NCBI RefSeq assembly: GCF_002854065.1 | Contig: NZ_CP024147.1 | Reading direction: 5' to 3' (one strand) | Origin: Escherichia coli | Lineage (GTDB): Bacteria; Pseudomonadota; Gammaproteobacteria; Enterobacterales; Enterobacteriaceae | Length of the DNA: 64,000 nucleotides | In this document: positions 1 through 64,000 of the stretch, in pieces | Layout of the letters: each line of letters opens with the position of its first letter | Numbering within the stretch: the stretch's first letter is position 1 | The notes under the pieces: model-generated | Database searches by the model: none | The model's input: the letters and a program-made list of their open reading frames with translations, nothing else | What the model was told of the DNA's origin: nothing | Translations under genes and position numbers: made by a program

Positions 1-39
1 ACGGCATTTAGCCACCTCCGGTAATTTTTTTAAAAATTT

Positions 40-75
40 TCTGAACTCTTTCTTCCCAGGCGAGTCTGAGTATAT
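40..75 (+). promoter_or_regulatory. Putative sigmaE-type promoter for micA (GAACTC ... TCTGA just upstream of the sRNA 5' end)
   Basis: Motif resembling sigmaE -35 GGAACTT / -10 TCTGA positioned to start at G76; read by eye. Confidence 0.4.
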
Positions 76-148
76 GAAAGACGCGCATTTGTTATCATCA
101 TCCCTGAATTCAGAGATGAAATTTTGGCCACTCACGAGTGGCCTTTTT
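76..148 (+). ncRNA. micA: MicA (SraD) small regulatory RNA
   Basis: Sequence GAAAGACGCGCATTTGTTATCATCATCCCTGAATTCAGAGATGAAATTTTGGCCACTCACGAGTGGCCTTTTT matches the MicA sRNA as I recall it; ends in a GC hairpin plus T-run; lies just downstream of the gshA 3' end. Confidence 0.85.
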
Positions 149-156
149 CTTTTCTG

Positions 157-1740
<1,584 letters not shown>

Positions 1741-1785
1741 TTAATTAGCATAACTGTAATGGTGACCATATGTGCAGGCCTACAA

Positions 1786-2214
1786 TTAGTGCCACCACAT
1801 CATGCCCTGAACGGTCGCTGCTGCAACTGCAACATAGCGTAACGCTTTACCAAGGCACAAAAAAAAGATTACCGGCCCCCAGGAGATGCGCATCCATCCC
1901 GCTAACAGACACAGTAAATCGCCAACCACGGGCATCCAGCTTAATAATAGCGTGACTGCACCATAGCGTTTCAGCCAGCCGGTAGCTTTCTCTTGCCAGC
2001 GCGATGTTTTACGCAATGGAAAGAAACGCCCAAGGATAACGTTAGTTAACCCTCCAAGGCTATTACCCATTGTTGCTGTTAAAACTAAAACCCAGGGATG
2101 ACTGATCCCGGAAAGCAACATTGCCACCAGCACGACTTCGGAGTTGCCGGGTAATAGTGTAGCGCTGAGAAAACTACTGGCAAACAACGAGAAAAGCGAT
2201 AACGCTTCACTCAC
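1786..2214 (-). CDS. yqaA: DedA/YqaA-family inner membrane protein
   Basis: 142-aa hydrophobic ORF in the expected position after gshA. Confidence 0.85.
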   Translation of the reverse strand: MSEALSLFSLFASSFLSATLLPGNSEVVLVAMLLSGISHPWVLVLTATMGNSLGGLTNVILGRFFPLRKTSRWQEKATGWLKRYGAVTLLLSWMPVVGDLLCLLAGWMRISWGPVIFFLCLGKALRYVAVAAATVQGMMWWH

Positions 2215-2777
2215 AGCAAGCGAACATCCACAGCGTCCATGCCTGCTGCACGGGCCGCCTGAATACCGAAATCGGCATCTTCAAAGACCACACACTGCGT
2301 CGGTTGCACGCCCATACGCTGCGCGCACAACAAAAATGTGTCTGGCGCGGGTTTATGGTGTTTGACGTGATCGGCAGCGACGACGGCGTCAAAATAACGG
2401 CGTAATCCCAGGTGCGCCAGCAATGCCTCAGCGATGGCGCTTTCACTCCCCGTTCCTACAGCCATTGGGCGACGACCATGCCAACTTTTCACCACATCAA
2501 CAAGAGGAAGCGGTTCGACGCTATCCAGCAGCATACTTCTGACTGCTTCTGTTTTTTCACGCGCTAACGCATGCGGGTCGAGATCGGCCTGATTCAGCTC
2601 AATAATTGCCTGAGCAATACGCCAGGTGGGCGAGCCATTAAGCGCAATCATTGCCTGAACATCGTACTGAAGACCGTAGTGCCCTAATACTTCGCGCCAC
2701 GCTTTACGGTGCGTAGGCTCCGTATCCAGGATTGTGCCATCCATATCAAAAATTAAACCTGCATAACGCTCGTACAT
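2211..2777 (-). CDS. yqaB: HAD-family sugar phosphatase
   Basis: 188-aa ORF with HAD motif FDMDGTILDTE near the N-terminus; 4-bp overlap with yqaA. Confidence 0.9.
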   Translation of the reverse strand: MYERYAGLIFDMDGTILDTEPTHRKAWREVLGHYGLQYDVQAMIALNGSPTWRIAQAIIELNQADLDPHALAREKTEAVRSMLLDSVEPLPLVDVVKSWHGRRPMAVGTGSESAIAEALLAHLGLRRYFDAVVAADHVKHHKPAPDTFLLCAQRMGVQPTQCVVFEDADFGIQAARAAGMDAVDVRLL

Positions 2778-2921
2778 GGTCTTCTCGCAAGTCGAAAAAT
2801 ATGACGCTACTTTAGCGTAATTGCTTGATTTTGTCGCTGATGGCGAAGGAGAAGAAAATTCAGGAAATGGATAAAGTAGTTATTTAGAAATGAGATATTT
2901 TTGAAGGAAATTTTTTGGAGA

Positions 2922-3057
2922 AGATGGTGCATCCGGGAGGATGACTCACTGGCGTTCGCCCTTCGGGCCGTTGCTAAAGCAACGTTATCCTTCCTGGTGC
3001 CTGCGGTTAATTCCGCTACCTCTTCGATATCTTCATTGCTGAAGATTTCGGAGAATA
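2922..3057 (-). repeat. Repeat unit 1: truncated tRNA-Arg 3' end (2925-2941, 17 nt) fused to a ~116-bp hairpin-rich module, directly abutting the 3' end of the first intact tRNA-Arg
   Basis: TGGTGCATCCGGGAGGA matches the 3' end of the neighbouring tRNA-Arg genes then diverges; module contains palindromes CGTTGCTAAAGCAACG and GCCCTTCGGGC; a second copy is at 3536-3651. Confidence 0.7.
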
Positions 3058-3134
3058 TGGTGCATCCGGGAGGATTCGAACCTCCGACCGCTCGGTTCGT
3101 AGCCGAGTACTCTATCCAGCTGAGCTACGGATGC
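3058..3134 (-). tRNA. argQ: tRNA-Arg (anticodon ACG)
   Basis: Reverse complement gives GCATCCGTAGCTCAGCTGGATAGAGTACTCGGCTACGAACCGAGCGGTCGGAGGTTCGAATCCTCCCGGATGCACCA; copy name assigned by order only. Confidence 0.93.
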
Positions 3135-3236
3135 ATCGGGAAAATTTATTTTACTGCTGATATTGATATCGCTACTAAAGCCATATCAAATAAGAAAATC
3201 CATCTTAACCATCATCACTGATGATTACGGAGAATA

Positions 3237-3313
3237 TGGTGCATCCGGGAGGATTCGAACCTCCGACCGCTCGGTTCGTAGCCGAGTACTCTATCCAGCT
3301 GAGCTACGGATGC
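3237..3313 (-). tRNA. argZ: tRNA-Arg (anticodon ACG)
   Basis: Identical 77-nt tRNA-Arg sequence; copy name by order only. Confidence 0.93.
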
Positions 3314-3375
3314 ATCGGGAAATTTATTTTACTGCTGATATTGATACCGCTACTAAAGCCATATCAAGTAAGAGA

Positions 3376-3452
3376 TGGTGCATCCGGGAGGATTCGAACC
3401 TCCGACCGCTCGGTTCGTAGCCGAGTACTCTATCCAGCTGAGCTACGGATGC
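3376..3452 (-). tRNA. argY: tRNA-Arg (anticodon ACG)
   Basis: Identical 77-nt tRNA-Arg sequence; copy name by order only. Confidence 0.93.
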
Positions 3453-3535
3453 ATCGGGAAACTTACTTTACTGCAGATTTTTTGATACCGCTACTAAAGC
3501 CGTATCAAGTAAGAGATGGTGCATCCGGGAGGATT

Positions 3536-3651
3536 ACTCGCCTTGCGGCTCGCCCTTCGGGCCGTTGCTAAAGCAACGTTATCCTCCCTGGTGCCTGCGG
3601 TTAGTACCGCCACCTCTTCCATACCTTCATCGCTGAAGGTTACGGAGAATA
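3536..3651 (-). repeat. Repeat unit 2: truncated tRNA-Arg 3' end (3536-3554, 19 nt) fused to a ~97-bp hairpin-rich module, directly abutting the 3' end of the fourth tRNA-Arg
   Basis: TGGTGCATCCGGGAGGATT then divergence; same CGTTGCTAAAGCAACG / GCCCTTCGGGC module as unit 1. Confidence 0.7.
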
Positions 3652-3728
3652 TGGTGCATCCGGGAGGATTCGAACCTCCGACCGCTCGGTTCGTAGCCGA
3701 GTACTCTATCCAGCTGAGCTACGGATGC
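3652..3728 (-). tRNA. argV: tRNA-Arg (anticodon ACG)
   Basis: Identical 77-nt tRNA-Arg sequence, 3 bp from tRNA-Ser. Confidence 0.93.
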
Positions 3729-3731
3729 AAA

Positions 3732-3824
3732 TGGCGGTGAGGCGGGGATTCGAACCCCGGATGCAGCTTTTGACCGCATACTCCCTTAGCAGGGGAGCGC
3801 CTTCAGCCTCTCGGCCACCTCACC
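3732..3824 (-). tRNA. serV: tRNA-Ser (anticodon GCU)
   Basis: Reverse complement gives GGTGAGGTGGCCGAGAGGCTGAAGGCGCTCCCCTGCTAAGGGAGTATGCGGTCAAAAGCTGCATCCGGGGTTCGAATCCCCGCCTCACCGCCA with long variable arm. Confidence 0.93.
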
Positions 3825-3886
3825 ACACGCCTCTTACGAGTGCTTCGAAGAACTTGTTTATCGCTCATCGTCGCTGCGTGGCGCAC

Positions 3887-3914
3887 ATATTACTTTCTGA
3901 GACTTATAAGTCAA
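3887..3914 (-). promoter_or_regulatory. Putative sigma70 promoter of the serV-arg tRNA operon (-35 TTGACT, 16-bp spacer, -10 TAATAT, GC-rich discriminator)
   Basis: Motifs read on the minus strand about 55 nt upstream of the serV 5' end. Confidence 0.55.
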
Positions 3915-4140
3915 ACAATTTTTCCCACACTTTTATCGTTTGCACACTTCACGCTCAATTAGTCTGTAAAAACGTCAAAAAGAGTGTTTTATCAACAGAA
4001 AAAACGGAAGTCTGACAGATAGCAGTAATGTAAAAAAATGGAGACTTAAGTTGAATGAACGGGAGTAAAGCGAAAAGACTATAGAGTGAAGGAGAAATTT
4101 TGAGGGTGCGTCTCACCGATAAAGATGAGACGCGGAAAGA

Positions 4141-4326
4141 TTAGTAACTGGACTGCTGGGATTTTTCAGCCTGGATACGCTGGTAGATCTCTTCACGGTG
4201 AACAGAAACTTCCTTCGGGGCATTTACGCCAATACGTACCTGGTTGCCCTTTACCCCTAAAACTGTCACGGTGACCTCATCCCCAATCATGAGGGTCTCA
4301 CCAACTCGACGAGTCAGAATCAGCAT
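4141..4326 (-). CDS. csrA: Carbon storage regulator CsrA
   Basis: 61-aa [51 protein letters not shown]. Confidence 0.98.
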
Positions 4327-4560
4327 TCTTTGCTCCTTGAAAGATTAAAAGAGTCGGGTCTCTCTGTATCCCGGCATTATCCATCATATAACGCCAAAAA
4401 GTAAGCAATGACAAACACATTACATCTAAGCAGTCATGGCATTACATTCTGTTAAACCTAAGTTTAGCCGATATACACAACTTCAACCTGACTTTATCGT
4501 TGTCGATAGCGTTAATGCGAATGCCGTGAAGCGAGTCCACGGCATTGCCTGACGCTTATA

Positions 4561-7191
4561 TTATTGCAATTTCGCGCTGACCCAGCCTTTCACACTGGCT
4601 AACGCTGCAGGTAAGGCCGCAGCATCCGTACCACCGGCTTGCGCCATGTCAGGACGTCCACCCCCCTTGCCGCCCACCTGCTGAGCGACCATACCAATCA
4701 GTTCCCCTGCTTTCACACGATCTGTGACGTCCTTAGATACGCCTGCAATCAGAGAAACCTTACCTTCGGCTACCGTTGCCAGCACGATAATTGTCGACCC
4801 CAGCTGATTTTTTAAATCGTCAACCATGGTACGCAACATTTTCGGCTCAACACCGCTAAGCTCGCTAACCAACAGCTTAACACCATTAACATCAATTGCC
4901 TTACTGGAAAGATTTGCGCTCTCCTGTGCGGCAGCTTGTTCTTTAAGCTGTTGTAGTTCTTTTTCTAACTGACGCGTACGTTCCAGTACTGAGCGCACTT
5001 TATCAGCCAGATTATTGCTATCGCCTTTCAGCAGATGCGCGACTTCGCTTAAGCGATCGCTGTCTGCATGAACGGTGGCGATAGCGCCTTCTCCGGTTAC
5101 CGCTTCGATACGACGAACGCCTGCAGCAGTACCCGATTCAGAGATGATGCGGAACAGACCAATATCACCAGTGCGGCTGGCGTGAGTACCGCCACACAGC
5201 TCGGTGGAGAAATCGCCCATGCTCAGCACGCGTACGCGCTCATCATACTTCTCGCCGAACAGCGCCATCGCACCTTTCGCTTTCGCCGCTTCGAGATCCA
5301 TGATGTTGGTTTCGATCGGCAAATTGCGACGAATCTGTGCGTTCACCAGGTCTTCGACCGCACGAATCTCTTCTGGTTTCATCGCTTCGTTGTGTGAGAA
5401 GTCGAAGCGCAGCACCTTGTCGTTAACCAGTGAACCTTTCTGCGATACATGAGTACCCAGAACCTGGCGCAGCGCAGCGTGCATCAGGTGCGTTGCGGAG
5501 TGATTCAGACGAATACGGGCGCGACGAGCCTCATCAACATCAGCCTGCACCGCGTCGCCCACTTTCAGAGAACCCGCAGCAAGTTTACCGATGTGACCAA
5601 TCGCCTGGCCGTATTTCTGCGTATCTTCCACCGCAAAGGAGAAGTTAGCGCCTTTCAGTTCGCCTTTATCGCCAACCTGACCGCCGGATTCCGCATAGAA
5701 TGGCGTTTGATCCAGCACGACCACAGCTTCCTGGCCTGCATTGATGGCATCAACCGCTTTACCATCAACAAACAGCGCAGTCACTTTGCCGTTCAGTTCC
5801 AGATGGTCATAACCTTTAAATTCAGATGCACTGTCAACACGGATCATTGCGTTGTAATCGGCACCAAAGCCGCTGGCTTCGCGCGCGCGACGACGCTGCT
5901 CTTCCATTGCAGCTTCAAAACCAGCTTCGTCAACTTTGATGTTGCGCTCACGACAAACATCAGCCGTCAGGTCAACCGGGAAGCCATAGGTGTCGTACAG
6001 ACGGAAAGCAGTTTCACCATCCAGCGTATCACCAGAAAGTTTTGCCAGCTCTTCATCCAGCAACGCCAGACCGCGCTCCAGAGTACGAGCAAACTGCTCT
6101 TCTTCAGTCTTCAGCACCTGCTCAACCTGCGCCTGCTGGCGTTTCAGGTCTTCACCCGCAGAGCCCATAACGTCGATCAGCGGACCAACCAGTTTGTAGA
6201 AGAAGGTTTCTTTCGCGCCGAGCATATTACCGTGACGCACTGCGCGACGAATGATACGACGCAGTACATAACCACGGTTTTCATTGGACGGCATTACGCC
6301 ATCCGCGATCAGGAACGCACAAGAACGAATGTGGTCAGCGATTACGCGCAGCGATTTATTGCTCAGATCGGTTGCGCCAGTAACTTTCGCTACCGCCTGG
6401 ATCAACGTGCGGAACAGGTCGATGTCATAGTTAGAGTTAACGTGTTGCAGCACCGCAGCAATACGCTCCAGACCCATACCGGTATCTACAGACGGCTTCG
6501 GCAGCGGTTCCATCGTGCCATCGGCCTGGCGGTTGAACTGCATGAAGACGATGTTCCAGATCTCAATGTAGCGGTCGCCGTCTTCTTCCGGACTTCCCGG
6601 AGGGCCACCCCAAATGTGGTCGCCGTGATCGTAGAAGATTTCGGTGCACGGGCCGCACGGACCAGTGTCACCCATCTGCCAGAAGTTGTCAGATGCGTAT
6701 GGCGCACCTTTGTTATCGCCGATGCGAATAATACGTTCGCGCGGGATCCCGACTTCTTTTTCCCAGATTTCGTAGGCTTCGTCGTCGCTTTCATAGACGG
6801 TAACCCACAGACGCTCTTTCGGCAGGGCAAACCATTTTTCGCTGGTCAGCAGTTCCCATGCAAACTGAATGGCATCGTGTTTGAAATAGTCGCCGAAGCT
6901 GAAGTTGCCCAGCATTTCGAAGAAGGTATGGTGACGCGCGGTGTAACCGACGTTTTCCAGGTCGTTGTGTTTACCACCCGCACGCACGCAGCGTTGGGAA
7001 GTGGTAGCGCGGGAATAATTACGCTTGTCGAGCCCAAGGAACACATCCTTGAACTGGTTCATCCCGGCGTTGGTAAACAACAAAGTTGGGTCGTTATGGG
7101 GTACCAGGGAGCTGCTGGCAACTACCTGATGTCCCTTACTATGGAAAAAGTCGAGAAACGCCTGACGGATCTCAGCGGTGCTCTTGCTCAT
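4561..7191 (-). CDS. alaS: Alanine--tRNA ligase
   Basis: 876-aa ORF, N-terminus [24 protein letters not shown]. Confidence 0.97.
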
Positions 7192-7318
7192 AATTATCCT
7201 GAAATCAAGCTAACGAAATATCGCCACCAGCTCCAGCGTGTCTTAACCGCCGGGCTGGTAACTGAAAAGTGGGAATAAGATAAGTTTTCTTGACTGGGAA
7301 GTAAAATACCGTATGCGT

Positions 7319-7819
7319 TCAGTCGGCAAAATTTCGCCAAATATCCTGGATATCTTCCATCAGATAGCCACGATAGAGCAGAAAACGCTGGATCTTAACT
7401 TTTTCTGAAAAGACAGTTGGCAAAGGTTCACCATATTTTCGCGTCGCCTGATCGCGCGCCAGTGCGCACCAGTCGATGTCACATTCACGCATCGCTTTTT
7501 CTGTCGCTTCGCGGGAAATACCTTTCTGATTCAGTTCCTGGCGAATACGCGCAGGTCCATAACCTTTGCGGCTACGGCTGGCGATAAAGCGCGCAACAAA
7601 TCGGCTGTCATCGAGATAGCCATGTTCATGGCACCAGGCAATAACGCGCTCGTAATCTTCTGCCGTAGCATCAATCTCTTCTGGGCCATTTTTGCCCATA
7701 ATCGGTGCCGCGAGTTTACGTCGCAGTTCTTGCTCACTGTGATCGCGCACCGCCAGAATGCGTACCGCACGATCCAACAGGCGAGCATATGCCGGGCGAC
7801 GGGACGTTGATTCTGTCAT
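7319..7819 (-). CDS. recX: RecA inhibitor RecX
   Basis: 166-aa [39 protein letters not shown] immediately downstream of recA. Confidence 0.95.
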
Positions 7820-7837
7820 GGCATATCCTTACAACTT

Positions 7838-7867
7838 AAAAAAGCAAAAGGGCCGCAGATGCGACCC
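7838..7867 (-). terminator. Rho-independent terminator between recA and recX
   Basis: GGGTCGCATCTGCGGCCC stem followed by TTTTGCTTTTTT on the transcribed strand. Confidence 0.7.
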
Positions 7868-7980
7868 AAGTTTTGCTGATAAACAGATTTAATAGTCAAT
7901 GAGTGTGCAGAATGTTCCCGCAGGCCCAATTCGTTAGAGGATCGAGGTGAGAGTAATTTTTCACGCCAGTGCTGGCCTGT

Positions 7981-8034
7981 ACCCCTCCCCCTCCCCCTCA
8001 CCCTAACCCTCTCCCCAAAGGGGCGAGGGGACCG
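7981..8034. repeat. C-rich (plus strand) / G-tract (recA-sense strand) hairpin-forming element in the recA 3' flank
   Basis: acccctccccctccccctcaccctaaccctctccccaaaggggcgagggga; on the recA strand four or more G-runs and an imperfect CCTCGCCCC/GGGGAGAGG inverted repeat. Confidence 0.6.
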
Positions 8035-8073
8035 TCCGTGCACACATTATCTATTATCATCAATAACGAACGA

Positions 8074-9214
<1,141 letters not shown>

Positions 9215-9712
9215 TCAAGTGTTTTGTAGAAATTGTTGCCACAAGGTCTGCAATGCATACGCAGTAGCCTGACGACGCACCGCATCACGGTCGCCGCTGA
9301 AGCATTCCCTCCGGGTAATGCCTTCACCGCGGGCAGTGGCAAAAGCAAACCAGACGGTGCCGACAGGCTTCTCTTCACTGCCGCCATCCGGCCCGGCGAT
9401 ACCACTAATAGACACGGCATAATCAGCACGAGCCGCTTTCAGTGCACCTATCGCCATTTCCACCACGACGGGTTCGCTCACCGCGCCATGCTGCGCCAGC
9501 GTCTCTTCGCGTACGCCGATCATTTGCGCTTTGGCTTCGTTACTGTAGGTGACAAATCCGCGTTCAAACCAGGCGGAACTGCCGGCAATATCGGTAATCA
9601 CTTTCGCTACCCAACCGCCGGTACAAGACTCAGCAGTTGTTACGGTTGCGCCACGGGCTTTCAGCGCCTGCCCAACCTGTTCGCTTAACTGCATCAGTTC
9701 ACTGTCAGTCAT
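9215..9712 (-). CDS. pncC: NMN amidohydrolase (CinA-like C-terminal domain)
   Basis: 165-aa ORF MTDSELMQLSEQVGQALKARGATV. Confidence 0.9.
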   Translation of the reverse strand: MTDSELMQLSEQVGQALKARGATVTTAESCTGGWVAKVITDIAGSSAWFERGFVTYSNEAKAQMIGVREETLAQHGAVSEPVVVEMAIGALKAARADYAVSISGIAGPDGGSEEKPVGTVWFAFATARGEGITRRECFSGDRDAVRRQATAYALQTLWQQFLQNT

Positions 9713-9856
9713 CACAACCTCTGTCAGTCAAAAATTTATGCCGGACAAGATAGCACTTTCGTCAGGAAGATGGTGTTGGCGTTGCAATTTTACGAGGAGG
9801 ATTCAGAAAAAAGCTGATTAGCCAGAGGGAAGCTCACGCCCCCCTCTTGCAAATAG

Positions 9857-10942
9857 TTACTGCACGCGCGCCAGCGCCACGGCTTGTCCTAACTGCCAGA
9901 CCGCCATTGCGTAATGGGTGCTGTGGTTATAACGGGTAATGGTGTAGAAGTTCGGCAGACCGTACCAGTACTGGTAACCGGTACCGACATCCAGACGCAG
10001 CAGGCTGGCTTGTTGATGGTTGCCCAGCGGCTGCTGTGGCGTTAAACCTGCCGCGGCAAGCTGCGAAATGCTGTACCTGGTTTTGAAGCCATTTGGCAAG
10101 CCTGGAGCCTGACCGTTTGCCATTACCGCGACCTGATCGCCTTTCACCCAGCCGTGCGCTTTGAAATAGTTCGCCACGCTACCGATCGCATCAACCGGAT
10201 CCCACAGGTTGATATGCCCGTCGCCGCTGAAATCCACTGCATATTGTTTGTAAGACGACGGCATAAACTGTCCGTAGCCCATCGCCCCGGCAAAGGAACC
10301 TTTCAGATTGAGCGGATCGTCCTGCTCGTCGCGCGCCATCAGCAGGAAGGTTTCCAGCTCGCCAGAGAAATACTCCGCGCGGCGTGGGTAGTTAAATGAC
10401 AGCGTTGCCAGCGCATCGAGGATGCGAGTTTTCCCCATCACGCGCCCCCAGCGGGTTTCAACGCCGATAATCCCGACGATAATTTCCGGCGGTACGCCAT
10501 ACACCTGCCATGCGCGATTCAACGCATCTTCATACTGATTCCAGAAAACCACACCGTTCTGCACATTGTCCGGCGTAATAAATTTTTTGCGATAACGCAG
10601 CCATGCGCCGTTCGGACCTGATGGCGGTTTCACCGATGTGGTTGGTGCCTGGTTATCCATCAGCCGCAGTACCGAATCCAGACGTTTCGCCTGGGAGAGA
10701 ATTTCCTGCAACTGCTGACGATCGAAACCGTGTTTGTTCACCATTCTGTCGATGAACTGCTGGGCATTCGGGTTATTAGCGAAATCGCCGCCCATCTGCA
10801 TCACATTGTGCTGCGGCTCAAGCAGGAAGCCGCCAGACGGCGTTCCGGTGGTCGTTTCAGTCTCAGTAGGTTTTGGCTTGCTGCTACAGGCGGCAAGCAA
10901 CACAAAAAGGGGAAGCAATGTTACATAACGACGCTTGAACAT
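9857..10942 (-). CDS. mltB: Membrane-bound lytic murein transglycosylase B (lipoprotein)
   Basis: ORF with signal peptide and lipobox MFKRRYVTLLPLFVLLAACSS; start set at MFKRRY (361 aa). Confidence 0.92.
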   Translation of the reverse strand: MFKRRYVTLLPLFVLLAACSSKPKPTETETTTGTPSGGFLLEPQHNVMQMGGDFANNPNAQQFIDRMVNKHGFDRQQLQEILSQAKRLDSVLRLMDNQAPTTSVKPPSGPNGAWLRYRKKFITPDNVQNGVVFWNQYEDALNRAWQVYGVPPEIIVGIIGVETRWGRVMGKTRILDALATLSFNYPRRAEYFSGELETFLLMARDEQDDPLNLKGSFAGAMGYGQFMPSSYKQYAVDFSGDGHINLWDPVDAIGSVANYFKAHGWVKGDQVAVMANGQAPGLPNGFKTRYSISQLAAAGLTPQQPLGNHQQASLLRLDVGTGYQYWYGLPNFYTITRYNHSTHYAMAVWQLGQAVALARVQ

Positions 10943-11179
10943 GAGGGGTCCATTTAACAGATTCAACCAGGGGCAAGTATGGTAAAGCATCACGCCCCGC
11001 ACAAGGAAGCGGTAGTCACTGCCCGATACGGACTTTACATAACTCAACTCATTCTCCTCGCTATCCTTTTACTCAAACTTTCAAATTAAAATATTTATCT
11101 TTCATTTTGCGATCAAAATAACACTTTTAAATCTTTCAATCTGATTATATTAGGTTGCCGTTTGGTAATAAAACAATAA

Positions 11180-12717
<1,538 letters not shown>

Positions 12718-12727
12718 AGGCTGAAAC

Positions 12728-13882
<1,155 letters not shown>

Positions 13883-13889
13883 TCAACAG

Positions 13890-13952
13890 CGGAGATCCGT
13901 TAAGGATCTCCGTGAGACTAATAGAATGCCTGATGCGCTACGCTCATCAGGC
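13890..13952. repeat. Two perfect/near-perfect stem-loops in the srlD-gutM spacer (CGGAGATCCgttaaGGATCTCCG; REP-like GCCTGATGcgctacgcTCATCAGGC)
   Basis: Inverted repeats read directly from the sequence. Confidence 0.7.
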
Positions 13953-13987
13953 ATACAGGACTTCCGCCACTACATTAAGGAAAAGTT

Positions 13988-14347
13988 ATGGTATCCGCAC
14001 TCATCACTGTCGCCGTTATCGCCTGGTGTGCGCAACTGGCCTTAGGCGGCTGGCAAATTTCTCGTTTTAACCGTGCCTTCGACACACTATGCCAGCAAGG
14101 GCGGGTTGGCGTGGGCCGTTCCAGCGGGCGCTTTAAACCGCGGGTCGTGGTCGCCATCGCCCTGGACGATCAGCAGCGCATCGCCGACACCTTGTTTATG
14201 AAAGGACTGACCGTCTTCGCCCGACCGCAAAAAATTCCCGCAATTACCGGTATGCATGCGGGTGATTTACAGCCCGATGTGATCTTTCCCCATGATCCAC
14301 TATCACAGAATGCTCTATCATTGGCGCTTAAACTGAAACGTGGATAA
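13988..14347 (+). CDS. gutM: Glucitol operon activator GutM
   Basis: 119-aa ORF in operon position. Confidence 0.9.
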   Translation: MVSALITVAVIAWCAQLALGGWQISRFNRAFDTLCQQGRVGVGRSSGRFKPRVVVAIALDDQQRIADTLFMKGLTVFARPQKIPAITGMHAGDLQPDVIFPHDPLSQNALSLALKLKRG

Positions 14348-14413
14348 TTTCGTTGTGAATGTTACTTGCTTGCGAAGTTATCATTTTGAAACCTAAATCA
14401 GGTAATCACGCCC

Positions 14414-15187
14414 ATGAAACCTCGTCAGCGTCAAGCCGCCATTCTGGAGTATCTGCAAAAGCAGGGTAAATGCTCGGTTGAAGAATTGGCGCAATACTTT
14501 GACACCACAGGCACAACCATTCGCAAAGATCTGGTCATTCTGGAACATGCCGGAACCGTCATTCGTACTTATGGCGGAGTGGTGTTGAATAAAGAGGAAG
14601 CCGATCCGCCTATCGATCATAAAACACTCATCAACACCCACAAGAAAGAGCTGATAGCAGAAGCTGCCGTTGGTTTTATTCATGATGGCGATTCGATCAT
14701 TCTTGATGCTGGCAGCACCGTTTTGCAGATGGTGCCTCTGCTCTCGCGCTTTAATAACATCACGGTGATGACCAACAGTCTGCATATCGTCAATGCGTTA
14801 TCTGAACTGGATAATGAACAAACTATCCTGATGCCAGGCGGAACGTTTCGTAAAAAATCGGCCTCATTTCACGGGCAGCTGGCAGAGAATGCCTTCGAGC
14901 ATTTCACCTTCGACAAATTATTCATGGGTACTGACGGCATCGATCTCAATGCGGGCGTAACCACCTTCAACGAGGTCTATACCGTCAGTAAGGCAATGTG
15001 CAATGCCGCGCGCGAAGTGATTTTGATGGCGGACTCATCAAAGTTTGGCCGTAAAAGCCCCAACGTAGTTTGCAGTCTTGAAAGCGTCGATAAGCTGATT
15101 ACCGACGCAGATATCGATCCGGCGTTTCGTCAGGCGCTGGAAGAGAAAGGGATCGATGTGATCATAACCGGAGAGAGCAATGAGTGA
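14414..15187 (+). CDS. srlR: DeoR-family glucitol operon repressor
   Basis: 257-aa ORF with N-terminal HTH and DeoR C-terminal domain. Confidence 0.93.
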
Positions 15188-16145
15188 AGCACTACTGAAC
15201 GCGGGACGTCAGACGTTAATGCTGGAGTTGCAGGAAGCAAGCCGCTTACCGGAACGTCTGGGCGATGATTTTGTTCGCGCCGCCAATATCATCCTGCACT
15301 GCGAAGGCAAAGTGGTGATTTCGGGAATTGGCAAATCGGGCCACATTGGTAAGAAAATCGCCGCAACGCTTGCCAGTACTGGCACACCGGCTTTTTTTGT
15401 CCATCCGGCAGAAGCACTGCACGGCGATCTGGGGATGATCGAAAGCCGCGATGTGATGCTGTTTATTTCTTACTCCGGTGGCGCGAAGGAACTGGATCTG
15501 ATTATTCCGCGTCTGGAAGATAAATCTATCGCGCTGCTGGCGATGACCGGCAAACCGACGTCACCGCTGGGCCTGGCGGCGAAAGCGGTGCTGGATATCT
15601 CCGTAGAACGCGAAGCCTGCCCGATGCACCTTGCGCCGACCTCCAGCACCGTCAATACCCTGATGATGGGTGACGCGCTGGCGATGGCGGTCATGCAGGC
15701 GCGCGGATTTAATGAAGAAGATTTTGCCCGCTCCCACCCAGCCGGGGCACTGGGCGCTCGCTTGCTGAATAAAGTGCATCATCTGATGCGCCGTGATGAC
15801 GCTATCCCGCAGGTAGCGTTAACCGCCAGCGTGATGGATGCGATGCTGGAACTCAGCCGCACCGGTCTGGGGCTGGTGGCGGTATGTGACGCTCAACAAC
15901 AGGTACAAGGCGTCTTTACCGACGGCGATTTACGTCGCTGGCTGGTTGGCGGCGGCGCACTCACCACGCCAGTTAATGAAGCGATGACGACAGGCGGTAC
16001 CACATTACAGGCACAAAGCCGCGCCATCGACGCCAAAGAGATCCTGATGAAGCACAAAATCACTGCCGCACCGGTGGTAGATGAAAACGGCAAACTCGTC
16101 GGCGCAATTAACCTGCAGGATTTCTATCAGGCCGGGATTATTTAA
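15180..16145 (+). CDS. gutQ: D-arabinose 5-phosphate isomerase (SIS + tandem CBS domains)
   Basis: 321-aa ORF with SIS motif [25 protein letters not shown]. Confidence 0.93.
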
Positions 16146-17656
16146 TCCTTCAATCCCAGACGTTTCGCCAGCCGATGCAGGTTGGCGACGTCGGTTTCCA
16201 GCATTCGCGCGCAGGCTGCCCAGTTGTGATGATTTTGTGCCAGTGCCTGACGAATAGTTTCACGCTGGAACGCTTCTGTCGCTTCACGCAGGTTTTGCTT
16301 AACAACGGGCACCGCCGCCGCTTCTGGCGGCGGTAACGTCACCTCAGGAAAAGCAAAATGTTGCGCCTCAAGAATCACTTCATCGCCGTTGCGGGTGGCT
16401 CTCGCCAGAACTACCGCCCGATGAATAGCATGTTCCAGTTCGCGCACGTTTCCCGGAAAACTGTAGTGTTGCAGTAAATTTCGCGCTCCGGCACTTAATA
16501 CCACGCGGGAGAGCCCCTGCCGCAAACGACACTGCTCGCAGAAATACCCCGCCAGCAGAATGACATCATCGCCCCGCTCACGCAGCGGCGGCACCGAAAG
16601 TGGAAACACGCTCAGGCGGTGGAACAAGTCAGCGCGAAATCGCCCTGCCAGCACCTCTTCGCGTAAGTCGCGGTTAGTCGCCGCCAGCACGCGCACATCG
16701 ACCCGCAAACTACGGTCATCGCCAACGCGCTGAATATCGCCATACTGCAACACCCTCAGCAGCTTGGCCTGCAATGCCAACGACAACTCGCCGATCTCAT
16801 CCAGAAACAGCGTGCCGTTATCCGCCATTTCAAACTTCCCACTGCGGTTACTGATAGCGCCAGTAAACGCTCCTTTCACATGCCCGAACAACTCACTTTC
16901 CGCCACACTTTCCGGCAGTGCGGCACAGTTGAGATAGACCAGCGGATTCACCGCCCGTGGCGAGGCCTCATGAATCGCTTTCGCCACCAGCTCCTTACCG
17001 GTTCCCGTCTCACCGCTGATCAGGACGTTGAGATCGGACGCCGCCACAATCTCAATCTCTTTTTTCAGTTGCGTCATGCCAGGGGACAAGCCAATCATCT
17101 GCGTCTGTTTCACCGCTTCAAATGGAGCGGCATCGCCCGGCAACATATTCTGGCTTTCCAGTTGCTCAATCAGCAACGCATTGCTTAACGCTCCCGCCGC
17201 CAGCGCGGCAATCAGGCGTAACTCTTCGTCGCTGAAAACATCGAACTGATCGGGCTGCATCCCGTCGAGCGTCAATGCGCCGATCAGGTTTTGCCCGGCA
17301 AACAGCGGCAGACCAACGCAGGCGTGAACCTTCAGACTCTCCTGCCCTGGAATCAAACCGTCATAGGGATCGGGCAATTCGCTGTCTGCGGGAAAGCGCA
17401 CCACATCACCCGCGCGGGCAATCGCTTCCAGCCGTGGATGACCTTCCAGCGCAAAGCGTCTACCGAGTACATCCTTCGCCAGCCCGTCGATGGCAAGCGG
17501 AATAAACTGCCGCGAGTCGTAACGTAGCAACGCAGACGCATCGCACTCCAGCACCTGACGCAGCGTGGTGATCAGGCGCTGAAAACGATCCTGATGACCA
17601 ATCCCACGCTGCAATTCGATGGCGATATTCGCCAGCACATCAACGGAAAAACTCAT
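16142..17656 (-). CDS. norR: Sigma54-dependent NO-responsive regulator NorR
   Basis: ORF with GAF domain, AAA+ motif GETGTGKE and GAFTGA, C-terminal HTH; start set at [14 protein letters not shown] (504 aa); stop overlaps gutQ stop by 4 bp (convergent). Confidence 0.95.
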
Positions 17657-17668
17657 CTTTGCCTCACT

Positions 17669-17724
17669 GTCAATTTGACTATAGATATTGTCATATCGAC
17701 CATTTGATTGATAGTCATTTTGAC
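17669..17724. promoter_or_regulatory. NorR enhancer: three GT-N7-AC sites (GTCAATTTGAC, GTCATATCGAC, GTCATTTTGAC)
   Basis: Three evenly spaced 11-bp palindromic sites in the norR-norV spacer. Confidence 0.85.
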
Positions 17725-17779
17725 TACTCACTAATGAGCATAATTTTATTTATAGAGTAAAAACAATTAGATAAAAAAC

Positions 17780-17795
17780 TGGCACGCAATCTGCA
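17780..17795 (+). promoter_or_regulatory. Sigma54 promoter of norVW (TGGCAC-N5-TGCA)
   Basis: tGGcacgcaatcTGCa about 45 bp upstream of the norV start. Confidence 0.85.
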
Positions 17796-17842
17796 ATTAG
17801 CAAGACATCTTTTTAGAACACGCTGAATAAATTGAGGTTGCT

Positions 17843-19282
17843 ATGTCTATTGTGGTGAAAAATAACATTCATTGGGTGGGTCAACGTGACTGGGAAGTGC
17901 GTGATTTTCACGGCACGGAATATAAAACGCTGCGCGGCAGCAGCTACAACAGCTACCTCATCCGCGAAGAAAAAAACGTGCTGATCGACACCGTCGACCA
18001 TAAATTCAGCCGCGAATTTGTGCAGAACCTGCGTAATGAAATCGATCTGGCGGATATCGATTACATCGTGATTAACCATGCGGAAGAGGACCACGCCGGG
18101 GCGCTGACCGAACTGATGGCACAAATTCCCGATACGCCGATCTACTGTACTGCCAACGCTATCGACTCGATAAATGGTCATCACCATCATCCGGAGTGGA
18201 ATTTTAATGTGGTGAAAACTGGCGACACGCTGGATATCGGCAACGGCAAACAGCTCATTTTTGTCGAAACACCAATGCTGCACTGGCCGGACAGCATGAT
18301 GACTTACCTGACAGGCGACGCGGTGCTGTTCAGTAACGATGCTTTCGGTCAGCACTACTGTGACGAGCATCTGTTCAACGATGAAGTGGATCAGACGGAG
18401 CTTTTCGAGCAGTGCCAGCGTTACTACGCCAATATCCTGACGCCGTTCAGCCGCCTGGTAACGCCGAAAATTACCGAGATCCTAGGCTTTAACTTACCAG
18501 TCGATATGATAGCCACTTCCCACGGCGTGGTATGGCGCGATAACCCGACGCAAATTGTCGAGCTGTACCTGAAATGGGCGGCTGATTATCAGGAAGACAG
18601 AATCACCATTTTCTACGACACCATGTCGAATAACACCCGCATGATGGCTGACGCTATCGCCCAGGGGATTGCGGAAACCGACCCACGCGTGGCGGTGAAA
18701 ATTTTCAACGTCGCCCGAAGCGATAAAAACGAAATCCTGACCAATGTCTTCCGCTCAAAAGGCGTACTGGTCGGCACTTCGACGATGAATAACGTGATGA
18801 TGCCGAAAATCGCCGGGCTGGTGGAGGAGATGACCGGATTACGCTTCCGTAACAAACGCGCCAGTGCTTTCGGCTCTCACGGCTGGAGCGGCGGTGCGGT
18901 GGATCGTCTTTCCACGCGCCTGCAGGATGCGGGTTTCGAAATGTCGCTTAGCCTGAAAGCGAAATGGCGACCAGACCAGGACGCTCTGGAGTTATGCCGT
19001 GAACACGGTCGCGAAATCGCCCGTCAGTGGGCGCTCGCGCCGCTGCCGCAGAGCACGGTGAATGCGGTAGTTAAAGAAGAAACCTCTGCCACCACGACGG
19101 CTGACCTCGGCCCACGGATGCAGTGCAGCGTCTGCCAGTGGATTTACGATCCGGCAAAAGGCGAGCCAATGCAGGACGTTGCGCCAGGAACGCCGTGGAG
19201 TGAAGTCCCGGATAACTTCCTGTGCCCGGAATGCTCCCTCGGCAAAGACGTCTTTGACGAACTGGCATCGGAGGCAAAATGA
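17843..19282 (+). CDS. norV: Anaerobic NO reductase flavorubredoxin
   Basis: 479-aa [27 protein letters not shown] with C-terminal rubredoxin CxxC pairs. Confidence 0.97.
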
Positions 19283-20412
19283 GCAACGGCATTGTGATCA
19301 TTGGTTCGGGCTTCGCCGCCCGCCAACTGGTGAAAAATATTCGCAAACAGGACGCCAGTATTCCATTAACCCTGATTGCCGCCGACAGCATGGATGAGTA
19401 CAACAAACCTGACCTCAGCCATGTTATCAGTCAGGGGCAACGTGCCGACGACCTTACCCGCCAGACGGCGGGTGAATTTGCCGAGCAGTTTAATCTGCAC
19501 CTGTTTCCGCAAACCTGGGTGACGGATATCGATGCCGAAGCCCGTGTGGTGAAAAGCCAGAATAATCAGTGGCGATACGACAAGCTAGTGCTGGCAACCG
19601 GTGCCAGCGCCTTTGTCCCGCCAGTGCCTGGGCGTGAGTTAATGCTGACGTTAAATAGTCAGCAAGAGTATCGCGCCTGTGAAACGCAACTGCGGGATGC
19701 CCGACGCGTGTTGATTGTTGGCGGTGGTTTGATTGGTAGCGAACTGGCGATGGATTTTTGTCGTGCAGGCAAAGCGGTCACGCTAATCGACAACGCTACC
19801 AGTATTCTGGCGTCGTTAATGCCACCGGAAGTAAGCAGCCGCTTGCAGCATCGGTTGACGGAGATGGGCGTTCATCTGCTGTTGAAATCTCAGTTGCAGG
19901 GGCTGGAAAAAACGGATTCTGGCATTGTGGCAACGCTGGACCGCCAGCGTAGTATCGAAGTGGATGCGGTAATTGCCGCCACCGGACTGCGCCCGGAAAC
20001 CGCCCTGGCACGACGCGCTGGGCTGACGATTAATCGCGGCGTTTGCGTCGATAGTTATCTGCAAACCAGTAATGCCGATATTTACGCGCTGGGCGATTGC
20101 GCGGAAATTAACGGTCAGGTACTGCCGTTCCTGCAGCCGATTCAACTTAGCGCGATGGTGCTGGCAAAAAATCTTCTCGGCAATAACACGCCGCTTAAAC
20201 TACCGGCGATGCTGGTGAAAATCAAAACGCCGGAATTACCGCTGCATCTGGCAGGCGAAACCCAGCGTCAGGATTTACGCTGGCAAATTAATACCGAACG
20301 CCAGGGAATGGTGGCGCGCGGCGTTGACGATGCTGACCTGCTTCGCGCCTTTGTGGTCAGTGAGGATCGGATGAAAGAGGCATTTGGATTGTTGAAAACG
20401 TTGCCGATGTAG
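19279..20412 (+). CDS. norW: NADH:flavorubredoxin oxidoreductase
   Basis: 377-aa ORF with FAD motif [10 protein letters not shown]. Confidence 0.95.
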
Positions 20413-20539
<127 letters not shown>

Positions 20540-22792
20540 TTATCCGTTCTGGACTTCACCCGCTAACCAACGCGCCGCAGCAATAACCCCCTGCCCCAGA
20601 GACAAACCGCCATCACCCGCCGGTAAACTCTGTGGAAAGAGCAATGTGAAATCAGCGAGATAATGCGCCAGACGTGCACGCAGCAAACGGTTATGAATAA
20701 CCCCGCCGCTAAATACCAGCGTAGTGATACCACGCATCGTGGCCTGCTCACGCATCAACGCGGCAAAACCCTGCGCCAGCGCATCATGAAACGCCCACGC
20801 GCGTTGATTAACCGGTGCCTGCCAGTTCAGCCACTGCTGCCAGAAAGTGGCGAGATCCAGTTGATTGTCCACCCGCGGCATTGTCACCGGATGCGTCACT
20901 CCGTGGCATGAGGCTGCGAGCGCCTCCAGAGCACAAGCCGCTTCACCTTCATAACTTAACGTGGCTGGCGCACAGCCCAGTGCCGCCGCCACTGCATCGA
21001 ACACCCGCCCACACGATGACGCCAGCGGCGCGTTAATTCCACGCTCAATGGCCCGCGCCAGTACGCTCCAGTTTTGCTGTTGCACACTTGCCGTTTCAGG
21101 GTAATTCTGCCACTCCGGCACAAAGCGCAGGCACTGCGCCAGCAGGTTACGCCACGGCTGCTTCGCCGCCAAATCGCCACCCGGAAGCGCCACTGCAGGC
21201 AAGCCGCCCAGGTGCTCACATTCGCGATAGTTCACCCGCAGGCACTCGCCGCCCCACAAAGCGCCGTTCTCCCCCATACCGATACCGTCGAGCGTCAAAG
21301 CAATGACATCACCGCCCTCCAGTGGCCACTGATGCTCTGCCAGACACGCCGCTGCATGGGCATGATGATGCAGTACCGTTTGCGTCGGCAGATTCATTTC
21401 GCTCGCCCACTGGCTGGAGACATAGCCCGGATGCACGTCATGCACAACGTATTGCGGGGTGAAATCGTAGATGTTTTGCATCAGGCGTAACGCTTCGCGC
21501 CACTGCATCTGGATGCCATCGTCACTTAAATCGCCCAGATGCTGGCTCAACACCGCTTGTTCACCGCGCACCAGGCAGAAGGTATTTTTCAGATCCGCGC
21601 CGAGACACAGCACAGGCGGAACATTTTTAAAGCCCGGAGGCAAAGCCAGCGCATCCGGCACATACCCCCGCGAACGGCGCATCATTTCGCCGCTTTCGCG
21701 CACCACTGAATCATCCATCCGCTGCACGATGTCGCGGTTATGTATTAAGAATCCGTCGGCAATGCCCTGCAAATCCTCCAGCGCCTGTTCGTTGCTGATA
21801 GCCGGTGGTTTACCGCTCAGGTTGCCAGAGGTCATCACCAGCGGGCATTGCAGTTCCTGTAACAGCAAATGCTGAAGCGGATTCGCAGGCAACATTACCC
21901 CGACTTCGTTAAGGCCAGGGGCGATATCATCACAAATCTCAGGTACGTATTTTTTATCCACCAGCACAATCGGCGCAGCGGGCGTGGTAAGCAACTGGCG
22001 CGCAGCGTCTGGTAAACCGTCAGCCACTGGCAACATGACTGCCAGCGGTTTCGCCGGGCGATGTTTGCGCGCCCGAAGTGTCGCCACCGCGTTACTGTTA
22101 CGTGCATCGCAGGCAAGATGAAATCCGCCAATCCCTTTGATGGCGACAATGTTGCCCATTTTTAACTGTGCGATAGCCGCCTGTAATGCCGCCTCTTGTT
22201 CTGCATGTTCACCATGACTTACCCATTCAAGATGCGGGCCACACTCCGGGCAGGCCACCGGCTGGGCGTGGAAGCGACGATCGAGCGGGTCGCGGTACTC
22301 TTTATCACAGGCTGGACACAGCGGAAACGCCGCCATCACGGTAAACGGGCGGTCGTAAGGCATCGCGCGAATAATGGTGAAACGCGGGCCGCAGTGGGTA
22401 CAGTTGATAAACGGATAACGATAACGCCGTTCGCCTGGGGTATTCATTTCGGCAAGGCAAGCAGGGCAAGTAGCGGCATCGGGAACAATTTGCGTATTCA
22501 TGGCGCCGCCCGCGCTCTGGCGGATGGTGAACTCAGTGGGCAGTTGTGACCAGATAAACGGTTCACGCTCAACGCTATCAATACGCGCCAGCGGCGGGCA
22601 GTGCTGATGCAATTGAACAAGAAACGTTTCCGGGTCTTCCAGCAGCCGGACTTCTACGCCATCGCCGTCATTACAGACATCGCCGTGAAGATTTAATTGC
22701 TGTGCCAGTTGCCAGACAAACGGACGAAAACCGACGCCCTGCACTTTGCCACGAATACGCAGTTGGACACCGCAAGATGTGTTTTTTGCCAT
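20540..22792 (-). CDS. hypF: Carbamoyltransferase HypF (hydrogenase maturation)
   Basis: ORF with acylphosphatase, two Zn-finger CxxC pairs and YrdC/Kae1 domains; start set at [15 protein letters not shown] (750 aa). Confidence 0.93.
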
Positions 22793-22944
22793 TGAGTTAT
22801 TCCCGCCATCATGAATTGCGTAACCCGTCCAGCCGGACACGACAGCGTCGCATCCGGCAGTCACAGGTCGGCGATACCGCCCGCTCGGTATTCTACGAAT
22901 ATTTCCGGGAATTCCTTTGATGCCAGAACAGTTCTGTAAGATTT

Positions 22945-23472
22945 TTAGAACATCAGCGCCGTACGGCGGCGTTTTTCTGCGCTCAGTTGTTCAAGTTTAT
23001 TACGATCGACACAAATTAGCGCATGAGTCGGGCAAGCCGCCATACACGCCGGGCCGTCTTCACGATGGTTGCACAGGTCGCATTTATTGGCTTCGGCTTT
23101 GTCAGCCCGTACATTCAGACCCGCGCCGCTGTTGCGGATCACCGGACGTACCACCACTTCCATCGCGCCATACGGGCAAGCCACAACGCAGGTTTTGCAA
23201 CCAATGCAACGTTCCTGCATCACATGAACAAACCCTTTATCACGGCTGATAGCACCATTCGGGCAGACGTTAGCGCACGGTGCATCTTCACACTGACGGC
23301 AAACTGTCGCCGTGGAAATGTTCACACCTTTAATGACATGGATACGCGGTAAAAATGTTTCCGGGGTCAGCGATGCACAGTCCTGATTTTCCTGATGAGA
23401 AACCACGCACGCCACTTCACAGGTACGGCAACCAATACATTTACTCGCGTCAGCAATGATGAAACGGTTCAT
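22945..23472 (-). CDS. hydN: Ferredoxin-like 4Fe-4S electron transfer protein
   Basis: 175-aa ORF with multiple CxxCxxCxxxCP motifs. Confidence 0.92.
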
Positions 23473-23581
23473 CAAATTCTCCAGCTATGACAGTTAATGC
23501 GCCGATACATTCACAAATTATGCCAGTTTTTAATTAACTGTTATTTAAGGAAATTAATTTCTGTAATGCAGGAAAAAAAGA

Positions 23582-23620
23582 TGTCATCGACACTAGTGAC
23601 GATGACATGTGATGACAATG
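23582..23620. promoter_or_regulatory. Putative FhlA-type UAS upstream of hydN (TGTCATCGACA-like repeats)
   Basis: atgtcatcgacactagtgacgatgacatgtgatgaca resembles the TGTCG/CGACA motifs at the hyc/hyp UAS. Confidence 0.4.
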
Positions 23621-23621
23621 T

Positions 23622-24632
23622 TTATCGCGAAAGAGCAATGAGTGAGTCGCGGCAGATCAGTTTTCCGCTGAAGGTTTTCGGCGGTGAGAAATCCCCGCCA
23701 TCGAGCATAAAAATCAGCCGTCCAATAATTTCCTGAATCATCTCAGTCACCGGAATTTTTACGCTGGAGAGCGCCGGAACGATATAGGGGGCAATTGCGA
23801 TATCATCGAATCCGATAACTGACACCTGCTCTGGCACCGCTACGCCGCGCTCGTGTAACGCTTTCATCGCACCTATCGCCATATCGTCGTTACTGGCAAC
23901 TAACGCGCTAAATTTAGCCCCACGTTCGAGCAACGTTTCTACCCCTTCGGCCCCGCTGGCGGGCGTCCATTTACCGTTAGCGATAAGTTTTTCATTGAGC
24001 GCAATACCATGCTGCGCCAGCGCGTCTTTATATCCGGCAAGACGTTCAACGCTGGTGGGGGAATCCATCGAGCCGGTAAGAAAAGCAATCTCCTGATGCC
24101 CGGCGTTTATCAACTCTGCCACGGCGTTAAAGCTGGTCTGTTTATGATCGCACCAGACGCTATGGCTGCTATTTTTGCGCAGGCGGCGATTAAGCACCAT
24201 TATCGGCTGACTGTGCGCGTCAATGATGTCATCGATCTCATCCACACTTAAAAAACGCGGGTAAATCATAATGGCGTCGCAGCGCAAATCCAGCAGATAC
24301 TGAATCGCCTGGCGCTCTTCTTCGGCGCTGTGTTTACCATCTGCCAATAGCAACTGCCGCCCTTTCTCTTCCGCCATTCGCGCGGCATGAAACAGTAATT
24401 CACTAAAATAAATGCCGTGGTAAAGCGTGTTAGTCACTACCAGCCCCAGCGTCTGGGTACTTTTCGCCGACAGATTGCGCGCCAGCAAGTTTGGACGGTA
24501 ACCGCTCTCTTCTACCGCCTGAAACACGCGATCTTTAGTCTCCTGGCTGACGTAGCCATTACCTGAAAGCACGCGGGAAACGGTCGCTTTTGAAACCCCG
24601 GCGCGCTTCGCCACTTCCAGCATCGTCGTCAT
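23622..24632 (-). CDS. ascG: LacI-family repressor of the asc operon
   Basis: ORF with N-terminal HTH MTTMLEVAKRAGVSKATVSRVLSG; start set at MTTML. Confidence 0.92.
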   Translation of the reverse strand: MTTMLEVAKRAGVSKATVSRVLSGNGYVSQETKDRVFQAVEESGYRPNLLARNLSAKSTQTLGLVVTNTLYHGIYFSELLFHAARMAEEKGRQLLLADGKHSAEEERQAIQYLLDLRCDAIMIYPRFLSVDEIDDIIDAHSQPIMVLNRRLRKNSSHSVWCDHKQTSFNAVAELINAGHQEIAFLTGSMDSPTSVERLAGYKDALAQHGIALNEKLIANGKWTPASGAEGVETLLERGAKFSALVASNDDMAIGAMKALHERGVAVPEQVSVIGFDDIAIAPYIVPALSSVKIPVTEMIQEIIGRLIFMLDGGDFSPPKTFSGKLICRDSLIALSR

Positions 24633-24891
24633 CATTTTCATCCCTTTACACGCAATCAACGCAGTGTACTGCACCGTTTACCGATTGTCCTTGCGCAATC
24701 GGCGGGAAAAATATTCAGGTGACCGGTTTCACAAATATAAAAAATGAACAATTAACTCTCTTGCTTATTTGGTTACAACTATTCATGATTTTGTGAAACC
24801 GGTTTCTTAATTCCGTTTCAGCATCGGCATTTTTCCGTCACGTCGACTGATAACAACTACATCTTCCCTACTGATAACAGGATAAAATCCG

Positions 24892-27782
<2,891 letters not shown>

Positions 27783-27870
27783 GCAACCGTGCCGGATGCG
27801 GCGTGAACGCCTTATCCGGCCTACATAGTTCGTGCGACATGTAGGCCCGATAAGCGCAGCGCATCGGGCA
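27783..27870. repeat. REP/BIME palindromic repeats downstream of ascB
   Basis: gtgccggatgcggcgtgaacgccttatccggcctac and gtaggcccgataagcgcagcgcatcgggca. Confidence 0.85.
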
Positions 27871-27896
27871 ATCTGTGGATTGGCATCAGTCAAAAA

Positions 27897-28314
27897 TCAA
27901 AGAAACCATTCAGGCTTAACGCCAAATCGGGCTGAAAGTGCCTTAATGTGGGATATCGTCAGGGATCGTTGTCCAGACAAGATCTGGCTGACCAGGGATT
28001 TAGAACCGATTTCGTTCTTCAAATCCGCATAGTCAGATTATGTTGATCAATCAGCGTACGAAGTAACGCTACGCCAACCGGCATTGCCGCAACGGCTTTG
28101 TCGAACTCTGCAAACTTTTCGTTGTTGTTTTCATATTCTGCAATGCGGCTCGCCAGAAAGTCGATAAGTGGATTGGTGTCATCTTCTTCAATCAATATTC
28201 GACCAGTTCCAGTGCTTCACGATAATCATCTTCTGAGTCACTGCCTCCCAGAAAGGGGACTGCATTGACCAGTTCTCTTGTTGCTTTAACAGCGCGTGCA
28301 GCATTAGCAGTCAT
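27897..28314 (-). pseudogene. HigA-family (HTH_XRE) antitoxin-like gene disrupted by two 1-bp deletions
   Basis: Three consecutive frames encode MTANAARAVKATRELVNAVPFLGGSDSEDDYREALELVEY / IEEDDTNPLIDFLASRIAEYENNNEKFAEFDKAVAAMPVGVALLRTLIDQHNLTM / DLKNEIGSKSLVSQILSGQRSLTISHIKALSARFGVKPEWFL, together a ~139-aa HigA-like protein. Confidence 0.7.
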
Positions 28315-28549
28315 TCTTTGTTCTCTCTGTAGTATCGTATCAGACGCCCACTTTTCTAAAATGCCAGGTTTGCTCGGCATCATAAGGCATGGTCAGGAGA
28401 GGTTTCAGCGCCCGCTTTTGCGCATATTCGCTGTCACTCATTGGCAGATATTCGGTAAAGCTGGTGGCCTGTGCAGGCAGCACTAAGCTCAATAAAAAAG
28501 CGCACATCCCTGTTCTGATGTTCAATTCCCTGAATTCCCTAATGAAGAA

Positions 28550-29017
28550 TTATTCTTCCACCGCTAACTGCGCGAAGCCGCCGTTCCCTTCCCAGCCTTC
28601 CAGTCGTTGATAAACGGTTTCTACCGCATCTTTAATCGGCTGTGTCATCGGGTAGTAAAAGCCGACGATATCCGGCTGGATGCCGAGGAAAATCACTTCG
28701 CCAATATCTTCTTTCAACTGATCGATAAGGTAGTTCAACGGCATGTTATGGGTAGTCATCATAAACATCTCGGCGATATCATCCGGGTCGATGATGCGGA
28801 TTTCGCCGGGGTTTAGCCCCATATCCGTGGCGTCGACAATCAGCAGTCGTGTCGGGCGCAGTTCACGGATAGCGACGATGTCGTTTTCCGGTGCGCTACC
28901 GCCGTCAATCACCACCCAGTTACCTTTCGGCGCGGCAGCGCACTTTTCCGCCAGCAGCGGGCCTGCGCCATCATCGCCCATCATGCTATTGCCAACACAG
29001 AGTAAAACGTCAGTCAC
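28550..29017 (-). CDS. hycI: Hydrogenase 3 maturation endopeptidase
   Basis: 155-aa [28 protein letters not shown]. Confidence 0.95.
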   Translation of the reverse strand: MTDVLLCVGNSMMGDDGAGPLLAEKCAAAPKGNWVVIDGGSAPENDIVAIRELRPTRLLIVDATDMGLNPGEIRIIDPDDIAEMFMMTTHNMPLNYLIDQLKEDIGEVIFLGIQPDIVGFYYPMTQPIKDAVETVYQRLEGWEGNGGFAQLAVEE

Positions 29018-29420
29018 GCAGTCTCCTCACCATCAAATAGATGGCGTTTTCCTGATGAATATCATGCAGCATACTTAACAGCATTGTACTCCATTCCTTC
29101 TGCTGCGAAGTTTGCGCTGCCCGGGCTTTATCGAATGCATTAGCCAGCATCGGCACATGGTTAATGTCGATGACGATCTCACCATATTTCGGCACGCCTT
29201 CCATTTTGCGGCGGGCTTCGCTGCCCGCCTCCAGAGTGGCAATCCATGCCAGATAGTCATCCCACGGGCAGGTGAGCGCCGCTTCCAGGCAATCGATAAC
29301 CCCAAGGTGGTGACCAATCGCCAGGCTGTAATAGACCACCTGCTGCGCCTCGGCGGGCGTGGCATCGTTCTCATCAATAAATTTACGGCTCAGTTGACTG
29401 AACACCACCTTTTCACTCAT
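29010..29420 (-). CDS. hycH: Formate hydrogenlyase maturation protein HycH
   Basis: 136-aa ORF in operon position. Confidence 0.9.
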
Positions 29421-30184
29421 CGGATACGCGCCTCTTCAACAACATGATTCAGATGGCTGACAATCTCGTTCAGACGCGGATCGTTTTCCGCTTCCAGCCA
29501 GCGTGCAACCTGTTCTTCGCCCTGCCCTAACTGTGTCAGGAAGTCATCGGCAATCTGACGACCGTAACGATAACCCGCCAGTCGACGTGCTTCGCGATCC
29601 ACTTTCACACGCAGCGGCTGCACCATATCGCCATGCAGAATTTCTGCCGGTTGTTCATCCTGCTCACCCGGGCCACGGGCGTGAATTTTCTGCTCCAGCA
29701 GGCCGAGCGCCATTGCAAAGCCGTACAGCGTGGCCGCTGGCGTTGGCGGGCAGCCAGGGATATAAACATCCACCGGGACGATTTTATCCGTACCGCCCCA
29801 CACGCAGTAGAGATCGTGGAAGATCCCGCCACTGTTACCGCAGGCACCGTAGGAGATACAGATTTTCGGGTCCGGCGCGGACTGCCACGCACGCAGCGCA
29901 GGGGATCGCATTGCACGGGTGACCGCGCCGGTAAACAGTAAAATATCCGCATGACGCGGTGAAGGAACGACTTTAATGCCGAAGCGTTCTGCATCAAACA
30001 GCGGCGAAAGCGTGGCGAAAATTTCGATTTCGCAGCCGTTGCAGCCGCCGCAGTCCACGCGGTAAACGTAGGCAGAGCGTTTGATTTTTTTCAGTAACGA
30101 CGCCTTCATACTGGCGATGGATTCATCCACCGTCATCGGGACCGGAATGCCGTTGGCGTCACGGGGGCCTAATAAATTGCTCAT
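29417..30184 (-). CDS. hycG: Hydrogenase 3 small subunit (NuoB-like)
   Basis: 255-aa ORF with CxxC Fe-S motifs. Confidence 0.93.
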
Positions 30185-30726
30185 CAGATGGCCTCTTTCA
30201 TATGGCGAGTCAGTTCAATACGGTCGGACGGCACTAGGCATTTCTGGCGCTTACATTCCGGGCAAGTCTCAAAGCTTTCGCGGTGGTTTTCCGCGCGGCT
30301 GTCGCCGTTGTGCTTAAGCAGCGCAATGGCGTAGTCGATCTCTTTCTGAACGGCGAAAGGACGATTGCAGACGCGGCAGTTACACAGCGCGAAGCGGGAC
30401 TGTTGCAGGAAGTCTTCTTTCTTCCACACCGCCAGTTCGTACTCTTGCGACAGTTTGATCGCCGCCGTCGGGCAAACTTCTTCGCAGCGTCCACAGAAGA
30501 TGCAACGCCCGAGATTAAACTCCCACGCAAGCTCTCCTGTGGCGAGATCAGTTTCAACCGTTAAGGCGTTTGACGGGCAGGCATTGACGCAGGCCGCGCA
30601 GCCGATGCACTGCTGCGGGTTCTGCTCTGGCTTACCACGGAAGTTTTTATCAACCGCAATCGGCTCCAGCGGATAAGACGAGGTCGCCGTGCCGGTTTTG
30701 ATGACTTTTTTGATAAAGGTAAACAT
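30184..30726 (-). CDS. hycF: Formate hydrogenlyase 4Fe-4S subunit
   Basis: 180-aa ORF with two CxxCxxCxxxCP motifs. Confidence 0.93.
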
Positions 30727-30735
30727 GGCGATTCC

Positions 30736-32445
30736 TTATTTCAGCGGCGAGTTTTTACGCTCAATGCTGTAACGCTCGAGTTCTTTGTACGGCACCACTT
30801 TGCTCTTCTTCTTACGCACATCGACCACGGTCATGCGGTCGGTACAGGAGTAGCAAGGGTCGAGGCTACCGATAATCAGCGGCGCATCGGAAACGGTATT
30901 GCCACGCAGCATGTAGCGCAGGGTCGGCCAGTTCGCGTAAGTCGCGGCACGGCAGCGCCAGCGGTACAGCTTCTGGTTGTCGCCGGTCATGCTCCAGTGG
31001 ATATCGTCGCCGCGCGGCGCTTCGGCAAAGCCCAGCGCAAAGCGGTGCGGAATGTAGGTAAAGCCTTCCACCATCAGCGGGCCACCCGGCAGGTTATCCA
31101 GACCGTAGTCGATCATGTTCAGCGCGGTATAGACTTCGTTGATACGCACTTTCAGACGGGAAATAACGTCGCAGCCCTGCTCGCTGTGGACTTCCATTGG
31201 CAGCAAGCCATAACCAACAAACGGGTGATCGGCGCGAGTATCGCGGGCGTGACCGCTGGCGCGGACCATCGGGCCAACGTTACTGAAGTCGCGAGCGATT
31301 TCCGGGTCCAGACGACCAATGCCGACAGTGCGCTGTTCCATGTTCGGCGTACTCAGCAGCACATCCACCAGCTCCTGCACTTCACGACGCATCTGTTGCG
31401 CCAGTTGACGGGTCTGGATCATGTCATCTTTCAGCAGATCGCGACGAATCCCGCCGATCAGGTTCAGGCCGTAGGTTTTACGCGCACCGGTAAGGATCTC
31501 TGCCATTTTCATGGAGGTTTCACGCACGCGGAAGAACTGCATAAAGCCGGAGTCGAAGCCGGTAAAGTGGCAGGCGAGGCCGAGGTTGAGCAGATGCGAG
31601 TGCAGGCGTTCCACCTCCAGCAGAATGGCGCGGATCATCTGCGCACGTTCTGGCACCTGAATACCCATCGCGTTTTCCACCGACGTGGTGTAGGCGGTGC
31701 TGTGAGCAAAGCCGCAGATCCCGCACACACGGTCAGAGAGGAAGGTCACTTCGTTATAACCCATGCGGGTTTCCGCCAGTTTTTCCATGCCGCGATGGAC
31801 GTAGAACAGACGGTAGTCGGCGTCGATAATGTTTTCGCCATCGACGAACAGACGGAAGTGACCCGGTTCGTCAGAAGTGACGTGCAGCGGACCAATCGGC
31901 ACGACGTTGTTTTTCTTGTCGCCCAGTTCGTTGATGAACTCGTAGGTTTCAGCATCGGTGGTCGGTGCCGGACGTTGACGATAATCCATGCTGTCTTTAC
32001 GCAGCGGATAAAGTTCATCCGGCCAGTCATCCGGCAGCACCAGACGGCGTTCATCCGGCAGCCCTACCGGAATCAAACCGTACATATCGCGCACTTCGCG
32101 CTCGCCCCACACCGCCGCCGGAACGCGCGGCGTCACGGACGGATACTCCGGTTTGTTGGCATCAACTTCGACGCGAACCGTTACCCAACACTTGGTGCCC
32201 TTCTCCATCGACAGCACGTAATAAACGGCGTAATGACCATTCAGTTTGCGTTCGTCGTTACCAAACAGTACCGACAGCCAGCCACCCTGTTTGTAGTAAA
32301 GAAACTCCACCACTTCCGGCAGGTAGTTCACCTTTACGGTGACAGTCAGCTGATCTTTGGTCTGCCAGGCGTGGTCCAGCACGACGCCCGGAAATGCCTC
32401 ATTCAGCGCGGCGAGATAATGTTGACCTAATTTTTCTTCAGACAT
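30736..32445 (-). CDS. hycE: Hydrogenase 3 [NiFe] large subunit
   Basis: ORF with NuoC/NuoD-like domains; start set at MSEEKLGQHYLAAL (569 aa). Confidence 0.95.
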   Translation of the reverse strand: MSEEKLGQHYLAALNEAFPGVVLDHAWQTKDQLTVTVKVNYLPEVVEFLYYKQGGWLSVLFGNDERKLNGHYAVYYVLSMEKGTKCWVTVRVEVDANKPEYPSVTPRVPAAVWGEREVRDMYGLIPVGLPDERRLVLPDDWPDELYPLRKDSMDYRQRPAPTTDAETYEFINELGDKKNNVVPIGPLHVTSDEPGHFRLFVDGENIIDADYRLFYVHRGMEKLAETRMGYNEVTFLSDRVCGICGFAHSTAYTTSVENAMGIQVPERAQMIRAILLEVERLHSHLLNLGLACHFTGFDSGFMQFFRVRETSMKMAEILTGARKTYGLNLIGGIRRDLLKDDMIQTRQLAQQMRREVQELVDVLLSTPNMEQRTVGIGRLDPEIARDFSNVGPMVRASGHARDTRADHPFVGYGLLPMEVHSEQGCDVISRLKVRINEVYTALNMIDYGLDNLPGGPLMVEGFTYIPHRFALGFAEAPRGDDIHWSMTGDNQKLYRWRCRAATYANWPTLRYMLRGNTVSDAPLIIGSLDPCYSCTDRMTVVDVRKKKSKVVPYKELERYSIERKNSPLK

Positions 32446-32462
32446 GCTCAAACTCTCTTTAA

Positions 32463-33386
32463 TCACGCCGCCAGCAAGGAGACGAACGCTAAAAATGCAA
32501 AGCCAAACCCAGCCCAGGTAATGCGCGGAGTAATATCAAGACGCAGACGGGCCATGCTGTTTTCGAACAGCGCGATAACCAGGACGCCGACCACCAGTTT
32601 GACGATGGCAATCACCAACGCCAGCAGCAGCCCACCGACGGTGAAGGTTTCCATTTGTCCCCACGGAATAAACACCCCGACGAACATCTGCAGCACCACC
32701 AACTGTTTCAGGCTGATACCCCATTTCATGACGCCAAAGCCGCTGCCGCTGTACTCAGAGAGCGGACCTTCCTGCAACTCCTGCTCGGCTTCCGCCAGGT
32801 CGAACGGCAGTTTTCCCATTTCGATAAAAGTGGCGAACGCACAGGCACAAAGCGCCAGCACCAGCGGGATGCTCTGGCTCAGCGGCCAGTGATAAACGGT
32901 GTCGGTGATGTTGCTGATGTTGGTGGAACCGGCAACCTGTGCGGCAACCCACAGACCAAGCAGCAGCATCGGTTCGACCAGCACGCCAAGCATCGCTTCA
33001 CGGCTCGCGCCGATAGCAGTAAACGGGCTACCGGTATCCAGACCGGAAATGGCAAAGAAGAAACGCGCGATGGCAAAGAGATACAGTAAGGTGATCAAAT
33101 CGCCCAGTTGCGGCAGCGGAGAACCAACGGTCACCACCGGCAGCGCAGTAGCGATAGTCAGCATGACGCCCACCATCACATACGGCGTCAGGCGGAACAC
33201 CCAGCCGGAGGCATCCGGGCCAACGCTCTGACGCCCCAGCAGTTTGATAATGTCGCGATACTCCTGCAACACGCCCGGCCCGCGACGGTTATGCAAGCGG
33301 GCGCGCGCCACGCGGGTTATACCGGAGAGCAGCGGCGCAACGGCAAATAACACCAGCGCCTGAATTAACGGATATAAAACACTCAT
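32463..33386 (-). CDS. hycD: Formate hydrogenlyase membrane subunit (NuoH-like)
   Basis: 307-aa polytopic membrane ORF. Confidence 0.93.
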   Translation of the reverse strand: MSVLYPLIQALVLFAVAPLLSGITRVARARLHNRRGPGVLQEYRDIIKLLGRQSVGPDASGWVFRLTPYVMVGVMLTIATALPVVTVGSPLPQLGDLITLLYLFAIARFFFAISGLDTGSPFTAIGASREAMLGVLVEPMLLLGLWVAAQVAGSTNISNITDTVYHWPLSQSIPLVLALCACAFATFIEMGKLPFDLAEAEQELQEGPLSEYSGSGFGVMKWGISLKQLVVLQMFVGVFIPWGQMETFTVGGLLLALVIAIVKLVVGVLVIALFENSMARLRLDITPRITWAGFGFAFLAFVSLLAA

Positions 33387-33388
33387 TC

Positions 33389-35215
33389 TCAGGCTCCTCG
33401 TGAAACAATAATCACCACCAGTACCGCCAGTTCAACCAGCGCCATCCGGCGGAACAGCAACGCACTCCCCTCGCACTGCCAGCCCGGCACCAGCGACACC
33501 GGATTCAGCCATTTGCGCAGTTTCAGCACCGGCGCAAACGCCTGTTTCACCGGCATGGCAAAACCGTGAGCGGTAATCACCATTGATTTTTCGTGGTCGT
33601 AACCGCACACCCAGGCCGCACCGCGGGAACGCGATGGCAAACGATCGCCTTTGCAAATCGCCATAATGATGAATGGCAGCAGCGGGCAGGCAATCAGCAG
33701 CAACGTGATCATCGGTTGAGAAACGGTGGTGTTAGCAGGCTCCAGCGGCAGAGGTACAGCAGCAGACAGCATCGGCAGCAGCCACGGCGCAGCAACACCG
33801 CCAATTACGCAGCAAATCGCCAGTGCCACTACGCTTACGCTCATCAGGAGCGGCGCACAGGTGGCGTTTTCGGCTTCTTTGGTACGCGGCGCGCCGAGGA
33901 ACGTGACGCCATAGACTTTCGCCATACACATAACCGCCAGCGCACCGGTAATTGCCAGCCCCACAGCGAGCAGCGGCCCCAGCAGACGTGCAACAAACGC
34001 GCCACTATTGCTCAGTTTGAAAAAGGATTGATAGATAACCCATTCCCCGGCAAACCCGTTCAGCGGCGGCAGCGCAGCCATTGCCATCAACCCGACTAAC
34101 ATGGCGATGGAGATAACCGGCATTTTCTTGCCAATACCACCGAGTTTTTCGATATCGCGATGACCGGTACGGAACCAGACGCTCCCCGCCCCGAGGAACA
34201 GTACGCTTTTGAACAGGCTATGGTTAAGCAGATGGTACAGACCACCGACCAGGCCAAGAGCAATCAGCGCCGGTTGTTCGAGCGCGATACCCGTTACGCC
34301 AGCGCCCAGCCCCAGCAGGATAATGCCGATATTTTCCAGGGTGTGGTAAGCCAGTAGACGCTGGATGTTATGCTCCATCAGCGCATACAGACCACCGACG
34401 AACGCGGTGATCATACCGAGCACCAGCAGCGCGATCCCCCACCACAGCGGTGCATTACCACCCAGCAGCGACAGGGTTAAAATGCCCAGCAGGCCAATTT
34501 TCATGACTACCGTAGAAAACAACGCGGCAGCTGGCGCAGAGGCGTTCGCATGTGCCTGCGGCACCCAGCCGTGCAGCGGAATAATCCCGGCCAGCAGGCC
34601 AAAGCCAATCACACCGAGCAGCCAGATATCGGAACCGAGCGGCAGCTGTTGCATACGCATATCCAGCAGGCGCAGATCCAGCGTGCCGTAACGCTGCCAC
34701 AGCAGCCAGCAAGCAATCGCCAGCAGCAGAGTGCCAAGACGCCCCAGCGCAAACCACAGTTTGCCCTCTTTGCTGTTGTTGGTGAGGAACACCGCACACA
34801 AGGCCATGACTTCAGCCATTACCACGAACATGCCGAGGTTGCTGGCGATGACGGCGCAGACGGCGGCAGCCATCAACATATTGATCTGCAAGCCGTTGCA
34901 CTTCACCTGCGCGTGGCGATGCCAGTCAATGTTGTAGAGGCTGACAAACAGACCGCACAGACCGAGCGTAATCAGCCAAATCGCGTTAAGCGGAGAGATT
35001 TGCACATCGTAGCTTACCAGCGACAGCGCACCGCTCACGCCAACCGCGCCAGTCAGTACTGTGAAGCCCGCTGCTGCCGTATACAGACTACCAACCGCGC
35101 CGCCAATTCCGGCTATCCAGCCGCTTAGCGCCTTTTGAAAAGAAAAGAGAAATGCCAGAACAGCGGCGGCGACAAACCACGCCACGCCGCTATTGATCAG
35201 GGAAATTGCGCTCAT
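33389..35215 (-). CDS. hycC: Formate hydrogenlyase membrane subunit (NuoL-like)
   Basis: 608-aa polytopic membrane ORF. Confidence 0.93.
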   Translation of the reverse strand: MSAISLINSGVAWFVAAAVLAFLFSFQKALSGWIAGIGGAVGSLYTAAAGFTVLTGAVGVSGALSLVSYDVQISPLNAIWLITLGLCGLFVSLYNIDWHRHAQVKCNGLQINMLMAAAVCAVIASNLGMFVVMAEVMALCAVFLTNNSKEGKLWFALGRLGTLLLAIACWLLWQRYGTLDLRLLDMRMQQLPLGSDIWLLGVIGFGLLAGIIPLHGWVPQAHANASAPAAALFSTVVMKIGLLGILTLSLLGGNAPLWWGIALLVLGMITAFVGGLYALMEHNIQRLLAYHTLENIGIILLGLGAGVTGIALEQPALIALGLVGGLYHLLNHSLFKSVLFLGAGSVWFRTGHRDIEKLGGIGKKMPVISIAMLVGLMAMAALPPLNGFAGEWVIYQSFFKLSNSGAFVARLLGPLLAVGLAITGALAVMCMAKVYGVTFLGAPRTKEAENATCAPLLMSVSVVALAICCVIGGVAAPWLLPMLSAAVPLPLEPANTTVSQPMITLLLIACPLLPFIIMAICKGDRLPSRSRGAAWVCGYDHEKSMVITAHGFAMPVKQAFAPVLKLRKWLNPVSLVPGWQCEGSALLFRRMALVELAVLVVIIVSRGA

Positions 35216-35823
35216 TTAGCCTCTCCACTTTGAGCCTGCTGAAACAAGGTGAGATCGCCAAAGTCCGTGTTAAAGGTCAGCTCACGCTTACGTTTGCTGA
35301 CGCGGGCGATATCGGTGTTATCCACCAGATGCAGGGCTTTAGTCGGGCACATCCGCACGCAGGCCGGACCTTGTTCATCAAAGCTACAAAGGTCACATTT
35401 GACGGCGATCGCGCGAATACCTGGCACCCAGTCAAGCAATGTGCTGACACGCGCCGGAGCAGGCGGTGCCGGTGGCGCTTTCGGGGTATTGGCGTTTGCC
35501 GGAATATCCAGCGGACGGCTGCCGGAAAATTCGATTGCGCCAAACGGGCAGGCGATGCCGCACAGTTTGCAGCTTACGCACAGACTTTCATTCAACTGCA
35601 CGGCCCCATCAACGCGGGTGATGGCGTTAACCGGGCAGACCACCGCGCAGGGTGCATCTTCACAGTGGTGACAGAGCTGCGGCGCAGATTCTTTTTCATT
35701 GAGCATCACTCTCAGGCGCGGCATTGATTGCAGGCCGTGCTGGCGATGCGTCTCTGAACAGGCGGCCTCACAAGTGTGGCAACCGATACAGAGCGTGGAG
35801 TCAGCAATTACAAAACGATTCAC
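35212..35823 (-). CDS. hycB: Formate hydrogenlyase 4Fe-4S ferredoxin subunit
   Basis: 203-aa ORF with four CxxCxxCxxxCP motifs. Confidence 0.93.
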   Translation of the reverse strand: MNRFVIADSTLCIGCHTCEAACSETHRQHGLQSMPRLRVMLNEKESAPQLCHHCEDAPCAVVCPVNAITRVDGAVQLNESLCVSCKLCGIACPFGAIEFSGSRPLDIPANANTPKAPPAPPAPARVSTLLDWVPGIRAIAVKCDLCSFDEQGPACVRMCPTKALHLVDNTDIARVSKRKRELTFNTDFGDLTLFQQAQSGEAK

Positions 35824-35842
35824 CAGGCATTCCTCAGGTGAT

Positions 35843-35900
35843 TGTCATTTTTGACGAAAACATGCCGATGAAATGTCATTTTCGACACTCATCGACACGC
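35843..35900. promoter_or_regulatory. Putative FhlA-binding repeats in the hycA-hycB spacer
   Basis: ttgtcatttttgacgaaaacatgccgatgaaatgtcattttcgacactcatcgacacg contains repeated TGTCA/CGACA half-sites. Confidence 0.5.
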
Positions 35901-35947
35901 CCATCCCCAAACAGGCGTAACGCCTGCAAAACGGGCAAAGCCTCAGC

Positions 35948-36409
35948 TCATGCTGCCGGGCTTTGTCCCTTTACCAGTTGGCTTAAATTCACCGGCACAT
36001 TGTTTTCAATGGCGGTGTATAAGCTGTCGTAAACGCCAGCGATTTTTTCGAGATAGTGTTCCAGAACCTGTTCGCGATCGCGGATGTTGACCTTGCCATC
36101 AATCATGCCGTCAATGCTCAGTTGCGCCTGCGCAATCCGCTGTTTGTCTTCGCCATCTTTTGTTTCGACGTAATACTCGATGGTGTGGCTGTTAAAGCCA
36201 TCCGCCAGGGTGACGTAAATACGAAAATGTTCAAAAAGGACGAAACAGAGTTCTTTGTCCGGCGCGCAGCTCATGGCGTGATGCAGGCGCGCTTTCGATA
36301 ACGTGATCCCCTGAACCAGCGAATTGCAGTAGATGTGCCACTGGTCCTGTAGGCGACGATGCCGCTGTGCGATGTAATCGGCTTTCTCGCTTATTTCCCA
36401 AATAGTCAT
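35948..36409 (-). CDS. hycA: Formate hydrogenlyase regulatory protein HycA
   Basis: 153-aa ORF MTIWEISEKADYIAQRHRRLQDQ. Confidence 0.93.
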   Translation of the reverse strand: MTIWEISEKADYIAQRHRRLQDQWHIYCNSLVQGITLSKARLHHAMSCAPDKELCFVLFEHFRIYVTLADGFNSHTIEYYVETKDGEDKQRIAQAQLSIDGMIDGKVNIRDREQVLEHYLEKIAGVYDSLYTAIENNVPVNLSQLVKGQSPAA

Positions 36410-36445
36410 TGTCAGGTTACCCGTTTAACAGAGATGCCAGCTTTA

Positions 36446-36461
36446 AGCATTTTTTGTGCCA
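36446..36461 (-). promoter_or_regulatory. Sigma54 promoter of the hyc operon (TGGCAC-N6-TGCT)
   Basis: Minus-strand TGGCACaaaaaaTGCT with the GG-N10-GC spacing, about 40 bp upstream of hycA. Confidence 0.75.
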
Positions 36462-36506
36462 ACTTTTAATTTATTGTTATTAAAGCGATTTTTAAGATTT
36501 TGGTGA

Positions 36507-36550
36507 ATTTCGTCGCCGTGTCGACGTGTCATTTCGACATCATCGACATT
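36507..36550. promoter_or_regulatory. FhlA upstream activating sequence shared by the divergent hyc and hyp promoters
   Basis: cgtgtcgacgtgtcatttcgacatcatcgacatt, tandem TGTCG-N-CGACA palindromes midway between the two sigma54 promoters. Confidence 0.8.
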
Positions 36551-36574
36551 ATTCACTGCAGGGATAATCAACAC

Positions 36575-36590
36575 TGGCACAATTATTGCT
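36575..36590 (+). promoter_or_regulatory. Sigma54 promoter of the hyp operon (TGGCAC-N5-TTGCT)
   Basis: cTGGCACaattaTTGCTt about 30 bp upstream of hypA. Confidence 0.8.
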
Positions 36591-36620
36591 TGTAGCTGGC
36601 AATAGTTAATGGGAGGCGAT

Positions 36621-36971
36621 ATGCACGAAATAACCCTCTGCCAACGGGCACTGGAATTGATCGAACAGCAGGCCGCAAAACACGGCGCAAAACGCGTAAC
36701 TGGGGTCTGGCTCAAAATTGGCGCATTTTCTTGTGTCGAAACCAGCTCTCTTGCCTTTTGTTTTGATCTGGTTTGCCGCGGCAGCGTGGCGGAAGGTTGT
36801 AAACTGCACCTCGAAGAACAAGAGGCCGAATGCTGGTGTGAAACATGCCAACAGTATGTGACGCTACTGACCCAGCGCGTCCGCCGCTGTCCACAGTGTC
36901 ATGGTGACATGCTACAGATTGTGGCAGACGACGGTTTACAGATTCGGCGGATAGAAATAGACCAGGAGTGA
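36621..36971 (+). CDS. hypA: Hydrogenase nickel insertion protein HypA
   Basis: ORF MHEITLCQRALELIEQQAAKHGAKRV with C-terminal CxxC...CxxC zinc site; start set at MHEITL. Confidence 0.93.
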   Translation: MHEITLCQRALELIEQQAAKHGAKRVTGVWLKIGAFSCVETSSLAFCFDLVCRGSVAEGCKLHLEEQEAECWCETCQQYVTLLTQRVRRCPQCHGDMLQIVADDGLQIRRIEIDQE

Positions 36972-36974
36972 GCG

Positions 36975-37847
36975 ATGTGTACAACATGCGGTTGCGGTGA
37001 AGGCAACCTGTATATCGAGGGTGATGAACATAACCCTCATTCCGCGTTTCGTAGCGCGCCATTTGCCCCGGCGGCACGCCCGAAGATGAAAATCACCGGC
37101 ATTAAAGCGCCTGAATTTATCCCCAGCCAGACTGAAGAAGGCGACCTGCATTACGGTCATGGCGAAGCGGGCACTCACGCACCGGGCATGAGCCAGCGCC
37201 GGATGCTGGAAGTCGAAATTGACGTGCTGGACAAAAACAACCGTCTGGCTGAACGCAACCGCGCGCGCTTTGCTGCCCGCAAGCAACTGGTGCTCAACCT
37301 GGTTTCCAGCCCTGGTTCCGGTAAAACCACCCTGCTGACGGAAACCTTAATGCGCCTGAAAGACAGTGTTCCGTGCGCGGTTATTGAAGGTGACCAGCAA
37401 ACCGTGAACGATGCCGCACGCATTCGCGCTACCGGCACACCAGCGATTCAGGTGAATACCGGTAAAGGCTGCCATCTTGACGCACAGATGATTGCTGACG
37501 CCGCACCGCGCCTGCCACTGGACGATAACGGTATTCTGTTTATCGAAAACGTTGGCAACCTCGTATGCCCGGCGAGCTTCGATCTCGGTGAAAAACACAA
37601 AGTGGCGGTGCTTTCCGTTACCGAAGGTGAAGACAAACCGCTGAAATATCCGCATATGTTTGCCGCCGCCTCGCTGATGCTGCTCAACAAAGTTGACCTG
37701 TTGCCGTATCTCAACTTTGACGTTGAGAAGTGCATCGCCTGCGCCCGCGAAGTCAATCCAGAAATTGAAATCATCCTTATTTCCGCCACCAGCGGCGAAG
37801 GGATGGACCAGTGGCTGAACTGGCTGGAGACACAGCGATGTGCATAG
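36975..37847 (+). CDS. hypB: Hydrogenase nickel incorporation GTPase HypB
   Basis: 290-aa ORF with N-terminal [10 protein letters not shown] metal site and P-loop GSGKTT. Confidence 0.95.
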
Positions 37848-38110
37848 GCGTTCCCGGCCAGATCCGCACCATTGACGGTAACCAGGCGAAAGTCGACGTC
37901 TGCGGCATTCAGCGCGATGTCGATTTAACGTTAGTCGGCAGCTGCGATGAAAACGGTCAGCCGCGCGTGGGCCAGTGGGTACTGGTTCACGTTGGCTTTG
38001 CCATGAGCGTAATTAATGAAGCCGAAGCACGCGACACTCTCGACGCCTTACAAAACATGTTTGACGTTGAGCCGGATGTCGGCGCGCTGTTGTATGGCGA
38101 GGAAAAATAA
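37838..38110 (+). CDS. hypC: Hydrogenase maturation chaperone HypC
   Basis: 90-aa ORF starting [10 protein letters not shown] (conserved Cys2). Confidence 0.93.
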
Positions 38111-39231
38111 TGCGTTTTGTTGATGAATATCGCGCGCCGGAACAGGTGATGCAGTTAATTGAGCATCTGCGCGAACGTGCTTCACATCTCTCTTACACAG
38201 CCGAACGCCCTCTGCGGATTATGGAAGTGTGTGGCGGTCATACTCACGCTATCTTTAAATTCGGCCTCGACCAGTTACTGCCGGAAAACGTTGAGTTTAT
38301 CCACGGTCCGGGTTGCCCGGTGTGCGTACTGCCGATGGGTAGAATCGACACCTGCGTGGAGATTGCCAGCCATCCGGAAGTCATCTTCTGTACCTTTGGC
38401 GACGCCATGCGCGTACCAGGGAAACAGGGATCGCTGTTGCAGGCAAAAGCACGCGGTGCCGATGTGCGTATCGTTTACTCGCCGATGGATGCGTTGAAAC
38501 TGGCGCAGGAGAATCCAACCCGCAAAGTGGTGTTCTTCGGCTTAGGTTTTGAAACCACCATGCCGACCACCGCTATCACTCTGCAACAGGCGAAAGCGCG
38601 TGATGTGCAGAATTTTTACTTCTTCTGCCAGCACATTACGCTTATCCCGACGCTTCGCAGTTTGCTGGAACAGCCGAATAACGGTATCGACGCGTTCCTC
38701 GCGCCGGGGCACGTTAGTATGGTTATCGGCACTGATGCCTATAATTTTATCGCCAGCGATTTTCATCGTCCGCTGGTGGTCGCTGGTTTCGAACCCCTTG
38801 ATCTACTGCAAGGCGTGGTGATGCTGGTGGAGCAGAAAATAGCGGCCCACAGCAAGGTAGAGAATCAGTATCGTCGGGTGGTACCGGATGCCGGTAACCT
38901 GCTGGCGCAACAGGCGATTGCCGATGTGTTCTGTGTCAACGGCGACAGCGAATGGCGCGGCTTAGGCGTGATTGAATCTTCTGGCGTGCACCTGACGCCG
39001 GATTATCAACGATTCGATGCCGAAGCACATTTCCGCCCGGCACCGCAGCAGGTCTGCGATGACCCGCGCGCGCGTTGTGGTGAGGTATTAACGGGCAAAT
39101 GTAAGCCGCATCAATGCCCGCTGTTTGGTAACACCTGTAATCCTCAAACCGCATTTGGTGCACTGATGGTCTCCTCCGAAGGAGCGTGCGCCGCGTGGTA
39201 TCAGTATCGTCAGCAGGAGAGTGAAGCGTGA
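38110..39231 (+). CDS. hypD: Hydrogenase maturation factor HypD
   Basis: 373-aa ORF with [14 protein letters not shown]-terminus and CGxH / CPVC motifs. Confidence 0.95.
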   Translation: MRFVDEYRAPEQVMQLIEHLRERASHLSYTAERPLRIMEVCGGHTHAIFKFGLDQLLPENVEFIHGPGCPVCVLPMGRIDTCVEIASHPEVIFCTFGDAMRVPGKQGSLLQAKARGADVRIVYSPMDALKLAQENPTRKVVFFGLGFETTMPTTAITLQQAKARDVQNFYFFCQHITLIPTLRSLLEQPNNGIDAFLAPGHVSMVIGTDAYNFIASDFHRPLVVAGFEPLDLLQGVVMLVEQKIAAHSKVENQYRRVVPDAGNLLAQQAIADVFCVNGDSEWRGLGVIESSGVHLTPDYQRFDAEAHFRPAPQQVCDDPRARCGEVLTGKCKPHQCPLFGNTCNPQTAFGALMVSSEGACAAWYQYRQQESEA

Positions 39232-40238
39232 ATAATATCCAACTCGCCCACGGCAGCGGCGGCCAGGCGATGCAGCAATTAATCAACAGCCTGTTTTTGG
39301 AAGCCTTTGCCAACCCGTGGCTGGCAGAGCAGGAAGATCAGGCACGTCTTGATCTGGCGCAACTGATAGCGGAAGGCGACCGTCTGGCGTTCTCCACCGA
39401 CAGTTACGTTATTGACCCGCTGTTCTTCCCTGGCGGTAATATCGGCAAGCTGGCGATTTGCGGCACAGCCAATGACGTTGCGGTCAGTGGTGCCATTCCG
39501 CGCTATCTCTCCTGTGGCTTTATCCTCGAAGAAGGATTGCCGATGGAGACACTGAAAGCCGTAGTGACCAGCATGGCAGAAACCGCCCGCACGGCAGGCA
39601 TTGCCATCGTTACTGGCGATACTAAAGTGGTGCAGCGCGGCGCGGCAGATAAACTGTTTATCAACACCGCGGGCATGGGCGCAATTCCGGTGAATATTCA
39701 CTGGGGCGCACAGACGCTAACCGCAGGCGATGTATTGCTGGTTAGCGGTACACTCGGCGACCACGGGGCGACTATCCTTAACCTGCGTGAGCAGCTGGGG
39801 CTGGATGGCGAACTGGTCAGCGACTGCGCGGTGCTGACGCCCCTTATTCAGACGCTGCGTGACATTCCCGGCGTGAAAGCGCTGCGTGATGCCACCCGTG
39901 GTGGTGTAAACGCGGTGGTTCATGAGTTCGCGGCAGCCTGCGGTTGCGGTATTGAAATTTCTGAATCAGCGCTGCCGGTTAAACCTGCCGTGCGCGGCGT
40001 TTGCGAATTGCTGGGACTGGACGCCCTGAACTTTGCCAACGAAGGCAAACTGGTGATCGCCGTTGAACGCAACGCGGCAGAGCAAGTGCTGGCAGCGTTA
40101 CATTCCCATCCACTGGGGAAAGACGCGGCGCTGATTGGTGAAGTGGTGGAACGTAAAGGTGTTCGTCTTGCCGGTCTGTATGGCGTGAAACGAACCCTCG
40201 ATTTACCACACGCCGAACCGCTTCCGCGTATATGCTAA
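39228..40238 (+). CDS. hypE: Carbamoyl dehydratase HypE
   Basis: 336-aa ORF ending in the conserved C-terminal ...PRIC. Confidence 0.95.
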   Translation: MNNIQLAHGSGGQAMQQLINSLFLEAFANPWLAEQEDQARLDLAQLIAEGDRLAFSTDSYVIDPLFFPGGNIGKLAICGTANDVAVSGAIPRYLSCGFILEEGLPMETLKAVVTSMAETARTAGIAIVTGDTKVVQRGAADKLFINTAGMGAIPVNIHWGAQTLTAGDVLLVSGTLGDHGATILNLREQLGLDGELVSDCAVLTPLIQTLRDIPGVKALRDATRGGVNAVVHEFAAACGCGIEISESALPVKPAVRGVCELLGLDALNFANEGKLVIAVERNAAEQVLAALHSHPLGKDAALIGEVVERKGVRLAGLYGVKRTLDLPHAEPLPRIC

Positions 40239-40311
40239 TAAAATTCTAAATCTCCTATAGTTAGTCAATGACCTTTTGCACCGCTTTGCGGTGCTTTCCT
40301 GGAAGAACAAA

Positions 40312-42390
40312 ATGTCATATACACCGATGAGTGATCTCGGACAGCAAGGGTTGTTCGACATCACTCGGACACTATTGCAGCAGCCCGATCTGGCCTCGCT
40401 GTGTGAGGCTCTTTCGCAACTGGTAAAGCGTTCTGCGCTCGCCGACAACGCGGCTATTGTGTTGTGGCAAGCGCAGACTCAACGTGCGTCTTATTACGCA
40501 TCGCGTGAAAAAGACACCCCCATTAAATATGAAGACGAAACTGTTCTGGCACACGGTCCGGTACGCAGCATTTTGTCGCGCCCTGATACGCTGCATTGCA
40601 GTTACGAAGAATTTTGTGAAACCTGGCCGCAGCTGGCCGCAGGTGGGCTATACCCAAAATTTGCTCACTATTGCCTGATGCCACTGGCGGCGGAAGGGCA
40701 TATTTTTGGTGGCTGTGAATTTATTCGTTATGACGATCGCCCCTGGAGCGAAAAAGAGTTCAATCGTCTGCAAACATTTACGCAGATCGTTTCTGTCGTC
40801 ACCGAACAAATCCAGAGTCGCGTCGTTAACAATGTCGACTATGAGTTGTTATGCCGGGAACGCGATAACTTCCGCATCCTGGTCGCCATCACCAACGCGG
40901 TGCTTTCCCGCCTGGATATGGACGAACTGGTCAGCGAAGTCGCCAAAGAAATCCATTACTATTTCGATATTGACGATATCAGTATCGTCTTACGCAGCCA
41001 CCGTAAAAACAAACTCAACATCTACTCCACTCACTATCTTGATAAACAGCATCCCGCCCACGAACAGAGCGAAGTCGATGAAGCCGGAACCCTCACCGAA
41101 CGCGTGTTCAAAAGTAAAGAGATGCTGCTGATTAATCTCCACGAGCGGGATGATTTAGCCCCCTATGAACGCATGTTGTTCGATACCTGGGGCAACCAGA
41201 TTCAAACCTTGTGCCTGTTACCGCTGATGTCTGGCGACACCATGCTGGGCGTGCTGAAACTGGCGCAATGTGAAGAGAAAGTGTTTACCACTACCAATCT
41301 GAATTTACTGCGCCAGATTGCCGAACGTGTGGCAATCGCTGTCGATAACGCCCTCGCCTATCAGGAAATCCATCGTCTGAAAGAACGGCTGGTTGATGAA
41401 AACCTCGCCCTGACCGAGCAGCTCAACAATGTTGATAGTGAATTTGGCGAGATTATTGGCCGCAGCGAAGCCATGTACAGCGTGCTTAAACAAGTTGAAA
41501 TGGTGGCGCAAAGTGACAGTACCGTGCTGATCCTCGGTGAAACTGGCACGGGTAAAGAGCTGATTGCCCGTGCTATCCATAATCTCAGTGGGCGTAATAA
41601 TCGCCGCATGGTCAAAATGAACTGCGCGGCGATGCCTGCCGGATTGCTGGAGAGCGATCTGTTTGGTCATGAACGTGGGGCTTTTACTGGTGCCAGCGTC
41701 CAGCGTATCGGTCGTTTTGAACTGGCGGATAAAAGCTCCCTGTTCCTCGACGAAGTGGGCGATATGCCACTGGAGTTACAGCCGAAGTTGCTGCGTGTAT
41801 TGCAGGAACAGGAGTTTGAACGCCTCGGCAGCAACAAAATCATTCAGACGGACGTGCGTCTAATCGCCGCGACTAACCGCGATCTGAAAAAAATGGTCGC
41901 CGACCGAGAGTTCCGTAGCGATCTCTATTACCGCCTGAACGTATTTCCGATCCACCTGCCGCCACTACGCGAGCGTCCGGAAGATATTCCGCTGCTGGCG
42001 AAAGCCTTTACCTTCAAAATTGCCCGTCGTCTGGGGCGCAATATCGACAGCATTCCTGCCGAGACGCTGCGCACCTTGAGCAACATGGAGTGGCCGGGTA
42101 ACGTACGCGAACTGGAAAACGTCATTGAGCGCGCGGTATTGCTAACACGCGGCAACGTGCTGCAGCTGTCATTGCCAGATATTGCTTTACCGGAGCCTGA
42201 AACGCCGCCTGCCGCAACGGTTGTCGCTCAGGAGGGCGAAGATGAATATCAGTTGATTGTTCGCGTGCTGAAAGAAACTAACGGCGTGGTTGCCGGGCCT
42301 AAAGGCGCTGCGCAACGTCTGGGGCTGAAACGCACGACCCTGCTGTCACGGATGAAGCGACTGGGAATTGATAAATCGGCATTGATTTAA
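40312..42390 (+). CDS. fhlA: Formate hydrogenlyase transcriptional activator FhlA (sigma54 enhancer-binding protein)
   Basis: ORF with GAF domains, AAA+ GETGTGKE and GAFTGA, C-terminal HTH; start set at MSYTPMSDLGQQGLF. Confidence 0.95.
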   Translation: MSYTPMSDLGQQGLFDITRTLLQQPDLASLCEALSQLVKRSALADNAAIVLWQAQTQRASYYASREKDTPIKYEDETVLAHGPVRSILSRPDTLHCSYEEFCETWPQLAAGGLYPKFAHYCLMPLAAEGHIFGGCEFIRYDDRPWSEKEFNRLQTFTQIVSVVTEQIQSRVVNNVDYELLCRERDNFRILVAITNAVLSRLDMDELVSEVAKEIHYYFDIDDISIVLRSHRKNKLNIYSTHYLDKQHPAHEQSEVDEAGTLTERVFKSKEMLLINLHERDDLAPYERMLFDTWGNQIQTLCLLPLMSGDTMLGVLKLAQCEEKVFTTTNLNLLRQIAERVAIAVDNALAYQEIHRLKERLVDENLALTEQLNNVDSEFGEIIGRSEAMYSVLKQVEMVAQSDSTVLILGETGTGKELIARAIHNLSGRNNRRMVKMNCAAMPAGLLESDLFGHERGAFTGASVQRIGRFELADKSSLFLDEVGDMPLELQPKLLRVLQEQEFERLGSNKIIQTDVRLIAATNRDLKKMVADREFRSDLYYRLNVFPIHLPPLRERPEDIPLLAKAFTFKIARRLGRNIDSIPAETLRTLSNMEWPGNVRELENVIERAVLLTRGNVLQLSLPDIALPEPETPPAATVVAQEGEDEYQLIVRVLKETNGVVAGPKGAAQRLGLKRTTLLSRMKRLGIDKSALI

Positions 42391-42434
42391 CAGATGTGGT
42401 TATACTCGATCAACATTCAATGAAAGGAGGCAGT

Positions 42435-42863
42435 ATGGCAGTTTCAGCAAGAAATCAATTAACCGGAACAGTTAGCGCAGTAGCAATGGGCGCGGTGAAT
42501 GACGAAGTAGAACTGACGCTGGCAGGTGGTGCAAAACTGGTGGCGATTGTTACACACAGCAGCCAACAGGCTCTGGGGCTGGCAAAAGGGAAAGAAGCGA
42601 TTGCCCTGATTAAAGCCCCGTGGGTAACGCTGGCCACGGAAGACTGTGGACTGAAATTCTCTGCTCGCAACCAGTTTGCTGGCAGCGTGTCGACAATCAC
42701 CGAAGGCGCAGTGAACGCCACTGTCCATATCAAAACGGATGCGGGTTTTGAAATTGTGGCAGTGGTAACAAATGAAAGTCAGGATGAAATGAAACTTACC
42801 ACTGGCTCACGCGTTATTGCGTTGATCAAAGCATCAGCAATCCTGATTGCTACCAAAGCGTAA
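42435..42863 (+). CDS. Standalone di-Mop (tandem TOBE) molbindin, predicted molybdate/tungstate-binding protein
   Basis: 142-aa ORF with strong SD AAAGGAGG 6 nt upstream; two ~70-aa repeats each starting SARNQ(L/F)(T/A)G(T/S)VS with the Mop/TOBE signature. Confidence 0.8.
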   Translation: MAVSARNQLTGTVSAVAMGAVNDEVELTLAGGAKLVAIVTHSSQQALGLAKGKEAIALIKAPWVTLATEDCGLKFSARNQFAGSVSTITEGAVNATVHIKTDAGFEIVAVVTNESQDEMKLTTGSRVIALIKASAILIATKA

Positions 42864-42874
42864 GCGCCTTATTT

Positions 42875-42897
42875 GCCGGAGAGTATGGCTCTCCGGC
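42875..42897. terminator. Bidirectional terminator hairpin between the molbindin gene and convergent ygbA
   Basis: GCCGGAGAGtatggCTCTCCGGC stem-loop with T-rich flank. Confidence 0.7.
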
Positions 42898-42901
42898 AGA
42901 T

Positions 42902-43246
42902 TTATTTCTTTGGACGATATTTTTCTGGCAACTCCGGCACCGGACGCTTGTCATCGATGAGATGACGCACGGTTAAGATCGGATGACGCCACAGCATTCT
43001 CGGCCCGGCCCAACGCATAATCTGTTTCATCTCTTCACGCTTTGCAGGCTGGTAACAGTGCACCGGACACTGCTTACAGGCTGGCTTCTCTTCGCCGAAC
43101 ACACATTTATCCAGCCGCTTTTGCGCGTAAACAAACAACGCCTCGTAATGCTCCGGCTCCGCTGACGCCTGCGGGCATTTCGCTTGATAAAGATCGATCA
43201 TTTTTTTAATCGTCAGTTTTTCACGAGAGATACGCTTGCCGGACAT
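42902..43246 (-). CDS. ygbA: YgbA-family protein (NsrR-regulon, nitrosative stress induced)
   Basis: 114-aa ORF MSGKRISREKLTIKKMIDLYQAKCPQ with CxxC...CxxC cysteines. Confidence 0.85.
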   Translation of the reverse strand: MSGKRISREKLTIKKMIDLYQAKCPQASAEPEHYEALFVYAQKRLDKCVFGEEKPACKQCPVHCYQPAKREEMKQIMRWAGPRMLWRHPILTVRHLIDDKRPVPELPEKYRPKK

Positions 43247-43261
43247 ACTGCCTCCACCTCA

Positions 43262-43294
43262 TTAAGATGCATTTATATTACAACTTAATCTTAA
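43262..43294. promoter_or_regulatory. Putative NsrR operator in the ygbA promoter region
   Basis: TTAAGATGCATTTatattacaacttAATCTTAA: AAGATGCATTT matches the NsrR half-site as I recall it; outer arms are inverted repeats. Confidence 0.5.
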
Positions 43295-43532
43295 AGGGCA
43301 CTATGACTCTAAAGAAGAAGGGTTAGCCAACCGATACAATTTTGCGTACTTGCTTCATAAGCATCACGCAAAAGCTGCAAAACAGCATCTTTCCCGGAAC
43401 CAGCATCAAGAACTCGCCGTTCGCTTCTTCCCCTGAAATGATTAACTCCGGTATCATGTGCGCCTTATGTGATTACAACGAAAATAAAAACCATCACACC
43501 CCATTTAATATCAGGGAACCGGACATAACCCC

Positions 43533-46094
43533 ATGAGTGCAATAGAAAATTTCGACGCCCATACGCCCATGATGCAGCAGTATCTCAAGCTGAAAGCCCA
43601 GCATCCCGAGATCCTGCTGTTTTACCGGATGGGTGATTTTTATGAACTGTTTTATGACGACGCAAAACGCGCGTCGCAACTGCTGGATATTTCACTGACC
43701 AAACGCGGTGCTTCGGCGGGAGAGCCGATCCCGATGGCGGGGATTCCCTACCATGCGGTGGAAAACTACCTCGCCAAACTGGTGAATCAGGGCGAGTCCG
43801 TTGCCATCTGCGAACAAATTGGCGATCCGGCGACCAGCAAAGGTCCGGTTGAGCGCAAAGTTGTGCGTATCGTTACGCCAGGCACCATCAGCGATGAAGC
43901 CCTGTTGCAGGAGCGTCAGGACAACCTGCTGGCGGCTATCTGGCAGGACAGCAAAGGTTTCGGCTACGCGACGCTGGATATCAGCTCCGGGCGTTTTCGC
44001 CTGAGCGAACCGGCTGACCGGGAAACGATGGCGGCAGAACTGCAACGCACTAATCCTGCGGAATTGCTGTATGCAGAAGATTTTGCTGAAATGTCGTTAA
44101 TTGAAGGCCGTCGCGGCCTGCGCCGTCGCCCGCTGTGGGAGTTTGAAATCGACACCGCGCGCCAGCAGTTGAATCTGCAATTTGGGACCCGCGATCTGGT
44201 CGGTTTTGGCGTCGAGAACGCGCCGCGCGGACTTTGTGCTGCCGGTTGTCTGTTGCAGTATGCGAAAGATACCCAACGTACGACTCTGCCGCATATTCGT
44301 TCCATCACCATGGAACGTGAGCAGGACAGCATCATTATGGATGCCGCGACGCGTCGTAATCTGGAAATCACCCAGAACCTGGCGGGTGGTGCGGAAAATA
44401 CGCTGGCTTCTGTGCTCGACTGCACCGTCACGCCGATGGGCAGCCGTATGCTGAAACGCTGGCTGCATATGCCAGTGCGCGATACCCGCGTGTTGCTTGA
44501 GCGCCAGCAAACTATTGGCGCATTGCAGGATTTCACCGCCGAGTTACAGCCGGTACTGCGTCAGGTGGGCGATCTGGAACGTATTCTGGCGCGTCTGGCG
44601 TTGCGTACTGCTCGCCCGCGCGATCTGGCCCGTATGCGCCATGCTTTCCAGCAACTGCCGGAACTGCGCGCGCAGTTAGAAAATGTCGATAGTGCACCGG
44701 TACAGGCGCTGCGTGAGAAGATGGGCGAGTTTGCCGAACTGCGCGATCTGCTGGAGCGGGCAATCATCGACACACCACCAGTGCTGGTACGCGACGGTGG
44801 TGTTATCGCACCGGGCTATAACGAAGAGCTGGATGAGTGGCGGGCGCTGGCTGACGGCGCGACCGATTATCTGGAGCGTCTGGAAATCCGCGAGCGTGAA
44901 CGTACCGGCCTGGACACGCTGAAAGTCGGATTTAACGCGGTGCATGGTTATTACATTCAGATCAGCCGTGGACAAAGCCATCTGGCCCCCATCAACTACA
45001 TGCGTCGCCAGACGCTGAAAAATGCCGAGCGCTACATTATTCCAGAGCTAAAAGAGTACGAAGATAAAGTTCTCACCTCAAAAGGCAAAGCACTGGCACT
45101 GGAAAAACAGCTTTATGAAGAGCTGTTCGACCTGCTGTTGCCGCATCTGGAAGCGTTGCAACAGAGCGCAAGCGCGCTGGCAGAACTTGATGTGCTGGTT
45201 AACCTGGCGGAGCGGGCCTATACCCTGAACTACACCTGCCCGACTTTTATTGATAAACCGGGTATTCGCATCACCGAAGGCCGCCATCCGGTGGTTGAAC
45301 AGGTGCTGAATGAGCCGTTTATCGCCAACCCGCTGAACCTGTCGCCACAGCGTCGCATGTTGATCATTACCGGTCCGAATATGGGCGGTAAAAGTACCTA
45401 TATGCGCCAGACCGCACTGATTGCGCTGATGGCCTACATCGGCAGCTATGTACCGGCACAAAAAGTTGAGATTGGACCTATCGATCGCATCTTTACCCGC
45501 GTAGGGGCAGCGGATGATCTGGCATCCGGGCGTTCAACCTTTATGGTGGAAATGACCGAAACCGCCAATATTTTACATAACGCCACCGAATACAGTCTGG
45601 TGTTAATGGATGAGATCGGGCGTGGAACGTCCACTTACGATGGTCTGTCACTGGCATGGGCGTGCGCGGAAAATCTGGCGAATAAGATTAAGGCATTGAC
45701 GCTGTTTGCTACCCACTATTTCGAGCTGACCCAGTTACCGGAGAAAATGGAAGGCGTCGCCAACGTGCATCTCGATGCACTGGAGCACGGCGACACCATT
45801 GCCTTTATGCATAGCGTGCAGGATGGCGCGGCGAGCAAAAGCTACGGCCTGGCGGTTGCAGCTCTGGCGGGCGTGCCAAAAGAGGTGATTAAGCGCGCAC
45901 GGCAAAAACTGCGTGAGCTGGAAAGTATTTCGCCGAACGCCGCCGCTACACAAGTGGATGGTACGCAAATGTCTTTGCTGTCAGTACCGGAAGAAACCTC
46001 GCCAGCGGTCGAAGCTCTGGAAAATCTCGACCCGGATTCACTAACTCCGCGTCAGGCGCTGGAATGGATTTATCGCTTGAAGAGTCTGGTGTAA
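43533..46094 (+). CDS. mutS: DNA mismatch repair protein MutS
   Basis: 853-aa [43 protein letters not shown] with Walker [10 protein letters not shown]. Confidence 0.98.
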
Positions 46095-46100
46095 TAACAA

Positions 46101-46135
46101 TTCCCGATAGAAAAATACTATCGGGAATATTATCT
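46101..46135 (+). terminator. mutS rho-independent terminator
   Basis: TTCCCGATAGaaaaatacCTATCGGGAA hairpin followed by a T-rich tract. Confidence 0.7.
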
Positions 46136-46199
46136 ACAGCTGACGAATCAAATAAAAATACCCTGTATAATAGGAAAGTTTATTTTACAGGGTAAAACC

Positions 46200-46856
46200 A
46201 TGCCATCTACACGCTATCAAAAAATCAATGCCCATCACTATCGCCATATATGGGTCGTTGGTGATATTCATGGTGAATATCAGTTATTACAATCCCGCTT
46301 ACATCAACTCTCTTTTTTCCCCGAAACCGACTTACTTATTTCTGTCGGCGATAATATTGATCGTGGGCCGGAGAGTCTTGACGTCCTGCGCCTGCTAAAC
46401 CAGCCCTGGTTTATCTCCGTTAAAGGCAACCACGAAGCAATGGCGCTGGATGCGTTCGCGACCGGCGATGGCAATATGTGGCTTGCCAGCGGTGGTGACT
46501 GGTTCTTTGAGTTAAATGATATGGAACAAAAAGAAGCTATAGGTCTATTGCTGAAATTTCATCAACTTCCACATATTATTGAAATTACCAACGACATTAT
46601 AAAATATGTCATCGCACATGCGGATTATCCGGGCAATGAATATCTCTTTGGCGGACAAATAGCGGAGAGCGAATTACTTTGGCCTGTTGATCGTGTGCAG
46701 AAATCTCTTAATGGCGAGTTACAACAAATAAACGGCGCTGATTATTTTATATTTGGACATATGATGCTTGATAACATTCAGACGTTCGCTAACCAGATTT
46801 ATATTGATACCGGATCGCCGAAAAGCGGGCGGCTGTCATTTTATAAAATAAAGTAG
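46200..46856 (+). CDS. pphB: Serine/threonine protein phosphatase 2 (calcineurin-like)
   Basis: 218-aa ORF with GDIHG and GNHE metallophosphatase motifs. Confidence 0.93.
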   Translation: MPSTRYQKINAHHYRHIWVVGDIHGEYQLLQSRLHQLSFFPETDLLISVGDNIDRGPESLDVLRLLNQPWFISVKGNHEAMALDAFATGDGNMWLASGGDWFFELNDMEQKEAIGLLLKFHQLPHIIEITNDIIKYVIAHADYPGNEYLFGGQIAESELLWPVDRVQKSLNGELQQINGADYFIFGHMMLDNIQTFANQIYIDTGSPKSGRLSFYKIK

Positions 46857-46857
46857 T

Positions 46858-46883
46858 CTCATGCTTCTTCTGTGAAGCATGAG
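46858..46883. terminator. Bidirectional terminator hairpin between convergent pphB and ygbI
   Basis: CTCATGCTTCttctgtGAAGCATGAG perfect stem-loop. Confidence 0.65.
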
Positions 46884-46906
46884 TAACCCGGTGTTATTGC
46901 AGGCCA

Positions 46907-47704
46907 TTATTCATTTTTCGCTACCAGCAAAGAGAGATCCTGCTTCGCCAGCGCGCGACTGGCACTCTCCGGCAAACCGTCGTCTGTAATAATCTGATCA
47001 AACTCGCTTAATGGTAACGCCAGCCATGTCGCCACCTGACCATATTTCGTCGCATCACAGACCAAAACTCGCTGGCGGCTGGCACTGGCAATCGCCCGTT
47101 TCACCGTGACTTTATCTTCCGCTGGCGTAGAAATCCCCCGCAAACTCCATGACGATGCAGAAATAAAAGCCTGATCAATCATCAGGCTGCGCAGCATGGT
47201 CGCAGCGGCTTCCCCGACACAGGAACGGTTTTCCCGACACACTGCACCGCCAGTGTGAATAATTGTGCAATTACTGTTGTCGAGCAAGTAGTCCGCAATA
47301 ACGAAATCGTTTGTGACCACAGTCAGTGACTCCATGTGAATCAGATGCTGTGCTATCGCTAACGTGGTCGTTCCCGCATCCAGATAGATACAACTTCCCG
47401 GCTGAACAAGACTTGCCGCCAGCTTGCCAATAGCCGCTTTTTGCGTCATTGCCAGCGCAGTTTTTACCTGATGAGAAGGTTCATGCGCCACGCGTCCCGG
47501 AGACTGGACGCCTCCGGATACCAGCACAACGGCTCCCTGCTGCTCCAGTTTTTGTAAATCCCGACGAATGGTCATATGTGACACATTCATTCTGTCCGTT
47601 AGTTCAGCAATACTGACAATGCCTTTTTCAGCTACCATCTCAAGGATGATTTGGCGACGCTCTACGGGTATCAACTTTTGCTCCTTCCTTTGTCCTGCTG
47701 ACAT
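46907..47704 (-). CDS. ygbI: DeoR-family transcriptional regulator
   Basis: ORF with N-terminal HTH (MTIRRDLQKLEQQG) and DeoR sugar-binding domain; start codon not resolved. Confidence 0.85.
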   Translation of the reverse strand: MSAGQRKEQKLIPVERRQIILEMVAEKGIVSIAELTDRMNVSHMTIRRDLQKLEQQGAVVLVSGGVQSPGRVAHEPSHQVKTALAMTQKAAIGKLAASLVQPGSCIYLDAGTTTLAIAQHLIHMESLTVVTNDFVIADYLLDNSNCTIIHTGGAVCRENRSCVGEAAATMLRSLMIDQAFISASSWSLRGISTPAEDKVTVKRAIASASRQRVLVCDATKYGQVATWLALPLSEFDQIITDDGLPESASRALAKQDLSLLVAKNE

Positions 47705-47869
47705 TCTACGCTATTTGCCTGCGAAACGTGCGCGGCGCAACTAACGCTTAGTTCACATAAAATAACACACAATGTTAATTTTTGTGAATCAGCTCACCAT
47801 ATCGTTATCTTCCAGCGCTTATATTCACAATATCAAACAAAATATCACTTAAATTAACAATGAGAGCAG

Positions 47870-48777
47870 ATGAAAACGGGATCTAGTTTCATGTCGGTAT
47901 CGTTGGCTTAGGGTCAATGGGAATGGGAGCAGCACTGTCATGTGTCCGCGCAGGTCTTTCTACCTGGGGCGCAGACCTGAACAGCAATGCCTGCGCTACG
48001 TTGAAAGAGGCAGGTGCTTGCGGGGTTTCTGATAACGCCGCGACGTTTGCCGAAAAACTGGACGCTCTGCTGGTGCTGGTGGTCAATGCGGCCCAGGTTA
48101 AACAGGTGCTGTTTGGTGAAACAGGCGTTGCACAACATCTGAAACCCGGTACGGCAGTAATGGTTTCTTCCACTATCGCTAGTGCTGATGCGCAAGAAAT
48201 TGCTACCGCTCTGGCTGGATTCGATCTGGAAATGCTGGATGCGCCAGTTTCTGGTGGTGCAGTAAAAGCCGCTAACGGTGAAATGACTGTCATGGCCTCC
48301 GGTAGCGATATTGCCTTTGAACGACTGGCACCCGTGCTGGAAGCCGTTGCCGGAAAAGTTTATCGCATAGGTGCAGAACCGGGACTAGGTTCGACCGTAA
48401 AAATTATTCACCAGTTGTTAGCGGGCGTACATATTGCTGCCGGAGCCGAAGCGATGGCACTTGCAGCCCGTGCGGGGATCCCGCTGGATGTGATGTATGA
48501 CGTCGTGACCAATGCCGCCGGAAATTCCTGGATGTTCGAAAACCGGATGCGTCATGTGGTGGATGGCGATTACACCCCGCATTCAGCCGTCGATATTTTT
48601 GTTAAGGATCTTGGTCTGGTTGCCGATACAGCCAAAGCCCTGCACTTCCCGCTGCCATTGGCCTCAACAGCATTGAATATGTTCACCAGCGCCAGTAACG
48701 CGGGTTACGGGAAAGAAGACGATAGCGCAGTTATCAAGATTTTCTCTGGCATCACTCTACCGGGAGCGAAATCATGA
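47870..48777 (+). pseudogene. ygbJ: 3-hydroxyisobutyrate dehydrogenase-family oxidoreductase with a -1 frameshift near codon 6
   Basis: ATG at 47870 gives MKTGSSFMSVSLA* in one frame; the Rossmann motif VGIVGLGSMGMG is encoded in another frame directly upstream of the track ORF (47917), preceded by in-frame TAG at 47884-47886. Confidence 0.75.
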
Positions 48778-50036
48778 TCAAGATTGGCGTTATCGCCGAT
48801 GATTTTACCGGCGCGACGGATATCGCCAGTTTTCTGGTGGAAAACGGTCTACCAACGGTACAAATTAACGGTGTTCCAACAGGTAAAATGCCGGAAGCAA
48901 TCGACGCACTGGTGATCAGCCTGAAAACGCGTTCCTGTCCGGTGGTTGAAGCCACACAGCAATCGCTGGCGGCTCTGAGCTGGTTGCAACAGCAAGGTTG
49001 CAAACAGATCTATTTCAAATACTGCTCTACTTTCGACAGTACGGCTAAAGGTAATATCGGCCCGGTTACCGATGCATTAATGGATGCTCTCGACACGCCG
49101 TTTACGGTCTTCTCTCCGGCCCTGCCGGTCAACGGACGTACGGTTTATCAGGGGTATTTGTTCGTAATGAATCAACTGCTGGCCGAATCCGGGATGCGCC
49201 ATCACCCGGTAAATCCCATGACCGACAGCTATCTTCCCCGTCTGGTTGAAGCGCAATCCACAGGGCGCTGCGGCGTCGTTTCGGCACATGTTTTCGAACA
49301 AGGTGTGGATGCCGTTCGTCAAGAGCTGGCTCGCTTACAGCAAGAGGGCTACCGCTACGCGGTGCTTGATGCGCTGACCGAACACCATCTGGAAATTCAG
49401 GGAGAAGCCTTGCGCGATGCCCCACTGGTAACGGGCGGTTCTGGTCTGGCGATTGGCCTGGCCCGGCAGTGGGCGCAAGAAAACGGTAACCAGGCTCGCA
49501 AAGCAGGGCATCCGCTCGCTGGGCGCGGCGTAGTGCTCTCCGGTTCATGCTCTCAAATGACCAACCGCCAGGTGGCACATTACCGTCAAATTGCACCAGC
49601 CCGTGAAGTTGATGTGGCACGCTGCCTCTCAATTGAAACTCTGGCCGCTTATGCACACGAACTGGCAGAGTGGGTTCTGGGCCAGGAAAGTGTACTTGCT
49701 CCACTGGTTTTTGCCACCGCCAGCACTGACGCATTGGCAGCAATTCAACAGCAATACGGTGCACAAAAAGCCAGTCAGGCAGTAGAAACACTGTTTTCTC
49801 AACTAGCGGCGCGGTTAGCAGCGGAAGGCGTGACACGCTTTATTGTCGCAGGCGGTGAGACCTCCGGCGTAGTCACACAGAGCCTGGGAATAAAAGGGTT
49901 TCATATTGGCCCAACCATTTCCCCCGGCGTGCCGTGGGTAAACGCACTGGATAAGCCTGTCTCACTCGCCCTTAAATCTGGCAACTTCGGTGATGAAGCC
50001 TTTTTTTCACGAGCCCAAAGAGAGTTTTTATCATGA
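48774..50036 (+). CDS. ygbK: Four-carbon acid sugar kinase family protein
   Basis: 420-aa ORF in operon position, overlaps ygbJ by 4 bp. Confidence 0.85.
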   Translation: MIKIGVIADDFTGATDIASFLVENGLPTVQINGVPTGKMPEAIDALVISLKTRSCPVVEATQQSLAALSWLQQQGCKQIYFKYCSTFDSTAKGNIGPVTDALMDALDTPFTVFSPALPVNGRTVYQGYLFVMNQLLAESGMRHHPVNPMTDSYLPRLVEAQSTGRCGVVSAHVFEQGVDAVRQELARLQQEGYRYAVLDALTEHHLEIQGEALRDAPLVTGGSGLAIGLARQWAQENGNQARKAGHPLAGRGVVLSGSCSQMTNRQVAHYRQIAPAREVDVARCLSIETLAAYAHELAEWVLGQESVLAPLVFATASTDALAAIQQQYGAQKASQAVETLFSQLAARLAAEGVTRFIVAGGETSGVVTQSLGIKGFHIGPTISPGVPWVNALDKPVSLALKSGNFGDEAFFSRAQREFLS

Positions 50037-50671
50037 GCGATTTCGCAAAAGTAGAGCAGTCTTTGCGAGAGGAGATGACGCGGATTGCCAGTTCATTCTT
50101 TCAGCGCGGCTATGCAACCGGTTCGGCTGGCAATCTGTCGCTGCTTTTACCTGACGGGAATTTACTGGCGACACCGACAGGTTCATGCCTGGGCAATCTC
50201 GAGCCGCAGCGGCTTTCCAAAGTCGCCGCGGATGGCGAATGGTTAAGTGGTGACAAACCCTCGAAAGAGGTGCTCTTTCATCTGGCGCTGTATCGCAACA
50301 ATCCGCGCTGTAAAGCGGTGGTGCATTTGCACAGCACATGGTCGACGGCGCTTTCCTGCCTGCAAGGGCTGGACAGCAGCAACGTTATTCGTCCGTTCAC
50401 ACCATACGTGGTGATGCGGATGGGAAATGTCCCGCTGGTGCCTTATTACCGACCGGGCGATAAACGCATCGCACAGGATCTGGCGGAACTGGCAGCAGAC
50501 AATCAGGCTTTTTTACTGGCAAATCATGGCCCAGTGGTTTGCGGTGAAAGCCTGCAAGAAGCCGCCAACAATATGGAAGAGCTGGAGGAAACGGCAAAGC
50601 TGATTTTTATTCTCGGTGACCGCCCGATCCGTTATCTGACCGCAGGTGAAATTGCGGAATTAAGGAATTAA
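50033..50671 (+). CDS. ygbL: Class II aldolase/adducin-family protein
   Basis: 212-aa ORF with class II aldolase fold signature (HxH region). Confidence 0.85.
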
Positions 50672-50675
50672 TGCA

Positions 50676-51452
50676 ATGCCTCGTTTTGCAGCTAATTTAT
50701 CCATGATGTTCACCGAAGTGCCTTTTATTGAACGCTTCGCCGCAGCGCGAAAAGCCGGGTTCGATGCTGTGGAATTTCTGTTTCCCTATAACTACTCCAC
50801 CCTGCAAATCCAAAAGCAACTGGAGCAAAACCATCTGACACTGGCGCTGTTCAATACCGCTCCCGGAGATATTAATGCGGGGGAATGGGGATTATCCGCC
50901 CTTCCCGGACGTGAGCACGAAGCACACGCAGACATCGACCTGGCACTGGAATATGCATTGGCGCTCAATTGTGAACAAGTCCATGTAATGGCAGGCGTCG
51001 TGCCCGCTGCCGAAGATGCTGAACGGTACCGGGCAGTATTTATCGATAATCTCCGCTACGCTGCCGACCGCTTTGCGCCACACGGCAAGCGAATATTAGT
51101 TGAAGCACTCAGCCCCGGCATTAAGCCTCATTATCTCTTCTCCAGCCAGTATCAGGCACTGGCTATTGTTGAAGAAGTTGCGCGAGATAACGTGTTTATT
51201 CAACTAGATACTTTTCATGCGCAAAAAGTAGATGGCAACCTGACGCATTTAATCCGCGACTACGCCGGGAAATATGCGCACGTACAAATTGCCGGACTAC
51301 CTGATCGACATGAACCGGACGATGGAGAAATCAACTATCCGTGGCTGTTCCGCCTGTTCGATGAGGTGGGATATCAGGGCTGGATCGGTTGTGAATATAA
51401 ACCTCGTGGCCTCACCGAAGAAGGACTTGGCTGGTTTGACGCCTGGCGCTAA
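50676..51452 (+). CDS. ygbM: Xylose isomerase-like TIM-barrel protein (hydroxypyruvate isomerase family)
   Basis: 258-aa [24 protein letters not shown]. Confidence 0.85.
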
Positions 51453-51540
51453 TTCGTTAAATCCCTAATTACAACGTACCCATACATCCCCCCATCTACG
51501 GATGGGGTAGGTTAACTATAACTTTCAGACAGGGTTTCCC

Positions 51541-52836
51541 ATGTCCACAATTACATTGTTATGCATTGCGTTAACTGGCGTAATCATGCTGTTGCTGCTG
51601 GTCATCAAGGCAAAGGTACAACCATTCGTTGCTCTGCTCCTCGTCAGCCTGTTAGTCGCACTTGCGGCGGGTATACCGGCGGGCGAAGTGGGTAAAGTGA
51701 TGATCGCCGGGATGGGCGGTGTGCTTGGTTCCGTCACTATTATTATTGGTCTGGGCGCTATGCTGGGGCGTATGATCGAACACTCTGGTGGTGCAGAGTC
51801 ACTGGCTAATTATTTCAGTCGCAAGTTAGGTGACAAACGAACTATCGCTGCGCTGACTCTGGCAGCGTTCTTCCTCGGTATTCCCGTCTTCTTTGATGTC
51901 GGCTTTATTATTCTTGCGCCAATCATTTACGGTTTTGCCAAGGTTGCCAAAATATCGCCACTCAAATTTGGCCTGCCTGTCGCTGGGATCATGCTAACTG
52001 TACATGTGGCGGTACCGCCGCATCCAGGCCCTGTCGCCGCAGCAGGGTTACTCCACGCAGACATCGGCTGGCTAACCATCATCGGTATTGCGATTTCTAT
52101 TCCCGTAGGGATTGTTGGCTACTTTGCAGCGAAAATAATCAATAAGCGCCAATATGCGATGTCGGTGGAAGTACTGGAACAGATGCAACTGGCTCCGGCC
52201 AGTGAGGAAGGCGCGACAAAATTAAGCGATAAAATAAATCCACCGGGCGTCGCGCTGGTCACCTCGCTAATTGTTATTCCTATCGCGATTATCATGGCGG
52301 GTACGGTTTCCGCAACACTGATGCCGCCTTCGCATCCCCTGCTTGGTACGCTACAGCTGATCGGCTCACCAATGGTAGCTCTAATGATTGCGCTGGTGCT
52401 GGCATTCTGGTTATTGGCTTTACGTCGCGGCTGGAGCTTACAACACACCAGCGACATTATGGGCTCAGCGCTTCCTACTGCGGCGGTAGTGATTTTGGTT
52501 ACTGGTGCTGGAGGGGTATTTGGCAAAGTGCTGGTGGAATCGGGCGTCGGCAAAGCCCTTGCCAACATGTTACAAATGATTGACCTGCCTCTGTTACCAG
52601 CCGCATTTATTATTTCACTGGCGCTGCGTGCATCGCAGGGGTCAGCAACCGTAGCAATACTGACAACCGGCGGGTTACTCTCAGAAGCGGTGATGGGATT
52701 GAATCCGATTCAGTGCGTATTGGTGACGCTGGCAGCCTGCTTTGGTGGGCTTGGTGCGTCACATATTAATGACTCAGGGTTCTGGATTGTGACCAAATAT
52801 CTGGGATTGTCGGTAGCAGACGGTCTGAAAACCTAG
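51541..52836 (+). CDS. ygbN: GntP-family permease, apparently truncated by an in-frame TAG
   Basis: 431-aa polytopic ORF; the 22 codons after the TAG (TVLTTILGFTGFLITWCVWAVI, ending TGA at 52903-52905) are in frame and hydrophobic. Confidence 0.8.
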   Translation: MSTITLLCIALTGVIMLLLLVIKAKVQPFVALLLVSLLVALAAGIPAGEVGKVMIAGMGGVLGSVTIIIGLGAMLGRMIEHSGGAESLANYFSRKLGDKRTIAALTLAAFFLGIPVFFDVGFIILAPIIYGFAKVAKISPLKFGLPVAGIMLTVHVAVPPHPGPVAAAGLLHADIGWLTIIGIAISIPVGIVGYFAAKIINKRQYAMSVEVLEQMQLAPASEEGATKLSDKINPPGVALVTSLIVIPIAIIMAGTVSATLMPPSHPLLGTLQLIGSPMVALMIALVLAFWLLALRRGWSLQHTSDIMGSALPTAAVVILVTGAGGVFGKVLVESGVGKALANMLQMIDLPLLPAAFIISLALRASQGSATVAILTTGGLLSEAVMGLNPIQCVLVTLAACFGGLGASHINDSGFWIVTKYLGLSVADGLKT

Positions 52837-52912
52837 ACAGTGTTAACGACCATTCTCGGTTTTACCGGATTCTTAATTACCTGGTGCGTATGGGCGGTAA
52901 TTTGACCTTAAT

Positions 52913-52943
52913 AAAAAGGTCCGATGAGCATCGGACCTTTTAT
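52913..52943. terminator. Bidirectional terminator between ygbN and the convergent decarboxylase operon
   Basis: AAAAAGGTCCGATGagcaTCGGACCTTTTATTT, stem-loop flanked by A-run and T-run. Confidence 0.75.
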
Positions 52944-53180
52944 TTAGCGCTTATCTGCCGCCAGCAGCGGCGGAATGCTCGGCACCATTGGCGCGTCATC
53001 AATATCTTTCTGCGTCATGCGGAACTCTTCGGGATAATGTTCGCGGCTGGTACGGCGCAGCGGTTCGGTATCGCGCCAGGTATAAAGGCAATGCTGGCAC
53101 TGATATACCGTCCAGACATCTTTCACCGGCGATTTCGCCATCACTTCAATCTGTTCATCGGCACAACGTGGACAAATCAT
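52944..53180 (-). CDS. Small subunit of a UbiD-type aromatic acid decarboxylase (YclD/KpdD-like)
   Basis: 78-aa ORF MICPRCADEQIEVMAKSPVKDVWTVYQCQHC with CxxC...CxxC zinc-ribbon-like cysteines, immediately after the UbiD-like gene. Confidence 0.75.
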   Translation of the reverse strand: MICPRCADEQIEVMAKSPVKDVWTVYQCQHCLYTWRDTEPLRRTSREHYPEEFRMTQKDIDDAPMVPSIPPLLAADKR

Positions 53181-53190
53181 CTTCTTCTCC

Positions 53191-54618
53191 TTATTTACGT
53201 GCAGCCAGCATAGCGGTCAGTTTTTCAGCCCAGGCTTTGGTTTCCGGCAAATCCACCACCGGCTGGCTGTAGTGACCACGGTTGTCCGGGGCGACAGGCG
53301 TGGTGGCGTCGATAATCAGCTTGTCGGTGATCCCCGCCGGGCTTGAGCCAGGGTCGAGTTCCAGCACGGACATATTCGGCAACTGCACCAAATCCCCTGC
53401 CGGGTTCACTTTCGAGGAGAGCGCCCACATCACCTGCGGCAGGTTGAACGGATCAACGTCTTCATCGACCATAATCACCATCTTCACGTAGCCCAGACCG
53501 TGCGGCGTGGTCATCGCGCGCAGGCCCACCGCGCGGGCAAAGCCGCCGTAGCGTTTTTTGGTGGAGATAATCGCCAGCAGGCCGTGGGTGTACATGGCGT
53601 TTACCGCCTGCACTTCCGGGAACTCGGCTTTCAGTTGTTGATATAGCGGTACGCAGGTGGCTGGCCCCATCAGGTAGTCGATTTCGGTCCACGGCATGCC
53701 GAGGTACAGCGATTCGAAAATCGGCCTGGTGCGGTAAGAGACTTTATCGATGCGCACCACGGTCATGTTACGCCCGCCGGAGTAGTGTCCGGTAAACTCA
53801 CCGAACGGCCCTTCGATTTCGCGTTTACGGCTTTCGATGACCCCTTCGAGGATCGCTTCTGAACCCCACGGCACATCAAAACCGGTCAGCGGGGCGGTGG
53901 CGATCGGGTACGAGCTTTCACGCAGCGCGCCTGCCATTTCATACTCAGACTGATCGTATTTCAGCGGCGTGGCCCCCATCAGCGTGATGATCGGATCGTT
54001 ACCGAGCGTGATCGCAATCGGCAGATCTTCACCGCGCTCTTCTGCTTTATGCAGATGCAGGGCGATATCGTGCATCGGCACCGGTTGCAGGCCGAGCTTA
54101 CGCTTGCCCTTCACTTCCATGCGGTAGATGCCGACGTTCTGCTTGCCGAAGTTATCCGGGTCGAGCGGATCGCGGGAAACCACGCACGCTTTGTCGAGAT
54201 AGAAACCGCCATCACCGTCGTTTAAACGAAACAGCGGCAGGATATCGAACAGATTAATCTCGTCACCATCGACGGTGTTCTGCGCCCAGGCTGGATTGGC
54301 GCGGCGCTCCGGGGCAATCGGGAAGTTATCCCAGCGGCGGATAAACTCATCAATCTGTTTTTTAACCGGGGTGTTTGGCGGCAGGCCCAAGGAAATCGCG
54401 TGGTTCTGCCAGGAACCGATGGTATTCATCGCCACGCGGGCATCGGTAAAACCGCGAATATTATCAAACCACAGCGCCGGTGCACCATCGCCGATACGCC
54501 CGGTGGCGTTGGCAGCGGCAGCCAGATCCGGTTCCGCGTTCACCTCTTCGCTGATTTTCAGTAACTGGCCGTGGTCATCAAGCGCCTGTAAAAAGCTGCG
54601 TAAATCATCAAATGCCAT
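53191..54618 (-). CDS. UbiD-family (prenylated-FMN dependent) decarboxylase
   Basis: 475-aa ORF MAFDDLRSFLQALDDHGQLLKISEEVNAEPDLAAAANA typical of UbiD/phenolic acid decarboxylase subunit C. Confidence 0.85.
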   Translation of the reverse strand: MAFDDLRSFLQALDDHGQLLKISEEVNAEPDLAAAANATGRIGDGAPALWFDNIRGFTDARVAMNTIGSWQNHAISLGLPPNTPVKKQIDEFIRRWDNFPIAPERRANPAWAQNTVDGDEINLFDILPLFRLNDGDGGFYLDKACVVSRDPLDPDNFGKQNVGIYRMEVKGKRKLGLQPVPMHDIALHLHKAEERGEDLPIAITLGNDPIITLMGATPLKYDQSEYEMAGALRESSYPIATAPLTGFDVPWGSEAILEGVIESRKREIEGPFGEFTGHYSGGRNMTVVRIDKVSYRTRPIFESLYLGMPWTEIDYLMGPATCVPLYQQLKAEFPEVQAVNAMYTHGLLAIISTKKRYGGFARAVGLRAMTTPHGLGYVKMVIMVDEDVDPFNLPQVMWALSSKVNPAGDLVQLPNMSVLELDPGSSPAGITDKLIIDATTPVAPDNRGHYSQPVVDLPETKAWAEKLTAMLAARK

Positions 54619-55211
54619 TATTCATTCTCCTGAGAAAAATTCCGGGCCTGCGGCAATCCTTGCCAGCGCCTGGCGTAGGGATGTTCAAGGCCAAATTGAT
54701 CCAGCACGCGGGCTACCACGTGGTGGACAATGTCATCTACCGTTTCGGGATGGTTATAAAAGGCAGGCATCGGCGGCACCATCGCCACGCCCATGCGTGA
54801 AAGTGCGAGCATATTTTCGAGATGGATGGTGTTAAGCGGCATTTCACGCGGCACCAGTACCAGTTTGCGGCCTTCTTTGAGCACGACGTCCGCCGCGCGC
54901 CCTACCAGGCCATCGGCGTAACCAGCGCGGATACCGGCGAGCGTTTTCATACTGCACGGAATAACGATCATGCCGTCGGTACGAAAGGAACCTGAGGAGA
55001 TGGTCGCCGCCTGATCCGCCGGGTTATGGCTGAAGTCAGCGAGGGCAGCAACATCGCGGGCGCTGTAAGGCGTTTCCAGTTCAATGGTGGTTTTCGCCCA
55101 CTTCGACATCACCAGATGAGTCTCGATATTCGGCATCTCCTGCAGCGCTTGCAGTAATGCCACACCAAGAGGCGCACCGGTAGCCCCTGTCATCCCGACG
55201 ATCAGTTTCAT
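54618..55211 (-). CDS. UbiX/Pad1-family flavin prenyltransferase
   Basis: 197-aa ORF MKLIVGMTGATGAPLGVALLQAL with flavoprotein motif; stop overlaps the UbiD-like start. Confidence 0.85.
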   Translation of the reverse strand: MKLIVGMTGATGAPLGVALLQALQEMPNIETHLVMSKWAKTTIELETPYSARDVAALADFSHNPADQAATISSGSFRTDGMIVIPCSMKTLAGIRAGYADGLVGRAADVVLKEGRKLVLVPREMPLNTIHLENMLALSRMGVAMVPPMPAFYNHPETVDDIVHHVVARVLDQFGLEHPYARRWQGLPQARNFSQENE

Positions 55212-55324
55212 TGCTTACTCTCTTAATTGTTCGTATACGAACGTTATTATTAAAATACGCCTCTGTTCTCATTGCGGCAAGCACTGAAAAGTAACAACAT
55301 CCCCTTCGTCACTGAAAAACCGCT

Positions 55325-55765
55325 ATGATAGCGGCAGATAGTTTGCCCGGAGTTTACATGGCGTTACGAAATAAAGCGTTCCATCAGTTACGACAGCTTT
55401 TTCAGCAGCACACATCTCGCTGGCAGCACGAGTTACCTGACCTGACCAAACCACAGTATGCGGTGATGCGTGCCATTGCTGATAAGCCTGGTATCGAACA
55501 GGTGGCACTGATAGAAGCAGCAGTCAGCACCAAAGCAACGCTGGCAGAAATGTTGGCAAGAATGGAAAATCGTGGCTTAGTCAGACGTGAACATGACGCC
55601 GCTGATAAGCGGCGACGCTTTGTCTGGCTGACTGCCGAAGGAGAAAAGATACTTGCTGCGGCGATACCGATTGGTGACAGCGTGGATGAGGAATTTTTGG
55701 GGCGTTTGAGTGCAGAAGAGCAGGAGCTGTTTATGCAGCTGGTGCGCAAGATGATGAACACATAG
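55325..55765 (+). CDS. MarR/SlyA-family transcriptional regulator, divergent from the decarboxylase operon
   Basis: 146-aa ORF with winged-helix region TKPQYAVMRAIADKPGIEQVALIEAA; true start may be the internal Met at 55358. Confidence 0.8.
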   Translation: MIAADSLPGVYMALRNKAFHQLRQLFQQHTSRWQHELPDLTKPQYAVMRAIADKPGIEQVALIEAAVSTKATLAEMLARMENRGLVRREHDAADKRRRFVWLTAEGEKILAAAIPIGDSVDEEFLGRLSAEEQELFMQLVRKMMNT

Positions 55766-55833
55766 GATGCAAATTGCCGGGTAGGACGCTGACGTGTCTT
55801 ATCCAGGCGACAAAAACACATGCTTCCCAAACA

Positions 55834-55872
55834 AAAGAAAAAAGGCCAGCCTCGCTTGAGACTGGCCTTTCT
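55834..55872 (-). terminator. rpoS rho-independent terminator
   Basis: Minus strand GGCCAGTCTCAAGCGAGGCTGGCC hairpin followed by TTTTTTCTTTTG. Confidence 0.75.
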
Positions 55873-55885
55873 GACAGATGCTTAC

Positions 55886-56878
55886 TTATTCGCGGAACAG
55901 CGCTTCGATATTCAGCCCCTGCGTTTGCAGGATTTCGCGCAAACGGCGCAGGCCTTCAACCTGAATCTGGCGAACACGTTCACGGGTGAGGCCAATTTCA
56001 CGACCTACATCTTCCAGTGTTGCCGCTTCGTACCCAAGCAAACCGAATCGACGTGCCAGCACTTCACGCTGTTTGGCGTTCAGTTCGAACAGCCATTTGA
56101 CGATGCTCTGCTTCATATCGTCATCTTGCGTGGTATCTTCCGGACCGTTCTCTTTTTCATCGGCCAGGATGTCCAGCAACGCTTTTTCGGAATCACCACC
56201 CAGCGGGGTGTCTACCGAGGTAATGCGCTCGTTAAGACGAAGCATACGGCTGACGTCATCAACTGGCTTATCCAGTTGCTCTGCGATCTCTTCCGCACTT
56301 GGTTCATGGTCCAGCTTATGGGACAACTCACGTGCGGTTCGCAGGTAAACGTTCAGCTCCTTTACGATGTGAATCGGCAAACGAATAGTACGGGTTTGGT
56401 TCATAATCGCCCGTTCAATCGTCTGGCGAATCCACCAGGTTGCGTATGTTGAGAAGCGGAAACCACGTTCCGGGTCAAACTTCTCTACCGCGCGGATCAG
56501 CCCCAGGTTGCCCTCTTCGATAAGGTCCAGCAACGCCAGACCACGATTGCCATAACGGCGGGCAATTTTTACCACCAGACGCAAGTTACTCTCGATCATC
56601 CGGCGGCGAGAGGCGACATCTCCACGCAGTGCGCGACGCGCAAAATAAACTTCTTCTTCGGCCGTTAACAGTGGTGAATAACCAATCTCACCAAGGTAAA
56701 GCTGAGTCGCGTCCAACACACGCTGTGTGGCTCCCTGCGATAACAGTTCCTCTTCGGCCAAATCGTTATCACTGGGTTCCTCTTCTACTAAGGCCTTTTC
56801 GTCAAAAACCTCAACTCCGTTCTCATCAAATTCCGCATCTTCATTTAAATCATGAACTTTCAGCGTATTCTGACTCAT
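55886..56878 (-). CDS. rpoS: Stationary-phase sigma factor RpoS (sigma38), apparently intact
   Basis: ORF contains [37 protein letters not shown]; start set at MSQNTL (330 aa); codon 33 is GAG (Glu). Confidence 0.97.
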
Positions 56879-56940
56879 AAGGTGGCTCCTACCCGTGATC
56901 CCTTGACGGAACATTCAAGCAAAAGCCTGGTTCCGCCGAT

Positions 56941-58080
56941 TTATCGCTGCGGCAAATAACGCAGCGGGTTTACGGATTTCCCCTTGTAACGAATTTCAAA
57001 ATGCAAGCGTGTTGAACTGGTTCCGGTGCTACCCATGGTTGCTATTTTTTGCCCCGCCTTCACTTCTTGTTGTTCCCGGACCAGCATTGTGTCGTTATGG
57101 GCGTAGGCACTCAGGTAATCATCATTATGTTTGATGATAATCAGATTACCGTAGCCGCGCAGCGCGTTACCGGCATAAACAACGCGGCCATCTGCGGTCG
57201 CGATAATTGCCTGTCCTTTGCTGCCTGCGATATCAATCCCCTTGTTGCCCCCCTCAGAAGCGCCAAAGGTTTCGATCACTTTGCCCTCAGTCGGCCAGCG
57301 CCAGGTGGAGATAGGCGTACTGGTTGATGTACTGCTGACAGTCGGCTCGGTTGTGCTTGCTGTTGGTACCGTTACAGGCGCTGTGACCGTGGTCGCAGTT
57401 GGCTTGTTGTTCGGCAACATTTTGTTAGCACTCTGTTCACCCGAAGACTCAGAATACGTAATTGTCGGTTGCGACGCAACAGCAACGGTGGAATTTTGTG
57501 CAGGCTTGATCACAACTCCTTGCTCTGCTGCGTCGGCCTGGGTAATGGCATTTCCGCCAGTGATTGGCGTACCGGAAGCATTACCCACCTGTAAGGTCTG
57601 ACCGACGTTCAGCGCGTATGGTGCCTGAATATTGTTGCGCTGAGCAAGGTCACGGAAATCGTTGCCAGTAATCCAGGCGATATAGAAAAGTGTGTCGCCT
57701 TTTTTCACGGTATAGGTACTGCCGCTATAACTGCCTTTCGGAATGTTCCCATACTGACGGTTATAGACGATGCGTCCGTTTTCCATCTGTACCGGCTGCT
57801 GAGCTACTGGCTGCACTGGCTGGATTTGCGGTTGTTGAGTAGCCTGAATTTGTGGCTGCTGTACCGGCTGAATTTGCGGTTGCTGGGCTGTAGACGTCGT
57901 CCCCATTTTCGGCGGCGGCGTAATCAACATACCAGAATTGGTATTTGCAGGCGCATTGCCATTAACGGAGCTGACCGGTGCCGGTGGATTTGAAGTGTCA
58001 GAACAGCCTGCCAGCCATAGCGAAACCAGTGACAAAGCCGCAATGCGGCGAACGGTGAATTTTGGGCTTCCCGCGCTCAT
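56941..58080 (-). CDS. nlpD: Murein hydrolase activator lipoprotein NlpD (LysM + M23 peptidase-like)
   Basis: 379-aa ORF with lipobox LAGCS and Q/P-rich repeats. Confidence 0.95.
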
Positions 58081-58219
58081 TTATCCCCCAGGAAAAATTG
58101 GTTAATAACCAGTGACATAATTACCGTGCAAGGCACCATACTGAACACTGGAAAAGATGTTCACGATACGCTGACCTGCGGCAAAATAACCAGGAAAAAT
58201 CCAGGTATTTCCTCACGTT

Positions 58220-59581
<1,362 letters not shown>

Positions 59582-59601
<20 letters not shown>

Positions 59602-60631
59602 AATCACCTGTTGTGTTGATAAGTTCCCTGACAACGCTGGTTGCAAAACTACCCGCCGGAAGCCAGAAACGGATCTCTACGGTGACGTCATCCCACCAAT
59701 TCCAGCTTAATTGTTGCGGATACAGCAGCATCGCTCTGCGCGCGGCTTCAACTTTTTCGCGCACCAGTAAAGCTTGTAATTCAGTTTCTGCGGCGACAGC
59801 TGCTTGTTCGAATGCCAGCGCTTCACGCTGAGTTCCCCATTCGCCACTGCCCGGCAATGCGGCTGTTATCATCAGCTCTTTATCGTTGACGCGACGCTGT
59901 AATTCCGCCAGTTCTTCGGTGGTTGCTACAAACCAGCTACCACGTCCGGCTAATTGTAGCGCATCGCCGTCAACAACTTGATTAACGTCTGCTTTTTTGA
60001 GGCGCTCAGCAACAATCTGATTAAACAACGCACTGCGGGCTGCCGACAACCAAAAACTCCGTTTATTGCGATCGCGCACCGGAGTATTGGTTTGCGCCCA
60101 GCGCAGCGCGCCCTGCAAGTTGCTACCGCCAATCCCAAAACGTTGGGCACCGAAGTAGTTCGGTACACCTTTTACGCAAATATCGATCAGACGTTGTTCA
60201 ACGTCATCGCGATTGCTCACTTCGCGCAGAACCAGGGTAAAGGCGTTACCTTTCAGCGCCCCTAAACGCAGCTTGCGCTTGTGCCGCGTATACTCCAGCA
60301 CCTGGCAGCCTTCCAATTGAAAGGCGCTCAGATCGGGCATTTCCTTGCCCGGCACGCGAGCGCATAACCACTGTTCTGTAACAGCATGTTTGTCTTTTTG
60401 CCCAGCAAAGCTGACTTCACGGGCATGAATTTTCAGGAATTTCGCCAGTGCATCCGCCACAAAACGGGTATTGCAGCCGTTTTTGAGGATTCTAACCAGA
60501 ATATGCTCACCTTCACCATCAGGCTCAAAGCCCAAATCTTCCACCACCACAAAGTCTTCCGGATTGGCTTTCAGCAGCCCGGTGCCTTGCGGTTTACCGT
60601 GGAGGTAAGTGAGATTATCAAACTCAATCAT
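59582..60631 (-). CDS. truD: tRNA pseudouridine(13) synthase TruD
   Basis: 349-aa [30 protein letters not shown]. Confidence 0.93.
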
Positions 60632-61107
60632 TTTGTTGCCTTAATGAGTAGCGCCACCGCTTCACAGGCAATCCCTTCCCCACGTCCGGTAAATCCAAGT
60701 TTTTCCGTAGTAGTGGCTTTCACGTTAACATCATCCATATGGCAGCCGAGATCTTCGGCAATAAACACGCGCATTTGTGGAATGTGCGGCAACATCTTCG
60801 GTGCCTGAGCGATGATAGTGACATCGACGTTGCCAAGGGTATAACCCTTCGCCTGAATACGACGCCAGGCTTCGCGTAGCAGCTCGCGGCTGTCGGCACC
60901 TTTAAATGCCGGATCGGTATCCGGGAACAGCTTGCCGATATCCCCCAGCGCCGCCGCGCCAAGCAATGCATCGGTCAACGCATGGAGCGCCACGTCGCCA
61001 TCAGAATGCGCCAGCAATCCTTTTTCGTAAGGAATGCGTACGCCACCAATGATAATTGGGCCTTCACCGCCAAAGGCGTGTACGTCAAAACCGTGTCCAA
61101 TTCGCAT
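60628..61107 (-). CDS. ispF: 2-C-methyl-D-erythritol 2,4-cyclodiphosphate synthase
   Basis: 159-aa [30 protein letters not shown]. Confidence 0.97.
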
Positions 61108-61817
61108 TATGTATTCTCCTGATGGATGGTTCGGGTGAGGTAAAACTCGGCCAGTGCCAAATCCTCCGGGCGCGTGACTTTAATGTTATCCGCACGGCCT
61201 TCGACCAACTGAGGATGGAATCCGCAATATTCCAGCGCCGAGGCTTCGTCGGTAATAGTCGCGCCTTCATTTAGAGCGCGCGTCAGACAGTCATGTAACA
61301 GCTCACGAGGGAAAAATTGCGGCGTCAGCGCGTGCCATAAGCCGTTGCGATCAACGGTATGAGCAATGGCATTTTTGCCCGGTTCGGCACGTTTCATAGT
61401 ATCGCGCACTGGTGCGGCGAGGATCCCCCCCGTGCGGCTGGTTTCGCTCAACGCCAACAATCGCGCCAGGTCATCCTGATGCAGACAAGGACGAGCGGCG
61501 TCATGCACCAATACCCACTGCGCGTCGCCAGCGGCTTTCAAACCTGCCAGCACGGAATCGGCACGCTCATCACCGCCATCTACAACGGTGATTTGCGGAT
61601 GATTCGCCAGAGGAAGTTGTGCAAAACGGCTATCGCCAGGACTTATGGCAATGACGACACGTTTCACCCGGGGATGCGCCAGCAGCGCATGCACCGAGTG
61701 TTCAAGAATGGTTTGATTACCGATTGAGAGATATTGCTTAGGACATTCCGTTTGCATTCGACGGCCAAATCCGGCCGCCGGAACCACGGCGCAAACATCC
61801 AAATGAGTGGTTGCCAT
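61107..61817 (-). CDS. ispD: 2-C-methyl-D-erythritol 4-phosphate cytidylyltransferase
   Basis: 236-aa [24 protein letters not shown]. Confidence 0.97.
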
Positions 61818-61835
61818 GTTAATTCCCGGGCTGAT

Positions 61836-62147
61836 TTATCGATTGTTTTGCCCCGCAGACTGTGCGCGCTTCGACGCGTCAGGTACCAGACGATAAAAAG
61901 TTTCGCCCGGCCTGGTCATGCTGAGTTCATTACGCGCACGCTCTTCGAGCGCCTCCTGGCCGCCATTGAGATCGTCAATTTCGGCAAAAAGTTGATCGTT
62001 TCGCGCTTTAAGTTTCGCGTTTGTAGCTTGCTGTGCCGCCACATCATCATTGACGCGGGTATAGTCATGTATACCGTTCTTACCGAACCACAGCGAATAC
62101 TGTAGCCAGACCAGAATAGCCAGCAACAGCAGCGTTAGTTTACCCAT
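61836..62147 (-). CDS. ftsB: Cell division protein FtsB
   Basis: 103-aa [28 protein letters not shown] with TM segment and coiled coil. Confidence 0.95.
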
Positions 62148-62340
62148 CCTGCCCCCTGAAAAACGGCATCATCATCCCATGCATCCGAAGACGACTCTAC
62201 ATCCTCTGTTGGGGATACCGCGACAACGCGGGCAAATGTACCACATTTGTCCATTGTTACGTATACCCAGGGCGTGCAGAACATAATCTCATTATTAGTT
62301 ACGGTTTGAATTATGAACAGAGGAGACAAGAAAGTACAAA

Positions 62341-62664
62341 TTAGCCCAGTAGCCACATAAACAGTGCGCCAAACATAATGCCTACTGTCATCAGGGTGAA
62401 AACAATACTGTAGCGTAGCTTTCCGTCCATCAATGAATGCAGCGCAATCCCCACCACTACCGCGACAGGCATCAGTGCCAGAAAGAAAGGCCAGGTGTAG
62501 ATAAAGAAGAACAGCGTGTTAGAGCCATAAATCAACATCGGCATCGCCAGCGCAAATAACCAAGAGATAAAACCGACCACGGCACCAGGCAGTGACCATG
62601 TGGTTTCTTCATCCTCAGTAAGGCTGTCGTTATTTGTTAGTGTAATGTTATGGCTATTACGCAT
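62341..62664 (-). CDS. ygbE: DUF3561-type inner membrane protein
   Basis: 107-aa hydrophobic ORF in the expected position. Confidence 0.85.
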   Translation of the reverse strand: MRNSHNITLTNNDSLTEDEETTWSLPGAVVGFISWLFALAMPMLIYGSNTLFFFIYTWPFFLALMPVAVVVGIALHSLMDGKLRYSIVFTLMTVGIMFGALFMWLLG

Positions 62665-62713
62665 ATTTGATCCTGTTACTTTGACGAACCGGGCATGGAA
62701 ACCCGGTGGTGTC

Positions 62714-63319
62714 TCAGGATCTGATAATATCGTTCTGTCTCAACAGATCTAATAATTGCTGTACCAAATTTGTTACTAATTGTTCACCATTGAGATGAAT
62801 TTCTGCCGATTCAGGCGCTTCGTAAACGGAATCTATTCCCGTAAAGTTGCGCAGTTCACCGGCACGCGCTTTCTTATATAAGCCTTTTGGATCGCGGGCT
62901 TCGCAAATCGCCAGCGGCGTATCGACAAACACTTCGATAAAGCGCCCTTCTCCTACGCGTTCGCGAACCATCTGGCGTTCGGCGCGGTGTGGCGAGATAA
63001 ATGCAGTCAGCACCACCAGTCCGGCTTCAACCATCAAATTCGCCACTTCACCGACGCGACGGATATTCTCTTTACGATCGGCATCGCTAAAACCGAGATC
63101 GCTGCATAATCCGTGGCGAACATTGTCGCCATCCAGCAGATACGTACTGACGCCGAGTTTATGTAACGCCTCCTCCAGCGCCCCGGCGACCGTTGATTTA
63201 CCGGACCCGGAGAGGCCGGTAAACCACAACACTACACCACGATGACCGTGGTGTAGCTCGCGTTGTTGCACAGTGACCGGATGGCTATGCCAGACGACGT
63301 TTTCGTCATGCAGCGCCAT
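62714..63319 (-). CDS. cysC: Adenylyl-sulfate kinase
   Basis: 201-aa ORF with P-loop GLSGSGKST. Confidence 0.97.
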
Positions 63320-64000
63320 TATTTATCTCCCAGCAAATCGCGCGCGCCCCAGTGCGGAAAGTGGCGGCGAACCAGAGCATTCAATTCCAGTTCGAATGCA
63401 CTGAATTCAGATGGCGCAGCAGTTGCCTGGCTAACTGGCTCGTGCACCATACCGGCGCCCACGGTCACATTGCTCAGGCGATCGATAAAAATCAGCCCAC
63501 CGGTAACCGGGTTTTGCTGATAACGATCTAACACCAGTGGCTCGTCAAAAGTGAGATCCACCAGGCCGATGCCGTTCAGCGGCAGGTTTTCAACTTCGCG
63601 TTGGGTAAGGTTATTAATATCAACCTGATAACGAATGCCATCAACACGAGCACGCGTCTTCTTACCGGCAATTTTGATGTCATAACTCTGGCCCGGGGAA
63701 AGCGGCTGTTCCGCCATCCATACCACATCCACCGACGCGCTCTGCACAGCTGGTAACGCTTCGTCTGCCGCCAGCAGCAGATCGCCACGGCTGATGTCGA
63801 TCTCATCCGTCAGCACCAGGGTGATCGCTTCTCCGGCAAAGGCTTCTTCGCGATCACCATCAAAAGTCACGATCCGCGCGACGTTTGATTCCACACCAGA
63901 GGGCAGCACTTTTACACGTTGCCCGACTTCCACGCGACCGGATGCCAGCGTTCCGGCGTAGCCACGAAAATCGAGATTTGGGCGGTTAACGTACTGCACC
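63319..64000 (-). CDS. cysN: Sulfate adenylyltransferase subunit 1 (CysN), C-terminal portion only; 5' end lies beyond the window
   Basis: Partial ORF (226 aa visible) with EF-Tu-like beta-barrel domain sequence, stop overlapping the cysC start. Confidence 0.9.

Follow-up and report, generated by a model that had tools for sequence, protein, structure and literature searches.

RtT elements were first described as 178-bp repeats behind the tRNA genes tyrT/tyrV and are the source of the rtT RNA. The K-12 annotation of rttR runs from 7 nt past tyrV to the CCA of the first copied tRNA 3′ end (stub), which is a precedent for the release of such an RNA. In other species, Northern blots and RNA-seq have revealed RtT RNAs (PMC4986893; PMC4147364). 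The equivalent spacers of the lysT operon were studied by the Kushner laboratory, which regards them as 3′ trailers that RNase II and PNPase degrade and reports no stable product.

Here we analyzed a 64,000 nucleotide stretch of Escherichia coli DNA (the window), in which a tRNA operon carries structured modules behind some of its tRNA-Arg genes. A search of the literature returned no paper that names the spacers of the Arg operon as repeats or RNAs. We find that two complete modules, termed A and B, and a truncated third one belong to the RtT repeat family (Rfam RF00391; the tyrT "178-bp repeat"). As this is a known repeat family, the observation is real yet largely ordinary. The locus as a whole is probably explained by RtT-family copies, a processed tRNA-like minihelix and turnover by recombination acting together.

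Organization of the tRNA operon

The locus is the serV-argV-argY-argZ-argQ tRNA operon, which is located beside yqaB and csrA and is a 100% match to E. coli. All features described below are encoded on the minus strand. The first gene, serV, codes for tRNASer(GCU) (3732..3824; ARAGORN, Rfam tRNA model with 56.8 bits, K-12 annotation). Upstream of it a consensus scan reports a promoter-like site, TTGACT-16-TAATAT (3887..3914), a consensus match only; the resulting leader would be approximately 55–60 nt long, in agreement with the 52–56 nt serV leader reported (PMC7049720). The four tRNAArg(ACG) genes that follow are identical to one another according to ARAGORN and Rfam: argV (copy 1, 3652..3728, also in the K-12 annotation), argY (copy 2, 3376..3452), argZ (copy 3, 3237..3313) and argQ (copy 4, 3058..3134). 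The earlier note had placed a module and a copy of the tRNA 3′ end after the first and the fourth of them, and this is what we find, with modules of 135 and 133 nt and stubs of 19 and 18 nt. Module A (3517..3651) and module B (2925..3057) begin at the base right after the CCA of argV and argQ, respectively, and both were identified as full RtT-family elements with the Rfam RtT model, our covariance model R1 and folding z-scores (see below). Module A is followed by an inter-tRNA spacer of the ordinary type, the leader of argY (3453..3516), and the same type of spacer recurs after the true 3′ end of argY (repeat family D4). A terminator-like hairpin with a T-run (2804..2818), again a match in the consensus scan only, is located between module B and yqaB, so that module B would fall within the primary transcript.

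Structure of modules A and B

The last 19 nt of module A (AATCCTCCCGGATGCACCA, 3535-3517) are an exact copy of the tRNAArg 3′ end from the T loop to the CCA, and the last 18 nt of module B (2942-2925) likewise match this end exactly. The repeat finder detects a 30-nt tRNA-end block in six copies, four in the genes and two in the stubs (family D3), and shows modules A and B to be approximately 95% identical across a 180-nt unit of tRNA plus module (family D1). Thus, the anatomy given in the earlier note, an intact tRNA, a structured insert and then the tRNA 3′ end as a direct repeat, is correct. Compared to dinucleotide shuffles, both modules form much more stable folds, with −63 kcal/mol and z = −6.1 for module A and −47.5 kcal/mol and z = −4.45 for module B; none of the 200 shuffles folded as well.

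Each module consists of three parts. The 5′ domain of approximately 57 nt contains two hairpins in the minimum free energy (MFE) fold, which in module A (3597..3648) are a long hairpin with the loop AGCGAUG and a second one, GCGGUACUAACCGC. The closing helix has 13 pairs and two bulges; the stub forms its 3′ strand, and the complementary 5′ strand is GCACCAGGGAGGAT in module A (3581..3594, from the fold and the family comparison) and GCACCAGGAAGGAT in module B (3000-2987, from the fold). The third part is the three-hairpin core, which occupies the position of the T loop (3540..3578 in module A, from sequence, fold and model R1). Hairpin 1, CGTTGCTTTAGCAACG, is located at 3578-3563 in module A and 2984-2969 in module B, and hairpin 2, GCCCGAAGGGC, at 3562-3552 and 2968-2958. 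These two, quoted in the earlier note as small hairpins, are present in both modules, whereas the third sequence quoted there, GCCGCAAGGC (hairpin 3, 3549-3540), is found in module A only. The combination of closing helix and core makes the 3′ half of the module a tRNA-sized (approximately 78 nt) acceptor/T-stem "minihelix" with a free ACCA tail. No conserved open reading frame was found in the modules: a 42-amino-acid frame in module A is not kept in B, and a tpr-like peptide is unsupported.

When 11 Arg-type modules, taken from five genera, are folded to a consensus, the closing helix and all three hairpins are retained. The second hairpin of the 5′ domain is retained despite sequence changes in Enterobacter and Pseudescherichia vulneris (consensus pairs 43-56 to 46-53), and across the family hairpin 3 covaries, with double changes in four of its five pairs. 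The 5′ strand of the closing helix is specific to the type of tRNA; covariation in the Arg/Lys closing helix is limited and pair 16-73 is often mismatched.

Resemblance to tRNA is confined to parts of the module. The segment GCACCAG-GGAGG resembles the 5′ strand of a tRNA acceptor stem fused directly to the 5′ strand of a T stem. In P. vulneris the upstream tRNA carries the variant A7-T66, which is mirrored in the stub and in the 5′ strand of the closing helix. Neither ARAGORN nor the Rfam tRNA model calls the modules; the acceptor and T-stem strands are kept and track the polymorphism of the tRNA. The Arg type is the clearest RtT mimic of a whole acceptor/T-stem helix with a free ACCA end, and it leads to a testable prediction for RNase P and 3′-end processing.

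The modules belong to the RtT family

With the Rfam RtT model, module A scores 29.1 bits full-length and 33.3 bits locally, and module B 22 and 27 bits. The gathering threshold of this model is 45 bits and is reached by neither of them, which is why the modules are annotated neither in Rfam nor by PGAP. The Arg copies of K-12 score similarly low (31, 29.2, and 22.8 bits), compared to 47–60 bits for the five copies of the lysT operon and 133–137 bits for the tyrT copies. The curated RtT model thus misses the Arg-linked branch of the family.

We rely on model R1, a covariance model trained only on copies linked to Lys, Tyr, Pro, and 5S, with the Arg copies excluded. R1 matches module A with 68.9 bits (E = 6e-22, 3531-3582) and module B with 54.6 bits (E = 7.5e-17, 2939-2988), scores in which hairpins 1 and 2 are not independent evidence, because the training copies were gathered with a sequence pattern that was partly derived from modules A and B and covers these two hairpins; hairpin 3, the junction and the linkers are the independent part. 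The next match of R1 in the window has 12.4 bits. With this restriction on the pattern-gathered training set, the core is homologous in sequence and structure to accepted RtT members.

The modules also share the other hallmarks of the family. They directly follow a tRNA gene that is part of a tRNA operon, they end in the 3′ end of the upstream tRNA including the CCA, and an upstream segment pairs with this tRNA-derived end in a closing helix, as seen in the MFE fold, the consensus fold, the pair counts and the Rfam structure line. In approximately 40 elements from more than 10 genera the stub corresponds to the 3′ end of the upstream tRNA, be it Arg(ACG), Tyr, Lys, Pro(UGG) or Pro(CGG). A search for further copies of the module, as proposed in the earlier note, located the same core at Tyr, Lys, and Pro tRNA loci and at 5S loci; together with the Arg copies, the conserved core is thus found behind tRNAs for four amino acids and behind 5S rRNA, and it often forms tandem arrays. 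Among the matches listed in the scan of the genome collection for this core, many are GC-rich chance matches. Other Rfam families matched the region at chance level only (microRNA families, and plastid UTR families antisense to the tRNAs).

Variation in the number of modules

A third, truncated module that is not mentioned in the earlier note follows argZ (3196..3236). Comparison with K-12 shows that it comprises the first 41 nt with the 5′ hairpin only; core and stub are absent, whereas the K-12 spacer at the position of the third gene holds a full module. The short third spacer was found in 1228 of 5426 complete E. coli genomes (coverage at least 80%), about 23%. The layout of the operon is not uniform across E. 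coli strains, Enterobacter, Pantoea, and P. vulneris, and the comparison across relatives suggested in the earlier note thus shows that number and position of the modules vary among strains and genera. The assignment to RtT explains the unusually long spacers of this well-known E. coli tRNA operon and is mainly a matter of tidying up; it would also account for the strain-to-strain variation in the number of tRNAArg genes and spacers.

Alternative origins of the modules

A direct repeat of a tRNA 3′ end is also what site-specific integration at a tRNAArg attB site would leave, with a later deletion reducing the insert between attL and attR to approximately 115 nt. The T loop is an established crossover region of tRNA-targeting integrases. 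The direct repeat that flanks the insert starts there, and in the lysQ-distal and the Klebsiella copies it even runs through the terminator. The insert itself does not look like the remainder of an integrative element: the 115 nt contain neither an integrase or island remnant nor a conserved open reading frame, and one structured core is present behind five kinds of stable-RNA genes, in tandem arrays and in many genera. The stub moreover pairs across the core with a complementary strand that is specific to the tRNA type, which is not predicted for an att site, and the core occurs in only one of 2.9 million viral contigs. We thus regard an attB integration footprint, the first reading offered in the earlier note, as highly improbable and do not retain it; a phage origin of the core was set aside because of the count in viral contigs. 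The second reading offered there, extra tRNA copies that lost their 5′ portions, is closer to the evidence and is partly supported. The acceptor and T-stem strands are kept and follow the P. vulneris polymorphism, but it is the middle of the tRNA and not its 5′ portion that is missing, and the core at the T-loop position is a family-wide element rather than tRNA sequence. In its plainest form, decayed tRNAArg pseudogenes without relation to other loci, this explanation can draw on the match of the closing-helix strands to the acceptor and T-stem strands of tRNAArg and on the same polymorphism; it is scarcely credible, since the core is common to the Tyr, Lys, Pro, and 5S elements (E 1e-17 to 1e-22) and tRNA models fail to recognize the modules. 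The matches of model R1 to the modules refute it as a complete explanation.

Two further explanations concern what the modules do and how they spread. Small RNAs of the 3′ETS-leuZ type are made from transcribed spacers and trailers of tRNA operons by tRNA-processing enzymes. The modules could be functional regulatory RNAs, either sponges for small RNAs similar to 3′ETS-leuZ or tRNA mimics that modulate the stringent response, a role proposed for rtT RNA. They stem from a tRNA-operon spacer or trailer as the 3′ETS-leuZ sponge does, their structure is conserved with covarying hairpins, and a link of rtT RNA to the stringent response is cited in passages of, for example, PMC4986893. We consider this unlikely, as the literature gives no target, Hfq link or phenotype for the Arg modules, individual positions are dispensable (the third module is truncated in ~23% of complete E. 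coli genomes), module positions vary among genera, and some members of the family sit behind terminators. Mobility of the core, in contrast to a regulatory function, is a possibility that we put forward tentatively. The core would be a small non-autonomous insertion module that enters GA^AUCC-like sites, after which the copy that was hit decays to the minihelix; these sites would chiefly be T loops of tRNA genes present in redundant copies, along with a similar site close to the 5S 3′ end and the right-end hairpin of an IS605-family element. RtT elements would then form one superfamily with the rrnB T1-T2 spacer and with repeats that are dispersed in Pseudomonas and relatives in the gammaproteobacteria. 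In a proteobacterial metagenome-assembled genome (MAG), a 42-nt block (hairpins 1–3 plus GAATA) fits precisely into the right-end hairpin of an IS605-family element, with AGGA on one side and ATCC on the other; the site is filled in loci L074 and L073 and uninterrupted in the relative L127. Long-form elements read ...GGTTCGA/core/ATCC..., that is, the T arm is split after TTCGA, and the 5S-linked elements, including E. coli rrnB T1-T2, read GAGAGTAGG/core/AACTGCCAGGCAT, a contiguous 5S sequence split by the core. Related units without a stub, dispersed or in tandem, are found in Pseudomonas, Stutzerimonas, Salinicola, Bowmanella, and Stenotrophomonas. This stands against a single clean comparison of filled and empty sites, and both filled copies come from one MAG and may thus represent a single event. 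No mobilizing enzyme was identified, the 5S junction (GGGA^ACTG) is unlike the T-loop junction, the whole T arm (an uninterrupted target site) is present in the long forms as a further, antisense copy, which simple insertion does not explain, and short forms such as modules A and B do not have the TTCGA left flank. With the core behind tRNAs of at least four amino-acid specificities and 5S and a clean insertion in an IS end, an uncharacterized mobile element that targets stable-RNA genes is possible; if so, the rrnB T1-T2 spacer, which is present in countless cloning vectors, would join the RtT superfamily.

In L073 and L074 the core directly follows a decayed TnpB C-terminus. Relatives of this TnpB fragment end in ...GHERLAVGIPVLQVGEDV, and the L127 DNA is uninterrupted, reading GTAGGA/ATCCCCGTCC.... 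The core is thus an insertion in L073 and L074 and not part of the transposon end. The idea that RtT is the scaffold of a TnpB omega-RNA with the stub as guide was rejected, because the core is a 42–63 nt insertion in these two loci relative to L127 and because IS609 of K-12 is without the core. In the window, no tnpB gene was found near modules A and B.

Proposed fate of the modules

For RtT-family copies in a tRNA operon, the most likely course would be co-transcription with the tRNAs, excision by tRNA-processing enzymes and changes in copy number driven by recombination. On the RNA level the modules would be co-transcribed, and the tRNA-maturation enzymes would treat the minihelix as a tRNA: RNase P might cut at the 5′ end of the closing helix, and RNase E together with 3′ exonucleases might trim back to the CCA. 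A by-product RNA would be freed, as is rtT RNA from the tyrT transcript. The suggestion in the earlier note that tRNA-like 3′ stubs in the transcript could be processing substrates is consistent with the predicted structure. Our literature search returned nothing on whether the Arg modules are expressed or processed. Some members, namely the lysQ-distal copy, the rrnB T1-T2 element and L077, are located after a terminator and would rarely be transcribed, which speaks against a function as RNA that is general for the family. On the DNA level the identical tRNA ends and spacers would be substrates for unequal recombination and gene conversion, which would explain the varying number and position of the modules as well as the identity of each stub with the neighboring tRNA.

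Comparison with known systems

As at the attL/attR sites of integrative elements in tRNA genes, the modules repeat the tRNA 3′ end directly, beginning in the T loop. They differ in that integrase and cargo are lacking, the insert is a conserved structured repeat common to unrelated target genes, and the repeat is paired to a complementary strand. Small RNAs of the 3′ETS-leuZ type have the same origin in a tRNA-operon spacer or trailer; unlike these, the modules have no known base-pairing partners or Hfq dependence, and they belong to a multi-copy repeat family instead of being a unique spacer. REP/MITE-like repeats are, as are the modules, short, non-coding and rich in hairpins that are kept by compensatory changes, and vary in copy number. 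RtT elements of Enterobacterales, in contrast to REP/MITE-like repeats, keep to the 3′ ends of stable-RNA genes and include a copy of the host end, and no link to a RAYT-type or other transposase is known for them.

The same core is also located between rrnB T1 and T2, where R1 scores 36.8 bits (E = 2e-10). This spacer has hairpins 1, 2, and 3 in the same layout as the modules and, after them, a copied 3′ end of the stable RNA upstream; here the host gene is 5S rRNA, the element follows the terminator and the junction sequence is another one.

The tyrT RtT elements, with E. coli rttR, agree with the modules in their position right behind a gene of a tRNA operon, in hairpin 1, hairpin 2 and the ...GAGTAATCC junction, in the approximately 19 nt of host tRNA 3′ end including CCA at their end, and in the closing helix that pairs an upstream segment with this end. 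The host tRNA of the modules is Arg(ACG) instead of Tyr. They are short forms, whereas the tyrT units additionally contain an antisense T-arm hairpin and one further hairpin; the modules also have another 5′ domain, and their closing helix spans the whole acceptor stem.

The closest relatives of the modules are the RtT copies of the lysT-valT-lysW-valZ-lysYZQ operon. These score above the Rfam threshold (47–60 bits), both strands of their closing helix, the stub and its complement, are specific to Lys, and this helix has fewer pairs (approximately nine, with one mismatch), which leaves a longer single-stranded tail. They are short forms as well (...GGAT-AA-hairpin 1...) with a nearly identical core, and as in the Arg operon the stub is the tRNA 3′ end, with one copy after each repeated tRNA gene.

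Structured modules in the serV-arg operon

The window, which is 100% identical to E. coli, carries the tRNA operon serV-argV-argY-argZ-argQ on the minus strand, flanked by csrA and yqaB. In transcript order, a promoter-like site (3914-3887) is followed by tRNA-Ser (3824-3732), tRNA-Arg 1 (argV, 3728-3652) and module A (3651-3517), then by a 64 nt spacer, tRNA-Arg 2 (3452-3376), a 62 nt spacer and tRNA-Arg 3 (argZ, 3313-3237). A truncated module of 41 nt (3236-3196) plus spacer comes after tRNA-Arg 3, and tRNA-Arg 4 (argQ, 3134-3058) is followed by module B (3057-2925); a terminator-like hairpin (2818-2804) lies approximately 107 nt beyond module B. The earlier note had described a structured module and a copy of the tRNA 3′ end behind tRNA-Arg genes 1 and 4, which is confirmed since modules A and B terminate in exact copies of the tRNA-Arg 3′ end (stubs) of 19 and 18 nt, respectively. 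The truncated third module adds to this observation; only its 5′ hairpin remains, while a full module is found at the equivalent K-12 position. This short version is present in 1228 of 5426 complete E. coli genomes, O157:H7 among them. Sub-threshold Rfam matches to "Plastid-ycf2 5′UTR" (33 bits) are located antisense (plus strand) to all four tRNA-Arg genes and are apparently artefactual, the plastid family itself including an antisense tRNA.

The Rfam model for RtT RNA (RF00391) matches module A with 29.1 bits full-length and 33.3 bits locally and module B with 22 and 27 bits, both modules thus scoring below the gathering score of 45 bits. As an Arg-independent test of homology, a covariance model (R1) was trained on 31 Lys-, Tyr-, Pro- and 5S-linked cores (hairpins 1-3), with Arg copies excluded, and the entire window was searched with speed filters off. 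R1 detected module A with 68.9 bits (E = 6e-22) and module B with 54.6 bits (E = 7.5e-17); the next-best match in the window reached 12.4 bits. Because hairpins 1 and 2 were part of the pattern by which the training sequences were gathered, independent signal in these scores comes from hairpin 3, the linkers and the ...GAGT(A/C)ATCC junction. Under the Arg modules, no annotation is present in the RefSeq record of K-12 or in ten PGAP-annotated genomes. We conclude that the Arg modules are bona fide, unannotated and sub-threshold members of the RtT family, which itself is already known.

Fold and anatomy of the modules

Both modules fold far better than shuffled sequences (z = −6.1 and −4.45). 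When 11 Arg-type modules from Escherichia, Enterobacter, Pseudescherichia and Pantoea are folded together, the consensus retains a closing helix of 13 pairs with two bulges, one upstream hairpin, hairpin 1, hairpin 2 (GCCC-GAA-GGGC) and hairpin 3, and leaves the terminal ACCA unpaired. In the closing helix the stub forms the 3′ strand and its complement, GCACCAGGGAGGAT, the 5′ strand; the latter resembles an acceptor 5′ strand (tRNA: GCAUCCG) to which the 5′ strand of the T stem (GGAGG) is fused directly. Thus, in the predicted fold the 3′ 78 nt of the module look like a tRNA without positions 8-48, with the three-hairpin core replacing the T loop. Across the family hairpin 3 varies in sequence and keeps its pairing, with double changes in four of five pairs, covariation counts that no shuffle reached. 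The 5′ strand of the closing helix is specific for the host RNA: GGGGAAGGAT for Tyr, GTGAAGGAT or GCAGG(G/A)T for Lys, AGAGGAT for Pro, CTGGAGGGT for Arg(CCG) and GGCAGTT for 5S. A mismatch in module B (GGAAGG opposite CCUCC) recurs in short-form Lys elements and matches the Tyr sequence exactly, which might be a trace of common ancestry.

In Pseudescherichia vulneris (L103, minus-strand 10399-10856) A7-T66 replaces G7-C66 in two of the three tandem tRNA-Arg(ACG) genes. In the module behind copy 1, which has A7-T66, the stub contains this T and the 5′ strand the A that pairs with it; the tRNA-Arg copy that follows has retained G7-C66. Since the variant is mirrored in both module strands, stub and partner strand evolve together with the adjacent gene.

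Distribution and turnover

The genome scan covered one genome per species, and the matches listed include many chance matches in GC-rich genomes. At least approximately 60 of the matches listed are true elements, in which the final 18-19 nt of the tRNA directly upstream recur as the stub. Arg(ACG) hosts among the matches listed are E. coli, E. albertii, Citrobacter, Enterobacter, Pantoea and Pseudescherichia, and further genera in this set have elements at Tyr, Lys, Pro(UGG) and Pro(CGG). In the Arg operon, a module is found behind two or three of the four tRNA genes in E. coli, behind all four in Enterobacter sp. Bisph1, two of four in E. cloacae and one of three in P. vulneris; Pantoea stewartii has two modules plus a decayed extra one. 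Depending on the E. coli strain, the serV-arg locus contains one to four tRNA-Arg genes. This pattern of turnover is consistent with repeated tRNA ends and spacers recombining by unequal crossing-over and gene conversion. Gain, loss and replacement of RtT elements between strains have been noted in published genome comparisons (PMC7542023).

Downstream of K-12 lysQ (L003, 1654-1840) the duplication runs past the stub through the whole Rho-independent terminator, which is likewise included in the duplicated segment of the 156-nt tandem units in Klebsiella (L047). The order at both loci is tRNA end and terminator, element, and again tRNA-end copy and terminator.

Origin of the modules and of their core

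From the repeated tRNA end, the earlier note had proposed a footprint of integration at an attB site or, alternatively, remnants of extra tRNA copies. Integration is contradicted by the insert, which is a conserved structured repeat occurring at unrelated target genes and contains no remnant of an integrative element, and by the pairing of the stub with a complementary strand. In the viral collection the core was found on one contig only (IMG/VR, L005 12250-12434), where two Lys-type elements near the contig end are probably prophage host flank. A tRNA remnant would account for both strands of the closing helix and leaves the core unexplained. Taken together, long forms, 5S-linked splits, stub-less relatives and an insertion in an IS605-family end suggest that the core might be a small module that inserts at GA^AUCC-type sites of stable-RNA genes.

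Long forms consist of the sense 5′ half of the T arm (GGTTCGA), an extra hairpin plus the core, and then ATCC; examples are the tyrT units, Marinobacterium Arg(CCG), Lys elements of Klebsiella, Pantoea, Mixta and Rosenbergiella, and Pro elements. Just upstream of the sense half, between tRNA and hairpin 1, the complete T arm of the host tRNA is found again as an antisense copy (20-24 nt; L002, L046, L047, L068, L084, L085, L101, L108, L123), with a GGAT-GAGAA-C loop variant conserved across long forms. The alignment scores of this copy are 13-18, and shuffle sets gave 12 or less in all but one. We know of no mechanism that generates an inverted copy of an uninterrupted target.

5S-linked elements split contiguous 5S sequence into GAGAGTAGG, core and AACTGCCAGGCAT. 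One of them is the spacer of the widely used rrnB T1-T2 region of E. coli K-12 (L130, 330-430), in which a copy of the 5S rRNA 3′ end, AACTGCCAGGCATCAAAT, follows the three-hairpin core (R1: 36.8 bits, E = 2e-10). Here, the core separates GAGTAGG and AACTGCC, which are contiguous in 5S. Orthologous copies are found in Enterobacter, Superficieibacter and Siccibacter (L042, L031, L107, L109, L110).

Stub-less relatives, dispersed or tandem, occur in Salinicola (four tandem units, L087 1950-2225), Pseudomonas, Stutzerimonas and Bowmanella (L095, L115, L051, L060, L061, L099, L100, L114) and Stenotrophomonas (L013, L014, L063). These units of approximately 74 nt (hairpin 0, UGAA, hairpin 1, GCCCGAAGGG, hairpin 3) are located in ordinary intergenic regions, often in tandem and without a tRNA stub, and score 24-31 bits with R1. 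An uncultured gammaproteobacterium (L077, 2270-2520) has tRNA-Arg(ACG), a terminator, a Pseudomonas-type unit, a 19-nt copy of the 3′ end of this tRNA-Arg and a second terminator-like hairpin; a second unit downstream is above threshold for Rfam RF02902 (AaHKsRNA22; 41 bits versus 39.8), a family that may describe elements of the same kind.

In one MAG (L074, 1600-1700) a 42-nt block of hairpins 1-3 plus GAATA interrupts an IS605-family right-end hairpin precisely between AGGA and ATCC. The corresponding insert in L073 (7500-7600) is 63 nt long, both inserts adjoin a decayed TnpB C-terminus, and a related element (L127, 520-580) is uninterrupted at the same point, an arrangement that resembles a clean insertion. 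The same comparison of filled (L073, L074) and empty (L127) sites ruled out that RtT is a TnpB guide-RNA scaffold. While the finding of the Arg modules itself is of modest interest, a possible superfamily of mobile modules merits follow-up.

Expected RNA products

The modules lie between the promoter-like and terminator-like sites and are therefore probably co-transcribed with the tRNAs. RNase P, RNase E and 3′ exonucleases would probably process the ACCA-tailed minihelix like a tRNA, which would release a by-product RNA comparable to rtT RNA. Northern blots or RNA-seq have revealed RtT RNAs in Actinobacillus and Klebsiella (PMC4986893; PMC4147364). A study of lysT-operon processing regards equivalent spacers as plain trailers destined for degradation (PMC4176162). 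Individual modules are dispensable, their positions varying across operons and strains, and some family members are located behind terminators, which argues against a general RNA function.

Comparison with known RtT elements

In K-12, the element behind tyrT ends in the tRNA-Tyr 3′ end, as does each of three 178-nt units following tyrV; these four elements score 133-137 bits with the Rfam RtT model. The annotated rttR RNA starts 7 nt after tyrV and ends with the CCA of the first stub. In the lysT-valT-lysW-valZ-lysYZQ operon an element with the tRNA-Lys 3′ end is located behind each tRNA-Lys (47-60 bits), and it is these Lys-operon RtT elements that the Arg modules resemble most.

Follow-up and report, generated by a model that had tools for sequence, protein, structure and literature searches.

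A BoxC-type (PIT/TMECO/HPG1) repeat in the recA-recX spacer of Escherichia coli

The spacer between recA and recX in the Escherichia coli genome analyzed here contains an extra segment of 186 bp which, judging from its sequence, is one copy of BoxC (also called PIT, for potential intrastrand triplex, TMECO, or HPG1), a long-known G-rich repeat of the species. The family, and even its presence at the recA-recX locus, were already known. The insert is probably a passenger repeat whose effect, if any, is modest, its neutrality being what we infer. The review of Bachellier et al. from 1999 and the works of Hoyne et al. from 2000 and 2002 are further sources on BoxC and PIT elements.

The window, i.e., the whole stretch of 64,000 nucleotides that was analyzed, contains the following features around the spacer.

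4561-7191, minus strand: alaS
7319-7819, minus strand: recX coding sequence, 166 aa (list of ORFs; recX annotation in matching E. coli records)
7820-7837, minus strand: recX leader and ribosome-binding region, the same as in the K-12-type allele (comparison of filled and empty spacers)
7838-7867, minus strand: recA intrinsic terminator, with its stem at 7850-7867 followed by a T-run, unaltered by the insertion
7868-8053, minus strand: insert of 186 bp, absent from the empty allele of K-12/BL21 type (alignment with BL21), a putative composite BoxC/TMECO inverted pair
7915-7956, plus strand: decayed type-B BoxC arm, with the family consensus at 31 of 44 positions and 5 mismatches in the 21-nt purine core
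7965-7976, no strand: central small palindrome GCCAGTGCTGGC, between the arms and common to most other paired copies
7982-7993, minus strand: 12-bp hexamer expansion (two extra GAGGGG in the recA sense), part of the period-6 array 7982-8015
7994-8029, minus strand: intact BoxC/PIT/TMECO unit of type "A mm", CCCTCGCCCCTTTGGGGAGAGGGTTAGGGTGAGGGG
8054-8073, minus strand: short remnant of the spacer next to recA, together with the outer arm of the repeat (recA sense: TCGTTCGTTATTGATGATAA)
8074-9135, minus strand: recA coding sequence, 353 aa (list of ORFs; recA annotation in matching records)

The recA stop codon (TAA) occupies 8074-8076 on the minus strand, and the gap between the two genes (7820-8073) measures 254 bp, exactly as stated in the initial annotation. 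The latter gave a K-12 spacer of about 70-76 bp, which is close to the actual 68 bp of MG1655 (recX at 2822139-2822639 and recA at 2822708-2823769), and its estimate of about 185 extra bp became 186 bp upon alignment to the empty allele of BL21. The recA terminator, consisting of GGGTCGCATCTGCGGCCC and a T-run, is conserved across the spacers of Enterobacteriaceae and still adjoins recX, where it had been placed. It is the sole terminator-like site that we found in a scan of 7700-8200, i.e., there is no additional intrinsic terminator in this interval. A scan of the same interval for sigma-70 promoters found none, hence no new promoter for recX, and the covariance models of Rfam 15 gave zero matches in 7000-9500 at E <= 1. 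Inspection by eye revealed no LexA-box-like CTG-N10-CAG in the insert. Two ORFs extend across it, one of 75 aa on the minus strand (7816-8043) and one of 55 aa on the plus strand (7969-8136). We judged both to be non-coding because they run through the terminator or into recA and have Arg/Gly- or Pro-rich repeat translations. The GC skew of the plus strand is mostly negative across the window (1-64000, cumulative value of -0.23), consistent with the minus strand being the leading one and with recA, recX, and alaS being co-oriented with replication.

Family and anatomy of the insert

The assignment to BoxC follows from the intact unit. On the minus strand, positions 7994-8029 match the K-12 TMECO numbers 7, 11, and 15 ("type A mm") at 36 out of 36 positions (Table 1 of PMC4666352), and they contain the motif GGGAGAGGGTTAGGGTGAGGG described as HPG1 (PMC5100583). 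The core motif had 0 matches in 100 shuffles of the window. The unit shows the three blocks that define BoxC: a pyrimidine block CCCTCNCCC(C), a short loop, a purine block GGGGAGAGGG, another loop, and a last purine block GGGTGAGGG(G). Type A has TTA in the loop that precedes the last purine block, and type B has CCG or TCG. The term TMECO means triplex motif of E. coli, and its authors equate it with two earlier names, BoxC from the 1990s and the PIT of Hoyne and Maher (PMC4666352). The arrangement of A and B units in inverted pairs has been described by Holder et al. 2015 (PMC4666352) and by Kaplan et al. 2016 (PMC5100583). Consensus oligonucleotides analyzed in vitro by CD and NMR adopted an intrastrand triplex, a G-quadruplex, or a hairpin (PMC4666352, PMC5100583). 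The initial description of the segment, i.e., G-quadruplex-capable runs and an inverted repeat, is in agreement with these in-vitro studies, which concern the same sequence. The G-run quoted in that description lies exactly at 7982-8016 on the minus strand, i.e., in the recA sense.

The core is multi-copy, in line with what is known of the family. When the insert was searched with blastn in 5426 complete genomes of E. coli, it matched a median of 13 places per genome (up to 23), the core matches having more than 90% identity. The full 186-bp segment is single-copy, and only about 110-170 bp of it have diverged relatives (73-78% identity) elsewhere. The 64-kb window has one copy of the BoxC core. 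The proposal that the segment could be a miniature repeat element thus holds, as the multi-copy core and the 36/36 match confirm, but the module is not a new one, since this is BoxC/PIT/TMECO/HPG1.

Even this particular copy is catalogued. Entry 91 in Supplementary Table S8 of Holder et al. (NC_009801 2983331-2983296) falls inside the recA-recX spacer of strain E24377A, where recX ends at 2983133 and the recA coding sequence starts at 2983376. None of the names recA, recX, and oraA was found in the Holder supplements, and the locus was identified through its coordinates. The accessible text of the BoxC/TMECO literature names neither the recA-recX location of this copy nor its position in the recA 3'UTR. 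Kaplan et al. 2016 (PMC5100583) list loci of K-12 only, and K-12 lacks an HPG at recA-recX.

The insert is strictly intergenic, as are the elements of the BoxC family: it follows the recA stop codon and precedes the terminator. Its palindromic unit may extend over 7873-8063, with inverted-repeat arms at 7890-7919 and 8027-8056 (70% complementary) and outer arms at 7873-7882 and 8054-8063 (90%). The flanking inverted repeats quoted in the initial annotation were found at 7905-7914 and 8038-8048, inside longer imperfect arms, and they are the outer part of the overall palindrome of the BoxC pair. The insert aligns over about 115-170 bp with the paired BoxC units at yggN-yggL, ygfF-gcvP, and alx-sstT and with the K-12 pairs at hrpB-mrcB and fepB-entC, and the matches at yggN-yggL, ygfF-gcvP, and alx-sstT were of about 110-125 bp at 73-78% identity. 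Its architecture and spacing align with those of these five paired loci, although the B arm retains no more than about 70% identity to the consensus. This arm (7915-7956) was missed by a motif search allowing up to 3 mismatches. Among the five changes that the B arm has undergone in the arm blocks, three are C-to-U when read as RNA and would preserve G-U pairing. We did not count them as a sign of selection, because the events are too few and transition bias alone would be expected to produce them.

Compared with the BoxC/PIT/TMECO elements described previously, the insert has the identical 36-nt three-block unit, an intergenic location, multiple copies, a putative inverted A+B arrangement, and a presence that varies between strains. 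It differs from them in the decay of its type-B arm to about 70% identity and in its two extra GAGGGG hexamers. With the HPG1/HPG2 "G-quadruplex-hairpin-duplex switch" it shares the exact HPG1, a complementary C-rich block upstream, and the pairing with an HPG2-like motif of the other strand that is also seen at ygfF-gcvP, alx-sstT, and hrpB-mrcB, but this HPG2-like partner is degenerate and there are extra G-tracts.

The junctions are less simple. The comparison of filled and empty alleles revealed no clear direct repeat that would represent a target-site duplication, and the end sequences of the insert resemble those found at other copies of BoxC. The stretch 8054-8073 resembles the ancestral 20-nt TCGTCTTGTTTGATACA(C/T)AA, with a similarity of about 75%, the boundary between element and flank being uncertain. 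These 20 nt beside the insert differ by about 25% from the empty allele, whereas the flanking genes differ by at most 1%, so that the junctions are not entirely accounted for by simple insertion into the empty sequence as it is today. We considered the flanks as a "long diverged duplication" and as a "terminal inverted repeat", and the comparison of the junctions left both readings weak. The insert resembles MITEs such as ERIC/IRU in being about 190 bp long, in having candidate terminal inverted repeats, which are imperfect, in its predicted folding into a hairpin overall, and in being transcribed within a UTR, but it differs from them in that it has neither a target-site duplication nor sequence similarity to ERIC.

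Distribution and length alleles

The insert is present at recA-recX in 1634 of the 5426 complete E. coli genomes (about 30%), at one place in each and never on plasmids (0 cases). The matches at this locus include Shiga toxin-producing strains (STEC) of serotypes O26, O103, O111, and O121. The locus is empty in K-12, BL21, and O157:H7. The initial annotation had named a 254-bp spacer identical in K-12 and most E. coli as the observation that would speak against it; K-12 and about 70% of the genomes lack the insert. Such presence/absence polymorphism, together with small indels (here alleles of +6 and +12 bp), is typical of BoxC.

The filled alleles would stem from a single insertion event, as the junctions and the decay of the B arm are identical in five strains (S3, E24377A, 100416, XJ34, and Escherichia sp. 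E1V33). The filled allele also occurs in two other Escherichia lineages, one of them represented by record L008 and the other by Escherichia sp. MOD1-EC7003 (L010), which carries a decayed remnant. For this distribution to arise, the polymorphism must be old or the allele must have been transferred by recombination. The short, empty state is probably the ancestral one, because spacers of 66-70 bp are the commonest state (about half of 79 species of Enterobacteriaceae) and because TCGTCTTGTTTGATACACAA is common to K-12, E. whittamii, and the first (5') part of the E. albertii spacer. The number of TMECOs per genome depends on the strain, and we take those with 25-30 to be of phylogroup B1 and those with 1-2 to be of phylogroup B2. 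The Holder supplement gives 23 for K-12, 10-11 for O157, 25-30 for some strains, and 1-2 for others, and strain-to-strain variation is greater at TMECO loci than at controls (PMC4666352).

The only unusual detail of the allele in the window is its 12-bp expansion. The common allele, ending in GGGTGAGGGG, is carried by about 1617 of the 1634 filled genomes and has a spacer of 242 bp, whereas the window reads GGGTGAGGGGGAGGGGGAGGGG, and Tandem Repeats Finder (TRF) reports 5.7 copies of a period of 6 at 7982-8015. The expansion is absent from S3, E24377A, and E1V33. It was found in 2 of the 1634 filled genomes (2 of 5426 overall), those of strains 100416, from the Gambia, and CUWW06, from Thailand. 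An allele of +6 bp is present in two other genomes (XJ34 and XJ6-3) and consists of a duplication of TGAGGG, unlike the GAGGGG expansion of the window. Variation in length is restricted to the hexamer tract (+12, n=2; +6, n=2). G-rich hexamers are prone to replication slippage, which we infer to be the cause of the rare +12 allele, and the independent +6 allele of XJ34 (record L088) points to recurrent slippage in the tract. The window also has a private base beside the G-run, at 7981 (A on the plus strand), where all other filled alleles examined, including both +12 genomes, have T.

Other repeats in the same slot

In other Enterobacteriaceae, various repeats occupy the slot that follows the recA stop codon and precedes the terminator. 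Spacers exceed 100 bp in about 20 of the 79 species, and the terminator beside recX is kept in every long spacer examined. The recA-recX spacer of Escherichia sp. MOD1-EC7003 (L010) spans 1022 bp and contains 5.1 tandem units of 169 bp (597-1471, 94% matches), each made of a terminator-like hairpin and a REP pair, and preceded at 479-596 by the decayed remnant of the BoxC insert. The 238-bp spacer of E. albertii (L012, 1263-1500) has a long-linker REP pair and, upstream, a degenerate duplicate of the terminator stem, GGGACGTATCTGCGAC. It also has TTTGTCAGCAAAACCT just before the real terminator, resembling the end of the BoxC insert of E. coli. ERIC-like elements lie between recA stop and terminator in Silvania confinis (a full one, L024, 1306-1500) and in a Citrobacter, and records L065 and L070 (1352-1500) have the short form. 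We assume that these elements are ERIC on the basis of the ERIC2 primer sequence. Finally, Kluyvera sichuanensis (L037, 1349-1500) has a REP-like element between recA stop and terminator.

The insert shares with BIME-1 and REP pairs its nature of small palindromic intergenic repeat and its placement between stop codon and terminator, REP pairs being the occupants of this very slot in E. albertii and MOD1-EC7003. It differs from them in its core sequence, and it lacks the REP consensus (GCCGGATGCGGCG... / GCCTGATGCG...GGCCTAC), for which we found no match in 7820-8073 at up to 2-3 mismatches and several elsewhere in the window. To our knowledge, no REP-associated transposase has been linked to BoxC. 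The window's own REP/BIME elements (13928-13956, 20434-20515, and 27791-27869) are a single REP and short-linker pairs. At yggN-yggL, 65 of the 5426 E. coli genomes have an intact A+B pair of BoxC where K-12 has a REP pair. The spacers compared (L004, 165-400, and L007, 145-379, versus L094, 165-347) showed that the two alleles share the bounds GATTGATAACAAA ... TTTGTCATCG. Similar end motifs were seen in the BoxC pairs at ygfF-gcvP and recA-recX and in the long-linker REP pairs of MOD1-EC7003 and E. albertii. Insertions of boxC at or near BIME loci were reportedly described by Bachellier et al. in 1997 (Genetics 145:551).

One may ask whether the slot between recA stop and terminator is a recurrent landing pad where BoxC and long-linker BIME-1 cassettes are interchangeable through common ends (GATTGYTRACAA ... 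TTTGTCATC). We regard this as rather improbable. The end motif GATRACAAA / TTTGTCATC is not found at any of the three REP elements of the window, so that the idea of a shared motif concerns few loci only. If true, it would imply a shared mechanism of mobilization or replacement for BoxC and REP cassettes, and lineage-specific structures in the recA 3'UTR that shift the stability of recA or the read-through into recX.

The insert in the recA transcript

In the scenario that we favor, a BoxC pair would have inserted a single time, in an old lineage of Escherichia, into the 20 nt that separate the recA stop codon from the terminator, and would now segregate as a presence/absence polymorphism. Lying upstream of the terminator, the insert would belong to the 3'UTR of the recA transcript and also to the longer RNA that reads through into recX. 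In the RNA, the insert is predicted to fold as a whole into a single long and imperfect hairpin, leaving the hairpin of the terminator and the recX leader unaltered. The predicted fold of the spacer has an energy of -90.2 kcal/mol, versus -73.9 +/- 4.6 kcal/mol for shuffled sequences (z = -3.55), with the terminator hairpin intact downstream, and the fold predicted for the DNA is weaker (z = -2.8). A G-quadruplex-aware fold, using a crude model, places a free quadruplex at the tip of the hairpin in the +12 allele and not in the common one.

Previous works have shown that recA and recX are co-transcribed and that the expression of recX depends on read-through of the recA terminator (PMC3542578, PMC9252578), which amounts to about 10% in K-12 (PMC3542578). 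The initial annotation suggested that the segment may affect this read-through. We found no support for such an effect: the terminator and the recX leader are identical between filled and empty alleles, and these elements had neither promoter nor terminator activity when tested previously (PMC4666352). The insert does bring AGCAAAA up against the 5' side of the terminator stem, and the predicted pairing of this stretch with UUUUGCU of the T-run could alter the efficiency of termination.

The main alternative to a passenger repeat is that the insert works as a 3'UTR module, in which the hairpin, an RNA G-quadruplex, or the A-rich stretch alters the stability of the recA mRNA or the read-through, and hence the ratio of RecA to RecX. 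The position of the insert in the transcript, the dependence of recX on read-through (PMC3542578, PMC9252578), the strong predicted hairpin (z = -3.55), the AGCAAAA/UUUUGCU pairing that would lengthen the terminator helix in the filled allele only, and the free G-quadruplex that the crude energy model gives to the +12 allele are all compatible with such a role, and terminator-like roles inside operons have been proposed for HPG motifs (PMC5100583). However, PIT elements had shown neither promoter nor terminator activity in earlier tests and had not affected RNA polymerase (summarized in PMC4666352), the type-B arm is in decay, and the insert is missing from 70% of E. coli. The presence of unrelated repeats (REP pairs and ERIC-like elements) in the same slot of other genera further suggests that the site is tolerant. 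Taken together, these observations make a functional module unlikely.

A second alternative places the effect at the level of DNA: the G-rich strand, by forming a triplex, a G-quadruplex, or a hairpin, would be a hotspot of slippage, deletion, and recombination, and the resulting variability would be its adaptive function. Holder et al. proposed instability of this kind for TMECO loci, around which they observed more variability than at controls (PMC4666352). In line with this, the length variants at recA-recX lie exactly within the hexamer tract, the flank beside the insert is unusually diverged, and the slot is rearranged in MOD1-EC7003 (5.1 tandem units of 169 bp) and in E. albertii (REP pair and duplicated terminator stem). 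The negative GC skew of the plus strand also fits with the G-rich strand being the lagging-strand template, as we presume it to be. Yet, about 1617 of the 1634 filled genomes have the same length, i.e., the locus is fairly stable, and DMS footprinting found no stable triplex in vivo (PMC4666352). Moreover, instability as a mere side effect fits equally well with a passenger repeat, and we consider an adaptive role of this type very unlikely. As for the unusual G-run being an artefact of assembly or sequencing, homopolymer-rich hexamer repeats are error-prone and a private base lies directly beside it (7981), but the same +12 allele in two independent complete genomes (from the Gambia and Thailand) and the common allele in more than 1600 others leave this explanation a negligible chance.

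With the insert best regarded as a passenger repeat, what looked like a striking G-quadruplex-capable module beside a key repair gene would be a catalogued selfish or neutral repeat that brings little new biology. It does mean that K-12 is unrepresentative of E. coli for the recA-recX transcript. In about 30% of the strains, including many non-O157 STEC and E24377A, the recA 3'UTR would be longer by 174-186 nt and contain a strong predicted hairpin, which is relevant for the design of recA/recX probes, reporters, and 3'-end mapping. Since recX needs read-through of the terminator, this natural polymorphism would provide a ready-made test of the effect of BoxC on transcription.

Follow-up and report, generated by a model that had tools for sequence, protein, structure and literature searches.

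As semi-mobile repeats, REPs build up at any site that tolerates them, and the presence of a REP alone is therefore no proof of function. Within operons, they have been described as stabilisers of mRNA 3' ends, classically at malE-malF (Newbury et al. 1987), and an attenuation of transcription associated with BIMEs has been described as well (Espeli et al. 2001; both as cited in Dar and Sorek 2018). According to Dar and Sorek 2018, the ends of Rho-dependent transcripts lie immediately behind stable stem-loops that have no U tract, 24% of which are REPs. Termination itself takes place further downstream, and PNPase and RNase II trim the transcript back to the stem-loop, which protects it (Dar and Sorek 2018).

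Here, we compare these systems with the 105-nt spacer between srlD and gutM (13883-13987 in sequence coordinates) in the sorbitol operon of Escherichia coli, within a window that comprises the whole stretch of 64,000 nucleotides that was analysed. The spacer contains two adjacent hairpins, here called hairpin 1 and hairpin 2, the second of which is a REP element. As in the stabiliser at malE-malF, the REP is placed between a highly needed upstream block and the downstream genes, with an RNA 3' end past the stem and an excess of upstream RNA. Unlike malE-malF, the srl spacer contains only one REP, upstream of which lies a unique hairpin that is not a REP, the allele in the window has a CATAC tail and has lost the canonical CCTAC, and the role as a stabiliser is a putative one. 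The similarity to the Rho-dependent protected ends (Dar and Sorek 2018) extends to a stem with no U tract, a 3' end downstream of it, a read-through that is sensitive to bicyclomycin and a mild downstream excess of C over G, but the srl site lies inside an operon and shows partial polarity, rather than being located at the end of a gene.

The hairpins in the spacer are also ~13 nt apart, as in the systems with BIME attenuation and in the REP325 BIME RNA naRNA4 (Rfam RF02564), and in the naRNA4 model hairpin 1 falls in the slot of the Y-type REP and hairpin 2 in the slot of the Z-type REP. However, the srl spacer scores 19.5 bits against this model, compared to a gathering score of 59.5. A classification as a BIME, which consists of at least two REPs in alternating orientation, was rejected because of this low score and because hairpin 1 is a single-copy sequence with no similarity to REPs.

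Organization of the spacer between srlD and gutM

The lengths of the open reading frames and the RefSeq annotation of E. coli DNA that matches the window exactly or nearly so give the gene order srlA-srlE-srlB-srlD, spacer, gutM-srlR-gutQ, with the TGA stop codon of srlD at 13880-13882 and the ATG of gutM at 13988 (Table 1). The hairpins are thus located between the last structural gene for sorbitol and the regulatory genes, as in the original prediction, which was also exact in its coordinates for a perfect 9-bp stem at 13890-13912 followed by a palindrome at 13928-13952 when these were checked on the sequence. The region is 100% identical over 161 nt to the O157:H7 and O55:H7 genomes, and it was found in 5405 of 5426 complete E. 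coli genomes. Aligned to the spacer in K-12, a comparison suggested along with the prediction, the spacer in the window is the same except for one base in a loop and an indel of 1 nt in the linker.

Table 1. Coordinates of genes and spacer features in the window
Feature	Position	Strand	Basis
srlD CDS, sorbitol-6-phosphate dehydrogenase, 259 aa	13103..13882	+	ORF list; RefSeq annotation of identical or near-identical DNA
Hairpin 1	13889..13913	+	Sequence, RNAfold
Candidate sigma-70 promoter TTAAGG-16-TAGAAT, 8/12 matches; predicted start ~13934 in the REP 5' arm	13900..13927	+	Own scan
Unpaired linker, 12 nt, GAGACTAATAGA; one A fewer in K-12	13914..13925	+	Fold and K-12 alignment
Hairpin 2, REP element; core palindrome 13928-13952 = GCCTGATGCGCTACGCTCATCAGGC	13926..13954	+	Sequence, fold, REP match
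Equivalent of the K-12 RNA 3' end	13957..13957	+	Adams et al. 2021, supplementary files 1 and 3, mapped via K-12 alignment
3' portion of the spacer, unstructured, slightly rich in C and poor in G, with the gutM Shine-Dalgarno AAGGA (13977-13981)	13958..13987	+	Fold, composition
gutM CDS, 119 aa, first regulatory gene of gutM-srlR-gutQ	13988..14347	+	ORF list; RefSeq annotation

The spacer as a whole is strongly structured, with a fold z-score of -5.2 to -5.6. In random Markov-1 sequence, perfect hairpins of at least 9 bp are expected about 2.6 times per 64 kb, which corresponds to ~0.004 per 105 nt, and both of the hairpins in the spacer are beyond chance. The part of the spacer downstream of the REP shows little pairing in the RNA fold, and the C/G ratio is 1.3 at positions 13955-14035, as compared to 0.94 at the end of srlD. 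This part of the spacer is a possible loading zone for Rho or entry zone for an RNase. No repeat features of any kind are listed over 35 kb of the RefSeq annotation table for K-12. A stretch of 15 nt in srlA (11290-11304) is 93% complementary to 13879-13893, which covers the stop codon of srlD and the foot of hairpin 1, but this is one of 45 such pairs in 5.5 kb and is probably due to chance.

A single-copy hairpin next to the stop codon of srlD

Hairpin 1 starts 6 nt downstream of the srlD stop codon. Its perfect 9-bp stem is formed by CGGAGATCC (13890-13898) and GGATCTCCG (13904-13912), which enclose the loop GTTAA (13899-13903), and according to RNAfold it is lengthened by a pair between G13889 and U13913. 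The predicted energy is -18.5 kcal/mol (z = -6.5), and none of 200 shuffled sequences was equally stable. Hairpin 1 is present in every Escherichia clade retrieved and absent from the other genera, and 5408 of 5426 E. coli genomes have it at a single place. No further copies were identified in the window, in the operon, including the srlA promoter region, or in the 5426 E. coli genomes, and the possibilities that it belongs to a repeat family or represents a shared operator were rejected for lack of a second copy in these searches. Nor was any similarity to REPs detectable.

Three stem variants in total were observed across Escherichia, namely C13898T, which is present in ~1067 E. coli genomes, A13906G, which is found in Escherichia sp. 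E1V33, and U13913C. All three still pair on the mRNA strand, either as G·U or as G-C, and two positions in the loop also vary. The changes are all one-sided, and no two-sided compensatory change was seen in the stem among 12 Escherichia spacers. The chance that three neutral transitions would all retain the pairing is about 1 in 4, and the covariation evidence for hairpin 1, as judged from these variants, is weak.

Positions 13844-13920 were matched to the NiCo-AnGGAG riboswitch (Rfam RF03164) with a score of 26.9 bits, as compared to a gathering score of 64.5 bits, and this candidate was rejected. The match shares the flanks CAGC.GAG...CUC.GUGAGAC around hairpin 1. In the alignment, only one helix pairs, and this helix is hairpin 1 itself; another helix contains five non-pairs, and the match overlaps the coding sequence of srlD. 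We judged the match to be due to chance because the other helices do not form and because of the overlap with srlD. In Rfam searches with the operon and the spacer, this match and the one to naRNA4 were the only hits, both of them below threshold, and in both it is the hairpins that carry the match.

Hairpin 2 is a REP element

Hairpin 2 is extragenic and forms 12 pairs with one internal mismatch in the allele found in the window. Its predicted energy is -18.2 kcal/mol (z = -4.8), and equally stable structures were found in 0 of 200 shuffled sequences. The core is identical at 24 of 25 bases to GCCTGATGCGCTACGCTTATCAGGCCTACG, which serves as a known REP in the study by Durrant et al. 2024, and the whole element is identical at 27 of 29 bases to the known REP GCCTGATGCGCTACGCTTATCAGGCCTAC(G). 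Relatives of hairpin 2 occur at a median of at least 40 places per E. coli genome, with the counts representing minimum values in 3787 records. Hairpin 2 is thus a true REP element. The original prediction had only called it REP-like, and the copy number, the match to a published REP and the use of the site as a target by IS621 (see below) give this description a firmer footing.

In other E. coli lineages and in other species of Escherichia, this site has exactly the canonical REP sequence. The GTAG/CTAC head is not retained in the window and in K-12, both of which read CATAC where the canonical sequence at this site is CCTAC, so that this allele is a point-mutated derivative of the canonical REP. 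Two changes distinguish the derived allele: T13945C replaces a G·U pair by G-C, and two further pairs result from C13953A. The predicted energy is thereby lowered to -18.2 kcal/mol, as compared to -13.2 kcal/mol for the canonical allele in other Escherichia, a gain of 5 kcal/mol. As estimated from identity bands, the derived allele is present in roughly 63% of the complete genomes.

The two changes also destroy the CCTAC tail and the CT core used by IS621, a REP-specific recombinase element guided by a bridge RNA, with ATCAGGCCTAC as a documented natural target and CT as the core. In E. coli SCU-301, which has the canonical allele, an IS621 element is inserted within this very REP and is joined at the end of ...ATCAGGCCT. 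The insertion (2533-3917 in locus L075) corresponds to 13946-13956 in the window and separates srlD and gutM by ~1.3 kb. The locus as such is therefore a target of IS621, but the allele in the window and in K-12 reads ATCAGGCATAC, without the CT core, and would be expected to serve poorly as a target, judging from its sequence. Other canonical REPs or REP pairs, which were used as family comparators, are located in the window at ~20438-20516, 27790-27865, ~21650 and ~22849.

An RNA 3' end downstream of the REP in K-12

To learn where transcripts end in this spacer, we used the Term-seq data for K-12 published by Adams et al. 2021 (PMC7815308), which contain a 3' end on the plus strand at position 2828590 of NC_000913, supported by 4666 reads. 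The equivalent position in the window (Table 1) is located 3 nt downstream of where the REP stem closes and 31 nt upstream of the gutM ATG, and the flanking sequence printed in the study places the end after ...CATCAGGCATACA, immediately before GG. At hairpin 1, no RNA 3' end is included in the Term-seq lists for K-12 in Adams et al. 2021.

The DirectRNA-seq data from the same study, counted in 800-nt windows, show 585 reads upstream of the site and 197 downstream in the absence of bicyclomycin, as compared to 309 upstream and 199 downstream in its presence. The coverage thus drops ~3-fold across the site without bicyclomycin, and a drop of 1.55-fold is left when Rho is inhibited, where these data are from K-12 grown in LB, in which the sorbitol operon is barely induced, and not from the strain of the window. 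Consistent with this increased read-through, the site has a Rho score of 1.91, which is moderate, and was flagged as a significant region of Rho termination (Adams et al. 2021). In K-12, the REP thus has the features of a protective stem-loop, with a stable stem that is not followed by a U tract and with a 3' end directly behind it.

Neither of the hairpins is a classical terminator, because they are not followed by a U tract. The 10 nt downstream of each stem contain two Ts, as compared to a U-rich tract of ~7-8 nt in intrinsic terminators, a consensus scan identified no terminators or promoters in the spacer, and the intrinsic-terminator score given by Adams et al. 2021 is 1.51, below the threshold of 3. 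A classification as intrinsic terminator was rejected on these grounds.

These results bear on the original prediction that the two hairpins set the expression of gutM-srlR-gutQ relative to srlAEBD by partial termination or protection of the 3' end. The prediction had pointed to Term-seq data as evidence, and the published K-12 data place a 3' end past the REP, with unequal amounts of RNA on its two sides. For the REP, the prediction is supported by this 3' end and by the read counts of 585 and 197, but for hairpin 1, at which no 3' end is reported, it is not. Likewise, the Rho-associated 3' end at the REP agrees with the proposed mechanism, with the qualification that the termination component depends on Rho and is not an intrinsic termination driven by a hairpin.

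A possible promoter within the spacer

The best promoter-like match in the spacer is TTAAGG-16-TAGAAT, which is weak and falls below the threshold of the standard scan. A genomic SELEX study, performed in vitro, reported a binding peak for the RpoD holoenzyme between srlD and gutM, for which no hexamers were given. Furthermore, the 3' ends in supplementary file 3 of Adams et al. 2021 were kept only if there was a transcription start site (TSS) located 21-200 nt upstream, as determined by dRNA-seq. This filter implies that there is an internal TSS 21-200 nt upstream of the 3' end in the spacer. The examined supplements of the Cappable-seq and SMRT-Cappable-seq studies contain no entry for the spacer site. 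A promoter at this position could contribute to basal expression of gutM-srlR-gutQ, or it could yield a short RNA that ends at the REP. Since the implied TSS is close upstream, the 3' end may belong in part to such a short, internally initiated RNA.

Comparison of the spacers across enterobacteria

To examine the conservation of the spacer, we performed a scan based on GutM with one genome per species, which identified 70 loci. From the retrieved loci, 68 spacers between srlD and gutM were extracted, giving a total of 69 with the window included, and they represent Escherichia, ~20 further named enterobacterial genera and some unclassified genomes. The spacers could not be aligned between genera, yet nearly all are strongly structured, with a median fold z-score of -3.8 and 86% of the 69 spacers below -2. 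In 47 of the 64 spacers that contain a stable local hairpin, the first such hairpin starts at most 15 nt past the stop codon.

The identity of the structures differs between the genera. The spacers in Citrobacter, Salmonella, Klebsiella and Kosakonia contain REPs, either singly, as a pair or in arrays that reach 612 nt, and the spacers in Trabulsiella, Pluralibacter, Enterobacter, Lelliottia, Cedecea and Buttiauxella contain GC-rich hairpins that are unique and unrelated. In Kosakonia cowanii (L051:1889-2500) and Phytobacter ursingii (L066:1951-2500), tandem arrays of REP pairs (BIMEs) have lengthened the spacer to 550-612 nt.

The spacer between gutM and srlR has a near-invariant sequence and is not unusually structured, with a median z-score of -1.3. 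The difference between the structured spacer after srlD and the unstructured spacer after gutM supports, but does not prove, that it is the structure rather than the sequence that has been retained after srlD.

Possible functions of the spacer

We consider it fairly likely that the spacer acts within the operon as a module for polarity and mRNA stability, of a kind already known. The best reading of the data is that Rho terminates part of the transcripts and that exonucleases then trim the RNA to the REP, which protects the srlAEBD mRNA. We prefer this reading because the 3' end and the Rho data for K-12 fit the pattern described by Dar and Sorek 2018 and because the spacer in K-12 is near-identical to that in the window. 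Transcripts from the srlA promoter would pass through srlD and into the untranslated spacer, where Rho would terminate a fraction of them downstream of the hairpins, or the RNA would be cut there. Exonucleases acting in the 3'-5' direction would then trim the RNA until they are halted by the stem-loop of the REP, and the srlAEBD mRNA would keep a protected 3' end 3 nt beyond the stem. Hairpin 1, which is equally stable and located 6 nt from the stop codon, would most likely act as a second, stop-proximal barrier to exonucleases. As an outcome, the message for the transporter and the dehydrogenase would be more abundant and longer-lived than the message for gutM-srlR-gutQ. We thus infer that the hairpins cause the 3' end and the difference in expression. 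Points in favour of the module are that both hairpins are non-random and that the derived changes in the REP raise its stability by 5 kcal/mol, and points against it are that the Rho score is moderate, that the downstream excess of C over G is weak (1.3) and that there is no two-sided covariation. The level of gutM-srlR-gutQ may also be set by the internal promoter and by the spacer before srlR, which is a probable promoter or operator.

An alternative that we find unlikely is that the hairpins are tolerated passengers, with a selfish or neutral REP, an old relic in the form of hairpin 1 and a 3' end that is an unselected by-product with no meaningful effect on expression. The wide differences in REP content between genera, from none to arrays of 550-612 nt, would be consistent with this, as would the lack of two-sided covariation and the strain with IS621 at this site, in which RefSeq annotates gutM, srlR and the other srl genes as intact around the insertion. 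However, lineages with no REP still have a stable, unique hairpin at the same stop-proximal spot, the adjacent spacer between gutM and srlR has no such structure, both derived changes strengthen the REP stem, and the measured drop in coverage is real. It is quite unlikely that the spacer mainly houses an internal promoter for constitutive, low-level expression of gutM-srlR-gutQ, with which the palindromes overlap, although such a promoter would be compatible with the module. The SELEX peak for the RpoD holoenzyme, the TSS implied by the filter and the match to TTAAGG-16-TAGAAT, whose -35 element would lie in the hairpin 1 loop and whose start would lie within the REP, point in this direction, but the match is weak and below the scan threshold, its spacing is only 15 in K-12, the SELEX table gives no hexamers for the peak, and a promoter accounts neither for the 3' end just after the REP nor for the effect of bicyclomycin. 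Distinctly unlikely, in our view, is that hairpin 1 and the REP form a discrete, stable small RNA that ends at 13957 and has a function of its own, or that the slot for a hairpin has been kept by selection in the Enterobacteriaceae. Such a small RNA may be derived from the trimmed 3' UTR of srlD or from a transcript that starts at the implied TSS at most 200 nt upstream, and it may, for example, be associated with a protein, like the REP-derived naRNAs, or be a regulator of the 3'-UTR-derived kind. In the milder version, selection may act on the stop-proximal slot after srlD, with its occupant being repeatedly swapped between a unique hairpin, a REP and a REP array.

Three further explanations concern the nature of the hairpins themselves. 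The GC-rich stems have a stability similar to that of real terminators, and a T-rich tail is located behind the hairpin in a few other genera (for example, at loci L032, L041 and L043), as would be expected if one or both hairpins were leaky intrinsic (Rho-independent) terminators. In Escherichia, however, there is no U tract, with two Ts in 10 nt, the terminator scan was negative, the published score is 1.51 and thus below 3, and read-through is raised by bicyclomycin, all of which make this very unlikely. An effect on translation seems very improbable as well. Hairpin 1 would in this case slow the termination of ribosomes on srlD and thereby lower the output of SrlD via stalling and tmRNA, an effect that Liang, Rudd and Deutscher are said to have reported in 2015 for REPs located at most 15 nt from stop codons. 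The distance of 6 nt between the stop codon and the hairpin is within this range, as are the distances in 47 of the 64 spacers in which a stable local hairpin is present, but stalling would lower the expression of the upstream structural gene, and what was measured is an excess of upstream RNA, which is in the opposite direction. The palindrome of hairpin 1 is perfect over 23 bp and holds two Dam sites (GATC), and it could in principle be bound by a protein at the DNA level rather than form an RNA structure. This is extremely improbable, since C13898T and A13906G break the symmetry of the DNA and yet retain the pairing in the sense-strand RNA as U·G, and similar sequences are found neither near the srlA promoter nor elsewhere in the window or in the 5426 E. 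coli genomes. The variants in hairpin 1 thus speak against a DNA-binding site of symmetric form.

In the sorbitol operon, the genes for its own activator and repressor follow the structural genes. How much structural message is made relative to regulatory message is therefore part of the control logic of the operon, and the spacer between srlD and gutM is an obvious place for setting this ratio. With the preferred reading of partial Rho-dependent termination and trimming to the REP, the site would provide a clean natural example of how a REP and a unique hairpin define a Rho-associated 3' end inside an operon. The same position is also filled by unrelated hairpins in different enterobacteria. 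The site adds no new principle, and the srl spacer is an ordinary case, not discussed before, of a mechanism that is well known. A literature search for publications specific to the spacer between srlD and gutM found no relevant one, and the expression table in a study of APEC gives only an operon-level value for the sorbitol genes.

Other features in the operon and in the window

In the spacer between gutM and srlR (14348-14413; L002-L071 equivalents), the sequence TTTCGTTGTGAA...CTTGCGAAATTATCATTTCGCAAC is near-invariant across the retrieved enterobacterial genera. It contains an inverted repeat, TTGCGAAAT/ATTTCGCAA, which is degenerate in E. coli, and it has TCATTTTG in common with the region upstream of srlA at 11102-11119. 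The spacer is probably an operator or a promoter for srlR. In Citrobacter and Salmonella (L013, L015, L023 and L027), it is interrupted by insertions of 70-200 nt, the ends of which are ERIC/IRU-like (…GAGTTGCAGG… / …GCAGCTTGAAGTATGACGGGTA). The srlA coding sequence contains a small hairpin with a T run behind it at 11412-11435 (CGTGCATTGGCACG TTTGTCTTTT), and this hairpin, which may act as an attenuator within the gene, coincides with a published Term-seq 3' end in K-12 (2826058).

Other perfect hairpins of at least 9 bp in the window are located at 9194-9215, 16311-16334, 42874-42898, 46100-46128, 46262-46282, 46858-46883, 52914-52941 and 63232-63256. The palindrome at 9194-9215 (ATACTGTATGCTCATACAGTAT) resembles a LexA box upstream of recA, and the hairpin at 52914-52941 has A4/T4 flanks like those of a bidirectional terminator.

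Follow-up and report, generated by a model that had tools for sequence, protein, structure and literature searches.

A textbook NorR enhancer and sigma54 promoter in the norR–norV spacer of an Escherichia coli chromosome

We analyzed a 64,000-nucleotide stretch of an E. coli chromosome (hereafter, the window) with a focus on the intergenic spacer between norR and norV. The spacer occupies positions 17657–17842 (186 bp), and its G+C content was 31.7%, versus 53.1% for the whole window. The starts of norR (17656, minus strand) and norV (17843, plus strand) were transferred from a RefSeq genome with 100% identity across positions 17500–18000, and the segment singled out by an earlier note on this DNA therefore coincides exactly with the spacer. 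Of 5426 complete E. coli genomes, 5425 contained a match to positions 17500–18000 (501 bases), and all the matches listed were annotated as norR at one end and norV at the opposite end; at least five RefSeq genomes among these carried the identical allele over the 501 bp. One complete genome lacked any spacer match and one had three copies, and one of the 5428 spacer-matching places was on a plasmid record. K-12 MG1655 and one of the identical genomes shared the gene order srl/gut genes, gutQ, norR (minus strand), norV, norW, hypF, and hydN. Compared with K-12 MG1655, the spacer differed at three bases, none of which was within the NorR boxes or the −24/−12 element described below. An Rfam scan of the window revealed no RNA family inside the norR–norV spacer; the only hits at gathering score in the window were the MicA sRNA (76–147, plus strand, 83.9 bits) and five clustered tRNA genes (3061–3824, minus strand).

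The three genes around the spacer were assigned by NCBIfam equivalog models. norR (16142–17656, minus strand) encodes the NO-sensing sigma54 enhancer-binding protein of 504 amino acids, with GAF, AAA+, and HTH domains (NF003451, 824 bits vs. a cut-off of 476; Pfam domains GAF, Sigma54_activat, and AAA_lid_14). A mechanical list of open reading frames extends norR to a GTG at 17731, whereas the annotated ATG at 17656 yields the 504-residue protein, whose alignment to the NorR equivalog model is full-length. NorR retains R75, D96, D99, C113, and D131, the five iron ligands as given in PMC4601167, along with the GAFTGA motif (262) and Walker A (215). norV (17843–19282, plus strand) is intact and encodes the flavorubredoxin NO reductase of 479 amino acids (NF003954, 1046.7 bits vs. 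711), which comprises metallo-beta-lactamase-like, flavodoxin, and rubredoxin modules in Pfam. norW (19279–20412, plus strand) encodes the NADH:flavorubredoxin reductase of 377 amino acids (NF003437, 680.5 bits vs. 392). Some EHEC lineages carry a shortened norV. In E. coli strain 107 from cattle (NZ_CP028695.1; locus L123), the CDS following a normal spacer was 1236 nt long rather than 1440 nt and bore no gene name; presumably, it resembles the shortened norV allele of some EHEC O157 lineages.

The sigma54 promoter of norVW is located at 17779–17795 on the plus strand and reads CTGGCACGCAATCTGCA, with GG at −25/−24 and GC at −13/−12 relative to the predicted start. Its −24/−12 element (TGGCACGCAATCTGCA, 17780–17795) has one mismatch to TGGCAC-N5-TTGCW. 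At this tolerance, the consensus occurred five times in the whole window against 4.1 expected and was not enriched, so we scanned the window with a matrix built from 38 sites in Table 1 of Bonocora et al. 2015 (PMC4591121), leaving norV and three other promoters within the window out of the training. Positions 17779–17795 scored 17.99 (training-site median: 15.76) and ranked second among 127,968 window positions, and the next-best position in the spacer scored 8.67. Furthermore, CTGGCACGCAATCTGCA is letter-for-letter the K-12 norV sigma54 ChIP-seq site OS25, which has a FAT of 11, is assigned to norV, and carries a flag for experimental confirmation in EcoCyc (PMC4591121). The earlier note had placed the element at 17780–17795; these coordinates were right, and the motif scan did not place it elsewhere. 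Following the convention of PMC4591121, in which +1 is 19 bp downstream of the motif centre, norVW transcription is predicted to start at 17806 (plus strand) with a 37-nt leader, and the distance from the predicted +1 to norV is likewise 37 bp in the table of that paper. A norV Shine-Dalgarno sequence (GAGG, 17834–17837, plus strand), read from the sequence, is kept in a cross-genus alignment. In vitro, the RpoN holoenzyme also gave a gSELEX peak in the norR/norV spacer (PMC8743547).

The same matrix retrieved other strong sites in the window. The promoters of hycA (36446–36462, minus strand; OS27) and hypA (36574–36590, plus strand; OS28) are known, and a hit inside hycC (33989–34005, minus strand) corresponds to the weak ChIP-seq site IS31; this last site ends in TTGCA here versus TTGCC in K-12, which is nearer the consensus. 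Another hit, GTGGCACATCTACTGCA (36325–36341, minus strand), scored 16.05, lies approximately 70 bp inside the hycA open reading frame, and is absent from the main-text tables of PMC4591121.

Upstream of the promoter, three GT-N7-AC boxes constitute the enhancer: GTCAATTTGAC (17669–17679), nearest norR; GTCATATCGAC (17690–17700), in the middle; and GTCATTTTGAC (17714–17724), nearest the promoter. Their centres are at −132, −111, and −87 from the predicted +1, and they correspond to sites 3, 2, and 1 of Tucker et al. 2010 (PMC2831303), a numbering fixed by the site-directed primers of that paper, whose mutagenic primer Site3 covers the box at 17669–17679. The 66-bp NorR123 oligonucleotide with which Tucker et al. 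2010 (PMC2831303) performed band-shift, ATPase, and EM experiments is identical to 17664–17729 (0 mismatches), and the 21-bp site-1 oligonucleotide of the same paper, GATAGTCATTTTGACTACTCA, is found in the spacer at the box at 17714–17724. The expectation that this is a tripartite NorR enhancer was thus borne out by an exact match to the fragment studied experimentally. The three sites had been described in the earlier note as evenly spaced over 17669–17724; the sites and their coordinates stand, whereas the centre-to-centre spacing is 21 and 24 bp and hence only approximately even. The A of the norR ATG is 13 bp from the start of the first box, the distance that had been estimated, with 12 nt in between that include the norR Shine-Dalgarno sequence. 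In published work, the DNA sites are needed for NorR ATPase activity, and each of the three is required in vivo for norV activation as well as for ATPase stimulation and open-complex formation (PMC2831303). In addition, the norR/norV spacer was the sole target of NorR in the K-12 genome by gSELEX (PMC8249747).

We therefore regard it as practically certain that the spacer controls the E. coli NO detoxification locus norR/norVW in both directions. NO-inducible norVW transcription dependent on NorR and RpoN is established for K-12 in published work, and comparison with this characterized promoter indicates that the spacer is the already known system itself, and not a relative of it, with a slightly different linker allele and nothing new. 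It shares with E. coli K-12 (Tucker et al. 2010, PMC2831303; Bush et al. 2010, PMC2941729; Tucker et al. 2004, cited in PMC2831303) the 186-bp spacer length, identical boxes, −24/−12 element and leader, and the flanks gutQ–norR and norVW–hypF. The differences are three linker bases and five, three, and seven amino-acid substitutions in NorR, NorV, and NorW, respectively.

The AT-rich linker between enhancer and promoter (17725–17778) is the region of reported IHF binding, which was placed between the enhancer and the start site (PMC2831303). Across 23 aligned spacers, an ATCAA-N4-TTAAAAA block directly upstream of the −24 element is conserved, whereas the remaining linker is not; this block is likely the IHF core. 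The best-conserved IHF-like core, AAACAATTAGATA (17761–17773), has two mismatches to the IHF core consensus WATCARNNNNTTR, and the alignment would place the exact IHF site there. A consensus scan allowing up to one mismatch gave no match in the linker; within the spacer, matches at this tolerance fell between boxes 2 and 1 (17694–17713).

All three differences from K-12 sit in this linker (C in place of T at 17731, A in place of G at 17737, and T in place of C at 17768), between enhancer and promoter, and 17768 is inside the conserved IHF-like core. The changes might accordingly be thought to alter IHF binding or bending and, in turn, the inducibility of norVW in this strain. We consider this improbable: position 17768 falls in the unspecified N4 of the core, which leaves the consensus match unchanged, and the same allele over 501 bp is shared with the RefSeq genomes mentioned above. 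In addition, sequence variation within E. coli is greater in the linker than in either flanking third of the spacer, suggesting that such changes are tolerated. Exact matches to the enhancer third were present in 3735 of 5423 records (approximately 69%), and 3972 of 5426 records (approximately 73%) matched the promoter/leader third exactly, but the linker third was exact in only 755 records and detectable by megablast in only 3870. In three sampled variants of the enhancer third, the changes were between or beside the boxes and none was within them.

One E. coli isolate departs from this architecture. In strain AF3 (blood culture, UK; NZ_OZ547117.1, locus L126, 2989–3129), the spacer is 141 bp long versus 186 bp, because 45 bp have been deleted, apparently between boxes 3 and 1, and a single GTCATTTTGAC box remains. 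Induction of norVW is predicted to be lost in AF3, because all three sites are reported as essential.

We investigated the distribution of the enhancer among other species by searching one genome from each of approximately 100,000 species, on both strands, for the triple-box pattern with a small gap tolerance. The scan gave at least 81 occurrences, and 80 loci were listed from it. Since the boxes were the search query, their presence at these loci is circular and proves nothing; the independent features are only norR adjacency, polarity, and TGGCAY. A NorR homologue (42–99% identity) diverged from the boxes in 48 of the 81 occurrences listed, its N-terminus lying 5–116 bp from the boxes and the gene running away from them. 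These norR-linked loci belonged to Enterobacterales, Pseudomonas, Burkholderiales, and Xanthomonadales. In every one of the 48, the short-gap side faces norR, with 9–10 bp toward norR and 13–15 bp toward the sigma54 promoter. TGGCAY was present beyond the third box in 47 of them, at 40–56 bp with one at 74 bp, and the sole norR-linked locus without it ends at the locus edge. Among the loci listed, the offset was 54–56 bp in Enterobacterales and one Cupriavidus locus, and 40–43 bp in Pseudomonas, Comamonadaceae, and their relatives. norV was downstream in 24 of the 48. Moreover, TGGCA was invariant in 23 aligned norR–norV spacers from 12 named genera, and this cross-genus alignment is in line with the comparative work of Rodionov et al. 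2005 (PMC1274295).

Other Enterobacterales (Citrobacter, Enterobacter, Kluyvera, Lelliottia, Cedecea, Moellerella, and others) resemble E. coli in having three boxes with gaps of 10 and 13 bp (9 and 13 bp in Moellerella), a norR start that mostly lies 13 bp away from the first box, TGGCAY 54–56 bp past the third box, and an IHF-like block (ATCAA-N4-TTA). Many of them, however, have TTGAT at −12 in place of CTGCA and are without the −12 GC of E. coli and Citrobacter. At ten listed loci, including those of Enterobacter, Lelliottia, Pseudescherichia, and Phytobacter (L007, L009, L016, L021, L037, L039, L045, L061, L063, and L066), the norV promoter reads TGGCACGCAACTTGATA, in which GA replaces the usual −12 GC and which is 54–56 bp after the third box; TGCA is kept in Escherichia, Citrobacter, and Kluyvera. 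The NorR regulons of Ralstonia/Cupriavidus (norAB), Pseudomonas, and Vibrio cholerae (hmp/nnrS) (PMC1274295, PMC3345576) likewise have tandem GT-N7-AC sites upstream of a sigma54 promoter and a divergent norR, but they have other target genes. In the Pseudomonas and Burkholderiales loci listed, the box gaps are 9–10 and 13–15 bp, and nearly all have an enhancer–promoter distance of 40–43 bp versus 54–56 bp, the exceptions being Cupriavidus (54 bp) and Rubrivivax (74 bp).

No norR was nearby in approximately 30 of the 81 occurrences listed, some of which are unrelated tandem repeats in GC-rich genomes. Twelve of the norR-less occurrences had TGGCAY 41–43 bp downstream, namely 10 in Pseudomonas and two loci with norV (L023 and L077). 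The Pseudomonas loci (L003, L012, L018, L020, L029, L038, L040, L046, L048, and L062), in which TGGCAY is at 41–42 bp, may be extra promoters of the NorR regulon whose regulator is encoded elsewhere. L023 ends at the locus edge. In Rouxiella aceris (L077, 13016–13071), the triple box is accompanied by a sigma54 element and norV, and no norR homologue was found within 13 kb upstream, unlike in all other enterobacterial loci.

The fixed gap polarity across orders, the two classes of enhancer–promoter distance, and the single-box deletion allele in one clinical isolate are the mildly non-obvious points of this comparison. It is conceivable, though we hold it with considerable doubt, that the enhancer is intrinsically polar, in the sense that the polarity of its gaps is required for hexamer assembly or ring orientation and does not reflect the mere inheritance of a module.

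Toward norR, the geometry of the spacer is tight. A putative norR Shine-Dalgarno sequence (CCTC, i.e., GAGG on the minus strand; 17662–17665), as read from the sequence, is separated from box 3 by 3 nt. norR transcripts must thus begin within or beyond the 56 bp that NorR occupies, and bound NorR is expected to damp norR transcription with or without NO; negative autoregulation by occlusion or roadblock would fit this arrangement. Hutchings et al. reportedly described, in 2002, approximately threefold negative autoregulation of norR in E. coli. The K-12 RefSeq product name for NorR is "dual regulator", NorR is stated to regulate both norR and norVW (PMC8249747), and the Vibrio cholerae orthologue shows NO-independent self-repression (PMC3345576). 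No sigma70-type promoter for norR was found on the minus strand at either the standard or a relaxed threshold. A single sigma70-like match on the plus strand (TTGTCA-16-GATAGT, 17688–17715) was rejected, since shuffled sequences give as many. Hence, the autoregulation anticipated in the earlier note agrees with the geometry, box 3 abutting the norR Shine-Dalgarno sequence, but the norR promoter was not located by consensus.

Given that box 3 abuts the norR ribosome-binding site, and that a natural single-box E. coli isolate (AF3) exists, the boxes could also be regarded mainly as an operator for norR repression, with norV activation needing one box only. This is very unlikely, because norV activation in vivo depends on every one of the three sites, as noted above, and three boxes with fixed polarity are kept in the 48 norR-linked loci listed.

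The individual motif is common, and the regular arrangement is not. Bare GT-N7-AC occurred at 200 sites in the window (one per 320 bp). By chance, simulated 64-kb sequences contained on average 0.11 regular triples of it, and one appeared in 2 of 20,000 simulated 186-bp pieces with the dinucleotide make-up of the spacer. The more specific GTCA-N4-GAC gave 19 strand-matches in the window versus 6.4 ± 3.1 expected, a number reached in none of 100 shuffles, and the boxes of the spacer form the only regular triple with GTCA/GAC half-sites in the window. Two further candidates were rejected. A second regular GT-N7-AC triple (5941/5966/5992) is attributed to chance: it lies in coding DNA and has neither GTCA/GAC half-sites nor a sigma54 site. 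A fourth GTCA-N4-GAC match, GTCAACGTGAC (17880–17890), is 38 bp into norV (codons 13–16) and was not accepted as a NorR site, given that its T occupies the freely varying third position of a Gly codon; in 26 other loci, this codon was GGC in 10, GGT in nine, GGG in five, and GGA in two, and the peptide GQRD was invariant. Judged by these codons, the match is a by-product of the conserved peptide.

The alternative that a degenerate motif happens to cluster at the boxes in an AT-rich spacer, leaving the sigma54 element as the only functional part, gains something from the abundance of the bare motif and the second regular triple at 5941–5992, but can be dismissed as already refuted, with a negligible residual probability, given the shared half-sites, the simulations, the exact match to footprinted and mutagenised DNA, the co-occurrence of the boxes with norR and TGGCAY in 47 other genomes among those listed, and the loss of norV activation when each site is mutated to GG-N7-CC (PMC2831303).

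On the reading that the spacer is the norR/norVW control region, the published mechanism would apply. Three NorR dimers would bind the GT-N7-AC inverted repeats at −132, −111, and −87, and the three-box DNA scaffold would drive their assembly into a hexamer. Through bending of the AT-rich linker by IHF, the linker would carry this hexamer to the sigma54-RNA polymerase, which would be waiting as a closed complex on the −24/−12 element (17779–17795). Binding of NO to the non-haem iron of the NorR GAF domain would release the AAA+ domain, whose ATP hydrolysis would remodel sigma54 and open the promoter, and norVW would then be transcribed from approximately 17806. The biochemistry of these steps comes from the literature, and we infer the mechanism of autoregulation and the exact IHF site. 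Assembly of an AAA+ hexamer from dimers on adjacent sites has parallels in TyrR on three TyrR boxes and in NtrC at glnAp2, a comparison made in PMC2831303. Unlike NorR, the TyrR hexamer represses sigma70 promoters, and in NtrC, phosphorylation rather than a DNA scaffold drives oligomerisation (PMC2831303).

Thus, as far as sequence can tell, the anaerobic NO-detoxification switch of this strain is intact in its regulator, enhancer, promoter, norV, and norW. The value of the locus is that of a positive control, in which a textbook enhancer–promoter unit was recovered from raw sequence with exact coordinates. If the enhancer were truly polar, this would add a directional rule to the model of DNA-scaffolded activation, and natural variants such as the single-box AF3 would be predicted to be NO-blind. 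An intact NO switch is, in any case, not universal in E. coli, as AF3 has lost two of the three boxes.

Follow-up and report, generated by a model that had tools for sequence, protein, structure and literature searches.

A doubly frameshifted higA-type antitoxin pseudogene as the probable remnant of a toxin-antitoxin unit between hycI and ascB in Escherichia coli

Introduction

What does an antitoxin gene represent when it is spread over three reading frames and stands in the chromosome without a recognizable toxin gene at its side? This question is raised by the interval between hycI and ascB in a 64,000-nucleotide stretch of an Escherichia coli genome (assembly GCF_002854065.1, contig NZ_CP024147.1), which is referred to as the window throughout. 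A sequence-only reading of this stretch had proposed a HigA-like protein of ~139 aa encoded across three minus-strand frames between the two genes, a C-terminal helix-turn-helix resembling that of E. coli HigA, and a decaying toxin-antitoxin locus in which no toxin was evident.

Decay of chromosomal toxin-antitoxin systems in E. coli has been described in terms of conserved positions, deletions and nonsense mutations (PMC7167474), with ccdO157 given as one example (Mine et al. 2009, as cited in PMC7167474), and orphan antitoxins are abundant in E. coli phylogroup B2 (PMC10790755). Searching the literature for the flanking gene names and the RefSeq protein accessions brought up no publication on the copy located between hycI and ascB. 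Here, we present evidence that the region is, with a probability of about 90%, what is left, in non-functional form, of a unit present at this site in many E. coli strains and consisting of a gene for a 253-aa protein followed by a higB-higA pair of the type II toxin-antitoxin class.

Results and discussion

Identity of the broken antitoxin gene

A tblastn search with an intact 139-aa HigA allele against the window returned three pieces, collinear and 100% identical, each in a different frame of the minus strand (Table 1), as had been proposed from the reading frames. Restoring two bases yielded a 139-aa protein that is 100% identical to WP_000126294.1. The repaired protein aligned with E. coli K-12 HigA (PDB 5IFG, chain B) over residues 9-138 with 47% identity and E = 2.5e-35, a match far beyond chance, and the intact allele features an HTH_3 domain (PF01381) at its C-terminus (residues 85-138, E = 7.9e-9). 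Both the anticipated homology to HigA and the likeness of the C-terminal helix-turn-helix were thereby confirmed. In the window, the domain is split by the second frameshift at codon 96 and the reading frame as a whole is interrupted by two premature stops; the first fragment sits inside a 63-aa ORF of the ORF list. RefSeq annotation of sister strains labels the pseudogene as 'helix-turn-helix domain-containing protein, frameshifted'.

Table 1 Features of the hycI-ascB region, in window coordinates
Feature	Position	Strand	Remarks and basis
ascB	26346..27782	+	convergent downstream flanking gene, intact
REP (repetitive extragenic palindrome) pair	27790..27869	-	between higA stop and ascB stop; sequence
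higA-type antitoxin pseudogene	27897..28314	-	418 bp versus 420 bp intact; frame broken twice
Fragment 3	27897..28031	-	HigA residues 96-139 (most of the helix-turn-helix) and native stop; tblastn 28031-27900; ORF 27897..28022
Fragment 2	28019..28195	-	HigA residues 41-95, second frame; ends at premature TGA 28021-28019; tblastn 28195-28031
Frameshift 2	28032	-	one C lost from ACC, CTGACCTATGCG to CTGACTATGCG; alignment with intact alleles
Fragment 1	28192..28314	-	HigA N-terminus, residues 1-40, 40 codons; ATG 28314, premature TGA 28194-28192; tblastn 28314-28195
Frameshift 1	28194..28195	-	one T lost, TTT to TT, GAATATTTGATT to GAATATTGATT; alignment with intact alleles L002, L003 and L004
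Last 33 nt of higB	28311..28343	-	10 codons and TGA overlapping the higA ATG as ATGA; alignment
Junction of the 1,032-bp deletion	28343..28344	-	between 28344 and 28343; alignment; length measured against ETEC1747
55-aa ORF	28340..28507	-	ATG 28507 to stop 28340 (61 aa from TTG 28525); tblastn, alignment
hycI	28550..29017	-	upstream flanking gene, intact

Comparison with the HigB-HigA system of K-12 (YgjN-YgjM; PDB 5IFG, 6KML, 5YCL) revealed the same arrangement of an N-terminal toxin-binding part followed by a C-terminal HTH_3 domain, and an antitoxin of 139 aa versus 138 aa. The partner HigB of the intact alleles (103 aa; PF09907, E = 4.5e-23) is 39% identical to the 104-aa K-12 HigB (5IFG_A, E = 4.5e-22), which belongs to the same Pfam family, and the intact hycI-ascB locus and K-12 HigBA both have the reversed order, in which the toxin gene precedes the antitoxin gene. 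The copy at hycI-ascB is a paralogue of K-12 HigBA located at a chromosomal site other than ygjNM and, unlike K-12 HigBA, it has in the window a deleted toxin and a twice frameshifted antitoxin.

It is extremely unlikely that the gene encoded a generic regulator of the XRE family instead of an antitoxin. RefSeq mostly names the product 'helix-turn-helix domain-containing protein', and its score against TIGR02607 (antidote_HigA) is far below the cut-off (14.4 versus 47.7 bits), which excludes membership of that family; however, TIGR02607 models the unrelated short HigA of the Rts1/Vibrio type, which is alike in name and in its role as a helix-turn-helix antitoxin and differs in architecture and sequence family. 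The full-length similarity to the crystallised K-12 HigA further argues for an antitoxin, as does the pairing with a PF09907 HigB gene, with an overlap of 4 nt, which is seen in 1,092 genomes of E. coli as well as in 11 further genera or species of Enterobacteriaceae.

NCBIfam provided no usable match for HigA or HigB. Using PADLOC, intact HigB matched component PD-Lambda-2_A of the PD-Lambda-2 anti-phage system (E = 1e-15), and HigA, which is only 139 aa long, matched positions 9-115 of the 402 positions of the PD-Lambda-2_B profile (E = 2e-14). Membership of this system was rejected, as the B component is not full-length and the intact loci contain no further component; the likeness is limited to the domain level.

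How the toxin gene and its promoter region were lost

The hycI stop and the higA ATG are separated by 235 bp (28315-28549), and coordinates and ORF list agree with the earlier description of an interval of ~235 bp holding a 55-aa ORF. Using tblastn, only HigB residues 93-103 were recovered, and no HigB of either paralogue type was found across the 64 kb, while an adjacent upstream higB is present at the same site in 1,092 other genomes. The toxin had been called not evident, which is correct in that the window holds no HigB and can now be put more precisely, as the gene was removed by an identified deletion of 1,032 bp. Across its junction, codon 55 of the 253-aa gene runs directly into the final 33 nt of higB, so that a new TGA arises at 28342-28340; in genomes with a deletion of the window type, positions 280-312 of the higB query match accordingly. 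The intact higB likewise overlaps higA by 4 nt (ATGA). The 40-aa N-terminal fragment does retain the ATG and the Shine-Dalgarno-like sequence ascribed to it, the latter being the tail of higB.

The deletion also took a palindrome-bearing region upstream of higB (GTGTTTACA-TAT-TGTGAAC, with 13-nt arms in strain E21), and the higBA promoter palindrome of intact loci, GTGTTTACATATTGTGAAC, was found nowhere in the whole 64-kb window. A consensus promoter and terminator scan of positions 27700-28700 gave nothing above chance, neither a terminator on the minus strand nor a convincing promoter being identified in the interval, and Rfam returned no RNA family in the region.

The 55-aa ORF possesses the signal-peptide-like N-terminus that had been noted for it. 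Its N-terminal residues match the 253-aa gene in tblastn and, given the deletion junction at codon 55, the ORF is more exactly the 5' stump, signal peptide included, of this neighbouring gene for a secreted protein and not a candidate toxin. The full gene encodes about 251-269 aa (L003:287-1048, L004:697-1452, L033:3001-3810) and also directly follows hycI in Salmonella enterica, with 71% amino-acid identity and without higBA. Judged by this conserved gene order, the 253-aa gene is a long-standing neighbour of the hyc operon in conserved synteny and does not belong to a mobile toxin-antitoxin cassette. Its alleles within E. coli diverge to 82% nucleotide identity. The secreted protein features two conserved D-x-D-x-N-G-x-x-D-like motifs and has no match in Pfam, NCBIfam or PADLOC. 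Its AlphaFold model has a mean pLDDT of 58, and a PDB fold search with this model returned only non-significant, integrin-propeller-like matches (E of at least 0.08).

In three public gene calls of ~200 aa (P0042, P0044 and P0045), the N-terminal stump of the 253-aa protein is fused to the HTH_3 antitoxin, and one of these fused calls bears the name 'HTH-type transcriptional regulator ygjM'. Such calls may result from faulty annotation or else reflect genuine in-frame fusions that some strains carry at the deletion junction.

The locus across E. coli strains

A survey of 5,426 complete E. coli genomes revealed higA at the hycI-ascB site in 2,508 of them, always as a single chromosomal copy. 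Full-length higB was present in 1,092 genomes, the body of the 253-aa gene in 1,461 and the exact window-type deletion junction in 834. An intact higBA pair, for which a comparison of the interval across strains had been suggested, is common, and its occurrence at the same site supports the earlier proposal of a decaying toxin-antitoxin locus. By subtraction of 1,092 from 2,508, an orphan higA is present in ~1,416 genomes, which equals the number of genomes covering at least 80% of the window's arrangement.

Strains represent several states of the site. ETEC1747 and CFT073 carry hycI, the gene for a signal-peptide protein of 251-253 aa, higB (103 aa) and higA (139 aa), followed by ascB, and E21 and E2348/69 carry higB-higA without the 253-aa gene. 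MB06172 retains a 251-aa gene and higA, with higB deleted, while 536, APEC O1, the ST131 strain ZH193 and the window share a stump of 55-61 aa in front of higA, and K-12 holds a short spacer only. Loss of higB with retention of a whole higA has thus come about through at least two distinct deletions, one of the window type and one of the MB06172 type. The MB06172-type deletion was counted only by subtraction, at about 582 genomes, and the query for its junction was not diagnostic because intact loci joined across the gap. The spacer of K-12 MG1655 (L005 455-612) is a composite scar consisting of the start of the 253-aa gene, its 3' end and the spacer following higA, from which it follows that the filled state is ancestral to the K-12 state. 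The REP pair downstream of higA occurs in the K-12 spacer too; the REP segment matched a median of 37 sites in each genome.

The fixed chromosomal position, the deleted toxin, the antitoxin kept as an orphan and the occasional further inactivation resemble documented cases of toxin-antitoxin decay, from which the present locus differs in that it belongs to the HigBA family and that the same intact higA persists after no fewer than two distinct deletions of higB.

Position, reality and timing of the two frameshifts

Each frame switch had been attributed to the loss of a single T. Alignment with intact alleles confirmed this for the first one (28195-28194), whereas the second results from a lost C at 28032, ~12 nt away from the position of ~28020 that had been assigned to it. 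Frameshift 1 is also present in 100416 (Gambia) and CUWW06 (Thailand), two independent complete assemblies that are both marked 'frameshifted' in RefSeq, and this shared lesion is a real mutation inherited within the lineage. Its presence in two independent assemblies means that the gene is broken irrespective of the status of frameshift 2.

Frameshift 2 was absent from all 2,508 complete E. coli genomes bearing higA, and an exact 36-mer across it had no match in the species-representative genome collection. Compared with 100416, it is the sole indel in 43.6 kb. The window and CUWW06 are collinear over all 64 kb with 99.98% identity, differing by 11 SNPs and two one-base deletions, both of them in the window, namely frameshift 2 and a G lost in ltnD (47884). 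One window-specific SNP, at 28339, falls in the higB remnant, and mutS is intact in the window.

The reading in which both frameshifts are assembly or sequencing errors, the strain carrying an intact orphan higA like those of 536, APEC O1 and ST131, was considered highly unlikely. It could draw on the uniqueness of frameshift 2, on the second unique one-base deletion in ltnD, on the high share of one-base deletions, 2 among roughly 7 changes, on the branch leading to the window alone and on the length of higA, which was exactly 420 bp in 59 of 60 genes sampled from evenly spaced genomes among the 2,508, the remaining one having a 25-bp deletion. However, an error would not account for a frameshift 1 that is identical in genomes sequenced independently from Gambia and Thailand, neither window-specific deletion lies inside a homopolymer longer than 2, and no other indel relative to CUWW06 occurs in the 64 kb. 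Moreover, both window-specific deletions hit units already impaired in the sister strains, higA through frameshift 1 and the ltn/otn operon through a stop in ygbN, as predicted by neutral decay and not by random error. The placement of the window-specific changes fits relaxed constraint better than random error.

A more restricted version, in which frameshift 2 alone is an artefact and the gene is dead through frameshift 1, is unlikely as well, albeit less so. No other assembly shows frameshift 2, and a sporadic assembly error is conceivable at its site as well as at 47884 in ltnD, but a second lesion would be expected in an already dead gene, and the sole indel of 43.6 kb falls in a pseudogene of 418 bp, about 1% of that length. 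Functionally, such an artefact would not matter, since the protein already ends after residue 40 owing to frameshift 1.

In comparison with other higA alleles, the repaired window allele shows 8-15 synonymous and 0-1 non-synonymous changes, the non-synonymous ones all lying on other lineages. As the differences of the window allele itself are synonymous, its inactivation is recent relative to the long period of constraint.

Proposed course of decay

One deletion of 1,032 bp removed the toxin together with the higBA promoter region and left a promoterless orphan higA behind the 55-aa stump ORF. This orphan state is common (834 genomes), and higA is intact and conserved in it. In the narrow lineage of the window, a T was later lost at codon 41, a lesion shared with 100416 and CUWW06, and in the window alone also a C at codon 96. 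Under the preferred reading of a non-functional remnant, higA, lacking both a toxin to counteract and its own operator, may have become dispensable in this lineage and be decaying neutrally, and the locus would now be inert, giving rise at most to a 40-aa N-terminal peptide via read-through from hyc/hycI or the stump ORF. A functional DNA-binding antitoxin is not possible because both frameshifts cut off the helix-turn-helix domain. We infer the lack of function of the locus from its sequence alone.

A function of the fragments themselves is barely conceivable, be it that the 40-aa peptide or the 58-aa middle fragment acts as a mini-antitoxin against another HigB or that the full protein arises by ribosomal frameshifting. 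The ATG and the upstream Shine-Dalgarno-like sequence are kept, and HigB homologues with 60-80% identity, which occur on more than 500 enterobacterial plasmids, represent possible targets. Yet the native promoter and operator are deleted, the helix-turn-helix is split, and the restriction to three assemblies looks like recent decay and not like a selected variant. Programmed frameshifting was rejected, as two separate frame corrections would be required and no slippery or stimulatory signal is evident.

Overall, the higA of the window is an ordinary pseudogene of a known family that follows a known pattern of toxin-antitoxin decay, and the genes and the pseudogene are routinely annotated. It is of little significance alone, the NCBI pipeline already flagging it as frameshifted in sister strains, and serves as a base-level example of stepwise decay at one site, from the full unit via the deleted toxin and the frameshifted antitoxin to the near-complete scar of K-12.

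Constraint on the orphan antitoxin in other strains

Across 13 higA alleles, paired and orphan, 29 nucleotide sites but only 4 amino-acid sites are polymorphic, and the orphan alleles of APEC O1, ZH193, a poultry isolate and MB06172 encode exactly the protein of higB-linked alleles. This conservation, together with the constant length of the sampled genes, leads to the conclusion that orphan higA is normally maintained and that its inactivation in the window is rare and recent. The polymorphism pattern indicates purifying selection on orphan higA in other strains, and its loss in the window's lineage may carry a cost.

The toxin was lost by at least two independent deletions, and the protein was kept identical, with divergence at synonymous sites only, in about one quarter of E. 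coli, among them ST131, APEC O1 and 536, which raises the question why ~1,400 of the 5,426 genomes retain an intact, conserved orphan higA. A toxin-independent role of orphan HigA is a tentative answer, either as anti-addiction immunity against plasmid-borne HigB homologues or in transcriptional regulation; both types of role have been proposed for orphan antitoxins and are unproven (PMC7354431). If such a role existed, the window's lineage would represent a natural knockout of this function.

Homologues outside the hycI-ascB site

Beyond E. coli, higB-higA pairs with 74-82% identity were found in unrelated contexts in Leclercia, Kluyvera, Mangrovibacter, Citrobacter, Yokenella and others, and some of these loci have no higB or a truncated one. 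The higA match at 4001-4417 is without higB in Kluyvera georgiana (L012) and accompanied by only the last 25 higB codons in Serratia sp. DD3 (L013), so toxin loss with retention of the antitoxin recurs outside E. coli. A full unit labelled as E. albertii was not used to argue for a deep ancestry of higBA because it is 98-99% identical to E. coli. Two contigs of metagenome-assembled genomes, labelled Collinsella sp. (L007) and Citrobacter sp. (L018), contain the E. coli hycI-higA-ascB region with 99% identity and are probably E. coli contamination or mis-binned.

Further observations in the window

In ltnD (ygbJ; ORF region 47870-48777, plus strand), the one-base deletion at 47884 affects codon 6, converts GATCTGAG into GATCTAG and brings a stop into frame after 13 codons; an ORF resumes only from 47917 onwards and lacks the start of the N-terminal nucleotide-binding motif. 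In a comparison with 4,587 E. coli genomes that contain the region, this deletion was seen only in the window. Within the same ltn/otn operon, the gene for the GntP-family transporter ygbN (51541-52905, plus strand) contains an internal stop 22 codons before its end, which is common to CUWW06, where RefSeq marks a pseudogene. The ltn/otn operon thus appears to be in decay in the window's lineage.

In strain 100416, a close relative, ygbA and mutS are separated by an island of ~15 kb (window ~43560; L029 5875-20800) that contains a type I restriction-modification system, a pair of an AAA ATPase and a UvrD-like helicase, and IS fragments, and an IS1 is inserted in its pphB (window ~46765; L029:1759-2456); the window and CUWW06 have neither the island nor the IS1. 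Finally, the sRNA MicA (84 bits) is located at positions 76-147 of the window, and positions 3061-3824 hold four identical-scoring tRNAs and one longer tRNA, annotated in sister strains as four Arg tRNAs and one Ser tRNA, both features being ordinary K-12-like content.

Follow-up and report, generated by a model that had tools for sequence, protein, structure and literature searches.

The hycA-hypA intergenic region of Escherichia coli: outward-facing sigma-54 promoters and FhlA-type repeat arrays

The control region between the hyc and hyp operons of E. coli is already known and was first described in 1990, and a later study attributes the "divergent NtrA-dependent promoters" to Lutz et al. 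1990 (as cited in PMC3844500). A sigma-54 ChIP-seq survey of E. coli lists sites OS26 (hydN, CTGGCATGATTTGTGAA in K-12), OS27 (hycA, TTGGCACAAAAAATGCT) and OS28 (hypA, CTGGCACAATTATTGCT), all three of which are flagged as previously confirmed promoters (PMC4591121). In Salmonella, ChIP-chip detected sigma-54 occupancy at the hydN, hyc and hyp promoters, a microarray with a promiscuous activator recorded sigma-54-dependent hydN-hypF, hycABCDEFGHI and hypABCDE transcripts, and FhlA is named as the activator of the hydN, hyc and hyp transcripts (PMC3844500). The consensus for FhlA is given as CATTTCGTACGAAATG (PMC4987338), and a 14-nt FhlA matrix has been built from 13 characterised sites (PMC7658346). 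Binding of FhlA to its sites and induction by formate are covered by secondary citations in PMC11291172 and PMC4987338.

The DNA analysed here is a 64,000-nt stretch of an E. coli genome, referred to as the window. We are highly confident that its positions 36410-36620 represent the hycA-hypA intergenic control region of the formate (FhlA) regulon. A 1.1-kb query matched 5,425 of the 5,426 complete E. coli genomes (5,426 records) at an identity of at least 95%, and the matched segment carries the annotated genes hycB, hycA and hypA. Over the 803 nt that separate the starts of hycB and hypA, the sequence is 99% identical to that of K-12 MG1655, and over this comparison the promoters, the IHF-like site, the central array and the spacer array described below are base-for-base the same. 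Most of the few differences between the two strains fall within 18 nt at 36486-36503 (AAGCGATTTTTAAGATTTTGGTG here, AAGAGATTTTTAAGCTAAAGATG in K-12 MG1655), a non-conserved linker that leads from the IHF-like site to the central array, and one further polymorphism lies at about 36557.

The RefSeq annotation of an identical strain gives the gene order norW, hypF, hydN, ascG, ascFB, hycI through hycA on the minus strand, and then hypABCDE and fhlA on the plus strand. The first hyc gene, hycA (35948-36409, minus strand), is annotated as "formate hydrogenlyase regulator HycA", and hypA (36621-36971, plus strand; RefSeq, open reading frame) is the first gene of the hypABCDE-fhlA operon. Downstream of hypE, fhlA (40312-42390, plus strand) encodes the cognate formate-responsive sigma-54 activator, annotated as "formate hydrogenlyase transcriptional activator"; its RefSeq symbol is "flhA", a mix-up with the flagellar export gene. 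In the ascB-hycI interval (about 27896-28507), RefSeq places a frameshifted helix-turn-helix pseudogene and a small hypothetical open reading frame. Characterisation of the hyc-hyp region goes back to 1990, so that its confirmation here brings no new biology; it does validate a reading that an earlier note had made from sequence only, and it anchors the window to a well-known locus.

For the comparative part of the analysis, a scan with HycA yielded 80 loci from Escherichia, Salmonella, Citrobacter, Enterobacter, Klebsiella, Raoultella, Kluyvera, Kosakonia, Lelliottia, Pseudocitrobacter and others, across which the hypA / hycA-hycB arrangement is conserved. We analysed the 79 recoverable intergenic regions and 81 hycA-hycB spacers, which come from at least 15 enterobacterial genera and are not phylogenetically independent.

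Two outward-pointing sigma-54 motifs, which the earlier note had placed at 36446-36461 on the minus strand and at 36575-36590 on the plus strand, lie exactly there, as seen both in the sequence and in ChIP-seq sites OS27 and OS28 (PMC4591121), to which the window is identical. The hyc operon promoter consists of the -24/-12 element TGGCACAAAAAATGCT (read from 36461 to 36446), in which the GG-N10-GC spacing is intact and 15 of 16 positions agree with the consensus. The hyp operon promoter, TGGCACAATTATTGCT, is a perfect match (16 of 16 positions), and the RpoN matrix scores of the two are 14.8 for hyc and 18.5 for hyp. By the -12 rule, transcription of hyc is predicted to start at about 36435 and that of hyp at about 36601, which is 26 nt ahead of the hycA ATG and 20 nt ahead of the hypA ATG, respectively; these predicted starts are about 166 bp apart and face outwards. 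The distances given for hydN, hycA and hypA in the ChIP-seq table (27, 26 and 20 nt; PMC4591121) agree with predicted starts at about 23499, 36435 and 36601. Both motifs were present in all 79 orthologous intergenic regions, that of hyc ending 34-37 nt from the start codon and that of hyp lying 28-34 nt from the ATG in 78 of them, with a distance of 42 nt in the remaining one. Scanning 35700-37000 for sigma-70 promoters and terminators gave nothing above chance. The motifs, their positions, their conservation and the non-random clustering of the repeats described below are thus established here, and the occupancy of the promoters by sigma-54 is taken from published ChIP-seq.

Counting sigma-54 motifs was less informative. 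The hyp site at 36575-36590 is the only perfect TGGCAC-N5-TTGCW in the 64-kb window, and relaxed matches were no commoner there than expected by chance, with five found against 4.1 expected at up to one mismatch and 38 found against 47 expected at two mismatches. We rejected such counts as evidence in themselves, and the case for the two promoters therefore rests on position, orientation and conservation. Three other matches may be recorded. At 17780-17795 (plus strand), the one-mismatch motif TGGCACGCAATCTGCA has the same sequence as the norV ChIP-seq site OS25 (PMC4591121), and norW is annotated just downstream of it. Inside hycC, TGGCGCGTTTGTTGCA at 33989-34004 (minus strand) corresponds to the weak intragenic sigma-54 ChIP-seq site IS31 of K-12 (GTGGCGCGTTTGTTGCC; PMC4591121). 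Inside hycA, TGGCACATCTACTGCA at 36325-36340 (minus strand) reaches an RpoN matrix score of 14.9, as high as that of the hyc promoter 120 nt upstream, to which it is too near for ChIP-seq to resolve. We rejected the hycA-internal match as a promoter: in 19 of 80 orthologues a synonymous TGT codon removes its -12 GC, and it is thus probably a by-product of the W-H-I-Y-C codons. In the same 64 kb, FNR-type palindromes (TTGATNNNNATCAA, at most two mismatches) numbered 51 against 29.1 expected, and 0 of 100 shuffles reached 51. An FNR-dependent internal promoter has been reported in hypA; no FNR box with at most two mismatches was found inside that gene.

Between the two promoters lies a central array of TGTC/GACA-type repeats (36505-36549), which the FhlA matrix and its conservation mark as a putative FhlA-type upstream activating sequence. 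It contains TTTCGTCG (36508-36515), TGTCGAC (36519-36525), a core TGTCATTTCGACA (36527-36539), a tandem TCGACATCA / TCGACATTA (36534-36551) and, as the hit of the FhlA matrix, CGACATCATCGACA (36535-36548). In the alignment of orthologous regions the core TGTCATTTCGWCA is kept in 72 of 79, and a TCGACAT unit follows it. When the pentamers TGTCA, TGTCG, TGACA and CGACA were counted in 60-nt windows, only the central block, the hycA-hycB spacer (35843-35898) and the sequence upstream of hydN (23581-23617) were found to hold at least four per 60 nt in the whole 64 kb. Such clusters arose 0.41 times on average in 100 first-order Markov simulations, against the three observed. The earlier note had delimited the central block at 36507-36550, within a few bases of the array found here, and its further claim of like repeats in the spacer and upstream of hydN proved correct as well.

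The FhlA matrix was scored at 127,974 window positions. The spacer site 35874-35887 ranked first (score 16.8) and the central site 36535-36548 second; the 13 sites behind the matrix almost certainly include those of hyc and hyp, so that ranks 1 and 2 are partly circular. A second spacer site, 35843-35856, took ranks 6 and 13. No convincing match to the matrix was found at the hydN array, where the best score was 7.4 (rank 191), and support for hydN therefore comes from clustering, conservation and the literature instead. As a check on the earlier reading, the motif scan thus speaks for the spacer and central arrays, with the circularity just mentioned, and not for the hydN array.

We also considered whether the repeats are chance clusters or sites of another regulator, such as ModE or a nitrate-response regulator, that have nothing to do with FhlA. 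TGTC/GACA words are indeed common (243 pentamer matches in 64 kb), but the three clusters, against 0.41 expected, are all non-coding and either adjoin FhlA-dependent sigma-54 promoters or lie within their reach. One paper mentions ModE as a secondary hyc activator (PMC2636881), and the FhlA matrix gives the hydN array a low score, yet the repeats fit the published FhlA consensus and matrix, the clusters are strongly conserved across genera, and the gene for the cognate activator, fhlA, belongs to the same gene cluster. An origin of the repeats unrelated to FhlA appears to us extremely unlikely.

The spacer array is made up of two sub-sites. Sub-site B (35843-35859) comprises TGTCATTTTTGAC (35843-35855) and the overlapping 16-mer GTCATTTTTGACGAAA (35844-35859; TTTCGTCAAAAATGAC on the minus strand). 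Sub-site A (35874-35898) reads TGTCATTTTCGACAC-TCA-TCGACAC and includes TGTCATTTTCGAC (35874-35886); TCGACAC occurs twice in the spacer, 10 nt apart (35882-35888 and 35892-35898), and the layout of sub-site A is that of the central core plus tandem unit. The distance between the sub-sites is 31 nt in E. coli, compared with about 19 nt in Enterobacter. Across orthologues the spacer varies in length from 73 to 152 nt, with the block TGTCAnTTTCGACAC-N3-TCGACAC retained throughout. The 16-mer, which nearly copies the upstream core of fdhF (CGTCAAAACTGAC), is unchanged in 77 of the 81 spacers, which represent at least 15 genera, and in 65 of them it keeps a fixed distance of 23 nt to the start codon of hycB. 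It is more invariant than the neighbouring FhlA-type units.

This stricter conservation of the 16-mer, together with its location inside the hyc transcript and the stable hairpin seen after the hycA stop codon in the Escherichia, Salmonella and Citrobacter group, could be taken to mean that the element acts mainly at the RNA level, for instance in translational control of hycB or in transcript processing, rather than as a DNA enhancer. The spacer showed no conserved RNA structure, however: its consensus fold reached only -6 kcal/mol, the covariation term was positive, there were 0 compensatory pairs, and Rfam gave no match within 35000-37500. The element is, moreover, close to the fdhF upstream core and to the central array, and it ranks 6th and 13th with the FhlA matrix. 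A mainly RNA-level role thus seems improbable, and we rejected it for want of covariation and of an Rfam match. The hairpin itself (35899-35948, minus strand) has a predicted energy of -23.8 kcal/mol and a z-score of -2.15. At the same place, Salmonella, Citrobacter and Intestinirhabdus have unrelated sequences that also contain inverted repeats, and in the Enterobacter, Klebsiella and Kluyvera group the segment is absent. The hairpin might be a partial terminator or a stabiliser of a hycA-only transcript.

The third array (23581-23617) is the putative upstream activating sequence of hydN-hypF. It consists of a 28-nt palindrome (23581-23608), whose halves ATGTCATCGACACT and AGTGACGATGACAT are 93% complementary, and of a third unit, GATGACA (23611-23617). 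The hydN promoter, TGGCATAATTTGTGAA (23510-23525, minus strand), with a predicted start at about 23499, matches the sigma-54 consensus in part: the -24 GG is kept and the -12 element is non-canonical, with GA for GC. It differs by one base from ChIP-seq site OS26 and is conserved in 8 of 8 sequences. Relative to the predicted start the array spans -82 to -118 and is centred at about -96. Palindrome, IHF-like element and promoter are conserved in Escherichia, Salmonella, Citrobacter and Intestinirhabdus, where the sequence upstream of the array differs. That hydN-hypF would belong to the FhlA regulon, as the earlier note had suggested from the repeats, is already accepted: PMC3844500, citing Maier et al. 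1996, lists hydN-hypF as dependent on FhlA and sigma-54, and a 2025 review places it in the formate regulon (PMC11841067). The conserved and clustered palindrome agrees with this membership.

An IHF-like site (36467-36479, minus strand; TAACAATAAATTA), with one mismatch to the consensus WATCAANNNNTTR, lies just upstream of the hyc -24 element, on the side facing the central site. An AT-rich block with 0-1 mismatch to this consensus, which is a weak one in AT-rich DNA, was found in 56 of 79 orthologues, and in 53 of those 56 it sits at a fixed 5-6 nt upstream of the hyc TGGCA. In 1994, Hopper et al. reportedly found that IHF acts at hyc. A similar AT-rich element, TAACAGTTAATTA (23531-23543, minus strand), precedes the hydN -24 element by 5 nt, which repeats the arrangement at hyc; with two mismatches it is a weak call. 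An extended module, AATAACAnTnAATTAAAAnnTGGCA, is seen at both hydN (23510-23543, minus strand) and hyc (36446-36479, minus strand), with about 20 of 26 bases identical by eye. This module, common to hydN and hyc, points to a common design of a putative IHF site plus promoter.

When the hycA-hypA regions were aligned to window positions 36407-36623, conservation was concentrated in the promoters, the AT-rich block next to the hyc -24 element, the core with its TCGACAT unit and the ribosome-binding sites, while the rest of the sequence varied. In the 79 regions, promoter-to-promoter spacing falls into classes of 91, 101-102 and 111-115 nt, and the distance from the core to hyc is 51, 62-65 or 73-74 nt, in steps of about 11 nt. 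From the core to the GG of the hyp -24 element the distance is 41-43 nt in 57 of 72 regions and 53-54 nt in the rest; across the 79 regions, the interval of about 30 nt that separates the central array from the hyp -24 element has a variable sequence but a nearly constant length. The positions of the repeat units are also more sharply defined relative to the hyp promoter than to the hyc promoter. The length steps of about 11 bp may stem from face-of-helix constraints on both sides; gain or loss of repeat units of about 10-11 bp, or shared ancestry, could explain them equally well. Taken together, the comparative geometry suggests a stricter arrangement than is known to have been described.

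These distances bear on which array serves which promoter. From the predicted hyc start, the central array extends from -72 to -115 and is centred at about -98, with the IHF-like site in between; this is classical enhancer geometry, an FhlA enhancer being expected about 80-150 bp upstream of its sigma-54 promoter or else able to work from afar. From the predicted hyp start the same array extends from -51 to -94, without a bend site in between, and the spacer array extends from -703 to -758. Among the papers searchable in full text, no statement was found on which array serves hyp. Schlensog et al. in 1994 and Leonhartsberger et al. in 2000 and 2002 are said to have assigned the central site to hyc and to have made the spacer site the enhancer of hyp. 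The earlier note had described the intergenic region as a shared FhlA control region. The repeat arrays, the promoters, the FhlA motifs and the conservation all fit an FhlA control region; it is the word "shared" that is doubtful, with the central array at only -51 to -94 from hyp. Against a strict separation of the two arrays stands the tightly conserved spacing between the central array and the hyp promoter, which would be unexpected if this array were irrelevant to hyp.

The central array might instead be a bidirectional enhancer, on which one FhlA oligomer activates both hyc and hyp, with the spacer array auxiliary or redundant. In favour of this, the near-constant core-to-hyp-GG length (41-43 nt in 57 of 72 regions, 53-54 nt in the rest) is maintained despite sequence variation, although a constant length could also reflect the shortness of the interval and the relatedness of the genomes. 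The sharper repeat offsets from hyp than from hyc fit as well, and the spacing classes are about one helical turn apart, so that the relative helical face of both promoters would be preserved. The array is, however, centred at about -60 to -68 from the hyp start, which is unusually close for sigma-54 looping, and no IHF-like bend site lies in between; the spacer array is conserved even more strongly and needs a target. Deletion and footprint studies are said to assign hyp activation to the spacer array, which also counts against the bidirectional enhancer. We regard dual action of the central array as possible but doubtful. More tentative still, and in our estimate rather unlikely, is the combined proposal that a single FhlA assembly is helically phased to both promoters and acts on both, while the spacer 16-mer is under an additional, undescribed constraint.

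The classical reading is the best supported; in it, the binding of FhlA and of IHF, the exact starts and the pairing of arrays with promoters are inferred or taken from the literature. Sigma-54 RNA polymerase would sit on each promoter as a closed complex, and formate-bound FhlA would bind the arrays of TTTCGWCA/TGTC-type units and open the promoter using ATP. At hyc, bending at the IHF-like site that abuts the -24 element would carry the activator towards the polymerase, and IHF bending probably contributes at hydN too. The spacer array would be a distal enhancer of hyp, acting from about 700-760 bp upstream, and the third, palindromic array at about -96 would serve hydN-hypF through an IHF-like-plus-promoter module of the kind seen at hyc. 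Because hyc begins with hycA, which encodes the anti-activator, and hyp runs into fhlA, the region subjects FhlA to both negative and positive feedback. The region governs how E. coli switches on hydrogen production from formate in fermentation, and one feedback circuit couples the structural hyc genes, the maturation genes of hyp and hydN-hypF, the activator gene fhlA and the anti-activator gene hycA. The comparative footprint shows which bases and spacings are constrained, and could help to engineer FhlA-responsive promoters for hydrogen production.

Among described systems, the hycA-hypA region of K-12 is the same locus, at 99% over 803 nt with few polymorphisms. The upstream activating sequence of fdhF in K-12, the archetypal FhlA enhancer, resembles the arrays described here in its TTTCGTCA units and its GTCA-N4/5-TGAC palindrome, and its CGTCAAAACTGAC can be set against CGTCAAAAATGAC of the spacer. 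The fdhF array likewise lies upstream of a sigma-54 promoter (GTGGCATAAAAGATGCA), but it faces one promoter and not a divergent pair, and no obvious IHF-like module abuts the -24 element there. Within the same window, hydN-hypF is like hyc in having a sigma-54 promoter, an IHF-like element 5 nt upstream of -24 and an array near -96; unlike hyc, it has a near-perfect palindrome of 26-28 nt, a closer spacing of half-sites, a poor FhlA matrix score and GA at -12. Outside the formate regulon, the arrangement recalls that of other divergent sigma-54 promoter pairs such as zraP and zraSR, where the activator binds between the promoters. There, too, two outward sigma-54 promoters are about 160 bp apart (OS38 and OS39; PMC4591121), but the activator is ZraR and the signal is zinc, and hyc/hyp has an additional distal array inside the neighbouring operon.

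Follow-up and report, generated by a model that had tools for sequence, protein, structure and literature searches.

Molbindins, a family that includes Mop, ModG and the sensor domain of ModE, are well described both structurally and biochemically. Among them, ModG of A. vinelandii is a cytoplasmic molybdate-binding protein built from two Mop domains, and it assembles into a trimer with eight inter-subunit sites of two kinds. The oxyanion contacts have been defined in Tub, where they are made by Ser4, Arg6, the backbone of Ala20-Val21-Asn22, Ser40, Lys60 and Ala61 (PMC11980592); literature cited by that paper, as relayed there, places A. vinelandii modG in the mod locus under the control of ModE. 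The operator consensus of E. coli ModE itself is ATCGNTATATA-N6-TATATANCGAT (PMC545781).

Here we describe a relative of ModG at a different kind of location, immediately downstream of the gene for the formate hydrogenlyase activator in E. coli. Within the window (the whole 64-kb stretch of DNA that was analysed), the ORF list and the sequence show a frame of 142 codons with an ATG start and a TAA stop, hereafter called mop (Table 1). The original prediction had taken this frame, with its strong Shine-Dalgarno sequence, to be a real gene, and a RefSeq coding sequence with the same coordinates (WP_000301062.1, "TOBE domain-containing protein") is annotated in E. coli ST2747 (NZ_CP007394.1), which is 100% identical to the window across the queried interval. 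The GGAG of the Shine-Dalgarno sequence is invariant across 12 homologous upstream regions. Directly upstream, fhlA ends with a TAA codon at 42388–42390, and its orthologues carry Pfam GAF and sigma-54 activator domains. The flanking genes are hypE, fhlA, ygbA and mutS, with the hyc and hyp operons upstream, in agreement with the predicted position beside the hyc/hyp/fhlA cluster.

Table 1. Features of the fhlA–ygbA interval, in positions of the window.
Feature	Position	Strand	Basis
fhlA, formate hydrogenlyase transcriptional activator	40312..42390	+	RefSeq CDS (ST2747 extract 1013-3091); ORF list
fhlA–mop spacer, 44 nt, holding the -10-like box and the Shine-Dalgarno sequence	42391..42434	+	fold and sequence
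TATACT, -10-like hexamer	42401..42406	+	upstream alignment across genera
Shine-Dalgarno sequence AAAGGAGG, 4 nt 5' of the ATG	42423..42430	+	sequence
ModG-type di-Mop molbindin gene (mop), 142 aa	42435..42863	+	ORF, RefSeq, profiles, predicted fold, purifying selection
Mop/TOBE domain 1, residues 4-66	42444..42632	+	Pfam; alignment with Tub 9beb and ModG; conservation
Mop/TOBE domain 2, residues 76-137	42660..42845	+	Pfam; alignment with Tub and ModG; conservation
Intrinsic terminator, stem-loop 42871-42901 followed by TTATTTCTTT	42871..42911	+	terminator scan; fold; orthologous loci
ygbA (YgbA_NO family), convergent neighbour	42902..43246	-	ORF list; RefSeq; K-12 alignment
Segment absent from K-12-type E. 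coli, ~474 bp	42391..42864	.	MG1655 pairwise alignment; junction count

Several annotation details of the surrounding region deserve mention. At 40312–42390 and in all six RefSeq records compared, RefSeq/PGAP lists the formate hydrogenlyase activator gene under the symbol 'flhA' with 'FlhA' as its product name, which belongs to a flagellar export gene and looks like a systematic naming slip. The hycF gene at 30184–30726 (- strand) is an uninterrupted ORF of 180 aa in the window, and the ST2747 RefSeq record flags it as a 'frameshifted' pseudogene. Between ygbA and mutS, RefSeq annotates a hypothetical protein of 44 aa (WP_000611932.1; 43324–43458, - strand) that is also present in K-12. The mutS–rpoS interval, a known variable segment, here (46270–50279) contains hydroxyarylic acid decarboxylase B/C/D genes together with a MarR regulator, and the end of the window (61847–64000) holds the type I-E cas genes cas2e, cas1e, cas6e and cas5e.

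At the protein level, the Pfam profile PF03459 (TOBE) matched twice, at residues 4–66 (1.6e-17) and 76–137 (6.2e-16), and no other Pfam domain was detected, neither a DNA-binding (HTH) domain nor any other effector domain. The NCBIfam model TIGR00638 'Mop' scored 142 bits against a cut-off of 55, so that the predicted standalone pair of tandem Mop/TOBE domains was confirmed. The ModE model NF007957 was matched only at its profile positions 124–261, with 88 bits against a cut-off of 369, and the ModC/WtpC equivalog models of NCBIfam, which reached 47–49 bits against cut-offs of 285–440, were matched only through their Mop part. Identity with the ModE regulator is thereby ruled out, as only the Mop part of NF007957 is matched, below its cut-off, and an HTH domain is missing.

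The closest PDB sequence match was A. vinelandii ModG (1h9j, E 5e-33), aligned over its full length (ModG residues 4–143) and with 48–49% identity across the whole chain, followed by the di-Mop domain of E. coli ModE and then by the single-domain proteins Tub and MopII. In line with this, an AlphaFold2 model of the monomer (pLDDT 95.2) returned 1h9j, 1h9k and 1h9m as top Foldseek matches, with TM scores of 0.94–0.95 and rmsd values of 1.3–1.4 Å. Both domains align one-to-one with Tub, and every ligand position of Tub is kept in each of them, giving the predicted positions S4, R6, A20, V21, N22, T40, K60 and A61 in domain 1 and S76, R78, A92, V93, N94, T112, K132 and A133 in domain 2. Ser40 of Tub is replaced by Thr in both domains, a substitution also found in ModG and ModE. 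Across a 19-sequence alignment the predicted ligand positions show no or almost no variation, and the motifs SARN, GAVN, T-x-x-S and KA(P/S) are intact in both Mop domains.

With two Mop domains only, a ModG-like predicted fold and conserved ligand motifs, the 142-aa protein is, as judged from sequence and model, a ModG-type di-Mop molbindin and no ModE regulator. Like A. vinelandii ModG, it would be expected to form a trimer, with a total of six Mop domains, and to bind either molybdate or tungstate. The label 'modE' or 'molybdate transport regulatory protein', used in PMC7232297 and in some JGI annotations, is wrong because the gene product has no DNA-binding domain. The gene is an uncharacterised ModG-type member of a known family in enterobacteria, and no experimental work on the protein was found in the searchable full-text literature.

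Comparison of alleles shows that the gene is alive. One and the same protein is encoded in ST2747, ST131 and ECNB21-M121, whose DNA differs by 12–15 substitutions, all of which are synonymous (15 synonymous and 0 non-synonymous differences between the gene in the window and that of ST131). Against E. fergusonii and two Salmonella copies, dN/dS is 0.03–0.06; for Raoultella, Pluralibacter and Pantoea, dN is 0.09–0.12 and synonymous sites are saturated, hence no ratio is given. The dN/dS value against E. albertii was discarded, since a 51-bp in-frame deletion shifts the ungapped comparison and makes it meaningless. By these substitution patterns, the gene is under strong purifying selection.

Two damaged alleles were encountered. 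One E. albertii allele (extracted locus 6001–6378) lacks 17 aa through its in-frame deletion, at approximately residues 51–67, with loss of K60 and A61, and is probably a crippled copy. In E. coli FDAARGOS_1285 (extracted locus 1501–3126), the TOBE gene is interrupted by IS1A after 138 nt and nlpD comes next, so that the segment from ygbA and mutS to rpoS has seemingly been deleted; this strain is likely to be mutS/rpoS-null.

Within E. coli, mop is found in 1889 of 5426 complete genomes (35%), always on the chromosome and in one copy, where carriers are those covering at least 80% of the gene (1889 of the 1892 genomes with any match). Named carriers include the B2 strains O25b:H4-ST131 and E2348/69, and IAI39 has also been reported as one (PMC7232297). 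In a further 3505 genomes, including MG1655, HS and O157:H7 TW14359, an uninterrupted junction of the K-12 type is present at an identity of at least 97.8%, so that one or the other allele is found in 5394 of the 5426 genomes. In K-12 MG1655, the terminator hairpin begins right behind the stop codon of fhlA and about 474 bp (42391 to ~42864) are missing; both annotation and alignment agree with the original prediction that K-12 runs straight from fhlA to ygbA. The indel region extends into the 3' end of ygbA, which explains why YgbA has 114 aa in the window and 117 aa in K-12. Sequence inspection and the MG1655 alignment revealed no repeats, integrase or insertion sequence at the borders of the segment.

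The hairpins of the two alleles are themselves divergent. The K-12 type (GCCGGACAG...CTGTCCGGC; K-12 extract 1592–1650) and the carrier type (GCCGGAGAG...CTCTCCGGC; window 42865–42915) differ by compensatory stem changes, another loop and an indel of 8 nt, through which YgbA is 3 aa longer on the K-12 side; this divergence is far above that of the flanking genes. Simple microhomology-mediated deletion, judged from the two alleles now present, fails to account for the K-12 junction, given the compensatory changes and the 8-nt indel. Across 41735–43246, the 3' end of fhlA is closer to K-12 (98.5%) than to ST131 (96.3%), and ygbA is closer to ST131 (99.1%) than to K-12 (97.7%); on these identities, this part of the window is of mosaic ancestry.

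Outside E. coli, the hyp genes, fhlA and the TOBE gene follow one another in this order on one strand, with a spacer of 31–73 nt, in eight taxa (E. albertii, E. fergusonii, Raoultella, Pluralibacter, Kluyvera, Yokenella, an Enterobacter and [Enterobacter] lignolyticus), so that fhlA–mop adjacency is seen in 9 of the 11 taxa examined. What lies 3' of mop varies among them, from ygbA to sitABCD-like genes and others. In the four outgroups measured, the divergence of mop follows that of its neighbours: nucleotide identities to the window for hypE, fhlA, mop and ygbA are 89.0%, 89.6%, 93.1% and 94.2% in E. albertii, 76.7%, 76.9%, 74.1% and 75.0% in Raoultella, 77.6%, 75.5%, 73.2% and 76.8% in Pluralibacter, and 93.6%, 79.9%, 76.9% and 80.6% in E. 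fergusonii. This pattern of divergence indicates that mop has long resided at the fhlA locus. On the grounds of the eight-taxon synteny and the neighbour-matched divergence, we read the K-12 state as a deletion and not as an ancestral empty site. In E. fergusonii (extracted locus 2721–6812), fhlA, mop and ygbA are divergent as one block and hypE is not, which implies, from these identities, a recombination breakpoint between hypE and fhlA, with the block replaced in one lineage.

The gene can also move, as seen from copies elsewhere. Those of Salmonella enterica lie in two different islands, beside IS21 or IS66 fragments and fimbrial usher genes, and still carry the leader of ~45 nt seen in E. 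coli (GGCTATACT...AAAGGAGGCAGTATG); the Pantoea copy is located away from fhlA; and Klebsiella IncF plasmids carry mop homologues at 75–79% identity, in a context that provided no functional clue.

These data bear on two rival accounts of the gene. Its absence from K-12 and 65% of complete E. coli genomes, the homologues in IS-flanked Salmonella islands and on Klebsiella IncF plasmids, and the location in an interval that the original prediction correctly named as an insertion hotspot, documented as such for islands (PMC7232297), would fit a recently acquired, strain-specific accessory gene. However, the fhlA–mop order recurs in eight other taxa, mop matches its neighbours in nucleotide identity in all four outgroups measured, the segment borders are free of repeats, integrase and IS, and ST2747, ST131 and ECNB21-M121 share one protein sequence with synonymous divergence only, all of which makes such an acquisition very unlikely. 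The alignment to K-12 and to a pangenome that had been suggested has a divided outcome: the gene is indeed absent from K-12 and variable in E. coli, but the change is a loss and not a gain. That mop is instead a decaying remnant without function could be argued from its loss, at no obvious cost, in most E. coli, from the strain in which IS1 truncates it and from the E. albertii allele with the in-frame deletion, but is scarcely credible against a dN/dS of ~0–0.06, the coverage of at least 80% of its 429 bases in all but three of the 1892 matching genomes, and the invariance of its Shine-Dalgarno sequence and ligand motifs. We consider it likely that the whole of a third account holds, namely that mop encodes a functional ModG-type molbindin, that its place after fhlA is ancestral, and that a single old deletion of ~474 bp is the allele shared by K-12 and ~65% of complete E. 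coli genomes.

We also examined how mop might be transcribed. The hairpin that follows the gene has a 14-bp GC-rich stem with a 3-nt loop (dG -23.3 kcal/mol, z -4.93 versus shuffles), and all nine syntenic loci have a strong hairpin just 3' of the gene. It had been thought to be shared with ygbA; it does lie between the convergent mop and ygbA, but a T-run follows it on the + strand alone, which makes it look like the terminator of fhlA/mop and less clearly one of ygbA. By contrast with this strong terminator, no terminator-like structure is present in the 44-nt fhlA–mop spacer (fold z +0.78), and the predicted folds of the spacers at the nine syntenic loci, 31–73 nt long, are weak in most. 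The layout is that of a single hyp–fhlA unit, with genes on the same strand, a short spacer, no terminator between them and a terminator after them. Given the lack of a terminator in the spacer and the strong one after mop, co-transcription with fhlA is most likely, and mop would be the last cistron of an fhlA or hyp–fhlA transcript.

A plausible promoter of its own, claimed originally, was not recovered by a two-hexamer consensus scan, which found no sigma-70 promoter in 42100–43400. What is conserved is a -10-like box, TATACT here and TATAAC or TATAAA elsewhere, without a matching -35; across 12 sequences it is the sole conserved upstream island besides the Shine-Dalgarno sequence and ATG, and it also occurs in the Salmonella and Pantoea copies that are not beside fhlA. 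This box could possibly mark a weak promoter belonging to the gene itself. Two candidate elements were rejected: TTGATT (42382–42387) and TATACT (42401–42406) are 13 nt apart, too close for a sigma-70 pair, and a sigma-54 site in TGGTTATACTCGATCA, inspected by eye, lacks the -12 GC element. A ModE operator, which had been put forward as worth looking for upstream, did not emerge near mop, where the best local match was 12/20, no better than background, with 45 positions in the 64-kb window equal or better. No known RNA family was found in 38000–48000 at E <= 0.1. The original prediction is thus partly supported: with significant TOBE/Mop matches and K-12 lacking the gene at fhlA–ygbA, it correctly identified the protein and the lack of its gene in K-12, and was wrong about the direction of the change, strain specificity and the ModE site.

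From these observations, a working model of function can be proposed. By analogy with ModG, the protein would be a trimer with oxyanion sites between domains, contacted by the SARN, GAVN, T-x-x-S and KA(P/S) motifs. It would be made from the terminal cistron of the hyp–fhlA unit, perhaps with a contribution from a weak promoter of its own. Its genomic context suggests that it may buffer or store cytoplasmic molybdate, or sequester tungstate, while FdhH and formate hydrogenlyase (FHL) are being made. FdhH is a molybdoenzyme, and K-12 makes it in active form without mop, so that any such role is at most conditional. Moreover, as the Salmonella, Pantoea and Klebsiella-plasmid copies lie away from fhlA, the protein can do without FHL. 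A stricter version, in which the di-Mop protein is a genuine and conserved part of the FHL regulon of enterobacteria, co-transcribed with fhlA and gating or buffering molybdate or excluding tungstate for FdhH maturation, is one we entertain with considerable doubt. If it were true, transcription with fhlA would mean that mop is induced by formate and anaerobiosis, and the deletion allele of K-12 would explain why decades of FHL work missed the gene.

Other functions have to be weighed against this model. A regulatory molybdate sensor that modulates FhlA, ModE or Moco-synthesis proteins, and so tunes Mo-dependent hyc/fdhF expression, would account for the position, which in nine taxa is right behind the gene of the FHL activator; in E. 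coli the nearest paralogue by fold is indeed the ModE sensor domain, and A. vinelandii ModG has been called a homeostasis factor and not a pure store (PMC11980592). A DNA-binding or other effector domain is nevertheless absent, the ligand motifs are complete in both Mop domains, as they are in ModG but not in the second domain of ModE, and copies occur away from fhlA in other genera, so that we regard a sensor as improbable. We rate as highly improbable a tungstate-directed, 'TudG'-type protein that would sequester W to protect molybdoenzymes or supply tungsten: although Mop/Tub proteins bind both oxyanions, the ModG architecture is reported to be commoner among gut species predicted to use W than among those predicted to use Mo (PMC11980592) and tungstate-binding Tub has the very same ligand residues, sequence within the Mop/Tub family cannot separate W from Mo binding, E. 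coli has ModABC and Mo enzymes, no tungstate transporter gene is seen within the 64-kb window, and the closest relative, ModG, is a molybdate protein. Our preferred reading therefore continues to be a ModG-type molbindin retained after fhlA, and the absence from K-12 of the gene that ends the unit of the FHL activator points to a conditional part in supplying FdhH with molybdate, one that can be tested.

The interest of the locus lies in the choice of reference strain, as K-12, the standard for the physiology of formate hydrogenlyase and molybdenum, lacks an ancestral gene that is kept, at the end of the hyp–fhlA unit, in B2 and many other strains and in many other Enterobacteriaceae. The clean presence/absence polymorphism of two alleles makes isogenic tests easy. 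Its importance is modest, since the family is well understood, down to its fold and ligand chemistry, and thousands of genomes already carry an annotation of the gene; it was known before from RefSeq annotation and from a mention as 'modE' by Lerminiaux et al. 2020 (PMC7232297).

Among described systems, A. vinelandii ModG (1H9J/1H9K/1H9M) is the closest counterpart: it has the same length and architecture, with two Mop domains only, superimposes on the predicted fold with a TM score of 0.95 and an rmsd of 1.3 Å, and shares SARN, GAVN, T-x-x-S and KA(P/S) in both domains. The settings differ, however, as the E. coli gene stands after fhlA, outside the mod locus and without a ModE box, and E. 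coli, unlike A. vinelandii, is no nitrogen fixer. The di-Mop sensor domain of E. coli ModE (1O7L, 1H9R/1H9S, 1B9M) has the same tandem Mop fold (TM 0.88–0.90, 34–39% identity), and the SARNQ and KAPW motifs of its first domain recur in the 142-aa protein. ModE carries in addition an N-terminal winged-helix DNA-binding domain, which the 142-aa protein lacks, and the ligand motifs are gone from its second Mop domain (NADNQ, NADS), in contrast to the two complete sets kept here. ModC and WtpC are more remote: their C-terminal TOBE domain resembles one of the two domains weakly (TM 0.75 to 3D31), and they are ABC ATPases, whereas the 142-aa protein has no ATPase domain and is no transporter subunit. 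The single-domain molbindins, namely Mop of Clostridium pasteurianum (1GUG), that of Sporomusa ovata (1FR3) and the tungstate-binding Tub of Eubacterium limosum (9BEB), whose listed ligand positions are all kept here, are ~70 aa long, and each of the two domains aligns one-to-one with them at E values of 1e-9 to 1e-5. These proteins form hexamers of single domains, while the E. coli protein, like ModG, joins two such domains in a single chain.
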